The notes under the pieces: generated by a model
The model's database searches: none
Seen by the model: the letters and a program-made list of their open reading frames with translations, nothing else
Told to the model about the DNA's origin: nothing
Source of the DNA: Clostridia bacterium
GTDB lineage: Bacteria; Bacillota; Clostridia; Oscillospirales; CAG-272
Direction of reading: 5' to 3'
NCBI GenBank assembly: GCA_017451915.1
Contig: JAFTNJ010000039.1
Location: 87,532-151,531 of the forward strand
DNA length: 64,000 nt
Part shown: positions 1 through 64,000 of the stretch, in pieces
How the letters are laid out: each line of letters starts with the position of its first letter
How positions within the stretch are numbered: position 1 is the first letter of the stretch
Translations under genes and position numbers: made by a program

Positions 1-780
1 GGCCAGTCTGGTGCAGTGGATACGGGATTGCTGACCCGCGCCAACACCGATGGCCTGTCCGTCCACGGCGTAGCATACCGAGTTGGACTGGGTGTACTTG
101 AGGGTGATGAGGGCCACGATCAGGTCGCGCTTTGCGCTGTCGGGCAGGGTCTTGTTCTCGGTCACCAGGTTGGAGAGCAGAGCCTCGTTGATCTCAAAAT
201 TGTTTCTTCCCTGCTCAAAGGTGATGCCGTATACCTGCTTGTGCTCCACGGCGTCGGGAATATAGTTGGGATCGATCTGAACAATATTGTAATTGCCGCC
301 GCGCTTGGATTTGAGAATCTCCAGAGCCTCGGGCTCGTAGCCGGGAGCGATGATACCGTCGGAAACCTCGCGCTTGATCATCTTGGCGGTGGTGACGTCA
401 CAAACGTCAGAGAGAGCCACCCAGTCGCCAAAGGAGCACATACGGTCGGTGCCGCGGGCTCTTGCGTAGGCGCAGGCCAAGGGGGACTCGTCAAGGCCCT
501 CGATGTCATCCACGAAGCAAGCCTTTTTCAGCTTGTCGGACAGAGGAATGCCAACCGCCGCGGAGGTGGGGCTGACGTGCTTAAAGGAGGTTACCGCGGG
601 AAGTCCCAGAGCCTCCTTCAGCTCTTTTACCAGCTGCCAGGAGTTGAAAGCGTCCAGGAAATTGATAAAGCCGGGTCTGCCGCAAAGGATCTGAATGGGA
701 AGCTCACTTCCGTCGTGCATAAAGATCTTGGCGGGCTTTTGGTTGGGGTTACAGCCGTATTTCAGTTCAAATTCTTTCAT
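1..780 (-). CDS. purH: AICAR transformylase (Clostridial stand-alone PurH formyltransferase domain), 3'-truncated by window edge
   Basis: Translated by hand from ATG at 780: [16 protein letters not shown]...SFKHVSP...LKYTQSNSV...[14 protein letters not shown]. No N-terminal MGS/IMPCH domain. AGGAG RBS upstream. Confidence 0.9.
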
Positions 781-792
781 GATTACAACTCC

Positions 793-1509
793 TTATGCAT
801 TCTTATTCACGATTCTGGTCTCGGTCTCGCCGCTGGCGATGTCGATGTAGCGGACGAAGAGAGAAACCTTGTTGTCTTGGTTCAGGTTCTTCCAGATCAG
901 ATCGGTGAGCTCGTCGATGGAAACGTCGGGAAGCTCCAGGGTCTTGGGCTCGCCCTCGTAGGAAGGCAGGGGATTTCCGTCCCCGTTGTAGGTGTGGATG
1001 AACTTGGCTCTGCCCGCGATGGGATTGGAATATGCGTAGGTAAAGCGCTCGCAGGAGCTGTCGTCCCCCTCGGCGCTCTTGAGGATGGACATGGCAAAGT
1101 TCATGCCGTCCTTCTCGCGGCGGATGATGCCCGAGATTCTGGGGGTAAAGTTGGGCTTATCGTCCTCAAACTCACGGGTGCGCAAAGCCTGCTCAAAGGT
1201 CATCTGCTTGTCCATCAGGTCATAGATGGTATCGGTCTGGTCACCGTTGGTCACAATGGTCTTGTTGCCAAGGACACGAACGGGATAGTAGATGATGAGG
1301 TGCGGATCGATCATCTTGGACTCGTCAAAGGCCTTGGTACGCATGGCGTCGCCCTCGGCAACGAACACGCGGTTGCGGCTGTTTTCGCTTCTTCCCATAA
1401 TGAAATATGCGGTAACCGCCTTCTTGCCGTCGGCACTTTTGCCGATGATAATACCTCTGCCGTGGTAGGCAAGAGAATTCAACTCATTTACAATGGTAGA
1501 TACCTTCAT
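793..1509 (-). CDS. IMP cyclohydrolase (PurO-like, Ntn-hydrolase fold)
   Basis: YHGRGII...AYFIMGRSENSRNR, IVTNGDQTD, FEDDKPNFTPRISG motifs; lies between purN and the AICAR transformylase. Confidence 0.85.
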   Translation of the reverse strand: MKVSTIVNELNSLAYHGRGIIIGKSADGKKAVTAYFIMGRSENSRNRVFVAEGDAMRTKAFDESKMIDPHLIIYYPVRVLGNKTIVTNGDQTDTIYDLMDKQMTFEQALRTREFEDDKPNFTPRISGIIRREKDGMNFAMSILKSAEGDDSSCERFTYAYSNPIAGRAKFIHTYNGDGNPLPSYEGEPKTLELPDVSIDELTDLIWKNLNQDNKVSLFVRYIDIASGETETRIVNKNA

Positions 1510-1512
1510 GAT

Positions 1513-2154
1513 TTATTCTCCTTTGATGTAGACTTTGTTGTCCGCCACGGTGATGCGACCGTCACAGAACAGCTTGACCGCCGCGGGAAGGATCTTCCAC
1601 TCGGCTTCTTCCATAATTCGTTTTTGCAGCGTTTCGGGGGTGTCGTCCTGCTTGACCTCCACCGCCTTTTGCAGAACGATGGGGCCGGCGTCACACTCGG
1701 GGGTGACGATGTGCACCGTGGCACCCGAAACCTTAACGCCCTTTGCCAGCGCCGCCTCATGGACGTGGAGTCCGTAAAATCCCTTGCCGCAGAAGGAGGG
1801 GATCAGAGCGGGATGGACGTTGAGAATGCGGTTGGGGAATCTTTCATAAACCTGCTCGTCGATGATGGTGAGGAATCCTGCCAGCACCACCAGGTCGGCA
1901 CCCGCTTCCTCCAGCGTATCGGCCAGAGCCTTGGAATAAGCGGCAATGCTATCGTATTCCTTGCGCGCCAGCACCTTGGAGGCAATGCCGTGATTCTTGG
2001 CACGCTCCAGAGCGTACACGTCGGGCTTGGAGGCAAGCACCAGGGTAATTTTTCCGTTCCCCAGCTCGCCCCGCTCCTGAGCGTCGATCAGGGCTTGCAG
2101 ATTGGTTCCGCCTCCCGACACCAGCACGGCGATCTTTGTGATATTCTCTTTCAT
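1513..2154 (-). CDS. purN: phosphoribosylglycinamide formyltransferase
   Basis: VLVSGGGTNLQA, LAGF, NVHPALIP, GATVH, DAGPI motifs. Confidence 0.95.
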   Translation of the reverse strand: MKENITKIAVLVSGGGTNLQALIDAQERGELGNGKITLVLASKPDVYALERAKNHGIASKVLARKEYDSIAAYSKALADTLEEAGADLVVLAGFLTIIDEQVYERFPNRILNVHPALIPSFCGKGFYGLHVHEAALAKGVKVSGATVHIVTPECDAGPIVLQKAVEVKQDDTPETLQKRIMEEAEWKILPAAVKLFCDGRITVADNKVYIKGE

Positions 2155-3203
2155 CAGCAGAAGACCACCCCGTCGTCGCCCTTCACGATCTCGCCGATCA
2201 CGTAGGCATCCTCGCCCTGGGCCTTGAGGATCTCCAGTGCGGTATCCACCTGATCTGCGGGAACCACAATGCTCATACCAACGCCCATGTTGTAGGTGTT
2301 ATACATATCTCTTTCGGGGATGTTTCCGGTCTTGGCGATGAGCTCAAAGATGGGCAGTACCTTCACGGCCGCCTTTTCGATCTTTGCGGAAAGTCCCTTG
2401 GGGATCGATCTCGGAATGTTCTCATAGAATCCGCCGCCGGTGATGTGGCTGATGCCCTTGACGTCTACCTTTTCCAGGAGCGCGAGAACGCTCTTGACGT
2501 AGATCTTGGTGGGAGTGAGAAGGGTCTCGGCAACGCTCTTACCGCCCAGCTCCTCCTTCGCTTCATACAGGGAGGCGGGATTATGGTCAATGTCAAACAC
2601 CTTGCGGCAGAGGGAGAAGCCGTTGGAGTGAACGCCGCTGGATGCCAGCGCGATCACCGCGTCACCCTCGGCCATGCGGGTGTTGTCCAGAATTTTCTTT
2701 TTATCCACGATACCAACCGCAAAGCCGGCCAGATCGTAGTCCTCCACGGGCATCATACCGGGATGCTCCGCGGTCTCGCCGCCAATCAGCGCGGCGCCCG
2801 ACTGCACGCAGCCCTCGGCCACACCGCTGACGATGGAAGCGATCTTTTCGGGAATATTTTTACCGCAGGCGATGTAGTCCAGGAAGAACAGAGGACGGGC
2901 ACCGCAGCAAATGATATCGTTGACGCACATGGCCACGGCGTCAATGCCGATGGTATCGTGCTTGTCCATGAGGATCGCCATTTTGACCTTGGTACCGCAA
3001 CCGTCGGTACCCGAGACCAACACCGGCTCCTCCATGCCCGCCAGGGGCAATCCAAAGCAACCGCCAAAGCCTCCAACGTCGTCAAGGCAGCCCTCGTTCT
3101 TGGTGCGGGCGATGTGCTTTTTCATCAGCTCGACCGCTTTGTAGCCCGCGGTAATGTCAACGCCCGCGGCGGCGTAGCTTTCGGATTTCGAATTGCTGTG
3201 CAT
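2154..3203 (-). CDS. purM: phosphoribosylformylglycinamidine cyclo-ligase (AIR synthetase)
   Basis: YAAAGVDI, GTDGCGTK, GGETAEHPG, SSGVHSNGFS, HITGGG; start placed at the ATG after the GAAGGGAG RBS. Confidence 0.95.
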   Translation of the reverse strand: MHSNSKSESYAAAGVDITAGYKAVELMKKHIARTKNEGCLDDVGGFGGCFGLPLAGMEEPVLVSGTDGCGTKVKMAILMDKHDTIGIDAVAMCVNDIICCGARPLFFLDYIACGKNIPEKIASIVSGVAEGCVQSGAALIGGETAEHPGMMPVEDYDLAGFAVGIVDKKKILDNTRMAEGDAVIALASSGVHSNGFSLCRKVFDIDHNPASLYEAKEELGGKSVAETLLTPTKIYVKSVLALLEKVDVKGISHITGGGFYENIPRSIPKGLSAKIEKAAVKVLPIFELIAKTGNIPERDMYNTYNMGVGMSIVVPADQVDTALEILKAQGEDAYVIGEIVKGDDGVVFC

Positions 3204-3224
3204 GATATATACTCCCTTCAAAAA

Positions 3225-4652
3225 TTATTCTTTTCCGTTCCAGCAATAGGTGCAAAGCTTGCACGGGTCCACTCCAATGGCCTCCAGCACCCCTTCCAGG
3301 GACTGGAACTCCAGAGAGGAGAACTGGAACTTTTCACAAATGGCGCGGCGCAGATTCTTTCCGCGCTCGGTATCCGAGCGGCTGTATTCCTCCAGGTGCT
3401 CGAATCCTGCTTCCCCCTCCAGTTCCACGATCACCCGACGGGCCAGGAGCTCCATCTCGCTGTTGGAGCGGGAAAAGTTGAGGTATTTACAGCTGTACAT
3501 GATGGGGGGACAGCCGGAGCGCATATGCACCGCCTTGGCCCCGTTCTCGTAGAGGAACTCCACGGTCTCCCGCAGCTGGGTCCCTCGCACGATGGAATCG
3601 TCCATAAACAGCAGATTCTTATCCTCGATGAGATCGTGGATGGGGATCTGCTTCATTTTTGCCACCTTTTCCCGCTCGGCCTGCCGCTGGGGGGTAAAGC
3701 TCCGCGCCCAGGTGGGGGTGTACTTGATGTAAGGACGGGCAAAGGGAATGTGGCTCTGGTTGGCGTAGCCGATGGCGTGGGGGGTTCCCGAATCGGGCAG
3801 ACCACTCACAAAATCCACGTCCTTGGCACTTCCCACCGCGGCATCGTGCCGCGCCATAATGGCACCGTCACGGTTGCGCATGGTCTCCACGTTCATGCCC
3901 TCGTAGCTGGACGCAGGATAGCCGTAGTAGGTCCAGAGGAAGGCGCACATCCGCATCTTCTCTCCCGGGGCGGCCAGCTGCTCCACGCCCTTTTCCAGGG
4001 AGAGCTCCACGATCTCACCGGGGCCCAGCTCCTGCTTGACCGTGTAGCCCAGCTTTTGGCAGGCAAAGGACTCGAAGGAGGCACACCAATCGCCGTCCCG
4101 CTCTCCGATCTGCACCGGAGTTCTTCCCAAGAGATCCCGGGCGGCAATGAGGTTGCCTCCCTCCTTGAGGATCAGGATCGACGCCGAGCCCTCGATGGAT
4201 TGCTGCGCAAAGCGAATGCCCTCGGCAAAGCTATCCCTTTGGCTGATCAGGGCCGCCAGAAGCTCCAAAGAGTTGACCCGGCCCCCGGTCATGGCCGAAT
4301 AGTAGCCGCCGTGCTCGGTAAAATACTGATCGATAAGCGCCGCCGTGTTGTTGATCACCCCCACCATGGCGATGGCAAAGGTGCCCAGCTTGGAGCGGAT
4401 GAGAAGGGGCTGGGGATCGGCATCACTGATGCATCCCATGGCAGAGGTGCCCCTCATTTCGTCAAAGATATGTTCAAACTTGGTTCGGAACGGTGAGTTC
4501 TGAATGTTGTGGATCTCGCGTTGCAGACCAATGGTGGGATCGTAGGCCGCCATTCCGCCGCGGCAGGTGCCCAGGTGGGAATGGTAGTCGGTCCCAAAAA
4601 ATGCGTCGGAGATGGCATCCTCCTTGCAAACAGCTCCAAAAAAGCCTCCCAT
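3225..4652 (-). CDS. purF: amidophosphoribosyltransferase, MGGFFG-type N-terminus without Cys1
   Basis: PRPP loop MDDSIVRGT, PDSG, C-terminal LCTYCW; GGAGGT RBS before ATG at 4652. Confidence 0.9.
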   Translation of the reverse strand: MGGFFGAVCKEDAISDAFFGTDYHSHLGTCRGGMAAYDPTIGLQREIHNIQNSPFRTKFEHIFDEMRGTSAMGCISDADPQPLLIRSKLGTFAIAMVGVINNTAALIDQYFTEHGGYYSAMTGGRVNSLELLAALISQRDSFAEGIRFAQQSIEGSASILILKEGGNLIAARDLLGRTPVQIGERDGDWCASFESFACQKLGYTVKQELGPGEIVELSLEKGVEQLAAPGEKMRMCAFLWTYYGYPASSYEGMNVETMRNRDGAIMARHDAAVGSAKDVDFVSGLPDSGTPHAIGYANQSHIPFARPYIKYTPTWARSFTPQRQAEREKVAKMKQIPIHDLIEDKNLLFMDDSIVRGTQLRETVEFLYENGAKAVHMRSGCPPIMYSCKYLNFSRSNSEMELLARRVIVELEGEAGFEHLEEYSRSDTERGKNLRRAICEKFQFSSLEFQSLEGVLEAIGVDPCKLCTYCWNGKE

Positions 4653-4743
4653 AATACCTCCAGGTAAACGATTGTACACGCACAAAGGGGCAATCCGAAA
4701 CTCGGATCACTCCTTTGCGCGCAGAGTATTCAAAAGCAAGAAA

Positions 4744-5430
4744 TCAAGCAAAGAAGAGCTCGGACAGGGTCATGGGATCAATGTACTGACCGTCCTTGTA
4801 AACGCGCATATTACCGGAGGCGATCTCGTCAATGAGCATCACCTTGCCGTCGGCGTCGTAGCCAAACTCAAACTTGATGTCGTAGAGCACCAGGCCCTTT
4901 TCCTTCAGATCGTCGGCAACGATCTGGGTGATCTTTTGGGTCATGAGCTTGATGTCGTCGTACTGCTCGGCAGTCATCACGCCCAGATCCACCAGACCGT
5001 CCTTGGTAACCAGGGGATCGCCCTTTTCGTCGTTCTTAAAGGTGGTCTCCACGTATGCGGGAAGATCGGCACCCTCCTCGATGTAATCGGAATAGCGGCG
5101 GTAGAAGCTACCCACGGCCTTGTGACGGCAGATGACCTCCAGACCCTTACCAAAGGCCTTTGCGGGAAGCACCTCCATGGTGGTGTCAGCCAGGTTTGCG
5201 CTGATGTAGTGGGTCTTGATGCCTGCGGCGTTGACCTTTTCGAAGAAATAGATAGACATACGCAGGTTGACGTCACCCACGCCGTCGATGGTGAGTCCTA
5301 CGGCGTTTTCGCCGGGATCAAACACACCGTCCTTGCCGGTGCAATCGTCCTTAAACTTGAGCAGATAGTTGCCGTTCTCCAGGGCAAATACGTCCTTAGT
5401 CTTTCCGGTGTAAACAAGAGTCTTATTCAT
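4744..5430 (-). CDS. purC: SAICAR synthetase
   Basis: [26 protein letters not shown] motifs. Confidence 0.93.
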
Positions 5431-5485
5431 CGTTATTGTTCTCCTTCAAAGTATATGTATAAAAAAATAATTTCTCGATTGCTTC

Positions 5486-5577
5486 AGCCTCTCCCTCTGG
5501 GAGAGGTGGCACGCGAAGCGTGACGGAGAGGGCCCCTCTCACCCGCTCTCGCGGGAGCTCTCCCCAAGGGAGAGCCT
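5486..5577. repeat. REP-like multi-hairpin palindromic element between purE and purC
   Basis: Imperfect 20-bp inverted ends (agcctctccctctgggagag / ctctccccaagggagagcct), each itself a hairpin; internal hairpins cacgc-gaa-gcgtg and cccgc-tctc-gcggg. Confidence 0.65.
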
Positions 5578-5618
5578 TTCACATAGGAATCTTCAAGAGT
5601 TACCGTATTGTGAAAAAA

Positions 5619-6122
5619 TCAGCATCCCGCCAGCTTTGCGGCCAGAGCCTTATCCTTCTCCAGGACGGCGGCGGCATCGGCACGGCGCTTGTTGTCCAGC
5701 TTTTCGGCCAGGGACGCGTCCTCGATGGCAAGCATCTGAATCGACAACAAGGCGGCATTGGCGGCGCCGTCAATGGCAACCGTGGCTACAGGAATTCCCG
5801 TGGGCATTTGTACCGTTGACAGCAATGCGTCAATGCCGTCCAGATATTTGGATTTTACGGGGATGCCGATGACGGGCAGGGTGGTGTTGGCCGCCAGGGC
5901 ACCTGCCAGATGCGCGGCCATTCCTGCCGCGGCAATGATGGCACCAAAGCCGTTTTGGCGCGCCGAAAGGGCAAAGTCTCTTGCCTCTACGGGGGTGCGG
6001 TGCGCCGAAAAGACGTGTACCTCATAGGGCACGTCAAAGCTCTCCAGGGTAGCAATGGCCTTTTCCACTACGGGCAGATCACTGTCACTTCCCATTACGA
6101 TTCCCACTTTTTTCATGGTCAT
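5619..6122 (-). CDS. purE: N5-carboxyaminoimidazole ribonucleotide mutase
   Basis: [32 protein letters not shown]; start at ATG 6122 after the AAGGAG RBS (the track's longer ORF is a spurious extension). Confidence 0.95.
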
Positions 6123-6172
6123 ATTCGCTCCTTTTTTAGGTTCTGTTTGCCCAAAAGCGCGCCCGCAAAAGC

Positions 6173-6212
6173 AAAAAAGGGCGCACTTATTCCGGCGAGA
6201 ATAAGCGTGCCC
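6173..6212 (-). terminator. riboswitch-controlled intrinsic terminator
   Basis: Minus strand GGGCACGCTTATTC-loop-GAATAAGTGCGCCC followed by TTTTTT; its 5' arm overlaps the 3' strand of riboswitch P3. Confidence 0.85.
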
Positions 6213-6302
6213 AGACGGTCGGCAAAGAGAGATTCTCTCCATGAATAACGAATTTCCGTTCCCCTGTGGTACTCCACAACTATCCGTCAGTCGCGGAAAT
6301 CC
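6208..6302 (-). ncRNA. ZMP/ZTP (pfl) riboswitch
   Basis: Minus strand: P1 GATTTCCG/CGGAAATT, CGACTGACGG junction, P2 TGTGG-AGTA-CCACA, GGGGAA, P3 TGCC-GACCGTCTG-GGCA; pseudoknot GACGG:CCGTC; upstream of the pur operon. Confidence 0.88.
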
Positions 6303-6315
6303 TATGAACATTACT

Positions 6316-6344
6316 ATAATATCATAAAAGGCGAAAAATGTCAA
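6316..6344 (-). promoter_or_regulatory. sigma-A promoter of pur operon
   Basis: TTGACA-17 bp-TATTAT with TG extended -10, just upstream of the riboswitch. Confidence 0.75.
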
Positions 6345-6432
6345 GAGGAACGCGGCTTTTTTTCGGGGAGAAATGGAGCCCTTTCGGGCGTCGATTTTTG
6401 TCCATTTCGCCAAAGAGCCCGTCGGCACCCCC

Positions 6433-7587
6433 TTACTCCAGCTCCACGGCAACCGCCGCGATCCGCTTGGCCGATGCCGCAAGAGAGGCAAGGTAGGCAA
6501 ACTCCTCGGGAGAATGGATCTTTCCTCCCTCGGCCCCCACGGAATCCACGCAGGGGATGCCGTAAGCCGTCACGTCCGCCGCATCCGAGCCGCCCTTGCG
6601 CATGGCGGGGGTCAGCGCGGAAAGACCGTTGGCAGAGAACGCGCGGTTCATTTTTTCCACCAGCTCCAGATTCCGCTCCACCCGTTCCATGGCCAAGCGG
6701 CAGCTCGAAACCGTCACCTTGGTGCTGCATCCCTTGATATATACGGTATCCGCCACCTGTTGCATATACGCCTTGACCCAATCCAGCTGCTCCTGGGTAG
6801 CAAAGCGGACGTTGGCCTTGAACTCACAATATCCGGGTACCGTATTCACAACCGTACCGCCTTGGATCAAGCCGCAGTTGCAGGTCAGGCCCTCGTCATC
6901 CTTGAGCTTCTCCAGTTCAAGGATCTTGTGCGCCGCCTCGGCAATGGCGTTGGCTCCCGCCGTGGCACAGTTGGAGGAATGCGCCTCCACACCGCTCACG
7001 GCAAAGGTGAAGGTAGCAATGCCCTTTCTTTGAACGCAAACCTCTCCATGGGTGTGCCCCTCCAGATTCAGAAAGGCGATGGAATCTTTCGCTTTTTCAC
7101 AAATGTAACCAATGGTGGCCTTGTTGCTGGGAATACTGCTCACCTCCTCGTCGCTCTGCAAGAGCATCCGAATGGGACGGGAGACAAAACCGCACCGAGA
7201 AAGAGCATCCATTGCCAGAAATCCCGCCACGATGCCGCCCTTGCAGTCGGTCACGCCGGGGCCGTAGATCTTTTCTCCGTCGATCTTCACCGCGGGCGTG
7301 CCGAAGGCCCCCACGGGATGCACCGTGTCCATGTGTCCCGAAAGGCAGATGGGGGACCCTTTTGCGTTGGGATTCATGGTGACGCAGACCACGTTGCCAG
7401 AGATCGGCTGCTCAAAGATCTCCACATCCCAGCCTCTCTCCTTTGCAAGATCGGCAAAATACTTGCCAACCGCGTCCACCCCCGCCTTGTATTTGGTGGG
7501 GCTTTCGATGTTGCAAACGTCCTCCCAGACCTTGATATAGGAATCGTTCAGGGCGTCAATCTCGGCAAAAATTTTTTCACATTTCAT
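6433..7587 (-). CDS. M20 family metallopeptidase (carboxypeptidase G2/ArgE-like)
   Basis: GHMDTV, GPGVTDCKGG, SDEE, GGSD, IHSPEE motifs. Confidence 0.85.
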   Translation of the reverse strand: MKCEKIFAEIDALNDSYIKVWEDVCNIESPTKYKAGVDAVGKYFADLAKERGWDVEIFEQPISGNVVCVTMNPNAKGSPICLSGHMDTVHPVGAFGTPAVKIDGEKIYGPGVTDCKGGIVAGFLAMDALSRCGFVSRPIRMLLQSDEEVSSIPSNKATIGYICEKAKDSIAFLNLEGHTHGEVCVQRKGIATFTFAVSGVEAHSSNCATAGANAIAEAAHKILELEKLKDDEGLTCNCGLIQGGTVVNTVPGYCEFKANVRFATQEQLDWVKAYMQQVADTVYIKGCSTKVTVSSCRLAMERVERNLELVEKMNRAFSANGLSALTPAMRKGGSDAADVTAYGIPCVDSVGAEGGKIHSPEEFAYLASLAASAKRIAAVAVELE

Positions 7588-7599
7588 AGCGGTTTCTCC

Positions 7600-8538
7600 T
7601 TATAAAAAGGCTTCGTGGGAATGGATCAATTCGGCTTTTCCATCCCGGAACACCAATCGATAGCCCACGTAGGCGGATTTTTGATAGTCAAATTGAGATC
7701 GGTCAAATGCAGACTCGGCAAAGGCATTGCCACCCCAACGGTCACCGAAATAAACAATCTCCCCGTCCTCTCGCTCGTACAAAAAGGCGGGCTGGCTCAA
7801 ATAGGTGGTGGCGTCTCCAAGGGGAAGATTCTCACTCCATTCCCCCTCCATGCGGTCGGCCACCGCATAGGCACATTGATTGGGCTTCCAGCCCGTGCAA
7901 AAGGAAGTGACCAGGAGGTATTTCCCGTCCTTTTGGATCACCGCGGGCGCCTCCCGACTCTGGCCCGCAAAGAGCTTTTGGACAAAGACCTCCACGTCCA
8001 AGCCGTCCTTTGTCAAGCGGTACAGGTGCAGATCGCGGTTGTGCTCCGACGCGCTGAGAAAGTAGATCCTATCCCCATCGACAAAGAGGGTGCAATCCCG
8101 GGACATATACCCAACGGGACGGAAGCTGCCGTGATACACAAAGTCTCCGTCGGGGGTGTCACAGCTTGCCACGGCGCAACGGGCGGCGTGGTAATTGATG
8201 CCATCCTCATAATGCGCCCAAAGGATGAATTTTCCCGTATTCCGATTGTAGATCACCTTGGGACGCTCGATGTTCACCCGATTTCCATCGCTGTTGCGAA
8301 GGGACAGGTCACGCCCTTCATGGATCTTTTTCACGGGAGAATCGGCGGTCAGAATATGACGGACAAAGCGCCAGGTCTTGCCGCCGTCCAGGGATTGATA
8401 ACAGCTGACGTAGGCATCGCCGCGGCGATCCTCGCCATACCAGTACAGAGCTTTTCCAAAGGCCAAACGACAGCCGCCGTGGGCGTGGATCTCGTTCCCC
8501 TCGGCGTCCGGCCATATCTCGCCGTTGATTCGTTTCAT
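7600..8538 (-). CDS. GH43 glycoside hydrolase (GH43_24-like, exo-beta-1,3-galactanase type), no signal peptide
   Basis: IHAHGG, YWYGE, IERPKVIYN, MSRDCTLF, REAPA, TGWKPN, SQPAF, GDRW. Confidence 0.8.
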   Translation of the reverse strand: MKRINGEIWPDAEGNEIHAHGGCRLAFGKALYWYGEDRRGDAYVSCYQSLDGGKTWRFVRHILTADSPVKKIHEGRDLSLRNSDGNRVNIERPKVIYNRNTGKFILWAHYEDGINYHAARCAVASCDTPDGDFVYHGSFRPVGYMSRDCTLFVDGDRIYFLSASEHNRDLHLYRLTKDGLDVEVFVQKLFAGQSREAPAVIQKDGKYLLVTSFCTGWKPNQCAYAVADRMEGEWSENLPLGDATTYLSQPAFLYEREDGEIVYFGDRWGGNAFAESAFDRSQFDYQKSAYVGYRLVFRDGKAELIHSHEAFL

Positions 8539-8567
8539 AAGCGTCACCTCGATGATTGGTTGCTATC

Positions 8568-8596
8568 AGTATAACACAAGCCGATACAAATTGCAA
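8568..8596 (-). promoter_or_regulatory. sigma-A-like promoter of GH43-M20 genes
   Basis: TTGCAA-17 bp-TATACT, TG extension. Confidence 0.55.
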
Positions 8597-8638
8597 TAAA
8601 AAATTGCCCCAAGACTAAATTGCGCCTTTTTTAAGCGC

Positions 8639-8676
8639 AAAAAAGAGCTCATATGGAAAAATCCGTATAAGCTCTC
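8639..8676 (-). terminator. probable terminator of LysR gene
   Basis: Imperfect hairpin agagctcatatgga/tccgtataagctct with an adjacent A-run (U-tract on minus strand). Confidence 0.5.
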
Positions 8677-8730
8677 TGTTTCGCTCCCCCTTGGCGGTGA
8701 GTAACCGCGCACTTGCTGCGACATGAATTT

Positions 8731-9639
8731 TTAGGAATTGATACCATCGCCAAATTGCAGGATGGCAGAAATAAACTTTTCCAAGATCGTTGTGGGTTTT
8801 CTGTCATTTCGTGTAATATAGCCTACGCTGTAAAGAGAGTTGCTCTCCAGCGGCACAGAAATGATTTTTTCCTCATTCAGTGCCGAGGGCATGATTCCTG
8901 TGCCTACCGTATAGGCATCTGTTTTAAGCAGAATATTCATAAGTGTCGCTCGGTCACTTATAACGATGTGTTTCTCTGCAAAATCTCCTGAAATCATTTC
9001 TTCCGTAAACCAAGAATCTTTATGTGCGCCCTGCTCGTATGAGAGATAGGGATAGCTGTTCAGCATTTCATAGGGCAAATAAGGCTCGTTTGAAAGAGGG
9101 TGTTCCTTACGCAAAAAAACGTGCGGTGATACCTTGAATATGGGCGAAAATGATATTTCTTTATTTTGCAGATATCTGCTCATAATATCAATGTTTTTAT
9201 CTTCTATGGCAATAATTCCGATATCGCTATATGCAATCTCCACGTCACGGATCACCTCATAGGTTTCCTTTTCTTGAAGTGATAATGAATATTCCGTGTC
9301 CCGATTTTCTACGATCAACTTGCAAAAAGTATCTGCAATAAAGTCATAATGTTGAGTGGAAACATAAAGACGCGAACCCAATTTTGAGCTTTTGTATCGA
9401 TTGATAACAAAATCGTTCTTTGAGACGATCTCAGCGGCGTATCTGACAAATTCAGCGCCTTCCACTGTCAGAACAGTGCCATTCTTAGAGCGCTCAAATA
9501 TTTTGATACCAAGCTCATCCTCAAGACATTTGATACTGGTTGAAAGACTTGACTGGGCAACAAAAAGCTTTCTTGCCGCTTCACTAAAGGAGCCTGTGCT
9601 GTGTATTTCCATAACATATATGCATTGTTGTATTGTCAT
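8731..9639 (-). CDS. LysR family regulator (MtaR/MetR/CmbR-like)
   Basis: HTH GSFSEAARKLFVAQSSLS; STQHY, YPYLSYEQG, SDRATL signatures; AT-rich. Confidence 0.85.
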   Translation of the reverse strand: MTIQQCIYVMEIHSTGSFSEAARKLFVAQSSLSTSIKCLEDELGIKIFERSKNGTVLTVEGAEFVRYAAEIVSKNDFVINRYKSSKLGSRLYVSTQHYDFIADTFCKLIVENRDTEYSLSLQEKETYEVIRDVEIAYSDIGIIAIEDKNIDIMSRYLQNKEISFSPIFKVSPHVFLRKEHPLSNEPYLPYEMLNSYPYLSYEQGAHKDSWFTEEMISGDFAEKHIVISDRATLMNILLKTDAYTVGTGIMPSALNEEKIISVPLESNSLYSVGYITRNDRKPTTILEKFISAILQFGDGINS

Positions 9640-10325
9640 TAGAAAAATACCTCCATAAGTACATGATAGATAATGATTAAAAATATTCCCGGAAGGATAT
9701 TGATGTTTTTAATTTTATTTTTTGGAGCGCAGACCATATTAAAGCCCGAAAAGAAAAGGATCAAATACCCCAACGAACACAATTGGCAAAGTAGATTATT
9801 ACTTATAAAATCCCCCAAAAAACAAGCCAACGCCGCGATAAGAATTTGTGCTGATACAACCACGAATGCGGAAAGAGAGATCTTTTTTCCGTAGGCCGCC
9901 CCCAGCATAAGCGCAAAAGGAAAATCTATAACACCTTTTAGGATCAGTTGAAAGCTATCGCCTTGCAAAGCGTATAAAACAGGCCCGCTTATTTGAAGCC
10001 CCCCAATTCCAAAAAAGAGTACAGAATCAATCAATCCGTTTTTCACTGCGTTTTGCGTTTTTGATAATGAGAAAAGCTTATCCTCTATCTTCAGTGCGTC
10101 TCCAATAGCGCATCCCGCAACAAGAGCAACGGTCACGATAACCGTGTGTTCTCCAACTATTTTTCCATTGGATATACTAAGTATATTTTCAAGCAGTCCG
10201 ACAATACTGATCAGCATAATCGCTATCGACAACGCTGAATAATTCTTAATGTTTATTTTTTTGGAAAAAATTCCGCCAAGTATTCCGCCAAAAAAGATCG
10301 AACACGCATCTACAAGAAACCCCAT
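9639..10325 (-). CDS. DUF554-like integral membrane protein
   Basis: Multiple hydrophobic helices; SVLFFGIGGLQISG, LILKGVID, NILP resemble the DUF554 (YdfK/YqgA) family; TAATG overlap with LysR start. Confidence 0.7.
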   Translation of the reverse strand: MGFLVDACSIFFGGILGGIFSKKINIKNYSALSIAIMLISIVGLLENILSISNGKIVGEHTVIVTVALVAGCAIGDALKIEDKLFSLSKTQNAVKNGLIDSVLFFGIGGLQISGPVLYALQGDSFQLILKGVIDFPFALMLGAAYGKKISLSAFVVVSAQILIAALACFLGDFISNNLLCQLCSLGYLILFFSGFNMVCAPKNKIKNINILPGIFLIIIYHVLMEVFF

Positions 10326-10360
10326 ACTTGTTTTCCTTTCCATTTTTGCTTTGCTTAAAT

Positions 10361-10404
10361 ATTTTAACACAAATAAAACCAAATGTAAAATACAAAAAAA
10401 CTAT
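10361..10404 (-). promoter_or_regulatory. promoter with adjacent LysR-type box
   Basis: TTTACA-17 bp-TAAAAT; T-N11-A box ATAGTTTTTTTGTAT (10390-10404) abuts the -35. Confidence 0.5.
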
Positions 10405-10414
10405 GGTTCGTAAA

Positions 10415-10451
10415 CTAAAAAGGCTTGTTTCACAATTCGTGAAACAAGCCT
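10415..10451 (-). terminator. intrinsic terminator downstream of safA-like gene
   Basis: Perfect 13-bp stem AGGCTTGTTTCAC/GTGAAACAAGCCT with an A-run on the left (U-tract on minus strand). Confidence 0.75.
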
Positions 10452-10460
10452 CGTGCGTTT

Positions 10461-10523
10461 TATTTGATGTCCAAGCAGCTTAAGCGTCCGTTGGCAAACT
10501 CTTGGGACCTTGGTATTTGATGT
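10461..10523. mobile_element. 43-bp micro-insertion or transposon footprint with 10-bp target-site duplication
   Basis: TATTTGATGT at 10461-10470 and 10514-10523 flank a segment starting CCAAG and ending CTTGG. Confidence 0.5.
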
Positions 10524-10529
10524 AGAAAT

Positions 10530-11138
10530 TCACTTTCCAATAAACATCTGCGTCCAGTATCTTCCGTCGGAAACGTAGCCCACGCCGATGTGGGTATAGG
10601 AAGCGTTGAGAATGTTGGCACGGTGTCCCGAGGAGTTCATCCAGCCGTCCACCACCGCCCGGGGCGTTGCGTAGCCCTTGGCAATGTTCTCGCCCGCGCT
10701 CCGATAGGAAATGCCGAAATTCTTGATCATCTGAAAGGGAGAACCGTACACGGGGCTGGTGTGAGAGAAATAGTTGTGCTCCCGCATATCCTGCGACTTA
10801 TACCGCGCCACACGGCTCAACTGCCAATCCTGCGTCAGGGGCTTGAGCCCGTTTTGCACGCGGATCTCGTTGACCAGGCGTACCACCTCGGCCTCAAAGT
10901 TCAGCACCGTTGCATCGGTGGTGGGAATATTTAGAACCTGTCCCGGATAAATGAGGGCGGGATTGGAGATCTGGGGATTGGCGTTTTTGATCTCGTCCAG
11001 CCCCACCTCGTATCTTACGGCGATCTTCCACATACTGTCGCCCTTTACCACCGTATGCGTGGTTGCCGCCGAAGCGCCGATCACCAACATGGAAACCAAC
11101 ATGGCGGCGCTCAATACAAATATGATAAGTCTTTTCAC
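10530..11138 (-). CDS. secreted LysM + CAP/SCP domain protein (SafA/YkwD-like)
   Basis: GTG start after GGAGGT; signal peptide; LysM HTVVKGDSMWKIA...NPALIYPGQ; CAP domain AGENIA, WMNSSGHRANIL. Confidence 0.88.
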   Translation of the reverse strand: MKRLIIFVLSAAMLVSMLVIGASAATTHTVVKGDSMWKIAVRYEVGLDEIKNANPQISNPALIYPGQVLNIPTTDATVLNFEAEVVRLVNEIRVQNGLKPLTQDWQLSRVARYKSQDMREHNYFSHTSPVYGSPFQMIKNFGISYRSAGENIAKGYATPRAVVDGWMNSSGHRANILNASYTHIGVGYVSDGRYWTQMFIGK

Positions 11139-11323
11139 TGTACTGCTACCTCCTGTGTGTGTTCGATGGAAGGGATCGATTCCAAAGGAACCGAGGCCCC
11201 TTGCATCCCTTGTATTATACCATACGCACAGGGGAGATTGCAAATGTAAGTTCCGGCAAAAGAGGGGGCGGCTGGAAACCGAATGCCGCGAATGGCGAAC
11301 GCTTGGGACGCGTCTGCGCTCCT

Positions 11324-13030
11324 TTATTCCCCCATCCGCTCCAAATACGCGGCGTAGGCAAGATCGGCAAGACCCGCGCGCTTGATCTTTTTGGAGGTGT
11401 TTTTGGGAAATTCCTCCTCCCACAGCACAAAGGTCTCGATGCGCTTGTAGGACTGTACGATGCTATTGACCTCACAGATCGCCCGTTTCATGGTGTCCTC
11501 GATCTGCTGCCGGGTCACCGCGGGGCCAAAGGAGGCCTCCAGCTGCTCCCGATCGGGATAGATCAGCGCAACAATATCGTAATCCTTCTTCTTGGGATTC
11601 AGATACCCAACCACCACCGATTCCTGCACGAAGGGGGTTCTCCCCAGATAGGTCTCCAGCTCCTCGGGGAAGATATTCTTGCCTTTGGCGGTAACGATCA
11701 CGTTCTTTTTGCGCCCCGTGAGGAACAAAAAGCCGTGCTCATCCATGTAGCCCAGATCCCCGGTGTAGAACCAGCCGTCCCGCAGCACCTCGGCGGTCAG
11801 CTCGGGCTGCTCGAAGTAGCCCAGCATCACGTTGTCCCCCTTGTAGCGGACCTCGCCGGTGCCGTCCTCCTGCATATCCACAATATCCAACAGGGCGTTG
11901 GGGGTGGCAAGACCTGCCGAGGCATCGTTGTAAAAGCGATCCCGATTGAGGGCCGCCAGGGGCGCGCACTCGGTCAGTCCGTAGCCCTGGTAAGCATAGA
12001 TGCCCAGATCCCGCAGACCCTGCAAAATTTGAGGATCCACCGCCGCGCCGCCCGAGATCATCATGCGGAGCTTGCCCCCAAAGGTGCGATGGATCTCGGC
12101 AAAGAGCTTGCGCTTGGCCGAAAGCCGCATCCCCTCGGTGGGCAGAGCGTTGGTCAGTCGGATCACGCTGCGCACCTTGTTCTCCAGTCCCTTTTTGCGG
12201 ATGTTGGCCCACACCTTATGGTACATGGTCTCCAACAGGAGGGGCACGCAGAGGATCACGGTGGGCTTGACCTCCTGCATATTGCGGGTAATGTAGCGCA
12301 AGCCCTCGGAAAAGGCTACCGTGCTACCCCGATAGACCGGGCACAAGAAGCCGCAGGTGCATTCGTAGGCGTGGTGCAGAGGAAGCACCGAGAGAAAGAC
12401 GTCCTTGTGATCGATATGGATCATCTGGCACATCTCGGACAGATTAAAGCAAAGATTTCGGTGGGAAAGCATGACGCCCTTGGACACGCCGGTGGTGCCC
12501 GAGGTAAACAGCAGAGCGCTCATGGCGTTGGCGTCGATGACCGAATCCAGATACCGACGGTCCCCCTTCTCCAGCAGGGTGCGTCCCGCCCGGATCAGAC
12601 CGTCCAGAGCCTCGAAGGAAATGCGCTCCACTGCGGGGTCGATGCCCTCCAGCTTGGGGGCGCACTTGGGAGAGTGGATCACCGCCGCCGCGCCGCTGAT
12701 GCGGGCGATGTTGGCGATCTCCTCGGCGGGGATCTCCTTATCCACGGGGACCACGACCCCCACACCGCAGATCACCGCCATGTACGACACCACCCAGGCG
12801 TAGCAGTTCTCACCGGTGATCAGGATTCGTTTTCCGTGCAATCCCCGGGCGCAAAGAGCCGTCCCCAGGGCATCCACGTCGTCCGAGTAGGCGGCAAAGC
12901 TGACGCCCTCGTACACATCGTCGCGTTTTTCCAAAAACAGGATCTTTTCGCCGTACCGCTCTGCGCCGGCGTGGTACATCTGTCTTAAATTTTCATATAC
13001 GGTGGTTTCGTAATTTTCGTAAATAGCCAT
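11324..13030 (-). CDS. long-chain acyl-CoA synthetase (AMP-binding)
   Basis: FTSGTTGVSKGVMLSH, QGYGLTE, TGDLG, GKNIFPEE. Confidence 0.9.
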   Translation of the reverse strand: MAIYENYETTVYENLRQMYHAGAERYGEKILFLEKRDDVYEGVSFAAYSDDVDALGTALCARGLHGKRILITGENCYAWVVSYMAVICGVGVVVPVDKEIPAEEIANIARISGAAAVIHSPKCAPKLEGIDPAVERISFEALDGLIRAGRTLLEKGDRRYLDSVIDANAMSALLFTSGTTGVSKGVMLSHRNLCFNLSEMCQMIHIDHKDVFLSVLPLHHAYECTCGFLCPVYRGSTVAFSEGLRYITRNMQEVKPTVILCVPLLLETMYHKVWANIRKKGLENKVRSVIRLTNALPTEGMRLSAKRKLFAEIHRTFGGKLRMMISGGAAVDPQILQGLRDLGIYAYQGYGLTECAPLAALNRDRFYNDASAGLATPNALLDIVDMQEDGTGEVRYKGDNVMLGYFEQPELTAEVLRDGWFYTGDLGYMDEHGFLFLTGRKKNVIVTAKGKNIFPEELETYLGRTPFVQESVVVGYLNPKKKDYDIVALIYPDREQLEASFGPAVTRQQIEDTMKRAICEVNSIVQSYKRIETFVLWEEEFPKNTSKKIKRAGLADLAYAAYLERMGE

Positions 13031-13061
13031 GGGGTCTCCTTTCTGAAATAATGTACTCCCA

Positions 13062-14228
13062 TCACCCGCGGTCCAGTGTGACCACGGTAAAGTAGGAGGG
13101 ATCGATGCGGCTGACGGCGTCGGCGATCTGCCGACGGATCTCGCTCTCCGAGAGCTTGGATTCAAAGGGCACCACCACGTCAAAGATGAGATTGGTGTGG
13201 GTTACGCCCTCCACGTAGCGGAAATCGTGGATCTGAAAGGCGGGGTCGATCTCTTGCACCGCCGCCAGCACCCGCGCCCGCAGGAGATTGATGCTCTCGT
13301 CGTCGGTAACGATGGGGTCCATGTGAATGGTGGCCTCAATGCCCTGGCGGCGCAGGCTTTGCTCAATGGTGTCCACCATATCGTGGGACACGAACATATC
13401 CTCCCGTCCGTCCACCTCCACGTGCAGGGAGGCCAGAATATGCCCCGGACCGTAGTTATGTACCACCAGGTCGTGGATCCCAAGAGCTCCGGGATACTCG
13501 GCAACGGTGGCACGGATCCGGGCGATCACCTCTTCCCCGGGGGCCTGACCGAGAATGGCGTTTTTGGTCTCGTTCAGGATCTTTCCTCCCGCCACCAAAA
13601 TCAAAATCGCAACCGCAACGCCCATCAGGGCGTCCAGACTCCAGGTCAGGGACGGGAACAGAAGCAGCACCAAGGTAGCCACGAGCACCGCCGAGGTGGA
13701 AAGCACGTCCGACAGGCTATCCGCCGCCGTGGCGCGCATCACCGCCGAATCAATGCGGCGTCCGATGCGACGGTTGAAAAACGCGAGCCAGAGCTTGACC
13801 AGAATCGAGCCTCCCAGCACCGCCACCGAGAGCCAGCTCCGCTCGGGCAATACGGGATGAAAGAGCTTGGTTACCGACTCCTTGAGCAGCTCCACGCCGA
13901 TCAAAAGCACCAAAAAGGCCACGATCATAGAGGCCACGTATTCGATGCGGGCGTGCCCGAAGGGATGCTCACGGTCGGCCGGCTTGGCCGAGATGCGGAA
14001 GGAGATCAGGGAAATGATCTGGGAGCCGGCATCGGAAAGATTGTTCATGGCGTCGGCCACCACGGCCACCGAGCCAAAGAGGCTTCCCACCAAAAACTTG
14101 GCACCAAACAGCACCAGGTTGAGCAGGATCCCCACCACGCTCACCAAGGTCCCATAGGAGGAGCGCACCCGAGGATCCCCGGTCTCCTTATAGTTTTTCA
14201 CAAATAGCTTACATAACAGATCGGTCAT
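13062..14228 (-). CDS. cation diffusion facilitator (CDF) transporter
   Basis: ADAMNNLSD, HPFGHARIEY, IHDLVVHNYG motifs; multiple TM helices. Confidence 0.9.
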   Translation of the reverse strand: MTDLLCKLFVKNYKETGDPRVRSSYGTLVSVVGILLNLVLFGAKFLVGSLFGSVAVVADAMNNLSDAGSQIISLISFRISAKPADREHPFGHARIEYVASMIVAFLVLLIGVELLKESVTKLFHPVLPERSWLSVAVLGGSILVKLWLAFFNRRIGRRIDSAVMRATAADSLSDVLSTSAVLVATLVLLLFPSLTWSLDALMGVAVAILILVAGGKILNETKNAILGQAPGEEVIARIRATVAEYPGALGIHDLVVHNYGPGHILASLHVEVDGREDMFVSHDMVDTIEQSLRRQGIEATIHMDPIVTDDESINLLRARVLAAVQEIDPAFQIHDFRYVEGVTHTNLIFDVVVPFESKLSESEIRRQIADAVSRIDPSYFTVVTLDRG

Positions 14229-14252
14229 AAAAACTCCGTATTTTTCTTGGCG

Positions 14253-15644
14253 TTACGCCGTTTTTTGGGTAATGTCCCGCACCCAGATGCCGCTGCCCAC
14301 CAGCCGCAGTCCCACGGCACACTTGATCACGTCCACCATCTGGCAGATCAGATACACGGTTACGATGGGAAGGGTGGTATAGCGGGACAGCAAAAAGGCC
14401 AATAAAATGCTCACGCCCCACAAATAGGCCGAATCAAAGAGAATGGTGAGCACCGTGCGGCCGCCCGAGCGCAGGGTAAAATAAGAGGAATTGACAATGG
14501 CGTGGAGGGGCGAGGAGAGCGCCACCACGTAGGTGAACCGCTCGGCCAACCCTTTGACCTCCTCCGTGGTGTTGTAGATGCCCGGAAACACGTGGGCGCA
14601 GGAGGCAATGAGTGCCGCCGCGCCAAAGCCCAGGGCAATGGAGAAGGCGATCATCTTTTTGGAGTCGGCCCGGGCCTCCTCCCACTCCCGATTGCCCAAG
14701 CGGTGTCCCAGCAAAATGGCAATGGTGGAGCCCATGGAAAGATAAAGCACCGAGAAGGTATTGGACACGATGTTGGAAATATTGAGTGCCGACACCACCG
14801 CAAGCCCCCGGAAGGAGTAGCATTGCAGCAGCATGGCCTGCCCCGCCGACCACATCGCCTCGTTGATCAGCAGAGGCATTCCCGTGATCAGGATCGAGCG
14901 CATGAGCGGCGCGGGGATCCTCCAGGAACGGTACACGCCCCGCAAAAAGGCGCACTCCTTCCGGTGGGTATGGGCCCAGAGGATCACGATGGCACATTCG
15001 ATCACACGGGCGATCACCGTGGCAATGGCGGCACCCCGGATCCCCAGCGCGGGAAAGCCCAACAAGCCAAAGATCAGGAGAGTGTTCAAAACCAGATTCA
15101 CCACCACGCCGCAAATTCCCGCAACCATGGGCGGCAAAGTCCGCTTGACCTCCCGCAAGGAGGAGGCGTAGGCCTGGGCCAGGGCGTACGGGAGCAAGCC
15201 CCACAGGGAAATGGCAAGATACTCCTTGGCGTATGCCAGAGTCAGGGTCAGGTCCCCGGTCTCGGAGCCCTCGTGCAAATACAGAGAGATCAGCTCCTCT
15301 CCCCAAAGCAGAAAAATGGCCATGGCCGACAGATACAGCACCGCCGTGACGTAGAGCTTAAAACGGAAGGTATCCCGCACCCCCGCATGGTCGCCCCGCC
15401 CAAAGAACTGGGCACTGAAGATCCCGGCCCCCGAAAGCGCGCCAAAGATGCAGAGCTGAAAGACGAAGATCAGCTGATTGACGATGGACACCCCCGACAT
15501 CTGCTCAGTGCCCACCTGCCCCACCATGATATTGTCCAACAGATTGATAAAATTGGTGATGGCGTTCTGCACCAAAATGGGAAGCATGACGGCCAGAAGT
15601 CCCTTGTAAAAGGCCTTCGTCCCAATGTATTTTTTGAGAATCAT
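14253..15644 (-). CDS. MATE family efflux transporter
   Basis: DNIMVG, SAQFFG, LGIRGAAIAT, LRSGG; highly hydrophobic. Confidence 0.9.
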   Translation of the reverse strand: MILKKYIGTKAFYKGLLAVMLPILVQNAITNFINLLDNIMVGQVGTEQMSGVSIVNQLIFVFQLCIFGALSGAGIFSAQFFGRGDHAGVRDTFRFKLYVTAVLYLSAMAIFLLWGEELISLYLHEGSETGDLTLTLAYAKEYLAISLWGLLPYALAQAYASSLREVKRTLPPMVAGICGVVVNLVLNTLLIFGLLGFPALGIRGAAIATVIARVIECAIVILWAHTHRKECAFLRGVYRSWRIPAPLMRSILITGMPLLINEAMWSAGQAMLLQCYSFRGLAVVSALNISNIVSNTFSVLYLSMGSTIAILLGHRLGNREWEEARADSKKMIAFSIALGFGAAALIASCAHVFPGIYNTTEEVKGLAERFTYVVALSSPLHAIVNSSYFTLRSGGRTVLTILFDSAYLWGVSILLAFLLSRYTTLPIVTVYLICQMVDVIKCAVGLRLVGSGIWVRDITQKTA

Positions 15645-15818
15645 AGGTTCTCCCTTTCTCACAGTTGCAGAAAGCGCAGGATCATTCGCCCCCACGCTTT
15701 GCAGTTTATTCTATTCTTATGATTTTCCGAAGATACGGATCCATACATCTTTTTTTGACGGACACCGAAAAATTTATAACGGTTCTTCGCGCCTTTCATT
15801 TGACCGAGAAGGCAAAGA

Positions 15819-17360
15819 TCAACCCCAATACTTGCGATCCAGGCTGCGCAGCTGAATGGCCTCGGCCACGTGGGGCGCGCGGATCTGCTCGCTCCCGTCC
15901 AGGTCGGCAATGGTACGGGCCACCCGCAGGATGCGGTCGTAGCCACGGGCACTCAAGCCCATGCGGTCGTAGGCCGCCGCCAAAAGTGCCGAAGCCTCGG
16001 CATCGGGAGTACAAAAGGCGTGGATCCCCGCCGCGTCCAGCTGGGCGTTGCAATAAACCGCCCGTCCGCTGCCCTCCATACGTCGGCGGGCAAACTCTCT
16101 GGCACGGGTCACGCGCTCACGGATCACCGCCGAGGGCTCGGCGTGCTCGTCCCGGGAGGAGATCTCCTCATAGCGCAAAGAGGGGAGCTCGATCTGAATG
16201 TCCATACGGTCCAGCATGGGACCGCTGATGCGGGAGATGTATCGCTTCACGTCCCCGGCCTTGCAGGTGCAGGGATGGGTGGGATGTCCAAAATAACCGC
16301 AACGGCAGGGATTCATAGCCCCCACCAGCATAAAGGAGCAGGGGAAGGTCACCCGTCCGTTGGCGCGGGTAATGGTGACCCGACGGTCCTCCAGCGGCTG
16401 ACGCAGGGCGTCGGTGACCTGCTTGGGGAACTCGGGAAGCTCGTCCAGGAAGAGCACGCCGTTGTCGGCCAGGGAGACCTCGCCCGGCAACGGATTGACA
16501 CCTCCGCCCACCAGGCTGACGGGGCTCATGGTGTGATGGGGCGCGCGGAAGGGTCGCACCGAAAGCAGAGAGGTGCCTGCAGGCAGAGTCCCTGCCACCG
16601 AATGGATCTTGGTGGTTTCAATGGCCTCGGAAAAGGTCAGAGGCGGCAGAATGGAGGGCAGACGCTTGGCAAGCATGGATTTTCCCGTTCCAGGAGGGCC
16701 GATGAGCAGAATGTTATGTCCTCCCGCCGCGGCGATCTCCATGGCACGCTTGGCCATGGTCTGGCCGCGCACGTCAATAAAATCCTCGGTGTAGGCGTTA
16801 TTCCCCTCCAGAAAGGTCTTTTCGTTACGGACCGGCTCCAGGGGGGCTTCTCCGTTGAGGTGCATGACCAGGGCGCGCATATTGGGTACCGCGTACACGC
16901 GGATCCCCTCCACGGCCGCGGCCTCCACGGCGTTCTCCACCGGGGCGTAGAACTCGGTAAAGCCGTTCTCCTTGGCCGCCACGCACATACAAAGAATCCC
17001 GCGCACGCCTCGCAGATCCCCCGAGAGGGAAAGCTCTCCCACAATACAGCGACCTTGCAAAGAAACGTCCCTGCGGATCACCCCGGAGCTGTGAAAGATG
17101 GCGGTGAGAATGGCGGCGTCAAAGGCCGAGCCCTCCTTTTTGCGATCGGCGGGGGCCAGATTGACGGTGATGCGGGAAAAGGGGAAGGGATAGCCGCTAT
17201 TGTAGCAGGCCGTGCGCACCCGCTCCTTGGCCTCGCGCACCGCCAGGTCGGGCAGGCCCACCAGCTCAAATCCCTCCAGGGAATTCTTTTGATTGCACTC
17301 CACAACCACGGGAAAGCCTTCGATCCCGTAAAGTCCTGCACTGTATGCCGCTGAAAGCAT
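15819..17360 (-). CDS. comM: YifB/ComM Mg-chelatase-like AAA+ ATPase
   Basis: VGLPD...EAKERV, ITVNLAPAD, GPPGTGKS, PFRAPHH, LFLDE, MNPCRCG. Confidence 0.9.
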   Translation of the reverse strand: MLSAAYSAGLYGIEGFPVVVECNQKNSLEGFELVGLPDLAVREAKERVRTACYNSGYPFPFSRITVNLAPADRKKEGSAFDAAILTAIFHSSGVIRRDVSLQGRCIVGELSLSGDLRGVRGILCMCVAAKENGFTEFYAPVENAVEAAAVEGIRVYAVPNMRALVMHLNGEAPLEPVRNEKTFLEGNNAYTEDFIDVRGQTMAKRAMEIAAAGGHNILLIGPPGTGKSMLAKRLPSILPPLTFSEAIETTKIHSVAGTLPAGTSLLSVRPFRAPHHTMSPVSLVGGGVNPLPGEVSLADNGVLFLDELPEFPKQVTDALRQPLEDRRVTITRANGRVTFPCSFMLVGAMNPCRCGYFGHPTHPCTCKAGDVKRYISRISGPMLDRMDIQIELPSLRYEEISSRDEHAEPSAVIRERVTRAREFARRRMEGSGRAVYCNAQLDAAGIHAFCTPDAEASALLAAAYDRMGLSARGYDRILRVARTIADLDGSEQIRAPHVAEAIQLRSLDRKYWG

Positions 17361-17411
17361 GACGTCGCCTCCCTTTCCTTTCAATTCCGCAAAGGTTCTT
17401 TTATCCGTTTT

Positions 17412-17440
17412 ATTATACACCATCCGGGCAAAAAAGTCAA
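17412..17440 (-). promoter_or_regulatory. sigma-A promoter of comM
   Basis: TTGACT-17 bp-TATAAT. Confidence 0.7.
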
Positions 17441-17542
17441 TCTTACGGCGTAGGCTTTTTACAGTTTTCTTACTTTTGCAGACAAAACAGAAAAATTTTT
17501 ATAAAAACAGAAAAATATTTACATTCCGTTGGAAAAAATCTA

Positions 17543-17571
17543 TTGACTTTTCGGCGTTTTTCATGTATAAT
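17543..17571 (+). promoter_or_regulatory. sigma-A promoter of LRR lipoprotein
   Basis: TTGACT-17 bp-TATAAT; 13-bp direct repeat AAAACAGAAAAAT upstream (17484, 17504). Confidence 0.7.
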
Positions 17572-17618
17572 TCTTGTATATGTATATCTCTGCAAAAAAA
17601 CGATTTTGGAGGATTATT

Positions 17619-18437
17619 ATGAAAAAGTTATTCGCAATGCTTCTGGCGCTGTTGATGATCGCATCCCTGGCCGCTTGCTCCGACGAGGGCGGTGACGATT
17701 CCGATCTGGATGATTTCCGCCAGGAGGAGGTTATTATTGACCATATTACCAACGATGCCGGCGAGACCTTCTACTTCGACTCGGTAGACAGCGTGTCGGT
17801 AACCATTACCGGCTACAAGGGCTCCGACGTTCCCCATAAGGTTGTGATCCCCTCCGAGCTCAACGGCAAGACCGTGGTTGGCATCAGCGCGCAGGCCTTC
17901 TACACCTGCTCCAACGTGACCTCCGTGGAATTCCCCTCCACCCTGACCACCATTGAGGAATTCGCATTCTCCGGCTGCGCTATGATCGAATCTTTGACCA
18001 TTCCCGCAAGCGTGACTACCATTGGCACCGGCGCCTTCTATAACTGCACCGGTTTGAAGACCCTGACCTTTGCCGCAGGCTCCAAGCTTGCCGAGCTCCC
18101 TGCCAGCGCGTTCAAGGATTGCACCGCTCTGGAGGAGGTTTCCATTCCCGCCGGCATCAAGGTGATCGGCACCGCGGCCTTCTTCCACTGCACCTCCCTG
18201 ACCAAGGTAACCATTGCCGAGGGCGTTGAGATGCTGGGCACCCAGGCATTCCAGGATTGTGCCGCTCTGGAGACTCTTTCCCTTCCCGCTTCCCTGGTTT
18301 CCATTGGCTCTTACAACTTTACCGGATGCGATAAGCTGACCCTGGCAGGTGTTACCGTTCCCGCCGGTTCGGTTGCCGCAACCTACATCGACTCTTTGAG
18401 CCTTCCCGCACAGCCCGTTGAGACCCCTGCAGCATAA
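17619..18437 (+). CDS. BspA-type leucine-rich repeat (LRR_5) lipoprotein
   Basis: Lipobox LAAC; repeats IPxSVTTIGxxAFxxCxxL. Confidence 0.88.
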   Translation: MKKLFAMLLALLMIASLAACSDEGGDDSDLDDFRQEEVIIDHITNDAGETFYFDSVDSVSVTITGYKGSDVPHKVVIPSELNGKTVVGISAQAFYTCSNVTSVEFPSTLTTIEEFAFSGCAMIESLTIPASVTTIGTGAFYNCTGLKTLTFAAGSKLAELPASAFKDCTALEEVSIPAGIKVIGTAAFFHCTSLTKVTIAEGVEMLGTQAFQDCAALETLSLPASLVSIGSYNFTGCDKLTLAGVTVPAGSVAATYIDSLSLPAQPVETPAA

Positions 18438-18456
18438 GAAAAACAACATAACGTAC

Positions 18457-18490
18457 CGCGTCCCCGAACATCTCGGGGACGCGATTTTTT
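18457..18490 (+). terminator. intrinsic terminator
   Basis: CGCGTCCCCGA-acatc-TCGGGGACGCG followed by ATTTTTT. Confidence 0.8.
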
Positions 18491-18562
18491 CGTCTCCCCG
18501 TGCCGCTCCCCTTCCTATATATAAACGCATCCCCCGAGCCTTGGCTCGGGGGATCTTTGAAT

Positions 18563-21500
18563 TTATTTGTTTGGATAGTAAACGTAGTTCTCGCTGGAGA
18601 AGTGGATCTCCTTGAGGTTATCCGCCAGGAATTTATTTGCCACCAACCGATTATACAGGCTGGAGGTTACGCTCTTTGCCGTGGGAAGCGGCCAGAGGGC
18701 AACGGTGGTGTCGTATTCCTCGTTGACAATGTACTGATAGAATTCGATCTGTCCGTTGTAGCCGTGGTGGATTACCTGCAGGAAGTCGGCATCCAGCAGA
18801 GTTCCCGCCATCTTGTTACATTCCTTCTCCGCAGCCTCCTCCAGGTCGCCCGCCACCAGGTAGGTCTTACCCGCATGGGTGATCTTATAGGCCGTATTGG
18901 AGAGGTTAAAGTTTTTGATGGAGTTGGGGTAGAAATCCTCGTGCGTAAAGAGAATCTCGATGGTACAGTCAGCAAACTGATATACCATACCCGTGTGGGC
19001 TACCAGGTTGGGATAGCGCTCCAGCAACCGATACATACGGGGATAACGGATCGAATAGTAATCTACCTTCAGGTTACTGCCGGGAAGGGAACGGGCGTAC
19101 TCGTAGGACGGGAAGTTATACATATAGTTCTGGATCTCGATCTCGTCGCGGTACATCTTCTCCAGCTCCCAGGCCACGTTCATGTGGTCGGAGTGCAGGT
19201 GGGTAAAGAGCCATGCGGCTACAACCACCTTGCCGTTGGGAGAATTCTCCTTCATAAAGTTGTAGAGATCCCGAACCTCCTGAATATCCTTGGCGTTGCC
19301 GTCGGTGAGCTGACCGCCGTCGACAACAACGTATCGTCCGTCGGACAGGCGGTAGACCATGCAAAGTCCCTGGCCGTAGCTGGAGCCGGTATTCCGCAGG
19401 GAGAACATGGGCTCGGTCACCTTCTCATAGGAACCGGCCTGCTCCTTTACCGCCGTGTAATCGTTGTACTCGTCGATGTTGGCTACCACCACGCGCATAT
19501 TGGAGTTGCCCTCGCAGAAGTAGACGTGGACCATAAAGTCCTCGTTGGTGTAGGTACGGAAATGATTCTGCTTCTCGTTGTCGCCACCCTCCCTATAGTT
19601 TGGCGTGTCAAAGGGCAGATACTCGTAGGTGGTGGTGCGGGATTCCTTGAGCGCAAAGCCCGCGGCAACCATCTTTTCGTTGTAGGCCAGGAAATTCTCG
19701 TAGGTGGTCTTGTTGAGGACGTAGGTGCAGTTATCGTTGAAGTTTCCGTCGTAGAGCACGGCACCCTCCAGCGTGGGGACCTCGGCCTTGTTGGCCGTGG
19801 GCGCGCCCTTGACCACGTAAACGTCACGAATGTGGAAGGATTTTGCCTTATCCACACCGTTCTTATCGTAAGGCATACGGAAGGTGATGGTGTGCTTGCC
19901 CTTGGTCAACGCCTTGCCGTAGCCTACCAGGTAAGCGTTGCAATCCTCGGCATTGTCCCGCAGGATCTCGTCCTGCACCACGATGGTGTAGGTCAGCTCG
20001 GTCTGGGAGGCGTAGGATTCGTCGTCGATCTGTACCAGGGCGTAGCGGGTCTCCTCCACGCCGGCCGTTCCCTTGAGGCGGATCTGGAAGCAGAATTCGT
20101 AGTAGCCGTCCTCCTCCACCTCAAAGCTCCAGGTGTGGTAAGCCTCGTAGCGATCCAGGGACTCGCCAAACTGGGCGGCGTAGCTGCCGGGATCGGGATA
20201 ATAATGGAAGAGAACGTTCTCGTTCAAACGATACGCCGTGGATCCTTGGGACACCCAATCGCAGTTGTTGCCGCAGGTGCAGGTGTTTTTGAGGACGTAC
20301 TGATCGGGCTTGCTCAACGCCGCGGCGGTAACGCAGGAAAGATTGGTTCCGGCGGGATAGTCGATCTTCTTTTGAGAGATGATTCCCACCGCGTTGGCGA
20401 ATTCCGCAGGCAGACTTGGGCTGAAGTGCTTGCGCTCGAAGGCCAGCACCTCCGCGGGCTCCTGTCCGTACTCCCGCAGACCGTAGCCGTAATTCCTCTC
20501 GGCTTCAGGGTCCTGGGCGGTAAAGGGAACCACGCTCAGGAAGCAGTTCTCCACGTAAGCGTAGGTATAGCCGTCCCGCTCCACCAGCTCCACGTCGACA
20601 GAGGGGATCCCGGTGATGGTAAGAGTAAAAAGATAATCCGATTGGCACTCCCGGGCGGTGATCACTTCCCCGCCTGCGGAAAGGCTCTTATAAATGTTGG
20701 GACAGTAAACGGTCCTGGTCGTGGTGGTCACCTTTTCTCCCAGGGTGCGGGTGGTGACGTCAAAGCCGAGGAAGAGATCGTCGGCCGAGAGATTCTTCAC
20801 ACCAAAGACATAGCGGAAATCATAGGTATCGTCCGACGAATTGCCCACGCCGTCGACGCCGGGATTACGGCGGTACTGCATACCCACGGTACGGAAGACA
20901 GCCTCTTCGTTCACCGGCTCCAGGTACTCCTCCACGGTGGGGATCTCGTTGTACCAGCGATAGGTCACGTTCTCGGGTTGGATCACCGCGGCGTTGTCCT
21001 GGTTGTAGCCCAGGGTAGCAAAGAAGACGTCATCCTCCTCACAATTCGCCCGCGCCATTTCTACGTCGATGTTGACGTTCTTCAGATTTACGGTGGTGGT
21101 ACGCAGGGCACCGATCAGACCGCCCGAATAGGTGGGATGGTTCCCAACGTCGGTGGTGGTCATCTTTGCAACCACCTCACAATCCGAGATCGTTGCCTTG
21201 TAGGAGGACATCTGCCCCGCGTTTCCAAGGTTGATCATACCAATAAAGGCACCCACGTAAGGGTTCTTGGTGGAATTGAGACGGAAGTCCAGCTCGGCAT
21301 CCACCGTGCAGTTGGTGGCCTCAAAGATCCGGCAGGTCTGCACGAAACCGAGAAGACCGCCCGAGGTACGGTTGGCCGTGATCTTGCCCGTGCTGTGACA
21401 GTTGTTCAGAGTGATCGACTCGATGGTGCGTCCGCTACCAACCAGGTAGCCACCAATACCGCCCATCCAGCAACCGCCGCCAACCGTGCCCAGGTAGGTC

Positions 21501-22543
21501 AGGTCACCGCTGTTGCGACAACCGGTAAAGGAAAGGTATCCACCGCCGGCGTAGCGTCCCACCATACCACCGGCCTGCCCCGAATCGGAGTTGGAAAGAA
21601 TGGTGATGTCCCCCGTGTTGGTGCAGCTGCGGAAGGTTGCCGTGCCGGCAAACTCATCGAACATTCCCACCATGCCGCCCAGCTGCTCCTTGCCGCTGAT
21701 CGCTCCGCTGTTTTTGCAGGATTGGAAGGTCACCTGGGTCACATCTACCTTAACGCTTCCCGCCATGCCGCCCACCTTGGAGCCGGCCGAGGTCAGCGAC
21801 CCGGCAAATTCACAGCCACTGAAAAGCGCCGATCCGGTGCCGTCCACCGCGCCAACGATGCCGCCAACGCAATGGAACAGATTGGTGCCCGACGCTCCGG
21901 TTACGGTAGCATTGGAATAAAGATTGGAAAGGATGGCCGTCTTGCCCGCGGCGGTGATCACCCGGGCAAACAGAGTACCAACAAAGCTTTGCTCGGTTTT
22001 GGATTCCAGCGTGTAAGAAGCGTCCGCCACGGCAAGATCCGTCACGGTAGCCCCTCCGCCCAGATTTCCGAGCAGAGCCTGCCCCCCGGCGGTGCAGGTC
22101 ATAGCAAAGCCCCCCACCGTTTTGCCGTTGCCGTTCAGGGTACCGGCAAAGAGGGCCTCGGGATTGGCTCCCGAAAGGAAAGCCTTCCCCAGATCCACGT
22201 TGGTCTCCAGGGTTACGGTGGCTCCCTCGAAGGTGGTTCCGCCATGAAGCAGAAGCAAAAAGCCAACGAAATCGGCAGCGTCCTTCAGGGAAAACGCGGT
22301 CTTGTCCGCCGCATACCAGGAGGTGTCGGCACCGCTGACCGCGGCCGAGAGCTGAATGGCTCCCCCCGTCCACTTGGAGGCATTCGTTGCCCAATCGGCC
22401 TGATAGCCGATCTTGTCACAACCGCTCTCCTCGGCGGGATAGAAGGTAAGATCCAAAGGCGCATCCGTCAGGGCGTTTCCGCAGGAGGAAAGGCTTGTCA
22501 GGAGCATTGCGCCCAGCAAAAGGATCGACAGTAAGCGTTTCAT
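18563..22543 (-). CDS. large lipoprotein, paralog 1: GLUG-like beta-helix + Cys motif + CBM-like domain + C-terminal ComEC/Rec2-type MBL hydrolase
   Basis: Lipobox LSSC; VGGIVG/CxNxG repeats; CTCGNNC; THLHSDH, FTHED, AGDLE, QVIHHG. Confidence 0.75.
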   Translation of the reverse strand: MKRLLSILLLGAMLLTSLSSCGNALTDAPLDLTFYPAEESGCDKIGYQADWATNASKWTGGAIQLSAAVSGADTSWYAADKTAFSLKDAADFVGFLLLLHGGTTFEGATVTLETNVDLGKAFLSGANPEALFAGTLNGNGKTVGGFAMTCTAGGQALLGNLGGGATVTDLAVADASYTLESKTEQSFVGTLFARVITAAGKTAILSNLYSNATVTGASGTNLFHCVGGIVGAVDGTGSALFSGCEFAGSLTSAGSKVGGMAGSVKVDVTQVTFQSCKNSGAISGKEQLGGMVGMFDEFAGTATFRSCTNTGDITILSNSDSGQAGGMVGRYAGGGYLSFTGCRNSGDLTYLGTVGGGCWMGGIGGYLVGSGRTIESITLNNCHSTGKITANRTSGGLLGFVQTCRIFEATNCTVDAELDFRLNSTKNPYVGAFIGMINLGNAGQMSSYKATISDCEVVAKMTTTDVGNHPTYSGGLIGALRTTTVNLKNVNIDVEMARANCEEDDVFFATLGYNQDNAAVIQPENVTYRWYNEIPTVEEYLEPVNEEAVFRTVGMQYRRNPGVDGVGNSSDDTYDFRYVFGVKNLSADDLFLGFDVTTRTLGEKVTTTTRTVYCPNIYKSLSAGGEVITARECQSDYLFTLTITGIPSVDVELVERDGYTYAYVENCFLSVVPFTAQDPEAERNYGYGLREYGQEPAEVLAFERKHFSPSLPAEFANAVGIISQKKIDYPAGTNLSCVTAAALSKPDQYVLKNTCTCGNNCDWVSQGSTAYRLNENVLFHYYPDPGSYAAQFGESLDRYEAYHTWSFEVEEDGYYEFCFQIRLKGTAGVEETRYALVQIDDESYASQTELTYTIVVQDEILRDNAEDCNAYLVGYGKALTKGKHTITFRMPYDKNGVDKAKSFHIRDVYVVKGAPTANKAEVPTLEGAVLYDGNFNDNCTYVLNKTTYENFLAYNEKMVAAGFALKESRTTTYEYLPFDTPNYREGGDNEKQNHFRTYTNEDFMVHVYFCEGNSNMRVVVANIDEYNDYTAVKEQAGSYEKVTEPMFSLRNTGSSYGQGLCMVYRLSDGRYVVVDGGQLTDGNAKDIQEVRDLYNFMKENSPNGKVVVAAWLFTHLHSDHMNVAWELEKMYRDEIEIQNYMYNFPSYEYARSLPGSNLKVDYYSIRYPRMYRLLERYPNLVAHTGMVYQFADCTIEILFTHEDFYPNSIKNFNLSNTAYKITHAGKTYLVAGDLEEAAEKECNKMAGTLLDADFLQVIHHGYNGQIEFYQYIVNEEYDTTVALWPLPTAKSVTSSLYNRLVANKFLADNLKEIHFSSENYVYYPNK

Positions 22544-22610
22544 AGAGGTCTCCTTTCTTTCAAGGATCCCCCCGAGGGAGAAAGGTGCTCGATCGGGGGG
22601 ATGGGGGAAA

Positions 22611-25600
22611 TTATTCGAAATCGGTAAACACGTAGTTCTCTACGGCGAAGAAGATATTGTCATTGGCAAGATCGTTCTCGTTACGGAACATATCTCTGAG
22701 CCACTGGTTGGCGATGGCACGAGCCGAATCTCCGTTGTAGTAGCTCATGCTCTCTCCCTTGGGCAGAGGCCATACCACGATGGTATCGGTATTGAACTCA
22801 CCGTTGGCATCCAGACCTACGATGTACTTGTAGAACTCGATCTGGCCGTTTCCGCCGTGGTGGGTCACCTGCAGGAAATCAGACTCCAGCAGAGTGCCGC
22901 TCTGCTTAATGGCACGCTTTTGTCCCGGCTCCTCCAGGTCGCCCGCCACCAGGAAGGTCTTGCCTGCCAGAGTGATCTTATAGACGGTGGAAGAGTTGTT
23001 ATAGGAGAAGATCTTTTCGGGGTAGAAATCCTCATGGGTGTGAAGGATATCAATGGTGCAATCGGCAAACTGGTAGGTAAAGCCGGTGTGAGCTACCAGG
23101 TTGTTGTTATTGTTATGGGTTGCGTGGGTGGTGTTGGGGTAATAGAAGGTAAAGTTGGAGTTGCGGTAATTGGAGCCGTACAGGGTGCTGACGTACTCGT
23201 AGGACGGGAAGTTGTAGATATAGTTCTGCACGTCGGCGCCCTTGCCCTGGTACATCTGCGCAAACTTGAACATCACGCTGATGTGGTCGGAATGGTGATG
23301 GGTTGCGATCCACGCCGCAATGGTGATGGTGTTCTCTTCACCGGGCAGGTGGTCGTTCTCCTGGAGCCAATCGTACAAGCGCTCCACAGCCTCACCCTCG
23401 GTGTCGGTCTCCTTCCAGTGGCCGCCATCCACAATGATAAAGCGTCCGTCAGAGAGACGGTACACCAGGCACAAACCGTTGGTAACACCGGTCACCTTGG
23501 TTCCCTTATTGGTTCCCTTGGTCAGAACCAGGTCGGGACCGCCAATATCCAGCATCGCAAACATGGGAGTGGTTACCGCGGTGTAGGTTTCGTTCTCGGC
23601 CTTCACCTCTGCATACTTTTCGTAAGCGTCTACGTAATCCACCACGATACGAATGGACTTGGCACCCTCGGTGTAGTAAACGTAAACCATGTAATCCTCG
23701 TTGGTGTAGAGGTAGAAGTTATTGTACATGGTCTTGTTGCTCGTGTAGTTTGCGGTATCAAAGCTACTGAACTGGTAAGAGGTCCGTCTCTGATCCTGCA
23801 GGGTAAAGCCGGACTTGACCAGCTTTGCGCGATAGGTGGTCAGAGTAGACAGGCTGGTGTCTTCCAGGTAGTAGGTCACGCAGGAATCGTAGTTGGACTC
23901 GTACAGCTGAGCACCCGTGGGCAGCGGAATATCAGCATTCACGGGCAGGGGTGCGCCCTTGACCATGTAGATATCACGGATGTGGAAGCTGGAGCTCTTG
24001 TTCTCATCCACCGTATCGTAGGGAGAACGGAAGGTGATGCTGTGCTTGCCTGCGGTGAGGTAAGCGCCGTAGCCAACGATGTAGGCGTTGTGGTTGGTAG
24101 CGTTATCGCGGTTGGCACCGTCGCGTACGGCTACGTTGTAGTAGAGCTCGGTCTGGCTGCCGTAGGACTGATCGTCGATCTGCACCAGAGCGTAGCGGAT
24201 CTGCGTGCCGCCGTTGGTTCCGTTGAGACGGATGCGGAAGCAGAACTCGTAGTAGCCGTCCTCTGCCACCTCAAAATCCCAAGAATGATAAGCCTCGTAG
24301 CGATCCAGCGTCTCGCCAAAGTACTTGGAATTGGCATAAGTAGTGGTGTCAATGTAGTAGTGATACGGCATAGACGCGGTGTTCTTATAAGCGATGGCAC
24401 CGTTGGCACTCCATCCGGCGTCGCACGCGCCGCCGCAGGTGCAGTTGTACTGCAGACAGTACTGATCATTGCTACCCAGCTTCTTGTAGTTCTGGCAATC
24501 CAGATTCTTGGGAGTGGAGTAGGTGATCTTCTTGCCGGTGAGGATGCCCTGAACACCTGCAAACTTTTCGGGAAGCTTTACGCTGAAGGTCTCGTAACCA
24601 AAGGTGAAGCGCTCGGGATCCTTGGTGTAGTTCAGGATGCCGTGGCCACGGTTGGGCTCGGACTCCTCGGTCTCCTGGGTAAAGGGAACGATGTCCAGAA
24701 TGGTGTTCTTAATGTAGGCCACGGTGTAGCCATTCTCCGCCGTCAATTCTACCTGGTCTGCGGGAACACCCGAAATGGTCAGGGTGTAAAGATAGCTGCA
24801 GCCGTACTGTGCGGCGGTGTACTTGGCGTTATCGCCCTGAATCGTCTTATAAAGCACGGGACAGTAGACCTTCTTGGTGTCGGTGGTCACGTCCTTGCCC
24901 AGTTTCTTCACGGTCACCTCAAAGCCCAGAGCCTTGTCGGTGGTCTCGATCTTGCCGATACCGAATACGAAACGGATATCGTAGCTGCCGTCAGCGTTCA
25001 CGCGGTACTGCTGACCAACGGGCTTGAAGCAGGAGATTTCGGAAGGATCGATAAAGTCATTAATGCGTACGAAGGAATCTCTTGCGATGTAAGCCAGATC
25101 GGTTACGGTAAAGAAGGATTTGGAGGAAGTGAGGGTGGGAGCATCACCGGTACTGGCGCCGTCGGAATAACCGCCCAGAACCACGCCGGCGTAATCGTCG
25201 TTGCCGCAGCCATCACCGCGAACGAAGCGCGCGGAGACCTCACAGCCGCTGATCTCAAAGGTGGTAGCGCGAGCCACACCGATCAGGCCGCCAACGTAAG
25301 TGATGTTGCCAATGGGATCTCTGTGGCGAATGGTGCCTGCCACCGAGCAATTCTCGATGACGGCAGGAGATGCCTTGGAAGACAGGTTGATGTTTCCTGC
25401 CAGACCGCCAAAGGCACTGTACTTTTGCTCCTGGCAAATAAACTCCATGTCAGCGTTCACGGTGCAGTTCTTCATGGTGAAGTTGTTCGTACCCTGAATG
25501 GCACCCAGGATGCCGCCGGAGCAACGGTTGGCACCCACAATATTACCGGTATTGGAGCAGTTGGTAATATTTACCGTCTCGGCAACCGCGCCGGAGTAGT

Positions 25601-26696
25601 TGAAGAAATATCCGCCGATACCGGCAACCCAAGCACCGTTGCTGCCTCCGGTACCGTGCATGGAATCGTAAGTGATCTTTCCCGTGTTGGAGCACTTGTC
25701 AATGGTCAGAACCGAGTTGTTCTTACCGGTATAGTTACTCAGAATACCGGCCATTCTGGAACCACTGTTGCCGTTGGGCATGATCAGCGCGCCGTTGTTG
25801 GTACAATTCGAAATGGTGGCCGTGCCGTCCATACCGGTAAGGCTACCAATGATACCCGCGGTATAGGAGGAACCCGAGATCTTTGCATTGTTGATGCAGT
25901 TGGTAACGGTCAGGGTTCCCTTCCAGCCGCTGATCACGCCCACAATGCCTGCGGTATAGTTGCCCTTGTTGGTCAGGGCCGCGCCGTTGGTGCACTTGTC
26001 GATGATCAGCGTACCTGCGCCGGAGGCCGAGCCGATGATACCGCCAATGTTGGAAACGGACTTGGTGCCGTCGGCCGTGGAGCGGGCGATCTTACTGGTG
26101 CTGTCAACGATGACGTTGGAAACCGTTACGGTCTTTCCCGATACACCGGTGATCTTGGAGATCACAACACCAAAGTTGGAGGTTGCCGCTTCGGTAGGCT
26201 TCAGGGTGAACTGACCCTTGACCACCTTCAGGTTCTTTACGGTAGCCGCACCGCCAATGGCACCCAGCAGGGACTGGTTGCTCTCGGAGGTAAAGGTTGC
26301 CTTAAAACCGCCGATCTCATAATTTTGACCGTCGAAGGTTCCCTGGAAGTAGTTCGAGGAGGTGGGAATGGCCCAGGCCTTATCGCCCAGGTTGATGTCA
26401 TTCTTCAGCTTCACGGTCTTGCCGGCAAAGGTCGTGCCGGAGGCCACAAGCTCAACAAAGCCCTTGAGGTCAGCACCGTCTGCAAGATAGAAGGTGGTTG
26501 CAGAGGTGTTGGCGGTGTACCAGGTCTTATCCACCGCGGTACCGTTCCACGCGGTTCTGGAGGTATAGGCCACCGCAGTGGAGTCCTCATCTCCAAGGTA
26601 CGCGTCGAGGTCGAGTTGTCCCTGCTGCATTCCGCAGGATGCCAGGATCGACATCAGCATTGCGAACAACAGAAGGACGGAAATCAGTTTTTTCAT
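22611..26696 (-). CDS. large lipoprotein, paralog 2 (same architecture)
   Basis: Lipobox LASC; AGIVG/CxNxG repeats; CTCGGAC; THHHSDH, THED, AGDLE, QVTHHG. Confidence 0.75.
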   Translation of the reverse strand: MKKLISVLLLFAMLMSILASCGMQQGQLDLDAYLGDEDSTAVAYTSRTAWNGTAVDKTWYTANTSATTFYLADGADLKGFVELVASGTTFAGKTVKLKNDINLGDKAWAIPTSSNYFQGTFDGQNYEIGGFKATFTSESNQSLLGAIGGAATVKNLKVVKGQFTLKPTEAATSNFGVVISKITGVSGKTVTVSNVIVDSTSKIARSTADGTKSVSNIGGIIGSASGAGTLIIDKCTNGAALTNKGNYTAGIVGVISGWKGTLTVTNCINNAKISGSSYTAGIIGSLTGMDGTATISNCTNNGALIMPNGNSGSRMAGILSNYTGKNNSVLTIDKCSNTGKITYDSMHGTGGSNGAWVAGIGGYFFNYSGAVAETVNITNCSNTGNIVGANRCSGGILGAIQGTNNFTMKNCTVNADMEFICQEQKYSAFGGLAGNINLSSKASPAVIENCSVAGTIRHRDPIGNITYVGGLIGVARATTFEISGCEVSARFVRGDGCGNDDYAGVVLGGYSDGASTGDAPTLTSSKSFFTVTDLAYIARDSFVRINDFIDPSEISCFKPVGQQYRVNADGSYDIRFVFGIGKIETTDKALGFEVTVKKLGKDVTTDTKKVYCPVLYKTIQGDNAKYTAAQYGCSYLYTLTISGVPADQVELTAENGYTVAYIKNTILDIVPFTQETEESEPNRGHGILNYTKDPERFTFGYETFSVKLPEKFAGVQGILTGKKITYSTPKNLDCQNYKKLGSNDQYCLQYNCTCGGACDAGWSANGAIAYKNTASMPYHYYIDTTTYANSKYFGETLDRYEAYHSWDFEVAEDGYYEFCFRIRLNGTNGGTQIRYALVQIDDQSYGSQTELYYNVAVRDGANRDNATNHNAYIVGYGAYLTAGKHSITFRSPYDTVDENKSSSFHIRDIYMVKGAPLPVNADIPLPTGAQLYESNYDSCVTYYLEDTSLSTLTTYRAKLVKSGFTLQDQRRTSYQFSSFDTANYTSNKTMYNNFYLYTNEDYMVYVYYTEGAKSIRIVVDYVDAYEKYAEVKAENETYTAVTTPMFAMLDIGGPDLVLTKGTNKGTKVTGVTNGLCLVYRLSDGRFIIVDGGHWKETDTEGEAVERLYDWLQENDHLPGEENTITIAAWIATHHHSDHISVMFKFAQMYQGKGADVQNYIYNFPSYEYVSTLYGSNYRNSNFTFYYPNTTHATHNNNNNLVAHTGFTYQFADCTIDILHTHEDFYPEKIFSYNNSSTVYKITLAGKTFLVAGDLEEPGQKRAIKQSGTLLESDFLQVTHHGGNGQIEFYKYIVGLDANGEFNTDTIVVWPLPKGESMSYYNGDSARAIANQWLRDMFRNENDLANDNIFFAVENYVFTDFE

Positions 26697-26737
26697 ACGC
26701 TTGAAATCCTTTCCAAAAATAAAATTTCTGTTCCTAT

Positions 26738-26766
26738 ATTATAGCAGACACAAAAAAAGTTGTCAA
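26738..26766 (-). promoter_or_regulatory. consensus sigma-A promoter of paralog 2
   Basis: TTGACA-17 bp-TATAAT with TG extension. Confidence 0.8.
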
Positions 26767-26922
26767 GACGAACCATAAAAAATCCTTTTTCCCCCGATCC
26801 TTTTTGGCGTTTTATACAAATAAAGAGCAGTTTTTTTGGCAGTTCCATTCGATGGTTCTCGGCGGAAAAAGGAATTGCCCCCGACCACCCTTTTGGGAAG
26901 CCGGGGGCAACGGATTGAACCG

Positions 26923-29900
26923 TTAATTAAAATCGGTGAACACGTAGTTTTCGCTTGCAAAGAAGATATTGTCATTTGCAAGGTCATTCTCGTTACGGAA
27001 CATATCTCTGAGCCAACGCATTGCAATGGCGCGGGCGGAGGTTCCCTCGTACCAGGACATATCCTCACCCTTGGGCAGAGGCCAAACGATGATGGTATCG
27101 GTATTGAACTTACCGTTGGCATCCAGGCCTACGATGTACTTGAAGAACTCGATCTGGCCGTTGCAGCCGTGGTGGGTAACCTGCAGGAAGTCGGACTCCA
27201 GCATGGTGCCGCACTGCTTGTTGGCCGCCTTTTGACCGGGCTCCTCCAGGTCACCGGCGATCAGGAAGGTCTTGCCCGCAAAGGTGATCTTGTATACGGT
27301 GGAGGAGTTGTTGAAGGAGGAGATCTTTTCGGGATAGAAGTCCTCGTGAGTAAAGAGAATATCAATGTTGCAATCGGCAAACTGATAGTTGAAGCCGGTA
27401 TGAGCGATGAGATTGTTGTTACGCTGCATCAGGTTGTGCATATTGGGGAACCACTTGCTGTAATAATCGGGGTTACAGGTGGAGCCCGAAACCGTCTGCG
27501 CGTAATCGTAGGACGGGAAGTTGTAGAGGTAGTTCTGGATCTCTACCTTGCCGTTCTGTCCGTACATCTCCTCAAACTTCCACTCTACGCTGATGTGGTC
27601 GGAGTGATGGTGGGTAATGATCCACGCCGCAATGGTGAGCTTGTTGTTCTCGCCGGGCAGATGGTCATTCGCCTGGAGCCAATCGTACAAGCGCTTTACG
27701 CCCGCACCGTTGGTATCGTTTTCGAACCAGTAGCCGCCGTCCACAATGACGAAGCGTCCGTCGGAGAGACGGAAGACGTAGCACATACCGTTGGTTACCG
27801 TCCAGCTGGGATTAGCGTCGTTCACACCGCCAATGTCCAGCATTGCAAACAGAGGCGTGGTCACGGTCTCGTAGGTCTTGTTCTCGTTCCGAACCTCTAC
27901 GTACTTTTCGTACTCGGCAATATCGTCCACCACCACGCGGATCTTGCGGGCACCCTCGGTGTAGTACACGTAGATCATGTAATCCGCATTGGTGTAGAGG
28001 TAGAAGTTGTTATACAAAGGCGTGTTCTGCTTGTGATTCTCGGAGTCAAAGGCGCTGGTCTTATACTCGGTCGTGCGCTCCTCCTGCAGAACGTAGCCGG
28101 CAGCCTCCAGCTTCTGGCGGTAGGCATCCAGCGTCTTCTTGGTGGTGTTGTTCAGAATGTAGGTGCAGGTGCTGTCAAAGTTGCCGTCGTACAGGGTAGC
28201 ACCGTCCAGCATGGGAATATCCGCCTGAGAGGGCTCGGCCGCACCCTTGACCAGATAGATGTCACGAATGTGGAAGCTGATGTTCTTGTTGATCTCCTCC
28301 GTATCGTAGGGGACACGGAAGGTGATGCTGTGGGTTCCCTTGGTGAGGTACTTGCCGTAGTTGGAGAGGTAGGAATCGTGGTTTGCGGCATTGTCACGGA
28401 GAGAACCGTCACGCACTACCACGTTGTAGTAGAATTCGGTCTGCTCGCTGTAGCACTCGTCGTCAAACTGTACCAGGGCGTAACGGGTCTGGGTACCTCC
28501 CTCGGAGCCGTTGAGACGGATGCGGAAGCAGATCTCATAGTAACCGTCCTCGGCCACCTCAAAGGTCCAGGTGTGGTACGCCTCGTAGCGATCCAGCTCC
28601 TCGCCAAAGTACTTGCTGTTGGCATAGCTGCTGGTATCGATGTAGTAATGGTAAGGAACGTTGGCGTTCTTTTTGTAAGCAATGGCACCGGTGGAGCCCC
28701 AGCCGGCCTTACATACGTCGCCGCCGCAGGTGCAGTTCTTTTGCAGAACGTACTGATCGTTGCTGCCCAGCTGCAGGTAGTTCTGACAGCCCAGGCCCGA
28801 AGCAGGATTGTAGGTAACGTTGTATTTGCTCAAAATTCCCTGCACACCCTCAAACTTTTCGGGCAGGAAGGAGGAGAAATCCTTGACCTCAAAGGTGTAG
28901 GTCTCGGGGGTCTTTGCAAAATCCGAAATGCCCATGGAGGTGGTCGCCTCGGCATCGGCGTTCACCTTGGCAAAGGGCAGGATGCTGATGATGGTATCCT
29001 TTACGTAGGCGGCGGTGTAGTTGCCAAAGTCCTCAAACTCCACCTTGTCGGCGGGAATTCCCTTGATGGTGGTGGTGTAGAAATATTTGCAGCCGTAATC
29101 GCCGGGGTTGTAGGTCACGTTGCCGCCCTTGAGGTTGGCGAGCACGGTGTTGCCGCTCTCGGAGGTGGTGCTGACGTTGACCTTGGTGCCCAGCTCCTTA
29201 AGAACCAGGTCGGCGCCAACAAGGGCGTCGTCGGCTTCATGGTGAACCACACCAAAGACGAAGCGGATATCGTAGGTACCGTCGGCGTTCTTGCGGAACT
29301 GCTGGCCCAGGGGCTTGAACACGGTGGTGTCGCTTTCCAGGATCAGGAAGTTCTCGGCATCGGCTACGCCGTTGTGATATTTGTAGGTGACGTTATTGGT
29401 GGTCAGGGTGGCCGAGCCGTTCTCGTTCAGACCCAGGGCCACGTTGATCACGTCGTCCTCCTCGCAGTTCTTCTTGCTAAACTCCACGTCCACGTCACAA
29501 TCGGACAGGGCAATGCTACTGGAGCGGATGGCACCGAACAGACCGCCGGCGTAAACGGCAACGGCCTGGGTCTCGTTCACCGTCAGGTGACCGCTGACCG
29601 TACAGTTGGAGATCTTTGCCTCGGTGCTGCTGTTGGTATGAATAATACCCACCAGACCGCCAACGTAGAAGTTACCGGTGTGCATGATATTAAAGGTGAG
29701 GGCAGCGTTGACGCTGCAGTTTTCGATCACCAGGGTGTTGCAGCGCTGAATGAAGCCCGCAAGGCCGCCCGAGGTACGGTTGGCCACCAGCGCGCCGGTG
29801 TTGTGACAGTCACGCAGGGTCACGGAGCCGAGCTGAGAAGCACCGGTGCCGTAAACATAGCCCACGATACCGCCCATCCAGGCACCGCCGTTCTTGGCAC

Positions 29901-30918
29901 CCGTGTAGGAAATAATACCCGAGTTCTTACAGCCGGTGACGGTAAGACCGCCGTTGGTTCCGTCAAAGTGGGCAAGAATACCTGCCGCCTGGCCGTTGCC
30001 GGAGCTCTCAATGATGGTTACGTTGGCGTAGTTGACGCAGTTTTCGATCACCACGTCGATGGTTCCGCTGTTCAAGGAACCAACGATGCCGGCGACGTTA
30101 TTGCCCGCGGAGATCTTGCCAAAGTTATTACAGCCCTTCACGGTCACGCCAACCACACCGTCCTCGGTACCGCCAAGGATACCGGCAACGTAGCTCTTGG
30201 TGGAGCTGATGGTGGCCGACGAATTGCAATTCTCAATAACGATGGAGCCCTTGCCGCGAACGATACCGATCACGCCACCCACGTAAGTGACGCTCTTGGA
30301 ACCGCTCTTCTCGCTGATGGTACCGCCGGCTTCCACGCCGGAAACGGTAACCGTCTTTCCCTTTTCGGTCACAACGCAGCCAATGACCTGCGCCACGCCA
30401 ACGGTAGCGGCAGACGCATTGATGGTGATGGAACCCGACTCCACGCGCAGGTTCTTTACCGTGGCACTGCCGCCGATGGAGCCCAGCACCGACTGCTTGC
30501 CGGTGGTAGCCGTCAGCTTAAAGCCGCCGATCTCGTGGCCCTTGCCGTCGAAGGTGCCCTTGAAGTAGTTATCGGAGGAGGGAATGACCCAATCCTTACC
30601 GCCCAGGTTGATGTCCTTCTGCATTTCGATGGTCTTTCCTTCAAAGTCCACCGCGCCGGAGGATGCGTACACCAGCTCAATAAAGCCCTTGAGATCCGCG
30701 CCGTCCGAAAGATAGAAGGTGGAGGCGGAGGGATTGCTGGTATACCAAGAGGTATCGGTGCTGCCGTTCCACGACGGCTCACCCGCAAATGCTACGTTGG
30801 AGTAGTCTTCCTCCAGCTCGTAGCGTCCAAGCTCGATCTGTCCCTGTTGCATACCGCAGGATGCCAACATGGAGAGCATCATGCCGCACAACAGCAAAAT
30901 AGAAATTAATTTTTTCAT
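26923..30918 (-). CDS. large lipoprotein, paralog 3 (same architecture)
   Basis: Lipobox LASC; VGGVIG/CxNxG repeats; CTCGGDVC; THHHSDH, FTHED, AGDLE, QVTHHG. Confidence 0.75.
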   Translation of the reverse strand: MKKLISILLLCGMMLSMLASCGMQQGQIELGRYELEEDYSNVAFAGEPSWNGSTDTSWYTSNPSASTFYLSDGADLKGFIELVYASSGAVDFEGKTIEMQKDINLGGKDWVIPSSDNYFKGTFDGKGHEIGGFKLTATTGKQSVLGSIGGSATVKNLRVESGSITINASAATVGVAQVIGCVVTEKGKTVTVSGVEAGGTISEKSGSKSVTYVGGVIGIVRGKGSIVIENCNSSATISSTKSYVAGILGGTEDGVVGVTVKGCNNFGKISAGNNVAGIVGSLNSGTIDVVIENCVNYANVTIIESSGNGQAAGILAHFDGTNGGLTVTGCKNSGIISYTGAKNGGAWMGGIVGYVYGTGASQLGSVTLRDCHNTGALVANRTSGGLAGFIQRCNTLVIENCSVNAALTFNIMHTGNFYVGGLVGIIHTNSSTEAKISNCTVSGHLTVNETQAVAVYAGGLFGAIRSSSIALSDCDVDVEFSKKNCEEDDVINVALGLNENGSATLTTNNVTYKYHNGVADAENFLILESDTTVFKPLGQQFRKNADGTYDIRFVFGVVHHEADDALVGADLVLKELGTKVNVSTTSESGNTVLANLKGGNVTYNPGDYGCKYFYTTTIKGIPADKVEFEDFGNYTAAYVKDTIISILPFAKVNADAEATTSMGISDFAKTPETYTFEVKDFSSFLPEKFEGVQGILSKYNVTYNPASGLGCQNYLQLGSNDQYVLQKNCTCGGDVCKAGWGSTGAIAYKKNANVPYHYYIDTSSYANSKYFGEELDRYEAYHTWTFEVAEDGYYEICFRIRLNGSEGGTQTRYALVQFDDECYSEQTEFYYNVVVRDGSLRDNAANHDSYLSNYGKYLTKGTHSITFRVPYDTEEINKNISFHIRDIYLVKGAAEPSQADIPMLDGATLYDGNFDSTCTYILNNTTKKTLDAYRQKLEAAGYVLQEERTTEYKTSAFDSENHKQNTPLYNNFYLYTNADYMIYVYYTEGARKIRVVVDDIAEYEKYVEVRNENKTYETVTTPLFAMLDIGGVNDANPSWTVTNGMCYVFRLSDGRFVIVDGGYWFENDTNGAGVKRLYDWLQANDHLPGENNKLTIAAWIITHHHSDHISVEWKFEEMYGQNGKVEIQNYLYNFPSYDYAQTVSGSTCNPDYYSKWFPNMHNLMQRNNNLIAHTGFNYQFADCNIDILFTHEDFYPEKISSFNNSSTVYKITFAGKTFLIAGDLEEPGQKAANKQCGTMLESDFLQVTHHGCNGQIEFFKYIVGLDANGKFNTDTIIVWPLPKGEDMSWYEGTSARAIAMRWLRDMFRNENDLANDNIFFASENYVFTDFN

Positions 30919-30954
30919 CTCTTGAAATCCTTTCTGAAAAATTTCTACTCATTG

Positions 30955-30983
30955 ATTATAACAGAACAAGAAAAAGTTGTCAA
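30955..30983 (-). promoter_or_regulatory. consensus sigma-A promoter of paralog 3
   Basis: TTGACA-17 bp-TATAAT with TG extension; homologous to the 26738-26766 promoter. Confidence 0.8.
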
Positions 30984-31008
30984 GAGAATCAAAAAAAGAA
31001 TCAAAGCG

Positions 31009-31056
31009 CGATTCGTCTTTTTGGCATCTTAACCAAAAACCGATTCGTCTTTTTGG
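31009..31056. repeat. perfect 16-bp direct repeat upstream of paralog 3 promoter
   Basis: CGATTCGTCTTTTTGG at 31009-31024 and 31041-31056 (32-bp period). Confidence 0.8.
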
Positions 31057-31057
31057 T

Positions 31058-31099
31058 AAAAAAAGAAAGAGAGAAGCCGCCCCAAAAAGGCGGCTTCTC
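31058..31099 (-). terminator. intrinsic terminator
   Basis: GAGAAGCCGCC/GGCGGCTTCTC stem with A-rich left flank. Confidence 0.7.
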
Positions 31100-31114
31100 G
31101 TAAAGAAAAAGCGG

Positions 31115-31549
31115 TTATCCGTGATCCGCGGAACGCGCCTGCAAAGAGGGGCGTTTGGGAACCGACAGGATGGCTCCAAGAATGGCAAACAGCGTTCCGG
31201 CAAGGATCACCAAAAGCAAAAGCCCTTGGCTCCCCTGTTCATATACCGTTTGCAGGTCATTCGCAAAATAGTAAAGGTCAACGGAGTCCCCGACCTGAAA
31301 GCCCGTGCGATAGGTATTCAGCCTTGCCGTAATTTCCTCCCCGTTGGCATCAAAAGCCACGTAGACCGTATGCTCGGTGGGGAATTCGGGATCTCCCGTT
31401 TCGCGCTCCTCGATCCGGAGGATGCGCCCGGTGGTATGGATCCGTTCCGCGGCCGCCTGAAAGCTCCTGCCGTACGCGACGGCTCCAAGGAGAACGAACA
31501 ACAGCCCTACCGCAAGAAACACAACTCCAACAATTCTTTTTGCCTTCAC
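31115..31549 (-). CDS. DUF3592-like small membrane protein
   Basis: TM - soluble beta region (TTGRI...VYVAF...FQVGDSVDLYY) - TM architecture. Confidence 0.65.
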   Translation of the reverse strand: MKAKRIVGVVFLAVGLLFVLLGAVAYGRSFQAAAERIHTTGRILRIEERETGDPEFPTEHTVYVAFDANGEEITARLNTYRTGFQVGDSVDLYYFANDLQTVYEQGSQGLLLLVILAGTLFAILGAILSVPKRPSLQARSADHG

Positions 31550-31604
31550 GTCTGTTCCTCCCGGTTGCAGTAAAATATTCCGTTCTGCGCGCGCAAAAAG
31601 GGAC

Positions 31605-32222
31605 TTATTGAATGGGGAGCAGAGGAGAATACCCGGTTTCGGTATCCTCGGTCACCTCAAAGGAGGTGGACTCCACGGTACCCGTGGACCCGTCGGTATA
31701 GGTGATGATCCAGCTCTCGCCGCTCTTGGTGATGGTCTGAATACCGCGACCGTCGTCACCGGTCACCTTGCCAAGATCCAGCACCTCACCGCTGCTCAGG
31801 GTAACGATCAGATGCGCTTCCTTGATCTCAATGCCAACGATGCCAACACCGGCCGCACCGGGATCGCCCTGCGCGCCCTTGTCGCCTTTGTCGCCTTTGT
31901 CACCCTTGTCGCCCTTCTCTCCTTGATCTCCCTTTTCCCCCTTTGCGCCGTCCGCTCCGGTAACCTTGCCGAGATTTTCGGTGGTTCCGTTGGTGTAGGT
32001 GAGAATCAGATCGCCGTTGTCATCCACCTCTGCCTTGGAGATCCCGACCGCGTCCTGTCCCTTGACCGAACCGATGACCTGGAGATTTCCGTCGCCGTAA
32101 TCGGCTACCAGATTTCCTTCGGCATCCAAAGAGAAGGTGGGCAGCGTTGCCTCACCGCAGGAGGTCAGCACGCTCAACGTCAGCGCGCACAGTATCACAA
32201 TGGCAAATACTTTGGTCTTCAT
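31605..32222 (-). CDS. collagen-like lipoprotein
   Basis: Lipobox LTSC; about 12 Gly-X-Y triplets (GADGAKGEKGDQGEKGDKGDKGDKGDKGAQGDPGAAG); repeated GxLIxTxxxG...LGKV modules. Confidence 0.8.
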   Translation of the reverse strand: MKTKVFAIVILCALTLSVLTSCGEATLPTFSLDAEGNLVADYGDGNLQVIGSVKGQDAVGISKAEVDDNGDLILTYTNGTTENLGKVTGADGAKGEKGDQGEKGDKGDKGDKGDKGAQGDPGAAGVGIVGIEIKEAHLIVTLSSGEVLDLGKVTGDDGRGIQTITKSGESWIITYTDGSTGTVESTSFEVTEDTETGYSPLLPIQ

Positions 32223-32250
32223 AATCCAATCGCTCCTTGTCTTTTTTTTC

Positions 32251-32279
32251 ATTATAACAAACCTTTTCGGGTTTGTCAA
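32251..32279 (-). promoter_or_regulatory. consensus sigma-A promoter with internal inverted repeat
   Basis: TTGACA-17 bp-TATAAT; ACAAACC-N6-GGTTTGT dyad spans the spacer. Confidence 0.75.
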
Positions 32280-32323
32280 CAGAATTTTCAGCACGTACCA
32301 AGAAAAAACGGTTGCCTTCTCTC

Positions 32324-33154
32324 TCAAAACTCGTGGATCTCCACGGGGGCACCGTCGTAGATCTTGCGGAACCGGGTGGGGGAAATGCCGTAAAACCGCT
32401 TGAAGGCCGCGCTGAATTTTCCCACACTCTCAAAGGAAAGGGTGGCGGCGATCTGCGAAATATTCAAGGAGGAATTCAGCAGCAAATGCCGCGCCTCCTT
32501 GAGCCGCAAAGAGAGATAATAGGCATACGGGGTGGATTTTGTGTAGCTCTTGAACAGATGGCTGAAATGAGAATTGCTGTAACCGATGGCGTGGGCAATG
32601 GTACTGACGTCCACGTTTTCGTTGATGTGGTCCCGCATATAGCAGATGGCACGGAACAAAGCTTGCTGGTGGGAGGAGGGGCACTTGACCCGATAGATTC
32701 CTTCCTCGCCCGAGTGCTCGGAAAGATAAAACAGGGCCTGCAGCAGTAACAAATGGGAGTGGATCCGCGGCAGATCCTCCTTGGATTGGCGGGAGCTGCG
32801 CATAAACGCGCTCCAAAGGGATTGAAAGCCCTCGTCAACGCGGAAGGCCGTGGGGATCTTTTCCATCATTCGTACCAGGTGTCCGCCGGGGTCGTCCGTC
32901 ACCTCAAAGCGGACGAAGTCCCGATTGAACTCCCTCTTTTTGGGGCTGTTGGAATAGCGAAGATCCCCCGGCTTGGCAAAGACCACACGCCCCTCAAAGC
33001 AATCGATCTCCTCCCCGTTGATCACCGCCATGCCGTCGGACTCGTGAAGGATCTCGATCTCATAGTACAAAACAAAGCGCAAGGGCGTACGATCCAGGGA
33101 AAACTTTGGGCGCCAGACCCCCTGCTCCACAATATTGATCTCGGGCAATTGCAT
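32324..33154 (-). CDS. AraC family transcriptional regulator
   Basis: N-terminal cupin; C-terminal double HTH (YSNSHFSHLFK...ISQIA...FSAAFKRFYGISP). Confidence 0.9.
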   Translation of the reverse strand: MQLPEINIVEQGVWRPKFSLDRTPLRFVLYYEIEILHESDGMAVINGEEIDCFEGRVVFAKPGDLRYSNSPKKREFNRDFVRFEVTDDPGGHLVRMMEKIPTAFRVDEGFQSLWSAFMRSSRQSKEDLPRIHSHLLLLQALFYLSEHSGEEGIYRVKCPSSHQQALFRAICYMRDHINENVDVSTIAHAIGYSNSHFSHLFKSYTKSTPYAYYLSLRLKEARHLLLNSSLNISQIAATLSFESVGKFSAAFKRFYGISPTRFRKIYDGAPVEIHEF

Positions 33155-33211
33155 CGTTTTTTTCCTTTCTTCCTCCAAAAATGCAAAAATCACAGTTTAT
33201 CATAAAAAATC

Positions 33212-33309
33212 AGGGCAAATATCGCAGAAAAAGGACTTGCTTTCGCAGAAAAAACATGGTATCATAAGAATAGCAAAGTAAGTATAACACAAAACCGAAG
33301 GTCTGTCAA
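33212..33309. promoter_or_regulatory. face-to-face promoters (GH16 rightward, araC leftward) with 21-bp-period direct repeat
   Basis: + strand TTGCTT-17-TATCAT (33237-33265); - strand TTGACA-17-TATACT (33281-33309); TCGCAGAAAAA at 33222 and 33243. Confidence 0.6.
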
Positions 33310-33338
33310 CCGATCCCATCAAATTAAGGAGGCTATTT

Positions 33339-34250
33339 ATGGCGTTTGTAGACACTGAATTGAAGGACGTGGGCATGGTAAAAGCCCACACCGTAAGCGA
33401 AAAAGCGGCCAGCTATCTCCCCGCGGACAAGCAATGGAAGCTGGTTTGGAACGACGAATTTGACGGCGACGCTCTGGACGAGAGCAAATGGAACTACCGC
33501 CTCAACTTCTGGGGCTACAAGTCCCCCACCTACACCGACGAGGGCGTGGAGGTCAGCAACGATACTCTGAAAATTCATCTGGTACGCAAGGGCGACGATT
33601 TCTACTCCGCCCATCTGCAAACCGGCTCCCTCACCTTTGACAATCCCGCCGAGCCCGACAACAAGAACAAGTTCTGGCCCTTTGGCGAGATCAAGCCCCC
33701 CAAGTTCTTACATAAGTACGGATACTACGAGATCCGTTGCCGCCTTCCCAAGCACGATGGCTGGCACGCCGCCTTTTGGCTCCAGGCTCCCGGCATCGGC
33801 TCCCATCCCGACCCCTCGGTCTGCGGCGTGGAATGCGACATTCTGGAAAACTACCGCCAAGTTAAGGACGGCAAGATCATCTGCGGCTGTGGATGGGGCG
33901 GCTACGGCATGAACCGCCATTGGTTCGGCCATTACGCCTTTGATTTTGAGGAAACCGAGGATGGCTGGCACTACTACGGTGTGGACTGGTCTCCCGAGGG
34001 CTACGTCTTTTACGCCGACGGCAAAATGGTTGGCAAGCAGATGGCTCCCGAGTGCGCCGTTTCCAACGTGGAGCAGTTCGTTCTGGTCTCCACCGAGTGC
34101 CACGGCTATCACCGGGAATTCACCCGCAAGGGCGGCGAGGGCGAAACCAAAAAAGAAATGGGCAACTGGGGCAGACCCGTTCCCGAGCTCTTTAGCGCCT
34201 TCCCCGATTGCTTTGAGGTCGACTTCGTCCGCGTGTATGATGAAGTGTGA
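33339..34250 (+). CDS. GH16 glycoside hydrolase, no signal peptide
   Basis: WKLVWNDEFDG, YGYYEIRC, AFWL, catalytic ECDILE, FEVDFVRVY. Confidence 0.85.
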   Translation: MAFVDTELKDVGMVKAHTVSEKAASYLPADKQWKLVWNDEFDGDALDESKWNYRLNFWGYKSPTYTDEGVEVSNDTLKIHLVRKGDDFYSAHLQTGSLTFDNPAEPDNKNKFWPFGEIKPPKFLHKYGYYEIRCRLPKHDGWHAAFWLQAPGIGSHPDPSVCGVECDILENYRQVKDGKIICGCGWGGYGMNRHWFGHYAFDFEETEDGWHYYGVDWSPEGYVFYADGKMVGKQMAPECAVSNVEQFVLVSTECHGYHREFTRKGGEGETKKEMGNWGRPVPELFSAFPDCFEVDFVRVYDEV

Positions 34251-34296
34251 GGTGTTTGGCAAATCGGGAAAGCAAGTGCTTCGATCTTCCCTTTTC

Positions 34297-34637
34297 GTGT
34301 CATCTCAGAGCAGGCTCGCAAGCTCGCCCGAACCCGACCATAGGGAAGATCTTGTAACGATAAACGTGTCATCCTGAGCGGAGAAAAATATCCGGTGGAT
34401 GTTTTTCGCAGTCGAACCCGACCATAGGGAGGGCAACGCCGCAGGCGTTGGGATCTTGTAACGAGTTTTGCAATCTTTCATGTGCAATGAAAGTTACTTT
34501 TTCTACAAAAGTCAGCAGAACTCCTTCGTGGATCCCTTCGTCGCTCCCGCTCCTCGGTTTGCTCCGCTCACCATTGCGTTGCAATGCTTTCGCCTGCGCA
34601 AACTTCGACTCCGCTTCGCTCCACTCAGGATGACACG
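34297..34637. repeat. REP/MITE-like palindromic element with partial tandem copy
   Basis: 18/19-bp inverted repeat CGTGTCATCCTGAG(C/T)GGAG at 34365-34383 and 34619-34637; CGAACCCGACCATAGGGA duplicated (34329, 34413); GATCTTGTAACGA duplicated (34348, 34452). Confidence 0.7.
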
Positions 34638-34824
34638 CAAAATTATCCATTTGTATAAATTCCACAGTAAAACAACTCTAGTGCGCGGTCAGGGCCTCGG
34701 TGGTCCCTGACCGCTATCGGGAGCTTCATTATGTCAGCAAGGAAACTGACAAGTCCGCAGTGAAAACTTTGGAGCGATCCACAATCGTTCCCAATCGCAC
34801 AAACTCCAATAAAACTTTTCTTGA

Positions 34825-34907
34825 AAAGTTTTCGTCCACCTTTTTCAAAAAGGTTGCGGGGTCCAGGGGCAGAGCCCCGGTCATCCTCCGCAGAGGGCGA
34901 AATCCCC
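34825..34907 (+). repeat. three-hairpin dispersed repeat, copy A
   Basis: Aligns with 62873-62956 with compensatory stem changes. Confidence 0.65.
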
Positions 34908-34945
34908 ATTGTCAATTAAAACATCAATAGAAAGGATAAAAATCA

Positions 34946-36106
34946 ATGAAAGTTACCGACGTAAAAACATTTGTAGTAGACTGTTTCCGCACCAACTGGG
35001 TGTTTGTAAAGGTTTACACCGACGAGGGCATCGAGGGTGTGGGCGAAGGCACGCTGGAGTACAAGGAAAAGGCTCTGGTGGGTGCCGTTGAGCACATCAA
35101 GAACTACCTGATCGGCAAGGATCCCAGACAGGTGGAGAAGCACTTCCACGACATCTACCGTGACGCTTACTGGAGAGGCGGCGCCGTTCTGATGAGTGCC
35201 CTTTCCGCCGTGGAGATGGCTCTTTGGGACATTCTCGGAAAATCCCTGGGCGTTCCCGTGTATCAGCTTTTGGGCGGCAAGGTCAACGAGGACTGCCGCA
35301 TCTACGTCAACGGCTGGTTCGCCGGCGCGAAGGAGCCCGAGGAATTTGGTCAGAAGGCCAAGGAGGCCGTCAAGCGCGGCGTCACCGCCATGAAGTGGGA
35401 TCCCTTTGGAAAGAGCTACCTGCAGATCTCCAACCGGGATCTGGACAAGGCTCTGCGTTGCATCGCCGCCGTACGTGAAGCGGTGGGCGACGAGGTAGAT
35501 CTGCTCATCGAGGCCCACGGACGCTTTGACGTTCCCACGGGCATCAAGATCGCCCAGGAGGTGGCACAGTTCAAGCCCATGTTCTTAGAGGAACCCGTCC
35601 CCCCCAACAATCTGGAGGCTCTGGAAGCCGTGCGCGCAAAATCTCCCGTGGCTATCTCGGCAGGCGAGCGTCTGTACACCCGTTTTGATTACAACGAGCT
35701 CTTCCGCCGCCGCGCCTGCGACTACATTCAGCCCGACATCTCCCACGCCGGCGGTATTATGGAGTTGAAGAAGATCGCCGCCATTGCCGAGGCCAACTAC
35801 ATCCCCTTCGCTCCCCACAACCCCTCGGGTCCCGTGGCCAACGCCGCCACCCTGCAGCTGGCCGCCTGCTGCCCCAACTTCTGCATTCTCGAGATCATGT
35901 ATAGCGACGTGGATTGGCGTAAGGACGTGACCAACGAAAACCTCATCTACGAGAACGGTCGCATCAAGATCGGCGACAAGCCCGGACTTGGCATTGAATT
36001 GAACGAGGAGGCTTGCCTGGAGCATCCTTACGTGGAGCACAACCTGCGCCACTACACCGGAGCCCTCACCGACATCCGTCCCGCCAAGACCGAGTTCTAT
36101 TTCTAA
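34946..36106 (+). CDS. dgoD: galactonate dehydratase-like enolase superfamily (MR/MLE) protein
   Basis: ALWDILGK, PVYQLLGG, IEAHGR, LEEP, AGERL, IQPD, APHNP. Confidence 0.8.
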   Translation: MKVTDVKTFVVDCFRTNWVFVKVYTDEGIEGVGEGTLEYKEKALVGAVEHIKNYLIGKDPRQVEKHFHDIYRDAYWRGGAVLMSALSAVEMALWDILGKSLGVPVYQLLGGKVNEDCRIYVNGWFAGAKEPEEFGQKAKEAVKRGVTAMKWDPFGKSYLQISNRDLDKALRCIAAVREAVGDEVDLLIEAHGRFDVPTGIKIAQEVAQFKPMFLEEPVPPNNLEALEAVRAKSPVAISAGERLYTRFDYNELFRRRACDYIQPDISHAGGIMELKKIAAIAEANYIPFAPHNPSGPVANAATLQLAACCPNFCILEIMYSDVDWRKDVTNENLIYENGRIKIGDKPGLGIELNEEACLEHPYVEHNLRHYTGALTDIRPAKTEFYF

Positions 36107-36113
36107 AAACGCC

Positions 36114-36944
36114 ATGAAGATTTTTGAAGTAAAGGATCACGAGCCCAGCCTGCTCCCCGACGGGGACTGGTCTTTGATTTGGAACGACGAATTTGACGGC
36201 GACAAGCTGGACGACTCCAAATGGTATTTCCGCCGCCACCTGTTCCACAAGGAGCACAAGGCGTGGCTTGGTGAGGAAGGCGTCGAGTTTGACGGCAACA
36301 GCAACATCATCTTCAAGATGGTGGAAAAGGACGGTAAGTATTATTCCTCTCAATTGCAAACGGGAGAGAATTGGTACGACCGTCCCGGCTCCAAGGACAC
36401 CTGGAACGTGGCCCCCTTCCGTCAGCCCAAATTCCTGCACAAATACGGCTATTACGAGGTGCGCTGTCACCTGCAGCAGGGAGACAAATGGTGGTCGGCC
36501 TTCTGGCTCCAGTCTCCCAACATTGGCACCCACCCCGATCCCAAGATCGCCGGCGTGGAGGTGGATATTATGGAAAGCTTCTTCCCCAACACCTACATTC
36601 CCCATTTCCTCCACTGGGGCGGCTACGGTGAGGATCATCAAAAGGACACCACCATGGACGAAAAAAGAAGCGCCCGACGGGAGGATGCCATTCCTCTGGA
36701 AAAAGGCTTCCACCGCTTTGGCGTGCTTTGGGAGGAGGACGGCTACACCTTCTTTGTGGACGGAAAGCAGTCGGGTCCCAAGCTCACCTCGGTCTCCTCG
36801 GGGGCGGAGCAATTCATTCTTGTGGGTACCGAGTGTCTCGGCTACCGAGATCACATCCCCGGCTTCCACCGCGGTGTGGAATACGAAGCCCTCCCCGGAG
36901 ATACCTTCGTGGTGGACTACGTGCGCGTCTTTGATAAAAAATAA
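36114..36944 (+). CDS. GH16 glycoside hydrolase, paralog, no signal peptide
   Basis: WSLIWNDEFDG, YGYYEVRC, AFWL, catalytic EVDIME, VDYVRVF. Confidence 0.85.
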   Translation: MKIFEVKDHEPSLLPDGDWSLIWNDEFDGDKLDDSKWYFRRHLFHKEHKAWLGEEGVEFDGNSNIIFKMVEKDGKYYSSQLQTGENWYDRPGSKDTWNVAPFRQPKFLHKYGYYEVRCHLQQGDKWWSAFWLQSPNIGTHPDPKIAGVEVDIMESFFPNTYIPHFLHWGGYGEDHQKDTTMDEKRSARREDAIPLEKGFHRFGVLWEEDGYTFFVDGKQSGPKLTSVSSGAEQFILVGTECLGYRDHIPGFHRGVEYEALPGDTFVVDYVRVFDKK

Positions 36945-36965
36945 TTTGAGAAAAGGAAAAAAATA

Positions 36966-37745
36966 ATGAACGCAGCATTGATTACCGGCGCCTGCATCAA
37001 TACGGGTGTCGCCATTGTAGAAAAATTTGCCGGCGAAGGCAAAAACGTGGTCTTTACCGGCAGAAGCATTGAAAAAGTAGCCGAGGCCGAGGCCGCCTAC
37101 CGCAAAAAGTTCCCCAACGTAACCATTCTGGGCTACGCCATGGATTCCCTTCTGGACGAGCGCACCGTGGACGAGAAATCGGTGGAGGAGCTCTTCGCCG
37201 ATCTGGACGCCAAGGGCATCCTGATTGACAGTCTCGTTCTCAACGCCGCCGATCAGGGTCTTGGCATGAAGGTGTTTGAAAGCCCCCTGACCGACCTGAT
37301 GAAGGTGATCAACACCAACGTGGTCTGGAACTTCTGCCTGACCGAGCACGCCGCTCGCCGCATGAAGGAAAACGGCGGCGGAAGCGTGGTCTTCCTCAAC
37401 TCCAACACCGCCTACCGCGCCATCCCCGACCGCGTTGCCTACGTGGCATCCAAGGGAGGTCAGCTGGGTCTGATGCGCGCCCTGGCACTGGATCTTGGCA
37501 AGTACAACATCCGCGTCAACGCCGTTCTCCCCGGTATGATCAAAACCGACCGCTGGGAAAAGAACCCCGACTTCTACGCCTCGGTTCCCTCTCGCTACAC
37601 CCCCATTGGTGACGTGGCCATTGGTGCCGATATTGCCGACGCCGTTTGGTACTTCTCCGAGCACGCCAGAAACACCACCGGTGCCGAGCTCGTGGTGGAC
37701 GGCGGTAACACCATTCAGCTCTATCCCATTATTCCGGAGAAATAA
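36966..37745 (+). CDS. SDR family oxidoreductase
   Basis: Atypical TGACINTG Rossmann loop, LNAA, YVASK catalytic motif, IRVNAVLPG, VDGG. Confidence 0.85.
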   Translation: MNAALITGACINTGVAIVEKFAGEGKNVVFTGRSIEKVAEAEAAYRKKFPNVTILGYAMDSLLDERTVDEKSVEELFADLDAKGILIDSLVLNAADQGLGMKVFESPLTDLMKVINTNVVWNFCLTEHAARRMKENGGGSVVFLNSNTAYRAIPDRVAYVASKGGQLGLMRALALDLGKYNIRVNAVLPGMIKTDRWEKNPDFYASVPSRYTPIGDVAIGADIADAVWYFSEHARNTTGAELVVDGGNTIQLYPIIPEK

Positions 37746-37807
37746 GTCCGTTTTTCGCGGGAGCCTTTTTCTAAAAAAATTCCGACAAACTGAAGGGAGA
37801 ACACGTT

Positions 37808-38491
37808 ATGAAAATTACCTGGCTTGGACAGGCCGGTCTTTTGTTTGAAACCGACGGCAAGAAGATCGTCATTGATCCTTATCTTTCCAATAACGTAACC
37901 ACCGTAAACCCCAAAAACTACCGACGGGTACCCGTAAACGAGGAGTTCCTGGCCCTCCGGCCCGACGTGATCATTTGCACCCACGATCACCTGGATCACG
38001 TGGACAAGGAGACCCTGAAATACTACTTTACCTCCGACGCCAAGATGCTGGTTCTTGCCCCCTCCAATGCCTGGGATATCCTGCGGCAGTACAAGGGCGA
38101 CAGCAACTACGTGCGCTTTAATCCCGGCACCACCTGGACCGAGGGAAAGGTAACCCTGCGCGCCGTGTACGCCGAGCATTCGGATCCCACCGCCATTGGC
38201 GTGATCCTGACCGCCGAAGGGCGCAACTACTACATCACCGGGGACACCCTTTACAGCGAGCGTGTGTTTGAAAGTCTGCCCGATCTGCCCTTGAAGGCTG
38301 TGTTCCTGCCCATCAATGGCGTGGGAAACAACATGAACGCCACTGACGCTTCGGCCTTTGCCGCCCGCACCGGTGCCACCTACGCCGTGCCCCTGCATTT
38401 TGGTCTTTTTGACAACCTGGATCCGCACGCCTTTACCCATCCCCGCCGCGTGATCCCCGAATTTTATCAAGAGATCTGCTTTGAGGATTAA
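37808..38491 (+). CDS. MBL-fold hydrolase (UlaG-like lactonase)
   Basis: WLGQAG, IDPYLS, THDHLDH, TGDT, LPING...NM, PLHFG. Confidence 0.8.
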   Translation: MKITWLGQAGLLFETDGKKIVIDPYLSNNVTTVNPKNYRRVPVNEEFLALRPDVIICTHDHLDHVDKETLKYYFTSDAKMLVLAPSNAWDILRQYKGDSNYVRFNPGTTWTEGKVTLRAVYAEHSDPTAIGVILTAEGRNYYITGDTLYSERVFESLPDLPLKAVFLPINGVGNNMNATDASAFAARTGATYAVPLHFGLFDNLDPHAFTHPRRVIPEFYQEICFED

Positions 38492-38508
38492 GGATCCCCG
38501 CAAGTAAA

Positions 38509-38552
38509 AAAGAAAGAGCGCAGCCGTGAGAAAATTCATGGCTGTGCTCTTT
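38509..38552. repeat. palindromic terminator-like direct repeat, copy 1
   Basis: aaagaaagagcgcagccgtgagaaaattcatggctgtgctcttt; near-identical copy at 39590-39632. Confidence 0.75.
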
Positions 38553-38716
38553 GTTCTTTTCTAAACGGATTTGGACTTGGGAGGATAAAAAACGCCTTAA
38601 AAACACGAAAAAAGGAAAACGCAACCCAAAGTTGACAAAAAAGAACGCCAAAAGTGATTGCGTTTCCTTCCATTTTGGAGTACAATAGGAGCAACAAAAA
38701 AACAAGGAGGGTATTT

Positions 38717-39487
38717 ATGACCACAGGAACAAAACTCATCATCCTTCGCAAAAAGGCAGGATATTCACAAGAGCAGTTGGCCGAGCTTTTGGAGGTTTCA
38801 CGCCAATCGGTGAGCAAATGGGAGAGCGATCTGGCCTATCCCGAAACCGAAAAGCTGATTAAGCTGGGAGTATTATACGGATGCTCTATGGATTACTTAT
38901 TAAAGGAGGACGTGTTAGAGGATTCCGCCGCCAACGCCCCCGTTTCCCATGACAAGCAGCCCCCGCGCTCCCCTTCCTTTGAATGGAAAAGCAAGCGAAC
39001 ACTGGCGGGGATTCCCCTGTGCCATGTCAATTTGGGCCTGGGGCGGTCGGCCAAGGGGATCATTGCCATTGGGCTTGCCGCCAAAGGGGTGATCTCTCTT
39101 GGCATCTTCTCGATGGGGATTCTTTCCTTTGGCGTCTTTTCCCTGGGTCTGCTATCCTTGGGAGCATTGGCCCTGGGAGGTCTGGCGGCAGGAGCGCTTG
39201 CCGTAGGCATACTTGCCTTTGGTGGCATCTGCTTGGGAATCATTGCCGCGGGCGGCGTAGCCATTGGCTGTTTTTGCGCCGGTGGACTTGCTGTAGGCGG
39301 GTATTTGGCCATTGGCGACTACGCCTACGGAGATTGCGCCTTAGGTGTTACAAAAATGGTTGCACGGGAAATGGGCTCCTGCCCGTTTTATGGCGAAGAT
39401 CTGAAGGATGCAGCGCACTATTTGGACCGCGTCGTCCCCACGTATCTCTCCTGGGCAAAGGAAATTGTAAAGCGGTTTTTGCTTTAA
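38717..39487 (+). CDS. XRE-family HTH protein with Gly-pentapeptide hydrophobic C-terminal domain
   Basis: SQEQLAELLEVSRQSVSKWE; Gly every 5th residue over about 85 aa; GGAGGG RBS; CAAC-N5-GTTG dyad upstream (38622-38634). Confidence 0.85.
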   Translation: MTTGTKLIILRKKAGYSQEQLAELLEVSRQSVSKWESDLAYPETEKLIKLGVLYGCSMDYLLKEDVLEDSAANAPVSHDKQPPRSPSFEWKSKRTLAGIPLCHVNLGLGRSAKGIIAIGLAAKGVISLGIFSMGILSFGVFSLGLLSLGALALGGLAAGALAVGILAFGGICLGIIAAGGVAIGCFCAGGLAVGGYLAIGDYAYGDCALGVTKMVAREMGSCPFYGEDLKDAAHYLDRVVPTYLSWAKEIVKRFLL

Positions 39488-39589
39488 TATACTGCCGGAA
39501 ATCCATTTGGGGCGATGGATCATCTCAAACCAGTTGTTTACGCAGTATTCCCTGTAGGAACCGATGTCCTCAACGGTCTTTTAAAAACC

Positions 39590-39632
39590 AAAGAAAGAGC
39601 ACAGCCGCGAGAAACTCATGGCTGTGCTCTTT
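39590..39632. repeat. palindromic bidirectional terminator-like direct repeat, copy 2
   Basis: aaagaaagagcacagccgcgagaaactcatggctgtgctcttt between convergent genes. Confidence 0.75.
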
Positions 39633-39686
39633 CTTTTTGGGGAATTTTTTTGCGACACCGCATCGTCTTCCCCATGGACGCGTGGG

Positions 39687-40583
39687 TCACGGCTCCAGTA
39701 ATTGCAGAGCGTTCTCCCGGCAAATGTGTTGGTAGGCCTTGTGGGAAAGATTTCCGGTTTGGTAGGCGTCGTCCAGGAAATCCGTGAGGCGTTTTGCCGT
39801 ACCGTGGATGGTTTTTGGCGAGCTGATATCGGTGGCAAAGAGGATCTGCCCGTAAAATTCCTCCAAAAATCCGTAGGCAAATTCGGCGTCCCGGGTCAGG
39901 GCGTTCAGGCCGCTCTTGGCCGACAGATCGCAATAAAGATTTGGGTAACGTCGCAACAGCTCCGAGACCCGTCCCTCTCGCTCGATGCGTCCCGTGGGAT
40001 AGCCGTTGCGGTTTTCCTCGGTGACGTCGGCCCCGATCTCCGACCAAAAGGTCATGGCGTGGGCCAAGATCTTCAGATCCGGAAACTCCTGCAGGACTCT
40101 TTCCAAGCGCGGCAAGCCCAGATCGTCGGCCACACCGCAGCCCTCCCCCAGCCTTCCAAAATGAATGGTGACGGGAAGATCGCATTTTTGACAGTGATAA
40201 AACAGGTTCATCATGCGCGGGTCGTCGATGTACAAATTGGCCTGGAGCTCCCCCACGCCGCGCGCTCCCCGCTCCTTGAAAAAGTCCAGGTAATAGGAAA
40301 GATCGTCCCGAGGGGAGTTATTGGCCATGCGGGGATCCAGGGCGCAGAACCACCAGCCCAGGGTTTCGGGATAGGATTCCACCAAAGCCCGGGCATCCCG
40401 GGAGGTGATGGGATCGTGCATCCGCTCGGGAGCCAGGCGGGACATCTCCACGCCCTTCTCAATGCCCAGGGAATCGTAGGCCTCCCGCACCTCCGCGGGA
40501 GTGGGCCAGGTTCCGCCCCGCAGACGCTGGGGCCCTCCGGGAAATTGGGCGTGAACGTGCATATCAATTTTTGGAATTATCAT
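39687..40583 (-). CDS. amidohydrolase family protein (Amidohydro_2-like)
   Basis: IDMHVH, GVGE, PVTIH, ILAH, YCDLSA, LFATD. Confidence 0.8.
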   Translation of the reverse strand: MIIPKIDMHVHAQFPGGPQRLRGGTWPTPAEVREAYDSLGIEKGVEMSRLAPERMHDPITSRDARALVESYPETLGWWFCALDPRMANNSPRDDLSYYLDFFKERGARGVGELQANLYIDDPRMMNLFYHCQKCDLPVTIHFGRLGEGCGVADDLGLPRLERVLQEFPDLKILAHAMTFWSEIGADVTEENRNGYPTGRIEREGRVSELLRRYPNLYCDLSAKSGLNALTRDAEFAYGFLEEFYGQILFATDISSPKTIHGTAKRLTDFLDDAYQTGNLSHKAYQHICRENALQLLEP

Positions 40584-40600
40584 AGTCCTGATTCCTCCCA

Positions 40601-41377
40601 TCAAAGCGTAAATACCTCCCCGTCATTGCAAAATTCCACCCGGGGACAAATGGCACGGCATTGCTCCAGCATCCCGTTATAATCGTTGAGAATGGCCCGC
40701 CCGTGATGGAAAAACCGCAGGGCGGACACGGCGGGGTACTCCTCGGCTAGCCGTTGACAAACGGTTACGGGATGGTGATGTCCGGTTTCCATCAGGAGCA
40801 GATCGCACCCCTCCCGGAGCCACTCCGAAAGCTCGGAAAGATCCTTCACGTCCCCCGAATAAACGATTCTTTTTCCCTCTGCCTCGATCAAAAAGGAGAA
40901 GGATTGCCAAACACCGTTGGCGGGCTCCTTGAGGTGAAGATTGTGCCCCGCGGTCACCCGGATGGTGCCGTTGTCCAGAAGAACGCCGTCGGAGATGGGA
41001 TACGCAAGCGTTTGATAATCGTTGGCGTAGCCCCCCTCGGAGTTTTTCAGAATGGAGAGAACGCCGTTCCAGGTGTCCATATTGGGCATATATACGTGCA
41101 GATCCCCAAAGACGGGGGACTGCTTTTTGACACGGGTCAGCTTGCGCACCGTCCAGAGCAGATTGGCCAAGCCCCCCACGTGATCCATATGGGGATGGGA
41201 AATGAAGATCTCCGACACGCGCAACAGATCCACTCCCATGGTGTGGGCGGTGTGGGAGCAGCCCTCCCCCGCGTCAAACCAATACACGCGCCCGTCGATC
41301 TCCAGCGCCAGGGCGGTGTGATGCCGTCCGACATAAGGCTCGGTGCCCGAGCAGCTTCCAAAAACAAAGATCTTCAA
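40601..41377 (-). CDS. MBL-fold hydrolase (RNase Z-like)
   Basis: GSCSG, FDAGEG, ISHPHMDH, YSGD; TTG start after AAAGGAG. Confidence 0.8.
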   Translation of the reverse strand: MKIFVFGSCSGTEPYVGRHHTALALEIDGRVYWFDAGEGCSHTAHTMGVDLLRVSEIFISHPHMDHVGGLANLLWTVRKLTRVKKQSPVFGDLHVYMPNMDTWNGVLSILKNSEGGYANDYQTLAYPISDGVLLDNGTIRVTAGHNLHLKEPANGVWQSFSFLIEAEGKRIVYSGDVKDLSELSEWLREGCDLLLMETGHHHPVTVCQRLAEEYPAVSALRFFHHGRAILNDYNGMLEQCRAICPRVEFCNDGEVFTL

Positions 41378-41409
41378 AGCCGATCCACTCCTTTCCGTTT
41401 TCTGTCACC

Positions 41410-41438
41410 ATTATAGCACGCCCCCATCCCTTTGTCAA
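41410..41438 (-). promoter_or_regulatory. consensus sigma-A promoter
   Basis: TTGACA-17 bp-TATAAT with TG extension. Confidence 0.75.
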
Positions 41439-41480
41439 GAACCGCCGTGTACAAAGATGGAACCGGTTGTTTTTAAACCA

Positions 41481-41529
41481 AAAGCCACCCCCATGGATGC
41501 GTTTTCGCATAAACGGGGGTGGTTTTTTT
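41481..41529 (-). terminator. terminator after SGNH cluster
   Basis: AAAGCCACCCCC...GGGGGTGGTTTT stem. Confidence 0.65.
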
Positions 41530-41530
41530 G

Positions 41531-42691
41531 TTATTTGTTCAACAGGGTCTTGAGGTATTCGCTCAGCTCCCGGGCCATCTTTGCGGAGGTCTCAACGTTG
41601 GGATGGGTACCATCACCGCCAATGTCCTTGGAGGCCGCAGCGTTGGAAAGCTTGCAAACGTACAGATTCGCGCTCTCGCCGCCAAGCTCCTGAATAATGG
41701 TGGGAATCGCAGTGTTGTATTTTCCGCCCGAGGTATAGCCGACGAGGAGGACGATGGGAACCTCCTTGCCGTATTTCTCCCGCAACAGATGGATCATGTT
41801 AGTCAGCTCGGTTTTGAACAGGGGGGTGGTGGCGTTGGAGCCGTCATTGACGCCCTGCTCGATGATGACCGCGTCGGGAATCCGGGCAAAATCATACTTG
41901 GGAATGCCGGGCAACAGATAGCCCGAGGGATCGTTGGTGGGAAGGCTGTACTGCGCGCCGCAATATTCCATCACGTCCTTCATCCAAAAGCTACGCTTGT
42001 TTTTAGTCAGACCGATACCGCCGCAGCCGATCAAGCTCATATCGGCATTCATCAGCTCGGCAGTCACCCAACCAAAGGCCTGCGTGGAATCCGAATTCTC
42101 CACGCTGCTTCCTCCCATGCGGACGTTGGAGCCGTTGAGGATGCTATCGCCGTAAAACTCCAAAAAGAGATCCCTATCCTTGGGCTTTTCCAGGAAATTG
42201 CCGGTGATCTGAACGCTCTCAAAAGCGGCGTTGCCCCAGATAAACTGCGTTGCGTCCACGATGCGAAACTCATGTACTCCCCGCTCCAATCGGTGGGCAA
42301 CGGTAATATAGCTACCGTCCCCATCGGTAATGATGGGCTCGATCAGAACACGGACGCCGTCCACGTAGACGGTAAAGCGGACCTTTCGCTCGGTACGGAT
42401 CCGAATCTTGACGCTGCCCTCACATTCGGCAACAAAGTGAATACCCGAGCAGGCAAAATCCATTTGCAACCAACCGTCCTTAACGTAGGTGCGTCCCAGG
42501 GTACGAAAAACGTCGTCCAAATGCTCGGCCACGTTCAGCGTTTGCTCCTCCAGGGGCAAGGGCTCGGCCGTGGGAGCTTGGGTGGCGGCTCCGCTCTGTC
42601 CGGAGGGGTTTACCGGCCCCGCGGGGGTGCTTTGACAAGCCGTGGTCATAAGCATAATCACGCCCAAAAGGAGTAGCAAAAAGCGTTTCAC
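41531..42691 (-). CDS. CE2-like SGNH/GDSL esterase lipoprotein, paralog 1
   Basis: Lipobox TTAC; P/T linker; RTLGR; EFYGDSI; QGVND; DGTHP. Confidence 0.8.
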   Translation of the reverse strand: MKRFLLLLLGVIMLMTTACQSTPAGPVNPSGQSGAATQAPTAEPLPLEEQTLNVAEHLDDVFRTLGRTYVKDGWLQMDFACSGIHFVAECEGSVKIRIRTERKVRFTVYVDGVRVLIEPIITDGDGSYITVAHRLERGVHEFRIVDATQFIWGNAAFESVQITGNFLEKPKDRDLFLEFYGDSILNGSNVRMGGSSVENSDSTQAFGWVTAELMNADMSLIGCGGIGLTKNKRSFWMKDVMEYCGAQYSLPTNDPSGYLLPGIPKYDFARIPDAVIIEQGVNDGSNATTPLFKTELTNMIHLLREKYGKEVPIVLLVGYTSGGKYNTAIPTIIQELGGESANLYVCKLSNAAASKDIGGDGTHPNVETSAKMARELSEYLKTLLNK

Positions 42692-42709
42692 AGCGTCATT
42701 CTCCTCCCA

Positions 42710-43918
42710 TTATTTTTTCAAAATCGTCTTGAGGTATTCGCTCAGCTCTGTGGCCATCTTCTTGGTGCTCTCCACACCGGGGTGGGTTCCGTCGCCGCCG
42801 GGAACGACGGTCTTGGACGCCGCGTCGGAAAGCTTACAAATATAAAGATTTGCGCTCTCGCCGCCCAATTTCTCAACGATCTTGGGAAGGGCGGTGTTAT
42901 AGGCCGCGTTGGGCCTGGAATATCCTATGGGGAATACGATCGGCACGTCAGCACCGTACTTGGAGCGCAGATTGTCAACCATTTCCTTCACCGCGTTCTC
43001 AAAGGCCTGGGTGGAGGCGTTGTTTCCATCGTTCACACCCTGCTCAATGATGATGGCGCTGGGAACACGGGAGAAATCCCACTCGGGAATACCGGGCAAC
43101 AAATGCTCGGTCTTGCTGGTACTGAACGCACTGTAACGCGCGCCCGCATAGTTCACCAGATCCTTCATTACAAAGCTACGGCTGTTTGTGGTCAGACCAA
43201 TGGAGGAGCAACCGATCAGAGCCATGTCGGCGTTCATCATCTCGGCGGTGACAAAGCCAAAGGCCTGCGTCGCGTCGGAGGCGTTGATGCCGCCGCCGGC
43301 AACGAGAACATTGGAGCCGTTGAGGATACTGTCACCGTAGAACTCCAGATAGAGCTCACGATCCGCGGGCTTATCCAAAAAGACGCCCTTGACCGTTACG
43401 TTTCCAATCGAACCGTAGGTCCAGATGAATTGGGTCTGGCTGATCAGACGGAAATCATGCTCACCGCGAGGCAGATCTTTGGCGATGGTAAAATACTGAC
43501 CGCTGTTGGAGGAGGTCACCTGCAAGCGCAGATCGCTGCGCACGCCGTCTACATAGATGGTAAAGCGGGTATCTTTGGCAGAGTTGATCTGCACCTTGAC
43601 GTCGCCCTCGCAGTGGGCAGCGAAGTGAATACCGCCGCAAGCAAAGTCGATGTTAAAAAGATTGTCCTTAACGTAGGTTCTGCCAAGAGCACGAAACACG
43701 TCGCTCGTATGCTCGGCCACGTTCAGGGTGGTTTCGGTCAGGGGCTTGGTGGGATCCTGCCACTCCTCGGTAGGAGCCTCGGTGGTGGGGGTCTCGGTGG
43801 TGGGAGCTACGGTGGTCTGCCCTGCCGTGGTTCCGTTTCCGGCCGTTCCGGTTTGACAGGACACGGCACTCAGGATCATCAGCGCGCTCAAGAGCACCAA
43901 AAGAAGCTTCTTTTTCAT
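42710..43918 (-). CDS. CE2-like SGNH/GDSL esterase lipoprotein, paralog 2
   Basis: Lipobox AVSC; PTTE repeats; EFYGDSI; QGVND; DGTHP. Confidence 0.8.
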   Translation of the reverse strand: MKKKLLLVLLSALMILSAVSCQTGTAGNGTTAGQTTVAPTTETPTTEAPTEEWQDPTKPLTETTLNVAEHTSDVFRALGRTYVKDNLFNIDFACGGIHFAAHCEGDVKVQINSAKDTRFTIYVDGVRSDLRLQVTSSNSGQYFTIAKDLPRGEHDFRLISQTQFIWTYGSIGNVTVKGVFLDKPADRELYLEFYGDSILNGSNVLVAGGGINASDATQAFGFVTAEMMNADMALIGCSSIGLTTNSRSFVMKDLVNYAGARYSAFSTSKTEHLLPGIPEWDFSRVPSAIIIEQGVNDGNNASTQAFENAVKEMVDNLRSKYGADVPIVFPIGYSRPNAAYNTALPKIVEKLGGESANLYICKLSDAASKTVVPGGDGTHPGVESTKKMATELSEYLKTILKK

Positions 43919-43949
43919 AACGGTTGTTCCTTTCTTTTCTGTTTGTATT

Positions 43950-45134
43950 TTATTTGTTTAACAGATCCTTCAAAAATGCGGTCAGCTCGGCGGCCATCAC
44001 CTCCGAGGTGGCCACGTTGGGATGCGTTCCGTCACCGCCGTCGGCCTTGGCAACCGAGGCGTAGGAGAGCTTGCAAACGTAGAGGTTGGCGTCCTCCCCG
44101 CCCAAGCCATTCAGCAGGGTGGGAACCACGCTGTTATAGGCTCCCGAGGAGTACCCCGTGAGGTAAACGATGGGAACGTCCTTGCCGTATTTCTCCCGCA
44201 GATGGTTGACCAGGTTGGTCAGCTCGGTCTTAAAGACCGTTTTTTCGGCGTTGCCGCCGTCGTTGGTTCCCAGGGCAATGATCACCGCGTCGGGGATGCG
44301 GGCAAAATCGTAGAGGGGAATGTCCTCCATAAGCAGTACGCCGTTCTTATCGGCTCCGCTGCTATATTGGGCACCGCAATGGTGCAAAATGTCCTTCATG
44401 ATAAAGTTGCGGTTGTTGCAGGTCAGGCCAATGGCCGAACAGCCCACACCGCTCATGTCGGCGTTCAGTGCCTCGGCGGTAAGCCAGGCGTAGGACTTGG
44501 TGGAATCGGTGGTATGAACGCTGGTTTCGCCCATATAAACGTTGGCTCCGTTGGAGATGCTATCGCCGTAAAACTCCAAAAAGAGCTCCCGCTCCGCCGG
44601 CTTTTCACAAAATTCGCCCTGAATGGTGATCTCGCCCAGGGATGCCTGGGTCCAGATGAACTGGGTCTGGTTCACCAATCGGAACTCGTGTACCCCGGGC
44701 TCCAGGCCGCGGGCGATGACAAAGCTTTGTCCGCTGAGGGTTTTATCCACGTACAAACGGGTAGACGAAAGCTCGCCGTCGATGTAAATGGAAAAATAGT
44801 TGGCGGCCACCACGCGCGCGGGATTGACAAAGATCTGTACCGATACCACGTCCTTGCAATCGGCTACGAAATGGATCCCCGTATTGGAGAAATCCAGGTA
44901 GAGCCGATCCTCCTTGACGTACGTGCGTCCCAGGGTGCGAAAGACATCGTCCAGATGCTCGCTCACCTTCAGGGTTTGGTAGTTGTATTCCTTGGGTGCC
45001 TGGGTGGTGGCGGGGGTGGTAGCCACGGCGGTCTGCCCTGCCGTGGTAGTGACGGGCTCCGCAGAGGGGCCTTGACAAGAGATCGCAGAAAACATCATAA
45101 GCATACTCAAAGCAACGTAAAGAATTCGCTTCAT
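43950..45134 (-). CDS. CE2-like SGNH/GDSL esterase lipoprotein, paralog 3
   Basis: Start MKRILY after GAAGGAA; lipobox AISC; EFYGDSI; LGTND; DGTHP. Confidence 0.8.
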   Translation of the reverse strand: MKRILYVALSMLMMFSAISCQGPSAEPVTTTAGQTAVATTPATTQAPKEYNYQTLKVSEHLDDVFRTLGRTYVKEDRLYLDFSNTGIHFVADCKDVVSVQIFVNPARVVAANYFSIYIDGELSSTRLYVDKTLSGQSFVIARGLEPGVHEFRLVNQTQFIWTQASLGEITIQGEFCEKPAERELFLEFYGDSISNGANVYMGETSVHTTDSTKSYAWLTAEALNADMSGVGCSAIGLTCNNRNFIMKDILHHCGAQYSSGADKNGVLLMEDIPLYDFARIPDAVIIALGTNDGGNAEKTVFKTELTNLVNHLREKYGKDVPIVYLTGYSSGAYNSVVPTLLNGLGGEDANLYVCKLSYASVAKADGGDGTHPNVATSEVMAAELTAFLKDLLNK

Positions 45135-45245
45135 ACCGTTCCTTCCCTTTTGTTGGATTTGGAATGACGGCGGGGCAAGCACATCCTGCCGTTTTGGGGT
45201 CGAATATTGGGGAAAATGCGCGAAAAAACGCACACGTACCGCAAA

Positions 45246-45947
45246 TTACGGAGACATGAGGTTGATAAAGTTATCCATAAGCTGGAGCAGATCGGGGAGC
45301 AGCCAGCACAGCAGTGCCGCCAAAACGAAGGCCCCCACCACCGACAGCAGGAAGAGTCCCCAGCCCGAGCCCTTGCGCTCAAAACGAACCTCCGCGCGGT
45401 AGCGCAGCTCCTCGGGAAGATAAAACCGTGCCGTGGTATAATCGGGACGGAAGCGTCTGGGCTCGAATGCGGACGCGGGCTTTCCGGCCGCCAGATGGGC
45501 CTCCTTACGGGCCTGTTCCCCGGCCAGGAACTCCTCCTCCTGCACACAGCGGATCACCTTGCGCAGGGTGACGCCCCTCCACAGCTCCGACCGAATGGAG
45601 GAGCTGCGGAAATAGCCAAGCTCGGAGAGCGTCAAGGCGGTTTCGGGACTGTTTGCCCCGGACTTGACCAGCTTGCGGACGAATCCCCCAAGCACCGAGC
45701 GGGTATAGGCGGTCATGCCCGCGGCAATGACAATGCCAAAGGCCAGGGCAATAAAGATGGTTTGCAGAGTGGCGGCGGCGTCACTCCCCAGGGTAAAGTT
45801 GTCGTAGGCGCCAAGCTCCACGGTAAAATAACGCTCTTTCAAAAAGGTCAGCAGCTCGTGGATCACGGAATTGCGATACCACACCGAAAGCTTTTCCCAA
45901 AAGGATTCGCTTCCCGCGCTGAACAAAACAGCGGTCATAGAATACAT
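45246..45947 (-). CDS. hypothetical membrane protein
   Basis: AAAGGAG RBS; two hydrophobic segments; no family recognised. Confidence 0.6.
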   Translation of the reverse strand: MYSMTAVLFSAGSESFWEKLSVWYRNSVIHELLTFLKERYFTVELGAYDNFTLGSDAAATLQTIFIALAFGIVIAAGMTAYTRSVLGGFVRKLVKSGANSPETALTLSELGYFRSSSIRSELWRGVTLRKVIRCVQEEEFLAGEQARKEAHLAAGKPASAFEPRRFRPDYTTARFYLPEELRYRAEVRFERKGSGWGLFLLSVVGAFVLAALLCWLLPDLLQLMDNFINLMSP

Positions 45948-45994
45948 AACATTCTCCTTTCGAATCAGATCACGGAGAGGAGGAAACAAGAGGA

Positions 45995-47275
45995 TTATTT
46001 CTTAATCACGTCCACGCCAAGGTACTTGCGCAGCACTTCGGGCACGGTTACGCTGCCGTCGGCGTTCTGGTTCTGCTCCACCAGGGCGGGGAAAATGCGG
46101 CTGGTGGCCAGACCCGAGCCGTTGAGGGTGTGCAAAAATTCGATCTTGCCGTTGTCGCGCTTTACACGCATCATGCCGCGGCGGGCCTGGTAATCTCTGG
46201 CATTGGATACCGAGGAAACCTCCTTGTAGCCGTTCATGGAAGGAATGTTGATCTCAATATCGTAGGTGCGTGCCATGGAGGCCGAGCAGTCCTCTGCCGC
46301 CAGCTTAACGGTGCGGAAGTGGAAGCCCAGACCCTTGACCAGGTTCTCGGCGTTGGTGACCAGCTCCTCAAAGGCCTCGTCGCTCTTTTCGGGCAGGGTG
46401 TACTGCACCATTTCCACCTTGTTGAACTGGTGACCGCGCACCATGCCTCTCTCGTCGGCACGGTAGGAGCCGGCCTCGCGGCGGAAGCAGGGGGTGTAGC
46501 TGATATACTTTTTGGGCAGATCGGCCTCGGTCAGGATCTCGTCACGGTGGAGGGAAACCAGAGCCGTCTCGGCGGTGGGAAGCATAAAGCGTCTTCTCTC
46601 GTCCTCGGCGGTCTCCATCCAGTACACGTCGTCCTGGAACTTGGGGAACTGGCCGGCGGTCAGACCGCACTCGTAGCCCAGCATATGGGGAACCAGCATG
46701 AGCTGATAGTTATTTCCAAGATGGAAATCAATGAAATAGTTGAGCAGAGCCCACTCCAGGCGCGCGCCCAGACCCGAATAGATCCAGAAGCCGTTGCCCG
46801 AAAGCTTTACGCCGCGCTTGTAGTCGATCAGACCCAGATCGGTGCAAAGATCCACGTGATTCTTGGGCTCAAAATCAAACTTGCGGGGCTCGCCGTAGTA
46901 GCGCAGGGGCTCGTTGTTCTCCTTGCCGCCCTCCTTCAGATCGGTGTCGGGCAGGTTGGGCAGACCCAGCATAAAGGAGGTGAGTTGGGTCTCCACTTCC
47001 TTGAGCTTATCGTCGTTGGCCTTGGTCTTGGCACCCAGCTCCTTCATTGCGGCAAAAATGGGAGCCAGATCCTTCCCTTCCTTCTTGTACTGAGGGATCA
47101 GCTTGTTGGTCTTGTTCTGCTCGGCCTTGAGTGCCTCGTTCTCAGCAATGATAGCACGGCGCTCGCCGTCCAGCTTCAGGATCATTTCAATGTCCTCTTT
47201 GGCATCCTTGCCCTTCTTGGCCAGGCGTGCAATCACTTCCTCGGGTTGTTCCTTGATATATTTAATGTCCAGCAT
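45995..47275 (-). CDS. serS: seryl-tRNA synthetase
   Basis: MLDIK, coiled coil, PTAE, CFRREAGS, RGHQFNKVE, EVSSVSN, TLNGSGLA. Confidence 0.97.
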   Translation of the reverse strand: MLDIKYIKEQPEEVIARLAKKGKDAKEDIEMILKLDGERRAIIAENEALKAEQNKTNKLIPQYKKEGKDLAPIFAAMKELGAKTKANDDKLKEVETQLTSFMLGLPNLPDTDLKEGGKENNEPLRYYGEPRKFDFEPKNHVDLCTDLGLIDYKRGVKLSGNGFWIYSGLGARLEWALLNYFIDFHLGNNYQLMLVPHMLGYECGLTAGQFPKFQDDVYWMETAEDERRRFMLPTAETALVSLHRDEILTEADLPKKYISYTPCFRREAGSYRADERGMVRGHQFNKVEMVQYTLPEKSDEAFEELVTNAENLVKGLGFHFRTVKLAAEDCSASMARTYDIEINIPSMNGYKEVSSVSNARDYQARRGMMRVKRDNGKIEFLHTLNGSGLATSRIFPALVEQNQNADGSVTVPEVLRKYLGVDVIKK

Positions 47276-47330
47276 GGGGATTCTCCTTTAAAATTGTTAA
47301 ATATTGGTAATTTTGTTAATAACTGGGATA

Positions 47331-48224
47331 TTATTCCTCTTCGGCAAAAAATCCTTCGCCACAAATGGTCTTCAGCAGGGCTTCCAGATCCTCGTCATCG
47401 CTGTAAGCCAGCTCCACAACCTTCTTTTTGTTGGTCTTGAGAATACGGACGCGGCGTCCCAGCACGGTTACGGCGCGGTGCTCCAGGTCCTTCATATAGG
47501 CCTTGCGCTGGGTAAGAGGCTCGTCCTCCTCGGCAACCTCCTCGGGCTCGTAGTTCATGAGGCGAATGGTACGTTCCACGTCGCGGACCGAAAGATCCTT
47601 TTCCACGATCTTTTGCGCCAAGGGAAGCATCTGCTCCTCGTTTTTCAGCCCCAGCAGAGCACGGGCGTGACCTGCGGAGAGGCTTCCGTTCTTCAAAAGC
47701 TCCAGAACCTCGTCGGGAAGCTCCAAAAGACGCAGAAGATTGGTGACAGTGGAACGGCTCTTGCCCACCTGACGGGCCACTTCCTCCTGGGTCAGGTCAA
47801 AGCGGTCGATCAAAGTCTTGTAAGCAAAGGCTTCTTCCACGGGATTGAGGTCTTCTCTTTGTACGTTCTCGATGACAGCCACCTGGGCGGTCTTGAGATC
47901 GTCACCGTCCAGAACAATGGCGGGGATCTCGCTCAGACCAGCCATTTTGGCGGCACGCCAGCGGCGCTCGCCGGCAATGATCTCATAAGAGCCCTGCAAC
48001 AAAGCGTTTTCCCGCACGATGATGGGCTGAAGCACACCAAATTGACCAATGGAATCGGCCAACTGCTCCAGGGACTCATGCCCAAAGGTCTTTCGAGGCT
48101 GATCGCTGCGAGGCTCCACGTCGGCCATACGGAGGGTAACAGCCGCGTTATTGCCCTTCCCTGCCGAAATCATGTTGTCATCCAGCAGATTCAAAAAATC
48201 TCTACCAATTCTCGGTTTTGCCAT
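47331..48224 (-). CDS. parB: chromosome partitioning protein ParB/Spo0J
   Basis: QPRKTF, GVLQPI, IIAGERRWRA, ENVQREDL, GKSRSTVTNLLRLL. Confidence 0.95.
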   Translation of the reverse strand: MAKPRIGRDFLNLLDDNMISAGKGNNAAVTLRMADVEPRSDQPRKTFGHESLEQLADSIGQFGVLQPIIVRENALLQGSYEIIAGERRWRAAKMAGLSEIPAIVLDGDDLKTAQVAVIENVQREDLNPVEEAFAYKTLIDRFDLTQEEVARQVGKSRSTVTNLLRLLELPDEVLELLKNGSLSAGHARALLGLKNEEQMLPLAQKIVEKDLSVRDVERTIRLMNYEPEEVAEEDEPLTQRKAYMKDLEHRAVTVLGRRVRILKTNKKKVVELAYSDDEDLEALLKTICGEGFFAEEE

Positions 48225-48237
48225 GGTAAAACCTCCT

Positions 48238-49005
48238 TTAGATACGCTCTGCCAGCTCTTTGGCCACGTTCATGTACTCCAGAGAGCCCTTGGAGCGTTT
48301 TTCGTGGTAGTACACGGGAGCACCAAAGCCGGGAGCCTCGGAGACCTTTACGTTTCTCGAAATGGTGGTTTCAAAGAGCTTGTCGGCATAATGCTTTTTC
48401 AGCTCGTTGATGACCTGCATAGAGAGGATCAAACGGCTGTTGTACATAGTGATCAGAATTCCGGTAACGTTCAGGGTCTTGTTGTAGTGCTGCTTGATGC
48501 GGCTGATGGTAAACATCAGCTGGGAAAGCCCCTCCAGCGCAAAAAATTCGCACTGCATGGGAATCACCACGCCGTCGCTGGCACTCAAAGCGTTTACCGT
48601 CATCATACCCAGAGAAGGAGGACAGTCGATAATGATGTAATCATAGGTCTCTCTCGCTTCCTCTAACTTCTTCTTTAAAACGTACTCCCCTTCTTCCTTT
48701 TCGCCCAGCTCATACTCGGCACGCGCCAGAGTGGTGTGGGTAGGAATGACGCTGAGATTGTCATAGCGCGTCTTCAGTGCCACCTGCGACACAGTCGCAT
48801 CGGTGGTCAGCAGATCCAACGTGGTCATTTTCAGGGATTTTTTCATTACCCCTACCCCACTGGTGGCATTGCCCTGGGGATCCAGATCAATGAGCAGTAC
48901 TTTATATCCCAAAACGCCAAGCGATGCGGCAATATTCACCGCCGAGGTGGTCTTGCCTACGCCGCCCTTTTGGTTTGCAAATGCAATAATTTTTCCCATT
49001 GGCAT
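48238..49005 (-). CDS. soj: ParA/Soj ATPase
   Basis: NQKGGVGKTT, DLDPQGNAT, IDCPPSLG, PMQCEFFALEG. Confidence 0.95.
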   Translation of the reverse strand: MPMGKIIAFANQKGGVGKTTSAVNIAASLGVLGYKVLLIDLDPQGNATSGVGVMKKSLKMTTLDLLTTDATVSQVALKTRYDNLSVIPTHTTLARAEYELGEKEEGEYVLKKKLEEARETYDYIIIDCPPSLGMMTVNALSASDGVVIPMQCEFFALEGLSQLMFTISRIKQHYNKTLNVTGILITMYNSRLILSMQVINELKKHYADKLFETTISRNVKVSEAPGFGAPVYYHEKRSKGSLEYMNVAKELAERI

Positions 49006-49105
49006 TGTATTTCCTTTCAAAAAAATCTTTTCCTTATTATATCACATCTTGCCAAAAAATTCAACAGATAATCGCAAGAAAATGTAAATTCACAATTATT
49101 TTTCA

Positions 49106-49194
49106 TGTTTCACGTGAAACATTCGCCGTTAAACAATAAAAAAGTTTCACGTGAAACATTCGCTTCTCTCGAAAAGAAGGTTTCACGTGAAACA
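49106..49194. promoter_or_regulatory. parS: three parS centromere sites
   Basis: TGTTTCACGTGAAACA (49106-49121, perfect), AGTTTCACGTGAAACA (49143-49158), GGTTTCACGTGAAACA (49179-49194). Confidence 0.92.
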
Positions 49195-49202
49195 TTCATG
49201 TT

Positions 49203-49925
49203 TTATAGCGGCTTTTTCAAGATGGTAGCATAGGCTCTCGGGTATTGCTTGGGGGTTGGCGAGATCTTTTCCACCTCCACCAGGCAACGGTCCTCACTTC
49301 CCTCTTCTAAGAGTAAAGGATCCGAAAATAGGACCGCCTTGCCACCCAGAATCCGAATGGCGTTTTGCGCTTCGGCCAATTCTTCTTCACCTTTGGCGCC
49401 CTTCATGGCCACCAGCTTTCCACCAAGACGAACATACGGCATACAAAGCTCGCACAATACATTCAAACGCGCCACCGCACGACTAACAACAACATCAAAC
49501 TCCCCAAGAGAGGCTCGGATCTTGCCATCTTCCGCCCGTCCAGCCACCCCTTTTAGGTTGGAAAGCCCCAAAAGCACGGCACTTTCGTTGAGGAAGCGGA
49601 TCTTTTTGTCGGTGCTGTCCAGAGCCACCAGGGTCAGATCGGGTCGCGCGATGGCCAAAGGAATCGACGGAAACCCGGGGCCGCACCCCAGATCCAGCAC
49701 TCGCGCGCTTTGCGGGATCCGAGCACTCACGGTCAAGGAATCCACAAAATGCTTGGTAACCACATCGGGTAGATTGCGAATTGCCGTGAGATTGGTGGTT
49801 TGATTGACCTGTAGCAAGTGGTTGGCAAAGCGCCAAAAGGTGTCCATTTGTCCATCGTTCAGGGGAGCAATTCCATTTTTCTCACAGGATCGCAGGAAAA
49901 AGGACTTAAATTGAGTAAATTCCAT
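49203..49925 (-). CDS. rsmG: 16S rRNA m7G527 methyltransferase
   Basis: NLTAI, KHFVDS, DLGCGPGFP, RAE, SRAVA, YPR. Confidence 0.93.
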   Translation of the reverse strand: MEFTQFKSFFLRSCEKNGIAPLNDGQMDTFWRFANHLLQVNQTTNLTAIRNLPDVVTKHFVDSLTVSARIPQSARVLDLGCGPGFPSIPLAIARPDLTLVALDSTDKKIRFLNESAVLLGLSNLKGVAGRAEDGKIRASLGEFDVVVSRAVARLNVLCELCMPYVRLGGKLVAMKGAKGEEELAEAQNAIRILGGKAVLFSDPLLLEEGSEDRCLVEVEKISPTPKQYPRAYATILKKPL

Positions 49926-49934
49926 GCAGAAACC

Positions 49935-51821
49935 TCATTTCATACCAAGATAAATCAACAGAACCGAAACGTCCGCGGGATTCACACCACTGATGCGAGA
50001 GGCCTGTCCCAGAGTCAAGGGACGGATTTGATTCAGCTTTTGTGCCGCCTCCAGACGCAATCCGCGAATCGACGAATAATCCAGATTCGCAGGAAGTTTC
50101 TTTTCCTCCAGCTTGCGGTGTCGTTCCACCTCGGAGAGCTGACGGTTGGCATAACCGGCGTATTTGATGTCGGTCTCCACGCTCAAGCGAACCAAATAAG
50201 GCAATTCGGGACGGTTGGGGTCGATTTGAGCCAACTGCTCATAGGTGACCGGGGGTCTGCGCAGCAGATCCGCAAGAGACGCTCCCGATTTGAGGGGTGT
50301 TTCGCCAATGGAGAGCAAAAAATCCTTGGCGTCGGCAGGGGATACGTGAGTGGATTCCAGGCGTTCCTTTTCGGCCTCCTGCACAGCCACTTTAGAACAA
50401 TAGGAAGCATAACGCCCCTCGCTGATCAGTCCCATCTCATAGCCAACCGGGGTCAGGCGGCGATCGGCGTTGTCCTGACGGAGCAACAACCGGTACTCCG
50501 AGCGCGAGGTCATCATGCGGTAGGGCTCGTTGGTTCCTTTGGTGACAAGATCGTCAATCAGGGTGCCAATATAGCTGCCGGAACGGGGAAGCAACAGAGG
50601 TTCCTTTCCAAGCACCCGTCGCGCGGCGTTGATACCAGCCACGAGCCCCTGGGCGGCGGCCTCCTCGTAGCCCGAGGTGCCGTTAAACTGTCCCGCGCCA
50701 AAGAGTCCCGCCACCGATTTGAACTCCAAGGAGGCGTCCATTTGGGTGGGATCGGCGCAATCGTACTCAATGGCATAGGCGTAGCGCATGATCTGGGCGT
50801 CGGCAAAGCCGGGAAGGGAGGCCAGCATCTGCTTTTGCACGTCGGTGGGCAGGGAAGTGGAAAAGCCTTGAATATACATCTCCTCGGTGTTCTCTCCCAC
50901 AGGCTCCACAAAGAGCTGGTGGCGTTCCTTATCGGCAAAACGAACCAATTTATCTTCAATGGAAGGGCAGTAGCGGGGACCGGTGCCGTGGATCTTGCCC
51001 GAATAGAGGGCACTTCGGGTGATATTCTCCCGAATGATCCGATGGGTCTCGGCGTTGGTATAAACAATGTGACAAGGGATTTGAGAAAGACCGTCAAACA
51101 GATCCTCCCCGTGGAGGGCGGAATAGGGAATCATCCGTTCCTCTCCGGGCTGCTCCTCCAGGCAGGAAAAATCAATAGTGGCGCGCTTGACACGCGCGGG
51201 GGTGCCGGTTTTGAAGCGAAGCAGACGGATCCCCGCCGCCTGCAGGGACGCAGAAAGCCCCTTGGCAGGCAACAGGCCGTCGGGCCCCGCCTCGTAGCTC
51301 ACGTCACCCACAAAAATAGCGCTTTCCAGGAAGGTTCCCGTGGCAAGCACCACGCAATCACATTCCCATTGCTCCTTCAAACGGGTGACCACGCCACGCA
51401 CGCGGCGAGGAGACCCCTCGTCCAAAAGGAGCTCGGTAACCTCTCCCTGGATCAATCTTAAATTGGAAGTTTTTTCCAGCACCTCTTTCATAAGAAGCTG
51501 GTATTTTCGGCGGTCGACCTGCACCCGCTTGCTTTGCACCGCGGCACCCTTGCCAAGGTTCAAGGTACGGGATTGCAGCGTCACCAAATCGGCCACGCGA
51601 CCCATCTCTCCGCCCAGGGCGTCGATTTCGTAAACCAGATGCCCCTTGGCGGTTCCGCCAATGGAGGGATTGCAGGGCAGATTGGCCACGGCGTCCAAAG
51701 AGAGGGTAAAGAGGACGGTGTCCACTCCCAGTCTGGCCGATGCCAAAGCTGCTTCGATCCCCGCGTGTCCCGCGCCGATCACAATCACCTGCGCGCGGCA
51801 GGCGTTATTGGAAACTGACAT
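49935..51821 (-). CDS. mnmG: tRNA uridine-5-carboxymethylaminomethyl modification enzyme GidA
   Basis: GAGHAG, CNPSIGG, FKTGTP, GPRYCPSIEDK, NGTSGYEEA, YRMMTSRSEYR. Confidence 0.97.
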   Translation of the reverse strand: MSVSNNACRAQVIVIGAGHAGIEAALASARLGVDTVLFTLSLDAVANLPCNPSIGGTAKGHLVYEIDALGGEMGRVADLVTLQSRTLNLGKGAAVQSKRVQVDRRKYQLLMKEVLEKTSNLRLIQGEVTELLLDEGSPRRVRGVVTRLKEQWECDCVVLATGTFLESAIFVGDVSYEAGPDGLLPAKGLSASLQAAGIRLLRFKTGTPARVKRATIDFSCLEEQPGEERMIPYSALHGEDLFDGLSQIPCHIVYTNAETHRIIRENITRSALYSGKIHGTGPRYCPSIEDKLVRFADKERHQLFVEPVGENTEEMYIQGFSTSLPTDVQKQMLASLPGFADAQIMRYAYAIEYDCADPTQMDASLEFKSVAGLFGAGQFNGTSGYEEAAAQGLVAGINAARRVLGKEPLLLPRSGSYIGTLIDDLVTKGTNEPYRMMTSRSEYRLLLRQDNADRRLTPVGYEMGLISEGRYASYCSKVAVQEAEKERLESTHVSPADAKDFLLSIGETPLKSGASLADLLRRPPVTYEQLAQIDPNRPELPYLVRLSVETDIKYAGYANRQLSEVERHRKLEEKKLPANLDYSSIRGLRLEAAQKLNQIRPLTLGQASRISGVNPADVSVLLIYLGMK

Positions 51822-51848
51822 AGATTCTCCTCGTAAGTCTTGTTAAAC

Positions 51849-51862
51849 AAGACAAATATTGC
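51849..51862. promoter_or_regulatory. 14-bp motif AAGACAAATATTGC upstream of mnmG
   Basis: Identical copies at 53122 and 57312; 17-bp identity with the alr copy. Confidence 0.6.
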
Positions 51863-51864
51863 TA

Positions 51865-53106
51865 TTATTCCACCCGAACCAAATATTCCTTCTGGGCCTC
51901 GGTGAGCACGTCCAAAGTCACGCCCATGGACGCCAGCTTGATCTCGGCCACAGCGCGGTCGATCTCGGCGGGCACGGCGTAGACCTTCTTTTCCAGGCGT
52001 CCCGCGTTCTTGGCCAAAAACTCCAGGCTCTTGGCCTGAATACCAAAGGACATATCCATGATCTCGGCGGGGTGCCCGTTGCCGGCGGCCAGATTGACCA
52101 GACGTCCCTCGGCCAAAAGATTCAGGATGCGTCCGTCGGACATCTCATAGCCGTGAATGTTGGGCTTGCGCTCCCAATCGCGCACCGAAAGGGAGAGGAG
52201 ATCTTCCTTATTGATCTCCACGTCAAAGTGACCGCTGTTGGCCAGCAGAACGCCATCCTTCATGCTCTCAAAATGACGGCGGATGATGACGTCGGAGCAG
52301 CCGGTCAGGGTGATGAACAGGTCACCGATCTTGGCGGCCTCGTCCATGGGCATCACGCGAAAACCGTCCATCACAGCCTCAATGGCCTTGACGGGGTCGA
52401 TCTCGGTGACCACCACCACGGCTCCCATGCCCTTGGCGCGCATGGCAACGCCCTTGCCGCACCAGCCGTAGCCGGCAACCACCACCGTCTTGCCCGCAAG
52501 GATCAGATTGGTGGAGTTCATAATGCCGTCCAGGGTGGATTGCCCCGTGCCGTAGCGGTTGTCAAACAGATGCTTGCAATCGGCATCGTTGACGTCGATC
52601 ATGGTGTAATCCAAAAGGCCCGCCCGCTCTCTTGCCAGCAGACGGTGAATGCCCGTGGTGGTCTCCTCACAGCCGCCAATCAGGTTCTTGCCAAAGTCGC
52701 GGCATTCTCCGTGGAGCAGGGAGATCAGGTCGCCGCCGTCATCGATCATCAGGTCGGGACAGCAGGAAAGGGTCATCTTGAGGTGCTCGGTATATTCCTC
52801 GTCGCTCACACCGTGGCGGGCAAAGACCGAAAAGCCCTCGGCCGCCAGAGCCGCGGCAACGTCGTCCTGGGTCGAGAGGGGATTGCATCCCGTTACAAAG
52901 ACCTCGGCACCGCCGGCGCGAAGCACCTTGGCAAGAAAGGCGGTCTTGGCCTCCAGGTGGATCGACATGGCGATCTTCAGGCCGCGGAAGGGTTGGGTGG
53001 CTTCAAATTCCTTTTTGATGGAATTGAGAATGGGGGTGTAGGATTGCACCCAGGCAATTTTATCGGCACCCGAGGGCGCAAGCGTAATATCCTTGATTTG
53101 GCTCAT
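51865..53106 (-). CDS. ahcY: adenosylhomocysteinase (SAH hydrolase)
   Basis: HLEAKTA, CNPLSTQD, DDGGD, EETTTG, KHLFDNRYGTGQS, GYGWCGKG, GHPAEIMDMSF. Confidence 0.95.
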   Translation of the reverse strand: MSQIKDITLAPSGADKIAWVQSYTPILNSIKKEFEATQPFRGLKIAMSIHLEAKTAFLAKVLRAGGAEVFVTGCNPLSTQDDVAAALAAEGFSVFARHGVSDEEYTEHLKMTLSCCPDLMIDDGGDLISLLHGECRDFGKNLIGGCEETTTGIHRLLARERAGLLDYTMIDVNDADCKHLFDNRYGTGQSTLDGIMNSTNLILAGKTVVVAGYGWCGKGVAMRAKGMGAVVVVTEIDPVKAIEAVMDGFRVMPMDEAAKIGDLFITLTGCSDVIIRRHFESMKDGVLLANSGHFDVEINKEDLLSLSVRDWERKPNIHGYEMSDGRILNLLAEGRLVNLAAGNGHPAEIMDMSFGIQAKSLEFLAKNAGRLEKKVYAVPAEIDRAVAEIKLASMGVTLDVLTEAQKEYLVRVE

Positions 53107-53121
53107 ACAGAACTCCTTTTT

Positions 53122-53135
53122 AAGACAAATATTGC
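53122..53135. promoter_or_regulatory. 14-bp motif AAGACAAATATTGC upstream of ahcY
   Basis: Next to the RBS; degenerate second copy at +21 bp (53143). Confidence 0.6.
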
Positions 53136-53150
53136 GATTTTAAAAACAAA

Positions 53151-53981
53151 TTATTTTTGATTCCGCAAATCGTTTTTGCGGTATTCGGTGGGGGGAACGC
53201 CGATCTGCTTGATAAAGGCGCGGTTAAAGGTACGCAGAGTATTAAAGCCCACCTTTTCGCTGATGTCGGTGATCGATTGATCGGTGTTGAGAAGATAGCG
53301 GCAGGCCTCCGAGACCCGCAGGGAATTGATGTAGTCGTTAAAGCGCAGTCCCAGCTTTCCGCTGAACAAATGGGAGATGTAGTACTTGTTCAGGTGCAAC
53401 CGCTCCTCCAAAAGGGAGAGGGAGAGATTCTCGGTAAAATTCTGGGTGCAGAAGGAAACGATGGCCCGCAGGGCGTTGGAATCCCCCAGATGCAGGCGGG
53501 ATAGGGGCATACGGGAGAGCAGCTCCGAAAAGAGCGCCAGCAAATACCCCTGGCGCATACTGGCACCAAAGGGCTCGTTCTCCCGCTCGCAGGCCGAATA
53601 GAGGGCCTCCACGGTCTGTCGGATCCGCGGATCGTTGACCGCGCCCTTGATCACGGGGGAGTGGGGAATTCCCAGCTGGAAGAAATCCAGCAGCTCGGGC
53701 ATCAGCTCGGGATTTACAATAAACAGGTAGTAGTCCTCGGGTCCAAAGGACTCGTAGGAATGGATCTGGTTGGGAAAGGCAACGAACACGTCCCCCGGCT
53801 CCAGCTCACAGCGCTGGGAGTCGGCGTAGGCCACGGCGCGTCCCTCAAAAAAGCAGACCAGCTCGATCTCCCGATGCAGGTGGGGAGAGCAGCGCAGGTA
53901 GGTTTTTTTGTTGTTGTGATTAAAGTTGCGAAAGGCCAGGTCGGTGGTTCGTTTTTCGTATAGGAAGGGGGCTTGTGACAT
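53151..53981 (-). CDS. AraC family transcriptional regulator
   Basis: PHLHREIE cupin; LNKYYISHLF, ITDISEKVGFNTLRTFNRAF. Confidence 0.9.
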   Translation of the reverse strand: MSQAPFLYEKRTTDLAFRNFNHNNKKTYLRCSPHLHREIELVCFFEGRAVAYADSQRCELEPGDVFVAFPNQIHSYESFGPEDYYLFIVNPELMPELLDFFQLGIPHSPVIKGAVNDPRIRQTVEALYSACERENEPFGASMRQGYLLALFSELLSRMPLSRLHLGDSNALRAIVSFCTQNFTENLSLSLLEERLHLNKYYISHLFSGKLGLRFNDYINSLRVSEACRYLLNTDQSITDISEKVGFNTLRTFNRAFIKQIGVPPTEYRKNDLRNQK

Positions 53982-53991
53982 AGATACCTCC

Positions 53992-56016
53992 TTATTTGCG
54001 GTAGCGGGAAGCTCTTGCGCGGCGACGCTTGCGGGAAAGACTCAAAAAATAAATGGAAAGGGTCAGAGCCAGCCCCAGCAATAGTCCTCCGCCAATGATG
54101 GGAAGATAGAGGGTGGCAATGGGATCGGCATCGGGATAGCGAACATCCACGCCGTCCAGCCACAAGAGGTAGTGGCTTCCTTCCTCCTCCTCGGAGGCCG
54201 TCAAAAGGGTCAGGGTACAGGGCTGGGAGAGGTCGGCCTCGGCGGCAAAGCTGCCAACGTAAAAGGTAGCAATCTGCCAGCTGCCGTTTTTCACCTCGGT
54301 GGTGGCACGCCAGGTCAGGCGGGTACCGCTCTTGGTCACGCCCTCCAGCTCCAGAGTCACCCGGGAGGTGGGAGCCGTACAGTTTTGCAAAAGCAGACGG
54401 GTAGAGATCGAAAAGGCATCCTCAAAATCGCGGCCATTCTCCAGGAACTTCCGCACGCCCTGGGCCTCTCCCGCGCCGCTCACCAGCCAGGTGTAGAGAA
54501 CGGGACGTCCCATGGATACCGATTCGCGGCACTCGGGGGCACTCCAGCCACCCACCGCAAAAAAGCCAAGAGGATCGTTCTTGGAAAAATCAAAGAGCAG
54601 GGAGTTCTCCAAGCCGTCGCCGCCGCCCGTGGCCGAGCCACTCATTTCCCGGCGGGAAGGAAGGGGAGCCAAGGCAGAAAAGGCACCGTCCGAAAGACGG
54701 TCACACAGGGCGATCTCCTCGGTGGAAAGAGCCAGATCCTGGGCGCGGAAGACCGACGCCGCCCGACGTTCCTCGCCCCGATCGTTCAAAAGGCCGTAAA
54801 CGTCGTCCCATTGGGAACCGTAAAAGACGCTATGCGCCCCGTTGGCCAGAGCCAAGCGGTAGGTGTAGGCCACCGCGGCAGCCTGCTTCTCCTCGTCCAC
54901 CGCCGCAAAGCGCAGTCCGCAAACCGTCAGGCGGGCGGGCTTGTTCTTCAGCTCATTCCCCGCGAGGAAGGAGAGGACTTGGGGAAGCTTGTCCGCCGTC
55001 ATGCGGTCGTCCTCCACCGCCGTCCAGGGGTCGGAGGAGGGCAGAGGGGAGACCCCCGCACACCACTCGGGAGCACCGCCCACCGAAAGGGCTTGATGAA
55101 GATTGGTAAAAAAGGAAAGGGTATCGGTCAGGCTTTCCAAAGCCGACACCGCATAGACCCGTGCCCCGGAGTAGCGGGAGCGCAGGGCAAGACTTGCCAA
55201 ACGGAGGGCGGTCGCCATATCCGTGGCGGTACAGCTTCCGTCGGTGGTCAGCATCCAGGCCGTCACGCGGCCAAAGGAGGAGCCCTTGACGTAGCGACCG
55301 CCCAAATGGTCCATCAGGGCCGCCAGGGCGTCAAAGGAGGGGAGGGTATCAAACACCAGCTCCACCGAAACCGTCATACCTGCCTGATTGGATTCGGTCA
55401 CCAAACGGTCCAGGGAGGAAAGATGCGCCGCCGAGTAGTGGTATTCGGCTTGTCCAAAGGACAGGACGTCTCCGCCGCCGAACAGCTCGGAAAGACGCAC
55501 CGAAAGCAGGGCGTGGGTGGTTTCCAGAGCGGCGGCCGAGGCGGGATCGGTCACCGTCAAGCCCTTATGGGAGCCAAAATAGGGATAGCGCGCCGTATCG
55601 GTGGCCAGAGCCTCGGGGTTGCTCACCCAAACGGGAGCGGACGAGAGAAGGGTGCCGTCGGAGAAGGCCGCTACAAAGGAGGAATAGAGACGGGTCACGC
55701 CGTTCTCCTCCAGGGGAATGCGGAACTGCAGGGAGGCACGCACCTTTTTTTGCGCCACGGGGGTCTTGTTGGAGAGTGCCGAAAGATCCTCTCCCGGCAA
55801 CAGCTCGTAAAGACAGAGCTTCTGTCCCCGATGCTCCTCCAGCAGGTGACTGTTCATGGTCACCGGGATCTCCAGCTTGCCGCGCCCGGTCAGAGTCACC
55901 GAGCGGATGCCGTTGGAGGTCAGGGGATTTCCTCCCCCGGCGCAGGAGGCAAGGGAAGGGATCAAAAGCAAAAGGCAGAGGACTAAGGCAAGCCCCGCCG
56001 TAAAAATTCGTTTCAT
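53992..56016 (-). CDS. lipoprotein with DUF5722-like domain and C-terminal TM anchor
   Basis: Lipobox LASC; SNPEALA...KGL, QAAAVAYTY resemble DUF5722 as recalled; C-terminal TM followed by RKRRR. Confidence 0.55.
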   Translation of the reverse strand: MKRIFTAGLALVLCLLLLIPSLASCAGGGNPLTSNGIRSVTLTGRGKLEIPVTMNSHLLEEHRGQKLCLYELLPGEDLSALSNKTPVAQKKVRASLQFRIPLEENGVTRLYSSFVAAFSDGTLLSSAPVWVSNPEALATDTARYPYFGSHKGLTVTDPASAAALETTHALLSVRLSELFGGGDVLSFGQAEYHYSAAHLSSLDRLVTESNQAGMTVSVELVFDTLPSFDALAALMDHLGGRYVKGSSFGRVTAWMLTTDGSCTATDMATALRLASLALRSRYSGARVYAVSALESLTDTLSFFTNLHQALSVGGAPEWCAGVSPLPSSDPWTAVEDDRMTADKLPQVLSFLAGNELKNKPARLTVCGLRFAAVDEEKQAAAVAYTYRLALANGAHSVFYGSQWDDVYGLLNDRGEERRAASVFRAQDLALSTEEIALCDRLSDGAFSALAPLPSRREMSGSATGGGDGLENSLLFDFSKNDPLGFFAVGGWSAPECRESVSMGRPVLYTWLVSGAGEAQGVRKFLENGRDFEDAFSISTRLLLQNCTAPTSRVTLELEGVTKSGTRLTWRATTEVKNGSWQIATFYVGSFAAEADLSQPCTLTLLTASEEEEGSHYLLWLDGVDVRYPDADPIATLYLPIIGGGLLLGLALTLSIYFLSLSRKRRRARASRYRK

Positions 56017-56019
56017 GGG

Positions 56020-57249
56020 TTACTCCTTCTTGGTATTCTCCCGAGGGGAGGAATCGGTATAAATTCTGGGAACGCGGGGGGAGATGCCGCAGAGCAGCTC
56101 GTGGTCAATGCTCCCCGCCATGTGGGAAAGAGCGGTCAGCTCGGCGGGGTCGGTTCCAAACACCGTCACCTCATCGCCGCAGGCCACGTCCAGGCCGGTG
56201 ACGTCCAGCATACATTGATCCATACAGATCCGTCCCACCACCGTCGCCTTTTTGGGACCGCTTTTGGTGTGCAGGGTCACCCGGGCACCGGTGCAGGCGC
56301 GGGGAAGTCCGTCGGCATAGCCCAGGGGAAGGGTGGCCAGCCGCCGCTTCTCCTTTGCCACGTATTCCCCGCCGTAGCCCACCGATTCCCCGGGGAGCAG
56401 ATCGTGGAGATGCGCCACTACGGTCTTGAGCTTCATCACCGAGCGCAGCGGAACCACGGGATCCTCCAAAGCGGGGGCTCCAAAGAGCAGAATGCCCACC
56501 CGCGCCGCGTCCATGTGATCCTCGGGGCGGTAAAGGGCGGCCGCGCTGTTGCAGGCGTGATAGAGGGGGATCGAAAGGCCCTCGGCTTCCAGATGCTGTC
56601 GCAGAGCGCGAAAGCGTTGCATTTGCAGGTCGGTCATTTGCTTTGCCGCGGGAATCCCCACCTCGTCGGCACGGGCAAAATGGGTGTAAACGCCGTCGAT
56701 CCGCAGGCGGGGCGAGGCCAACAAAGGGCGCAAAGACGCGGCCGCCGCGGCGTATTCCTCGGGGTTCCGTGCCGCAAAGCCAATGCGGTTCATTCCCGTA
56801 TTCACCGCCACCTGAACCGAAAGGCAAAGATCGCGGGCCTCCGCTTCTGCCAAAAGAGCCTCGGCGTAAGCGGGAGAAAGAAGGGTCTGGGTCAGACCGT
56901 GCGCGGCCAAAAGGGAAGCGCAGGCGGGATCGGTATAGCCAAGGATCAGGATCGCGGCGTCGGATGCCTCCGCCCGACAGATCTCCCGTACCGCCACGCC
57001 CTCCTCCAGGGAGGCCACCGCAAAGGCGTCACAGCCCTCCGCCAGCAAGGTCTTTACGCAAAGGGGATAGCCGTGTCCGTAGGCCTCGGCCTTCACCACG
57101 GCAATCAGCCGGGCGTGGGGGGAGGAACGGTGGATCTGCGCCAGCAGGCAACGGTAATTGTGCCGCAGGGCGTCCAGGTCGATCTCGGCCCAGGTGCGCC
57201 GTCCCTGACGTGCGGGAACAGCGGAAAACAGTTGATAAATAGACTCCAT
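56020..57249 (-). CDS. alr: alanine racemase
   Basis: AVVKAEAYGHG (PLP Lys), NTGMNRIG, THFARAD, VGYG, GRICMDQ. Confidence 0.93.
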   Translation of the reverse strand: MESIYQLFSAVPARQGRRTWAEIDLDALRHNYRCLLAQIHRSSPHARLIAVVKAEAYGHGYPLCVKTLLAEGCDAFAVASLEEGVAVREICRAEASDAAILILGYTDPACASLLAAHGLTQTLLSPAYAEALLAEAEARDLCLSVQVAVNTGMNRIGFAARNPEEYAAAAASLRPLLASPRLRIDGVYTHFARADEVGIPAAKQMTDLQMQRFRALRQHLEAEGLSIPLYHACNSAAALYRPEDHMDAARVGILLFGAPALEDPVVPLRSVMKLKTVVAHLHDLLPGESVGYGGEYVAKEKRRLATLPLGYADGLPRACTGARVTLHTKSGPKKATVVGRICMDQCMLDVTGLDVACGDEVTVFGTDPAELTALSHMAGSIDHELLCGISPRVPRIYTDSSPRENTKKE

Positions 57250-57298
57250 GCGGCTCCTCCTTTGCTCTTGGATCTTGGGGAAAACATACTCTTTTACC

Positions 57299-57327
57299 AT
57301 TATAGCACAACAAGACAAATATTGCAA
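57299..57327 (-). promoter_or_regulatory. alr promoter overlapped by the AAGACAAATATTGC motif
   Basis: TTGCAA-17 bp-TATAAT; motif at 57312-57325 covers the -35 and spacer. Confidence 0.65.
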
Positions 57328-57417
57328 TCCTTTTTGCACATCAAATCCAAAAATAATTCATATATTTGGATTGAGTGGACAAGGATCGTTGTTTTTTGGG
57401 TCAAAAGGAGGAGGATC

Positions 57418-57936
57418 ATGTCAAAATATCTGCAAGGAATTGCGCTGCTGGTGATTCTGGGAGTGCTGTTGGGAGCGGTCTCCTGCGCCCCGTCGGTGCC
57501 CGCGCCCCTGGAGGCGTTGGCAGGCAGCTTTTCCGCACAGGTGGGCGGCGAAATGAACGGCGTGGAATTCTATGCGGACATGGAAATCCTTCGGGAAGGG
57601 GAGACGACGCAGATCCGGCTGATCTATCGGTCGCCCGTGGCCCTGGAGGGGCTGACGCTGGAGCAGACGGGCGGGAAGGACGCCCCTGTTACGGTGCGCT
57701 TGGGAGAGCTGGCCCTGGAGGTTTCGGCCGCGGCGGTGGCGGGCTGGATGCGCCCGGCCCGCGTACTTCTTGATCTGCAGGAGCAGGATCTGCAATCGGC
57801 CGAGCGAACCGGGGAGGACTCCTATCGCTTTGTTTTTTCCGGAGATCAGACCCTGACCGTAACCGCCCAAGGGCTCCCTCTTGCCTACGAGAGCCCCTCC
57901 CTCACCTTTTCCATCCTGCGCTTTCAAAACAAGTAA
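57418..57936 (+). CDS. hypothetical lipoprotein
   Basis: AGGAGGAGG RBS; MSKYLQGIALLVILGVLLGAVSC lipobox; beta-rich. Confidence 0.7.
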   Translation: MSKYLQGIALLVILGVLLGAVSCAPSVPAPLEALAGSFSAQVGGEMNGVEFYADMEILREGETTQIRLIYRSPVALEGLTLEQTGGKDAPVTVRLGELALEVSAAAVAGWMRPARVLLDLQEQDLQSAERTGEDSYRFVFSGDQTLTVTAQGLPLAYESPSLTFSILRFQNK

Positions 57937-58110
57937 TGGTTTTCGTTCCCCATCCGTGCCATGGGGAACCGCTTTCGCGTCCTGCTGTTCAATGACTACG
58001 TCTTGCAAAAAACCTCGATTTTTGTTCCAAAAACAGGGCGTAGCGGGCGGATTTTTCGTTTTTTTGCACAAACAGATGCAAAAGTCACCATTGTTCGTAT
58101 ATTTTGTACA

Positions 58111-58139
58111 TTGACACAAAGCCGTTTTTGTGGTAAAAT
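58111..58139 (+). promoter_or_regulatory. sigma-A-like promoter upstream of glg operon
   Basis: TTGACA-17 bp-TAAAAT; second candidate TTGATT-16-TATAAT at 58355-58382. Confidence 0.55.
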
Positions 58140-58497
58140 AACAAGTGTATTTTGAAGTTTTGATTGATTTGCATAAAATTGAAAGCGATTCTTGTTAAAA
58201 ACGAACATAACTAAAAACGGCGAAAATCCAAAGGGACGGTTGCAAATCCTGAAAGAACGGGGCAAATCTCCGCGTTTTTTCTCAAAAAATGCCACACGTT
58301 TCTGTGATTTCGCCATTTTTTGTGCAATAATCAACAAAAACAAGCAGTTCCCTCTTGATTTTTTTGTGATATGTGATATAATATTAGGAGATAATAGCAT
58401 CACTCCCCTGTTCCGCGGATCCAAACATAAAAATCCCGGATCCAACACATTCTAAAAAGAGCGCGGGGAATCTGCAAAAAAAGAAAGGAAGTGCCGC

Positions 58498-60447
58498 ATG
58501 CAACCCCAAGACCTGCCCATTCTCAGCACCGCAACCGCGGCACCTCCTGCAGAGGAGCTGGCACAGTTCTATTTCCATCAGGGCACATCGGCCCGCGCCT
58601 ACGCCTTGCTCGGATCACACCGCATCCCGGGCGGCCAACGGGTCTTTCGTGTCTGGGCCCCCAACGCCGAGTACGTCGCCCTCTGCGGTGATTTCAACAC
58701 CTGGGATCCGGAAGCGCACCCCCTGCGACGCCTCTCCGAGGAGGGGATCTGGGAGGGACGCCTGCCCGCGGATCTGGCTCTTCCCGGGCATCGCTACAAG
58801 TATTTCCTCTCGGGGCAGGGCAGGGAGGCCATGAAGGCCGATCCCTTTGCCACGGTCTGCGAGGACGCCCCCAACGGAGCCTCGGTCATTGAGGATGGGG
58901 AGGTACACCCCTGGCGGGACGCCGGCTGGCTGGCCTACCGCAAGGGACGCTTTGGTCGGGACACGGCCAAGGCTCAGGCTATCAACATTTACGAGGTCGA
59001 TCCTCTCACCTGGCAACGGGACGGAAGCGGCGAGCCTCTGTCCTATCCCACGCTGGGGCGGGAGCTGGCCTCCTACGCCAAGCAAATGGGATACACCCAC
59101 GTGGAGCTTCTTTCTCCGGGAGCGCTTCTCTGGGAAAGCGGCGCCGTCCGAGGGCTTTACGCCCCTCTGTCACGGCAGGGAGGTCCCGCCGCCCTGATGG
59201 AGCTGGTGGACAGTCTCCACGAGGCCGGCATTGGAGTCATCCTCGGCTGGAACCCTCTGTGGTTCCCCACGGACGAGCCGGGTCTGCACCTCTTTGACGG
59301 CACCGACCTGTACGGCAGCGAGCAGAGCGGCGCGGCACCGGCAGGGACCCGTGCCTTTGCCCTGGGACGCCCCCAGGTGCGCAGCTATCTCATCTCCTGC
59401 GCCGCGTACTGGGCCGAGCGTTACCACGTGGACGGCCTGCATCTGCCCTCGATCTCGCCCCTGCTCTATCTGGATTACGGCAAGGGACCGGGAGAATGGA
59501 CCCCCAACCGCTACGGCGACAGCCGGGATCTGGACGCGATGGATTTCTTCCGGCAGCTCAACGCCCGCATGGCGGCGGATTACCCCGACGTCATGATGAT
59601 CACCGAGGAGACCTCGGGCTGGAGCAACGTTACGGGATCCGCGCCGGGAAGCCTGGGATTTACCCTGCTTTGGCAACGGCGGTGGCAGACCGATGCCCTC
59701 AACTACCTCAAGGAGGACCCTCTGTGGCGGCATTACCACCACGAAAAGCTTCTGTCCCCTCTGCGGGACGCTCCCCACGAGAGCTATTTGCTCCCCCTCT
59801 CCCACACCGAGGTGGGGTTGGGAAGGCCCTCTCTGCTGGAGCGATCTCCGGGAAGCTACGAGCAAAAATTTGCCGGGGTCCGCACCTTCCTCACCTATCT
59901 CATGACCCATCCGGGAAAAAAGCTGCTCTTTATGGGCAGTGAATACGGGGTCTTCCGCCCCTGGCGTCCCGAGCAACCTCCCGAATGGTTTATGACCGAT
60001 TTTGAGATCCACGCAAGGCTGCAACGCTTTGTGGCGGCCCTCAACCATTTCTATCTGGAGCAGCCTCCCCTCTGGGAGCTGGACGGCCGATCCCGGGGCT
60101 TTGCCTGGATCGACGCCAATAATCGGGAGCAAAGCGTTTATTCCTACCGCCGCGCGGACCGCGAGGGAAGGGAGCTGATCATCTTGCTCAACTTCCTGCC
60201 GGTCAAGCGGGAGGAGTTCCGCCTCGCCGTCCCCCGGGCAGGGGTGTACGAGGAGGTCTTTAACTCCGACGCGCCGGCATACGGCGGCCAGGGGATCCTC
60301 AATCCCGGCAAGTACAAAACCGAACCCTATTACGCAGGGGAGCACGGACACGCCATTCGGGTCACCGTTCCCCCCACCGGCGCGCTGATCTTTCGGTGCG
60401 TCGAGCGAGCGCCTCGCAAAACCGCGACCCGCGCCCGCAATGGATGA
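58498..60447 (+). CDS. glgB: GlgB-like GH13 branching enzyme homolog, predicted catalytically inactive
   Basis: FRVWAPNA, QMGYTHVEL, HPGKKLLFMG present, but DGLHLPSI replaces DxLRVDAV and SHTEV replaces SHDEV. Confidence 0.8.
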   Translation: MQPQDLPILSTATAAPPAEELAQFYFHQGTSARAYALLGSHRIPGGQRVFRVWAPNAEYVALCGDFNTWDPEAHPLRRLSEEGIWEGRLPADLALPGHRYKYFLSGQGREAMKADPFATVCEDAPNGASVIEDGEVHPWRDAGWLAYRKGRFGRDTAKAQAINIYEVDPLTWQRDGSGEPLSYPTLGRELASYAKQMGYTHVELLSPGALLWESGAVRGLYAPLSRQGGPAALMELVDSLHEAGIGVILGWNPLWFPTDEPGLHLFDGTDLYGSEQSGAAPAGTRAFALGRPQVRSYLISCAAYWAERYHVDGLHLPSISPLLYLDYGKGPGEWTPNRYGDSRDLDAMDFFRQLNARMAADYPDVMMITEETSGWSNVTGSAPGSLGFTLLWQRRWQTDALNYLKEDPLWRHYHHEKLLSPLRDAPHESYLLPLSHTEVGLGRPSLLERSPGSYEQKFAGVRTFLTYLMTHPGKKLLFMGSEYGVFRPWRPEQPPEWFMTDFEIHARLQRFVAALNHFYLEQPPLWELDGRSRGFAWIDANNREQSVYSYRRADREGRELIILLNFLPVKREEFRLAVPRAGVYEEVFNSDAPAYGGQGILNPGKYKTEPYYAGEHGHAIRVTVPPTGALIFRCVERAPRKTATRARNG

Positions 60448-60477
60448 CGATATTATTTTTTAGGAGGATACAAGGAT

Positions 60478-61662
60478 ATGTTCAAGAAAAAAGAGTGCGT
60501 AGCCATGTTGTTGGCAGGCGGCCAGGGCAGCCGTCTTTACGCATTGACACAAAAGACTGCCAAGCCCTCGGTTTCCTACGGCGGCAAGTACCGCATCATC
60601 GACTTCCCCCTTTCCAACTGCATCAACTCCGGCATTGATACCGTCGGAGTCTTGACCCAGTACCAGCCCCTGCGCCTCAACGAGTACATTGGCAACGGTC
60701 TGCCTTGGGATCTGGACCGCACCTTTGGCGGTGTTAAGATCCTGCCCCCCTACCAGGGCTTTGGCGGTGCCGATTGGTACAAGGGCACGGCCAACGCCAT
60801 CTGGCAAAACATGGAGTTCATCAACCAGTACGATCCCGAATACGTGATCATTCTTTCGGGCGACCACATCTACAAAATGGACTACGCCAAGATGCTGGCG
60901 TACCACAAGCAAAAGGGTGCCGACTGTACCATCGCGGTCATTGAGGTTCCCATGGAGGAGGCCAGCCGCTTTGGTATTATGAGCACCACCGAGGACGGCA
61001 CCATCTTCAAGTTCAGCGAAAAGCCCAAGAACCCCGATAGCAACAAGGCGTCCATGGGCATCTATATCTTCAACAAGAACAAGCTGGAGAGCTACCTCAG
61101 AGAGGACAGCAAGGATCCCGATTCGGCCAACGACTTTGGTAAGAACATCATTCCCGCCATGCTTGCCAACAAGGAAAAGATGGTGGCTTATCCCTTCGAG
61201 GGCTACTGGAAGGACGTTGGAACCATCTCCTCTCTGTGGGAGGCCAACATGGATCTTTTGGGCGACCGCCCCGTGCTGACCCTGAACGACGAGACCTGGC
61301 GCATTTACAGCCGTCACGGTGCCGAGGCACCTCAGTTCATCGGCGAGGACGCCACCGTGATCAATTCCTCGATCACTGCCGGATGCGAGATCCTGGGTGA
61401 GGTACGCAACAGCGTTCTGGGCCCCGGCGTTCGCGTAGGCAAGGGCGCCATCGTTGCCGATAGCGTCATTATGGCAAACGTAACCATTGAGGACGGTGCC
61501 ACCGTTTGGTACTCGATCCTGGACGAGAACGTGACCATTGGTAAAAACGCCACCGTTGGCGAATCCCGCGATACGGCCACCGAGGTTGCCGTGATTGGTG
61601 CCGACGTTGTAATTGCTCCCGGCAGCGTTACGCCCGCCGGCGCAATGATTTCCGAGAATTAA
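60478..61662 (+). CDS. glgC: glucose-1-phosphate adenylyltransferase
   Basis: [42 protein letters not shown]. Confidence 0.95.
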
Positions 61663-61676
61663 GGAGGGGACACAGT

Positions 61677-62807
61677 ATGACTGCAGCAGGATTGATCTTT
61701 TCCAATATCCACGATCAAAGCATTCCCGAAATGACGCGGATGCGTACCATGGCGAGCATTCCCTACGGATGCCGCTACCGCCTGATCGACTTTGCCCTTT
61801 CCAACATGGTCAACTCGGGCGTTACCAACGTGGGCGTTATTGCTCACTACAACTATCAGTCCCTTCTGGACCACATCGGCACCGGTAAGGACTGGGATCT
61901 GGCCCGTCGCTCCGGCGGTATCAAGATCCTTCCCCCTTATATCACCGCGTACGAGAACCGGGCGGCAGGCAAGCTTTACGAGAACCGCCTGGAGGCCGTG
62001 CTCGGAGCCATCAACTTCATCAACCGTTGCAACGCCGACTACCTCATTCTCTCGGACTGTGACGTGATTCTGAACATCGACCTGAAGAAGGTTCTGGAGG
62101 AGCACATTCAGTCGGGAGCTTACATGACCCTGGTGGGCAAGGAGCTGACCGCGGGCGAGAGCTATGAGACCGCCGTCAACGTCCTCACCGCCGACGAAAG
62201 CGGACGTTTGACCGACCTGGCCTGCTACAAGCCCGAGGGCGAAGCGGTCTGCGTTTCCACCAACATTATGATCGTTGGACGGAGCGACCTGCAAAACATC
62301 GTCTCCGAGTCGATTGCCAGAGGCTACAAGAGCTTCTATCAGGACATCATTGCAAAGCAGATGGCAAGCAAGCTGATCCGCGTGCACAAGTTTGAGGGCT
62401 GGTGCACCCACATTTCCTCTCTGGAGGGCTACTTCCAGAGCTCCATGGATCTGCTCAAATCCGAGGTACGGGACAGCCTGTTCAACGCCGAGGATCGCCG
62501 CATTTACACCAAGATCCGCAACAGCGCGCCTTCTCATTATTCCAACCGTGCCGAGGTCAAGAACAGCCTGGTTGCCGACGGTTGCGTCATCGACGGCACC
62601 GTAGAGAACTGCATTCTGTTCCGCGGTGTACGGGTAGGCAAGGGAACGGTTCTTAAGAACTGCATTCTGTTGCAGGACACTTACGTTGGAGACAACGTCA
62701 ACCTCAACTGCGTGATCACCGATAAGAACGCCGTAATCAAGGACGGCCGCAACCTCTCGGGACACGAGACCATGCCCTTCTTTATCGGCAAGGATCAAAC
62801 GGTTTAA
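61677..62807 (+). CDS. glgD: glucose-1-phosphate adenylyltransferase subunit GlgD
   Basis: YRLIDFALSN, DHIGTGKDWDL; lacks the GGxGxRL catalytic loop; follows glgC. Confidence 0.92.
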   Translation: MTAAGLIFSNIHDQSIPEMTRMRTMASIPYGCRYRLIDFALSNMVNSGVTNVGVIAHYNYQSLLDHIGTGKDWDLARRSGGIKILPPYITAYENRAAGKLYENRLEAVLGAINFINRCNADYLILSDCDVILNIDLKKVLEEHIQSGAYMTLVGKELTAGESYETAVNVLTADESGRLTDLACYKPEGEAVCVSTNIMIVGRSDLQNIVSESIARGYKSFYQDIIAKQMASKLIRVHKFEGWCTHISSLEGYFQSSMDLLKSEVRDSLFNAEDRRIYTKIRNSAPSHYSNRAEVKNSLVADGCVIDGTVENCILFRGVRVGKGTVLKNCILLQDTYVGDNVNLNCVITDKNAVIKDGRNLSGHETMPFFIGKDQTV

Positions 62808-62869
62808 AATCAGCACAGCACCCACTGTGAAAGTTTTTCTCAAAGTTTGGAATACGCACCGCCCCCACC

Positions 62870-63083
62870 GTGAAAGTTTTGGTCGAGCTTTTTCAAAAGC
62901 TCGCGCGGTGGAGGCTGCGCAAGCCTCCTCGCCGTCCGCAGACGGCGAAACTCCCCAAACGGCGTTTTTCTTTTGTTAACTTTTCTTTTTGCGCCAATGG
63001 TGTCAAAAAGAAAAGTGGCTGACAACTTTATGCTGTTTTTGGGATTGTGCAAACTCCTTAGTCACTTTTATCAAAACTTTCAC
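62870..63083. repeat. MITE-like element containing three-hairpin repeat copy B
   Basis: 12-bp perfect inverted repeat GTGAAAGTTTTG (62870) / CAAAACTTTCAC (63072); internal 62873-62956 homologous to 34825-34907. Confidence 0.65.
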
Positions 63084-63158
63084 CGCGTGGTAGTGCGAAC
63101 ATTGCGAGTTACGTTAAAAATAATTCTTTCAAAATGAGATGAAAGGGAAACAATTACT

Positions 63159-64000
63159 ATGAAAAAAATCATGTTCGTAGGTGCCGAGGTTATGCCCTTT
63201 GCGGCAACCGGCGGCCTTGGGGACGTGCTTGGCTCTCTGCCTCAGGCTCTGGCGGCGGAAGGGGATACCGACGTTCGCGTGGTACTTCCTCTGTACGCGG
63301 CTGTGTCCGAGGATTGGCGTCGCAAAATGAAGCAGGAGAGCGTGTTCTACGTATCTCTGGCTTGGCGCGAGCAATACTGCGGCGTGTTCAGCCTGAAGAA
63401 GGACGGCGTTACCTACTATTTCCTGGATAACGAATACTACTTCAAGCGTCCCAATTTGTACGGCTTTTTTGACGACGGTGAGCGTTACGCTTACTTCTGT
63501 ATGGCAGCCATGGAGCTGATGACCCGTCTGGACTTCTTCCCCGACGTGCTTCACGCCCACGACTGGCAGGCGGCTCTGTCGGTGGTGTACCTCAACTGCA
63601 TCTACCGCAACCGTCCCGGATACGAAAATATCCGCACCGTATTCACCATTCACAACATCGAGTATCAGGGCTTCTATGATTTCTCCATTCTCGGTGACGT
63701 TTTCTCCCTTGGCGAGAACGAGCACTCCCTGATGGAGCACGACGGATGCATCAACCTGATGAAGGCCGCCGTAGAGTGTGCCGATCGGGTTACCACCGTC
63801 AGCCCCCGGTACGCCCAGGAGATCCAATGGGCCGAGTACGCCCACGGTCTGGAGGGCTGCCTCTGCCGCAACGCTTACAAGCTCAGCGGTATCCTCAACG
63901 GCATCGACTACAAGTATTACAATCCCAAGACCGACAAGGTCATCGCCGCCCCCTTTGGCGTGCGCAGTCTTGCCGGAAAGACCAAGAACAAGCTGGCTCT
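63159..64000 (+). CDS. glgA: glycogen synthase, 3'-truncated by window edge
   Basis: Translated by hand: MKKIMFVGAEVMPFAATGGLGDV...HAHDWQ...TIHNIEYQG...GILNGID. Confidence 0.93.
   Translation, partial: MKKIMFVGAEVMPFAATGGLGDVLGSLPQALAAEGDTDVRVVLPLYAAVSEDWRRKMKQESVFYVSLAWREQYCGVFSLKKDGVTYYFLDNEYYFKRPNLYGFFDDGERYAYFCMAAMELMTRLDFFPDVLHAHDWQAALSVVYLNCIYRNRPGYENIRTVFTIHNIEYQGFYDFSILGDVFSLGENEHSLMEHDGCINLMKAAVECADRVTTVSPRYAQEIQWAEYAHGLEGCLCRNAYKLSGILNGIDYKYYNPKTDKVIAAPFGVRSLAGKTKNKLA

Follow-up and report, generated by a model that had tools for sequence, protein, structure and literature searches.

Bacterial glycogen operons are commonly understood as sets of enzymes. A 64,000-nucleotide stretch of DNA from a gut Clostridia bacterium (the window) raises the question of what a branching-enzyme gene, here called glgB*, is doing at the head of such an operon when its product lacks the residues of catalysis. 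The gene order is glgB*-glgC-glgD-glgA-glgP, with glgP located beyond the window (Table 1). A first-pass annotation had placed a full-length GlgB homologue of 649 residues at the head of the operon, and the open reading frame, the gene order and the family scores bear this out. The product scores above the GlgB cut-offs of two NCBIfam profiles, NF008967 (605.5 versus 577 bits) and TIGR01515 (528.7 versus 463.95 bits), and under that of NF003811 (572.4 versus 741). The complete glgA product scores 620.1 bits against NF001898 (cut-off 603).

Table 1. Features of the glgB* locus, in window coordinates.
Feature	Position	Strand	Basis
Putative sigma-70-like promoter upstream of glgB*, TTGATT + 16 nt + TATAAT with TG extension	58355..58382	+	Consensus scan, 10/12 matches
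Shine-Dalgarno-like GAAAGGAAG, 6 nt ahead of the glgB* ATG	58483..58491	+	Read from sequence
glgB*, GH13_9 branching-enzyme homologue of 649 aa lacking catalytic residues	58498..60447	+	ATG start; ORF and family profiles
CBM48 domain (aa 38-118)	58609..58851	+	Pfam PF02922 (CBM_48), 72.3 bits
Degenerate loop in place of the SWGYQV segment (aa 205-220)	59110..59157	+	Alignment; segment 207-217 of low confidence in the model
GH13 region I remnant VILGWNPLWFP (D250G, H255W)	59236..59268	+	Alignment
GH13 region II remnant VDGLHLPSISPLLY (R315H, nucleophile D317P)	59428..59469	+	Alignment
GH13 region III MMITEETSGW (acid/base Glu370 kept)	59593..59622	+	Alignment
GH13 region IV remnant LLPLSHTEVGLGR (H436 kept, D437T)	59788..59826	+	Alignment
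C-terminal all-beta domain (aa 537-634), most constrained part	60106..60399	+	Pfam PF02806 (Alpha-amylase_C), 68.9 bits
glgC, glucose-1-phosphate adenylyltransferase	60478..61662	+	NF003670, 583.1 bits (cut-off 470)
glgD, non-catalytic adenylyltransferase subunit	61677..62807	+	TIGR02092, 348.1 bits (cut-off 236.6)
glgA, glycogen synthase, 5' part (478 aa in all, continues past the window)	63159..64000	+	Family profile

The glgB* product shows full-length homology to the solved branching enzyme 6joy (E 1.5e-129), and its AlphaFold2 model (pLDDT 83, pTM 0.87) matches that structure with TM scores of 0.88/0.92 in Foldseek. Low model confidence is limited to the active-site loops and the termini. 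The fold is thus predicted to be intact, with a CBM48 domain, a (beta/alpha)8 barrel and, at the C-terminus, a beta-sandwich. No match to the catalytic-domain profile PF00128 was obtained from Pfam at E<=0.001.

Alignment with the solved branching enzymes 6joy, 8zqa and 5gqw and with 59 intact orthologues located the changes. The ILDWVP(S/A)HF of region I in intact enzymes is ILGWNPLWF here, GLRVDAV of region II is GLHLPSI, IAEES of region III is ITEET, and SHDEV of region IV is SHTEV. In place of the GH13_9 catalytic triad, the product carries Pro317, Glu370 (retained) and Thr437. The other invariant GH13 positions read Gly250, Trp255 and His315, the WGYQ loop is deleted together with its Tyr, and His436 is the sole one retained. 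Losses in the nucleophile region and in the SHDEV, DWVPGH and WGYQ motifs had been noted in the first-pass annotation, along with survival of the acid/base Glu; the alignment confirms each of these and adds His436 to what remains. Chance is not a sufficient explanation, because 61 of the 70 GlgB matches in the genus carry all eight key residues, and three further C-terminal fragments have regions II-IV intact. As far as we are aware, no GH13 chemistry proceeds without the nucleophile. The alignment supports the view that the covalent glucosyl-enzyme intermediate can no longer form and that the protein would be unable to work as a GH13 retaining transglycosylase.

A gene that has lost its chemistry might be expected to decay, and comparison with a sister species (G078) bears directly on this point. 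The same glg operon is present there, with the same dead state: its glgB* product is 69.5% identical to that of the genome under study (G000), the frame is open, and the two share GWNPL(W/Y)F in region I and GLHLPS in region II, as well as Glu370 and His436. Across 646 aligned codons, only three one-codon gaps were found, with no stop and no frameshift, and all seven members of the G078 protein cluster are 645-646 aa long. The dN/dS between the two genes is 0.276 (95% range 0.22-0.35 and maximum 0.39 in 300 bootstraps), with values of 0.275 for CBM48, 0.26 for the catalytic domain and 0.108 for the C-domain, which is 92% identical. For comparison, the value is 0.735 for a dubious neighbouring ORF, 0.336 for Alr and 0.264 for DUF5722 (both bona fide neighbours), and 0.036, 0.096 and 0.063 for the operon genes glgC, glgD and glgA (97.7%, 90.7% and 94.4% identity, respectively). 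When uniform mutation was simulated, 5 of 5000 runs retained an open frame with 10% substitutions and 2 of 5000 with 13%, a chance for each lineage of 5/5000 or less. The putative promoter block differs by one base between the two species within a poorly conserved leader, and both have GAAAGGAAGTGCC.CATG at the start of the gene. The earlier proposal of a retained protein rather than a decaying pseudogene, for which dN/dS had been suggested as a check, is upheld by the shared dead state, a ratio well away from 1 and these conserved signals. Taken together, the comparison supports retention of glgB* under purifying selection, as opposed to neutral drift of a pseudogene.

The pattern of change within the protein is uneven. 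Among the 245 columns that are >=95% conserved across the 59 intact orthologues, G000 retains 28 of 29 in the N-terminus and CBM48 and all 26 in the C-domain, and 123 of 176 in the catalytic domain. The lost positions cluster at aa 205-220, 250-258, 315-322, 391-398 and 437-448, and the remaining dead lineages show the same pattern of losses. The ratio of C-domain to catalytic-domain identity is 1.33 in the dead pair versus 0.55-0.98 in 17 intact pairs. Constraint on glgB* is clearly relaxed relative to intact orthologues: its dN/dS is approximately fourfold the median found for 16 intact pairs (range 0.036-0.209), dead GlgB has root-to-tip branch lengths of 1.41-2.19 versus 0.51-0.85 for intact GlgB, and glgB* exceeds the intact orthologues by 3-4 SD in its GC at codon positions 1 and 2.

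The dead state is not confined to this species pair. A degenerate GlgB ORF of 432-649 aa lies directly upstream of glgC in 12 of the 78 species genomes of the genus, and a second dead pair (G066/G075, approximately 500 aa) has a dN/dS of 0.22 (0.16-0.28). Shrunken forms of 607, 506, 492 and 432 aa occur in relatives, all of them open, in-frame and directly before glgC; that of G001 has lost most of the C-domain, and the shrinkage to 432-506 aa looks like ongoing decay. In a glgC tree, six changes to dead GlgB are counted, at least two of which are forced by well-supported branches. In GlgB trees, the long dead branches shift between runs (three places in one, four changes in another). Trees and rates need careful reading because the locus is mosaic in at least one pair, G053/G010, where dS is 0.16 for glgC but 1.34 for glgB*. 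As read from these phylogenies, the change from branching enzyme to non-enzyme appears to have happened no fewer than two and as many as six times in one gut genus.

How, then, is glycogen branched in these bacteria? The first-pass annotation had reasoned that branching would need another enzyme unless the product is linear, and the need for another enzyme finds support in the relatives: a GH13_8-type enzyme is found in 11 of the 12 dead-GlgB genomes, including G078, versus 10 of 64 intact-GlgB genomes. These counts are not phylogenetically independent; just two independent pairs are placed on well-supported branches, and each points the expected way. This eukaryote-type enzyme of the relatives, P0128, is encoded elsewhere than the glg operon and is 24% identical to the glgB* product. 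It has intact motifs and matches GH13_8 over its full length, with human GBE1 (4BZY/5CLT; E 1e-205) and rice BEI (3AMK) as its best PDB matches. P0128, a gene distinct from glgB*, is the likely provider of branching.

For G000 itself the proposal did not find a candidate, since family, protein and tblastn searches returned no GH13_8-type enzyme from the 87%-complete assembly. Short contigs approximately 81-89% identical to the G078 gene are present in the three sequencing runs containing glgB* that were searched at 80% likeness, for example one in X2 at depth 62 that differs at 181 of 1048 bases and one in X1 at depth 10 that differs at 129 of 693; because other members of the genus may share these gut samples, such contigs cannot be assigned to G000. 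A protein search with the G078 enzyme gave a 99% match from its own species and none above 81% thereafter. Synteny was no guide either: the surroundings of the gene differ between G001 and G078, and a rearrangement breakpoint is present in the G000 contig that corresponds. Two G078 genes absent from G000 at syntenic sites were first taken for alpha-1,6 enzymes; one proved to be a generic (alpha/alpha)6 hydrolase that belongs to a raffinose-type island, the other a phosphotrehalase-like GH13, and both were dropped as evidence because neither is a glycogen gene. Searches for GH57 found none in G000, G078 and G044, whereas long ORFs gave weak partial GH57 matches (19-40 bits) in G010, G053 and G070.

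With moderate confidence, we read glgB* as a non-catalytic, probably glucan-binding derivative of GlgB that was retained after branching had been taken over elsewhere; that it is dead yet selected is probably because a GH13_8-type enzyme took over the chemistry. The order of events we infer begins with that enzyme, encoded elsewhere, which would have made the GlgB of the operon redundant. The active-site loops would then have lost their constraint, and CBM48 and the C-terminal beta-sandwich, with the barrel as a frame, would have remained under selection. Today, glgB* would still undergo transcription and translation at the head of the glg operon, giving a folded three-domain protein kept by purifying selection; a look-up of sequencing runs that contain the gene returned no RNA run. 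Made in step with GlgC, GlgD, GlgA and GlgP, it may serve as an alpha-glucan-binding accessory of glycogen synthesis or storage, perhaps with a partner. The first-pass annotation had pointed to a possible scaffold or regulatory role on the model of GlgD. Because the searches yielded no second branching enzyme for G000, a linear glucan is also conceivable: the species would have no branching enzyme, the intact GlgC/D, GlgA and GlgP would produce an alpha-1,4-glucan without branches, akin to granulose or amylose, and the dead GlgB, with CBM48 and the C-domain retained, would be a glucan-binding chaperone or granule protein by which the linear polymer stays manageable. We consider this version unlikely.

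Several other explanations compete with a retained accessory protein. A functionless relic in slow decay, of no use since the second branching enzyme took over and with its frame held open solely by polarity or translational coupling on glgC-D-A-P and by the cost of misfolding, would account for the relaxed constraint, the drifted composition and the series of shrunken in-frame forms before glgC in relatives; the 30-bp gap between glgB* and glgC, in which no promoter-like site on the + strand and no terminator-like site was found, also fits. Polarity alone, however, predicts a dN/dS near 1, which even the bootstrap maximum does not approach and the C-domain contradicts most strongly, and it does not predict retention of nearly every conserved position at the two ends of the protein. 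Moreover, the second dead pair has a similarly low ratio, and the rates of glgB* equal those of functional neighbours, alanine racemase among them. The cost would end with a clean deletion in frame, yet the gene is full length in two species and in every member of the G078 cluster. On balance, a relic seems somewhat unlikely.

It is highly improbable that the product is still an enzyme, using Glu370 and His436 with new residues for another alpha-glucan reaction such as hydrolysis or non-covalent chain transfer. Both residues persist in the two sister species, which also share the altered motifs of regions I and II; yet Pro stands at the nucleophile position, Thr or Arg has replaced the transition-state Asp, segments predicted to be disordered take the place of the subsite loops, and the Glu is also lost in other dead lineages (A, D, A, D and K). 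The concern that the dead state is an artefact of assembly or binning arises because G000 is a metagenome-assembled genome in 79 contigs, and can be regarded as negligible: the same protein is recorded from three NCBI/ENA contigs and a near-identical one from an independent Logan assembly, 98-99% of the gene's sampled words are present in two sequencing runs, glgB* lies within a 160-kb contig, and G078 shows the same state in the same operon.

Non-catalytic derivatives have precedents in this type of pathway. GlgD and plant ISA2 have lost catalysis and are kept as heteromer subunits with a catalytic paralogue; glgB* is likewise a non-catalytic derivative within its pathway, and its sole candidate catalytic relative is of the GH13_8 type. 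Compared with GH13_9 GlgB enzymes of known structure (6JOY from Rhodothermus obamensis, 8ZQA, 5GQU from Cyanothece, 3K1D, and 1M7X/4LPC from E. coli), glgB* is alike in full-length homology and fold, and intact GlgB genes of relatives occupy the same head position in the glgB-C-D-A-P operon. Unlike them, it has no catalytic residues, SWGYQ loop or Pfam catalytic match, and it evolves faster. Another parallel comes from Waddliaceae and Criblamydiaceae, in which a GlgA-GlgB fusion has a defective branching domain, a second gene, glgB2, is present, and glgC and glgP were lost alongside the fusion; the authors read the pathway as disappearing (PMC7935935, PMC11046441). The likeness is that the GlgB of the GlgC pathway is non-functional and a second branching enzyme of different origin is kept; in contrast to the fusion, glgB* sits in an intact operon, has had its catalytic residues replaced and encodes a protein on which purifying selection acts. 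Beyond this chlamydial fusion, a literature search covering few of the subscription journals gave no account of a bacterial GlgB that is catalytically dead yet retained.

In this genus, the branching enzyme of an otherwise intact glg operon appears to have become a non-enzyme, nearly always in the company of a eukaryote-type enzyme encoded elsewhere. Because glgB* passes the NCBIfam cut-off, automatic annotation labels it an active GlgB, and metabolic reconstructions of such gut bacteria would therefore place branching on the wrong gene. Should the linear-glucan version be true, an enzyme would have been turned repeatedly, across the genus, into a structural protein of the granule. Any role of the dead protein would make it the equivalent, in bacteria, of the starch proteins without catalysis that plants have, and would offer a handle on the control of glycogen granule structure.

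Aligned with solved branching enzymes and with relatives from the genus, the GlgB of the source genome (G000) departs from the family in three of the four catalytic regions. VILDWVPAHFP of intact enzymes reads VILGWNPLWFP in region I (Asp250 to Gly, His255 to Trp), DGLRVDAV reads DGLHLPSI in region II (Arg315 to His, nucleophile Asp317 to Pro), and SHDEV reads SHTEV in region IV (Asp437 to Thr, His436 retained); in region III, IAEES has become ITEET with Glu370 kept, and alignment to the relatives shows the SWGYQV loop to be missing. The first-pass annotation, which described a full-length GlgB stripped of its catalytic residues, is thus confirmed; its statement that only the acid/base Glu remains holds for Glu370 but overlooks His436. 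A retaining GH13 transglycosylase requires both the nucleophile and the transition-state Asp, and because both are replaced, we infer that branching activity is excluded.

By family models the protein is a GlgB: it exceeds the cut-offs of NF008967 (605.5 bits; cut-off 577) and TIGR01515 (528.7 bits; cut-off 463.95), although Pfam does not detect the catalytic domain PF00128 at E ≤ 0.001. Its closest solved structures are branching enzymes (6joy, E 1.5e-129, then 8zqa, entries beginning 5gq and 5gr, 3k1d and 1m7x). An AlphaFold2 model from a 49-sequence alignment has a mean pLDDT of 83 and a pTM of 0.87, with pLDDT below 50 only at aa 1-16, 207-217, 258-262, 272-282, 423-425 and 644-649, and superposes on 6joy with TM 0.88/0.92. 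By sequence and predicted fold this is a GH13_9 GlgB; by the residues that define catalysis, it is not an enzyme of GH13_9. The source assembly comprises 2.2 Mb in 79 contigs (87% complete), with the window at G000:C34:87532-151531, and 98-99% of sampled words of the dead gene were present in two animal-gut metagenome runs.

Features of the glycogen operon and of its degenerate GlgB (window coordinates unless marked aa)
Feature	Position	Strand	Remarks
Promoter-like site	58355-58382	+	upstream of dead glgB; conserved in G000 and G078
Dead glgB	58498-60447	+	ATG start; ORF of 649 aa; GH13_9 homologue by sequence
CBM_48 domain of dead GlgB	aa 38-118		Pfam
Alpha-amylase_C domain of dead GlgB	aa 537-634		Pfam
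glgC	60478-61662	+	NF003670, 583 bits
glgD	61677-62807	+	TIGR02092, 348 bits
glgA	from 63159	+	full gene NF001898, 620 bits
Phosphorylase gene (glgP)	beyond window	+	G078 orthologue 98.8% identical; TIGR02093, 1049 bits

As first annotated, the gene heads a glycogen operon: glgC, glgD, glgA and the phosphorylase gene follow on the same strand. Its SD/ATG context is also kept in the sister species G078, and the remainder of the leader is unconserved, apart from promoter-like sites. One of these, at 58111-58139 (+), about 360 nt upstream of glgB, is near-consensus (TTGACA, 17 nt, TAAAAT; 11/12 matches) and is conserved in G078; the operon may therefore have two promoters or a long leader. The otherwise tightly packed operon is interrupted by a 351-bp glgD-glgA gap (62808-63158) holding a terminator-like hairpin at 62814-62829 (+), and glgA-glgP may start separately. 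The region downstream of glgP (G000:C34:154980-160078) encodes two products of 569 and 502 aa, which contain ATPase-like motifs and are provisionally taken for MutS-like, and then a 673-aa GH13 protein. Tandem paralogy was seen elsewhere: several copies of a ~680-700-aa family at ~18700-30000 of the window (G000:C34:106257-117544), multi-copy also in G001:C57, and a separate 546-aa family repeated in tandem as many as six times on G000:C79 and three times on C12.

Protein search returned a single close relative of the dead GlgB, P0003 (70% identity, 646 aa), all seven members of whose cluster are 645-646 aa long. It belongs to G078, where the order dead glgB-glgC-glgD-glgA-glgP recurs. The dead motifs GWNPLYF and GLHLPSL are common to the G078 protein, and thus, by parsimony, inactivation would be older than the split. 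The two genes align over 646 codons with three gaps of one codon each and are free of frameshifts and stops, with dN 0.21, dS 0.76 and dN/dS 0.276 (Nei-Gojobori; 95% range over 300 codon bootstraps 0.22-0.35, maximum 0.39). By domain, dN/dS is 0.275 for CBM48, 0.26 for the catalytic domain and 0.108 for the C-terminal domain (92% identity), and the rest of the operon (90.7-98.8% identity) lies at 0.019-0.096. The scale was calibrated with syntenic genes upstream of the operon: AdoHcyase, 0.079; an AraC-type regulator, 0.108; a DUF5722 protein, 0.264 (71% identity); and alanine racemase, 0.336 (68.5% identity). Beside these neighbours, the dead GlgB evolves like a moderately constrained working protein, unlike non-coding sequence. 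A 232-aa ORF at 57421-58119 (-), with no Pfam or NCBIfam match, gave 0.735 over the only 121 aa that align (43% identity); it is probably a spurious ORF, or else a gene that evolves very fast. Of 5000 runs simulated under uniform mutation, 5 left the glgB frame open at 10% substituted sites, and at 13% 2 of 5000 did so; 226 of 5571 single-base changes (about 4%) create a stop. Together with the dead state shared with G078, these comparisons argue against a neutral pseudogene and bear out the core of the first-pass reading, a pseudoenzyme retained rather than decaying.

Constraint is unevenly distributed. Of the 245 alignment columns that 59 intact relatives conserve to at least 95%, G000 retains 28/29 in the N-terminus and CBM48, 7/9 in the linker and 26/26 in the C-domain, but only 123/176 in the catalytic domain; the corresponding counts for G078 are 27/29, 9/9, 26/26 and 122/176. 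The 61 lost positions concentrate in active-site loops (aa 205-220, 250-258, 315-322, 391-398 and 437-448), and the same segments are lost in other dead lineages. The kept positions outside the cleft and the 6joy-like predicted fold therefore indicate that the enzyme frame was retained and the cleft abandoned. In the G000/G078 pair the C-domain is 92% and the catalytic domain 69% identical (ratio 1.33), against ratios of 0.55-0.98 in all 17 intact pairs examined. Constraint is nonetheless NEVERTHELESS relaxed: 16 intact pairs of the genus have dN/dS of 0.036-0.209, and root-to-tip distances, descriptive and uncorrected for kinship, are 1.41-2.19 for dead forms (7 rows), 0.51-0.85 for intact GlgBs without a second branching enzyme (50 rows) and 0.59-1.35 for those with one (9 rows). 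All six full-length dead copies have more GC at both the first and the second codon position than the regression on intact copies predicts; G000 has 0.670 (0.605 expected) and 0.473 (0.413 expected), excesses of ~4 and ~3.5 residual SD.

The condition recurs in the genus. At E ≤ 1e-100, 70 of 78 species genomes had a GlgB match: 61 with all eight key residues, three C-terminal fragments with regions II-IV intact, and six dead (G000, G078, G053, G044, G070 and G010). In six of the eight genomes without a match, glgC is immediately preceded by a GlgB-derived ORF in a yet more degenerate state (G069, 607 aa; G059, 630 aa; G015 and G075, 506 aa; G066, 492 aa; G001, 432 aa), every one with an open frame and with the nucleophile or regions III-IV missing; the other two genomes are G055 (76% complete) and G090 (60%). 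Degenerate GlgBs thus total 12 of 78, and the database protein P0094 (634 aa, 6 members), from beyond these genomes, is also a dead form. The G066/G075 pair has dN/dS 0.22 (0.16-0.28) vs 0.056 for their glgC. How many times the loss occurred independently is uncertain: dead forms fell in three places in one GlgB tree run and needed four changes in another, long branches being unstable between runs, and a glgC tree (37 genus rows), grouping (G015,(G001,(G000,G078))), needs six, at least two forced by well-supported branches. In G053 (L048) and G010 (L052), glgC is 97% identical (dS 0.16) whereas the dead glgB is 51% identical (dS 1.34), a discordance that makes the locus mosaic in at least this pair and suggests recombination, the breakpoint lying close to where glgB meets glgC. 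Four glgB copies whose catalytic motifs are all intact each carry one in-frame stop (TAG in L005 of G019, an unspecified stop in L065 of G045, TAA in L082 of G058, TGA in G046:C55); sequencing error, recent pseudogene formation or read-through could explain them.

The first-pass annotation had further proposed that branching would need another enzyme. In G000 the dead gene is the only GlgB-family match, and a family search of the assembly found no GH57; the sole PF00128 match is the downstream GH13 (673 aa, ~8 kb away, motifs intact), neopullulanase-/cyclomaltodextrinase-like, which matched cyclomaltodextrinase and maltodextrin glucosidase models below cut-off. G078 encodes a second branching enzyme, P0128, on C174 (L093:2817-4898), with intact motifs (LLDVVHSHA, GFRFDGVTS, VAEDMS and ESHDQALVGDKT) and whole-length matches to GlgB models at ~300 bits, below their cut-offs. 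Its closest solved relatives are eukaryotic (human GBE1, 4bzy/5clt, E 1e-205; rice BEI, 3amk, 1e-193), far better matches than bacterial GlgBs (only 1e-56), and it is therefore classed as a GH13_8-type enzyme, a label based on these similarities together with the way PMC10254366 and PMC6339891 define the subfamily. GH13_8-like enzymes are widespread in gut Clostridia, where they are named 'alpha amylase C-terminal domain-containing protein' or branching enzyme. Within the genus the gene occurs in 21 of 77 other genomes: in 11/11 of the other degenerate-GlgB genomes vs 10/64 with intact motifs, an association in which kin are not independent and the well-supported branches yield only two independent pairs, both in the expected direction. 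Intact GlgBs coexisting with it tend to long branches (dN/dS 0.209 for G080/G042), which fits redundancy, then relaxation, then loss of catalysis, the order being our inference. The proposal of another enzyme thus stands for the relatives, but no GH13_8-type gene was found in the 87% complete G000 assembly, where synteny is uninformative. The metagenome runs containing the dead glgB hold contigs 81-89% identical to the G078 gene that are not assignable to G000, and a protein search found no full-length P0128 relative on record between 81% and 99% identity. We consider a true absence of any branching enzyme from G000 rather unlikely, if far from negligible. Two G078 carbohydrate-use genes or islands are cleanly missing from syntenic G000 sites (G000:C22:13638-14655 and C33:54490-54583 vs G078:C8 and C25): a raffinose-synthase-like gene with an AraC regulator and an (alpha/alpha)6 hydrolase, and a phosphotrehalase-like GH13.

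The chief alternative is that the gene is a functionless relic, kept in open frame for glgC-P expression and for avoidance of a toxic misfolded product. The series of in-frame shrunken forms among relatives speaks for such a relic, but the low dN/dS, the full keeping of conserved C-domain and CBM48 positions, and the constraint on a second dead pair all speak against it. What the data show is a GlgB derivative without catalytic residues that is predicted to fold, looks translated and is kept by selection, strongest on the C-terminal beta-sandwich and the conserved CBM48 positions. Such a protein would still bind alpha-glucan through its CBM48 and C-terminal peripheral domains and might serve the operon non-catalytically, for instance if it held chains, presented them or associated with granules, with branching performed by the GH13_8-type enzyme where present.

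GlgD, in the same operon, and plant ISA2 are non-catalytic subunits and offer a functional analogy only. A literature search with most subscription journals outside its reach found no account of a bacterial glg operon in which selection maintains a GlgB that has lost catalysis. The nearest parallel found is the GlgA-GlgB fusion of Waddliaceae and Criblamydiaceae, which has a defective branching domain and likewise coexists with a second branching-enzyme gene, in that case a second glgB; the pathway there is read as disappearing (PMC7935935, PMC11046441). The finding on the dead GlgB gains from its setting among relatives: the loss is recurrent within one genus and is coupled to a eukaryote-type branching enzyme.
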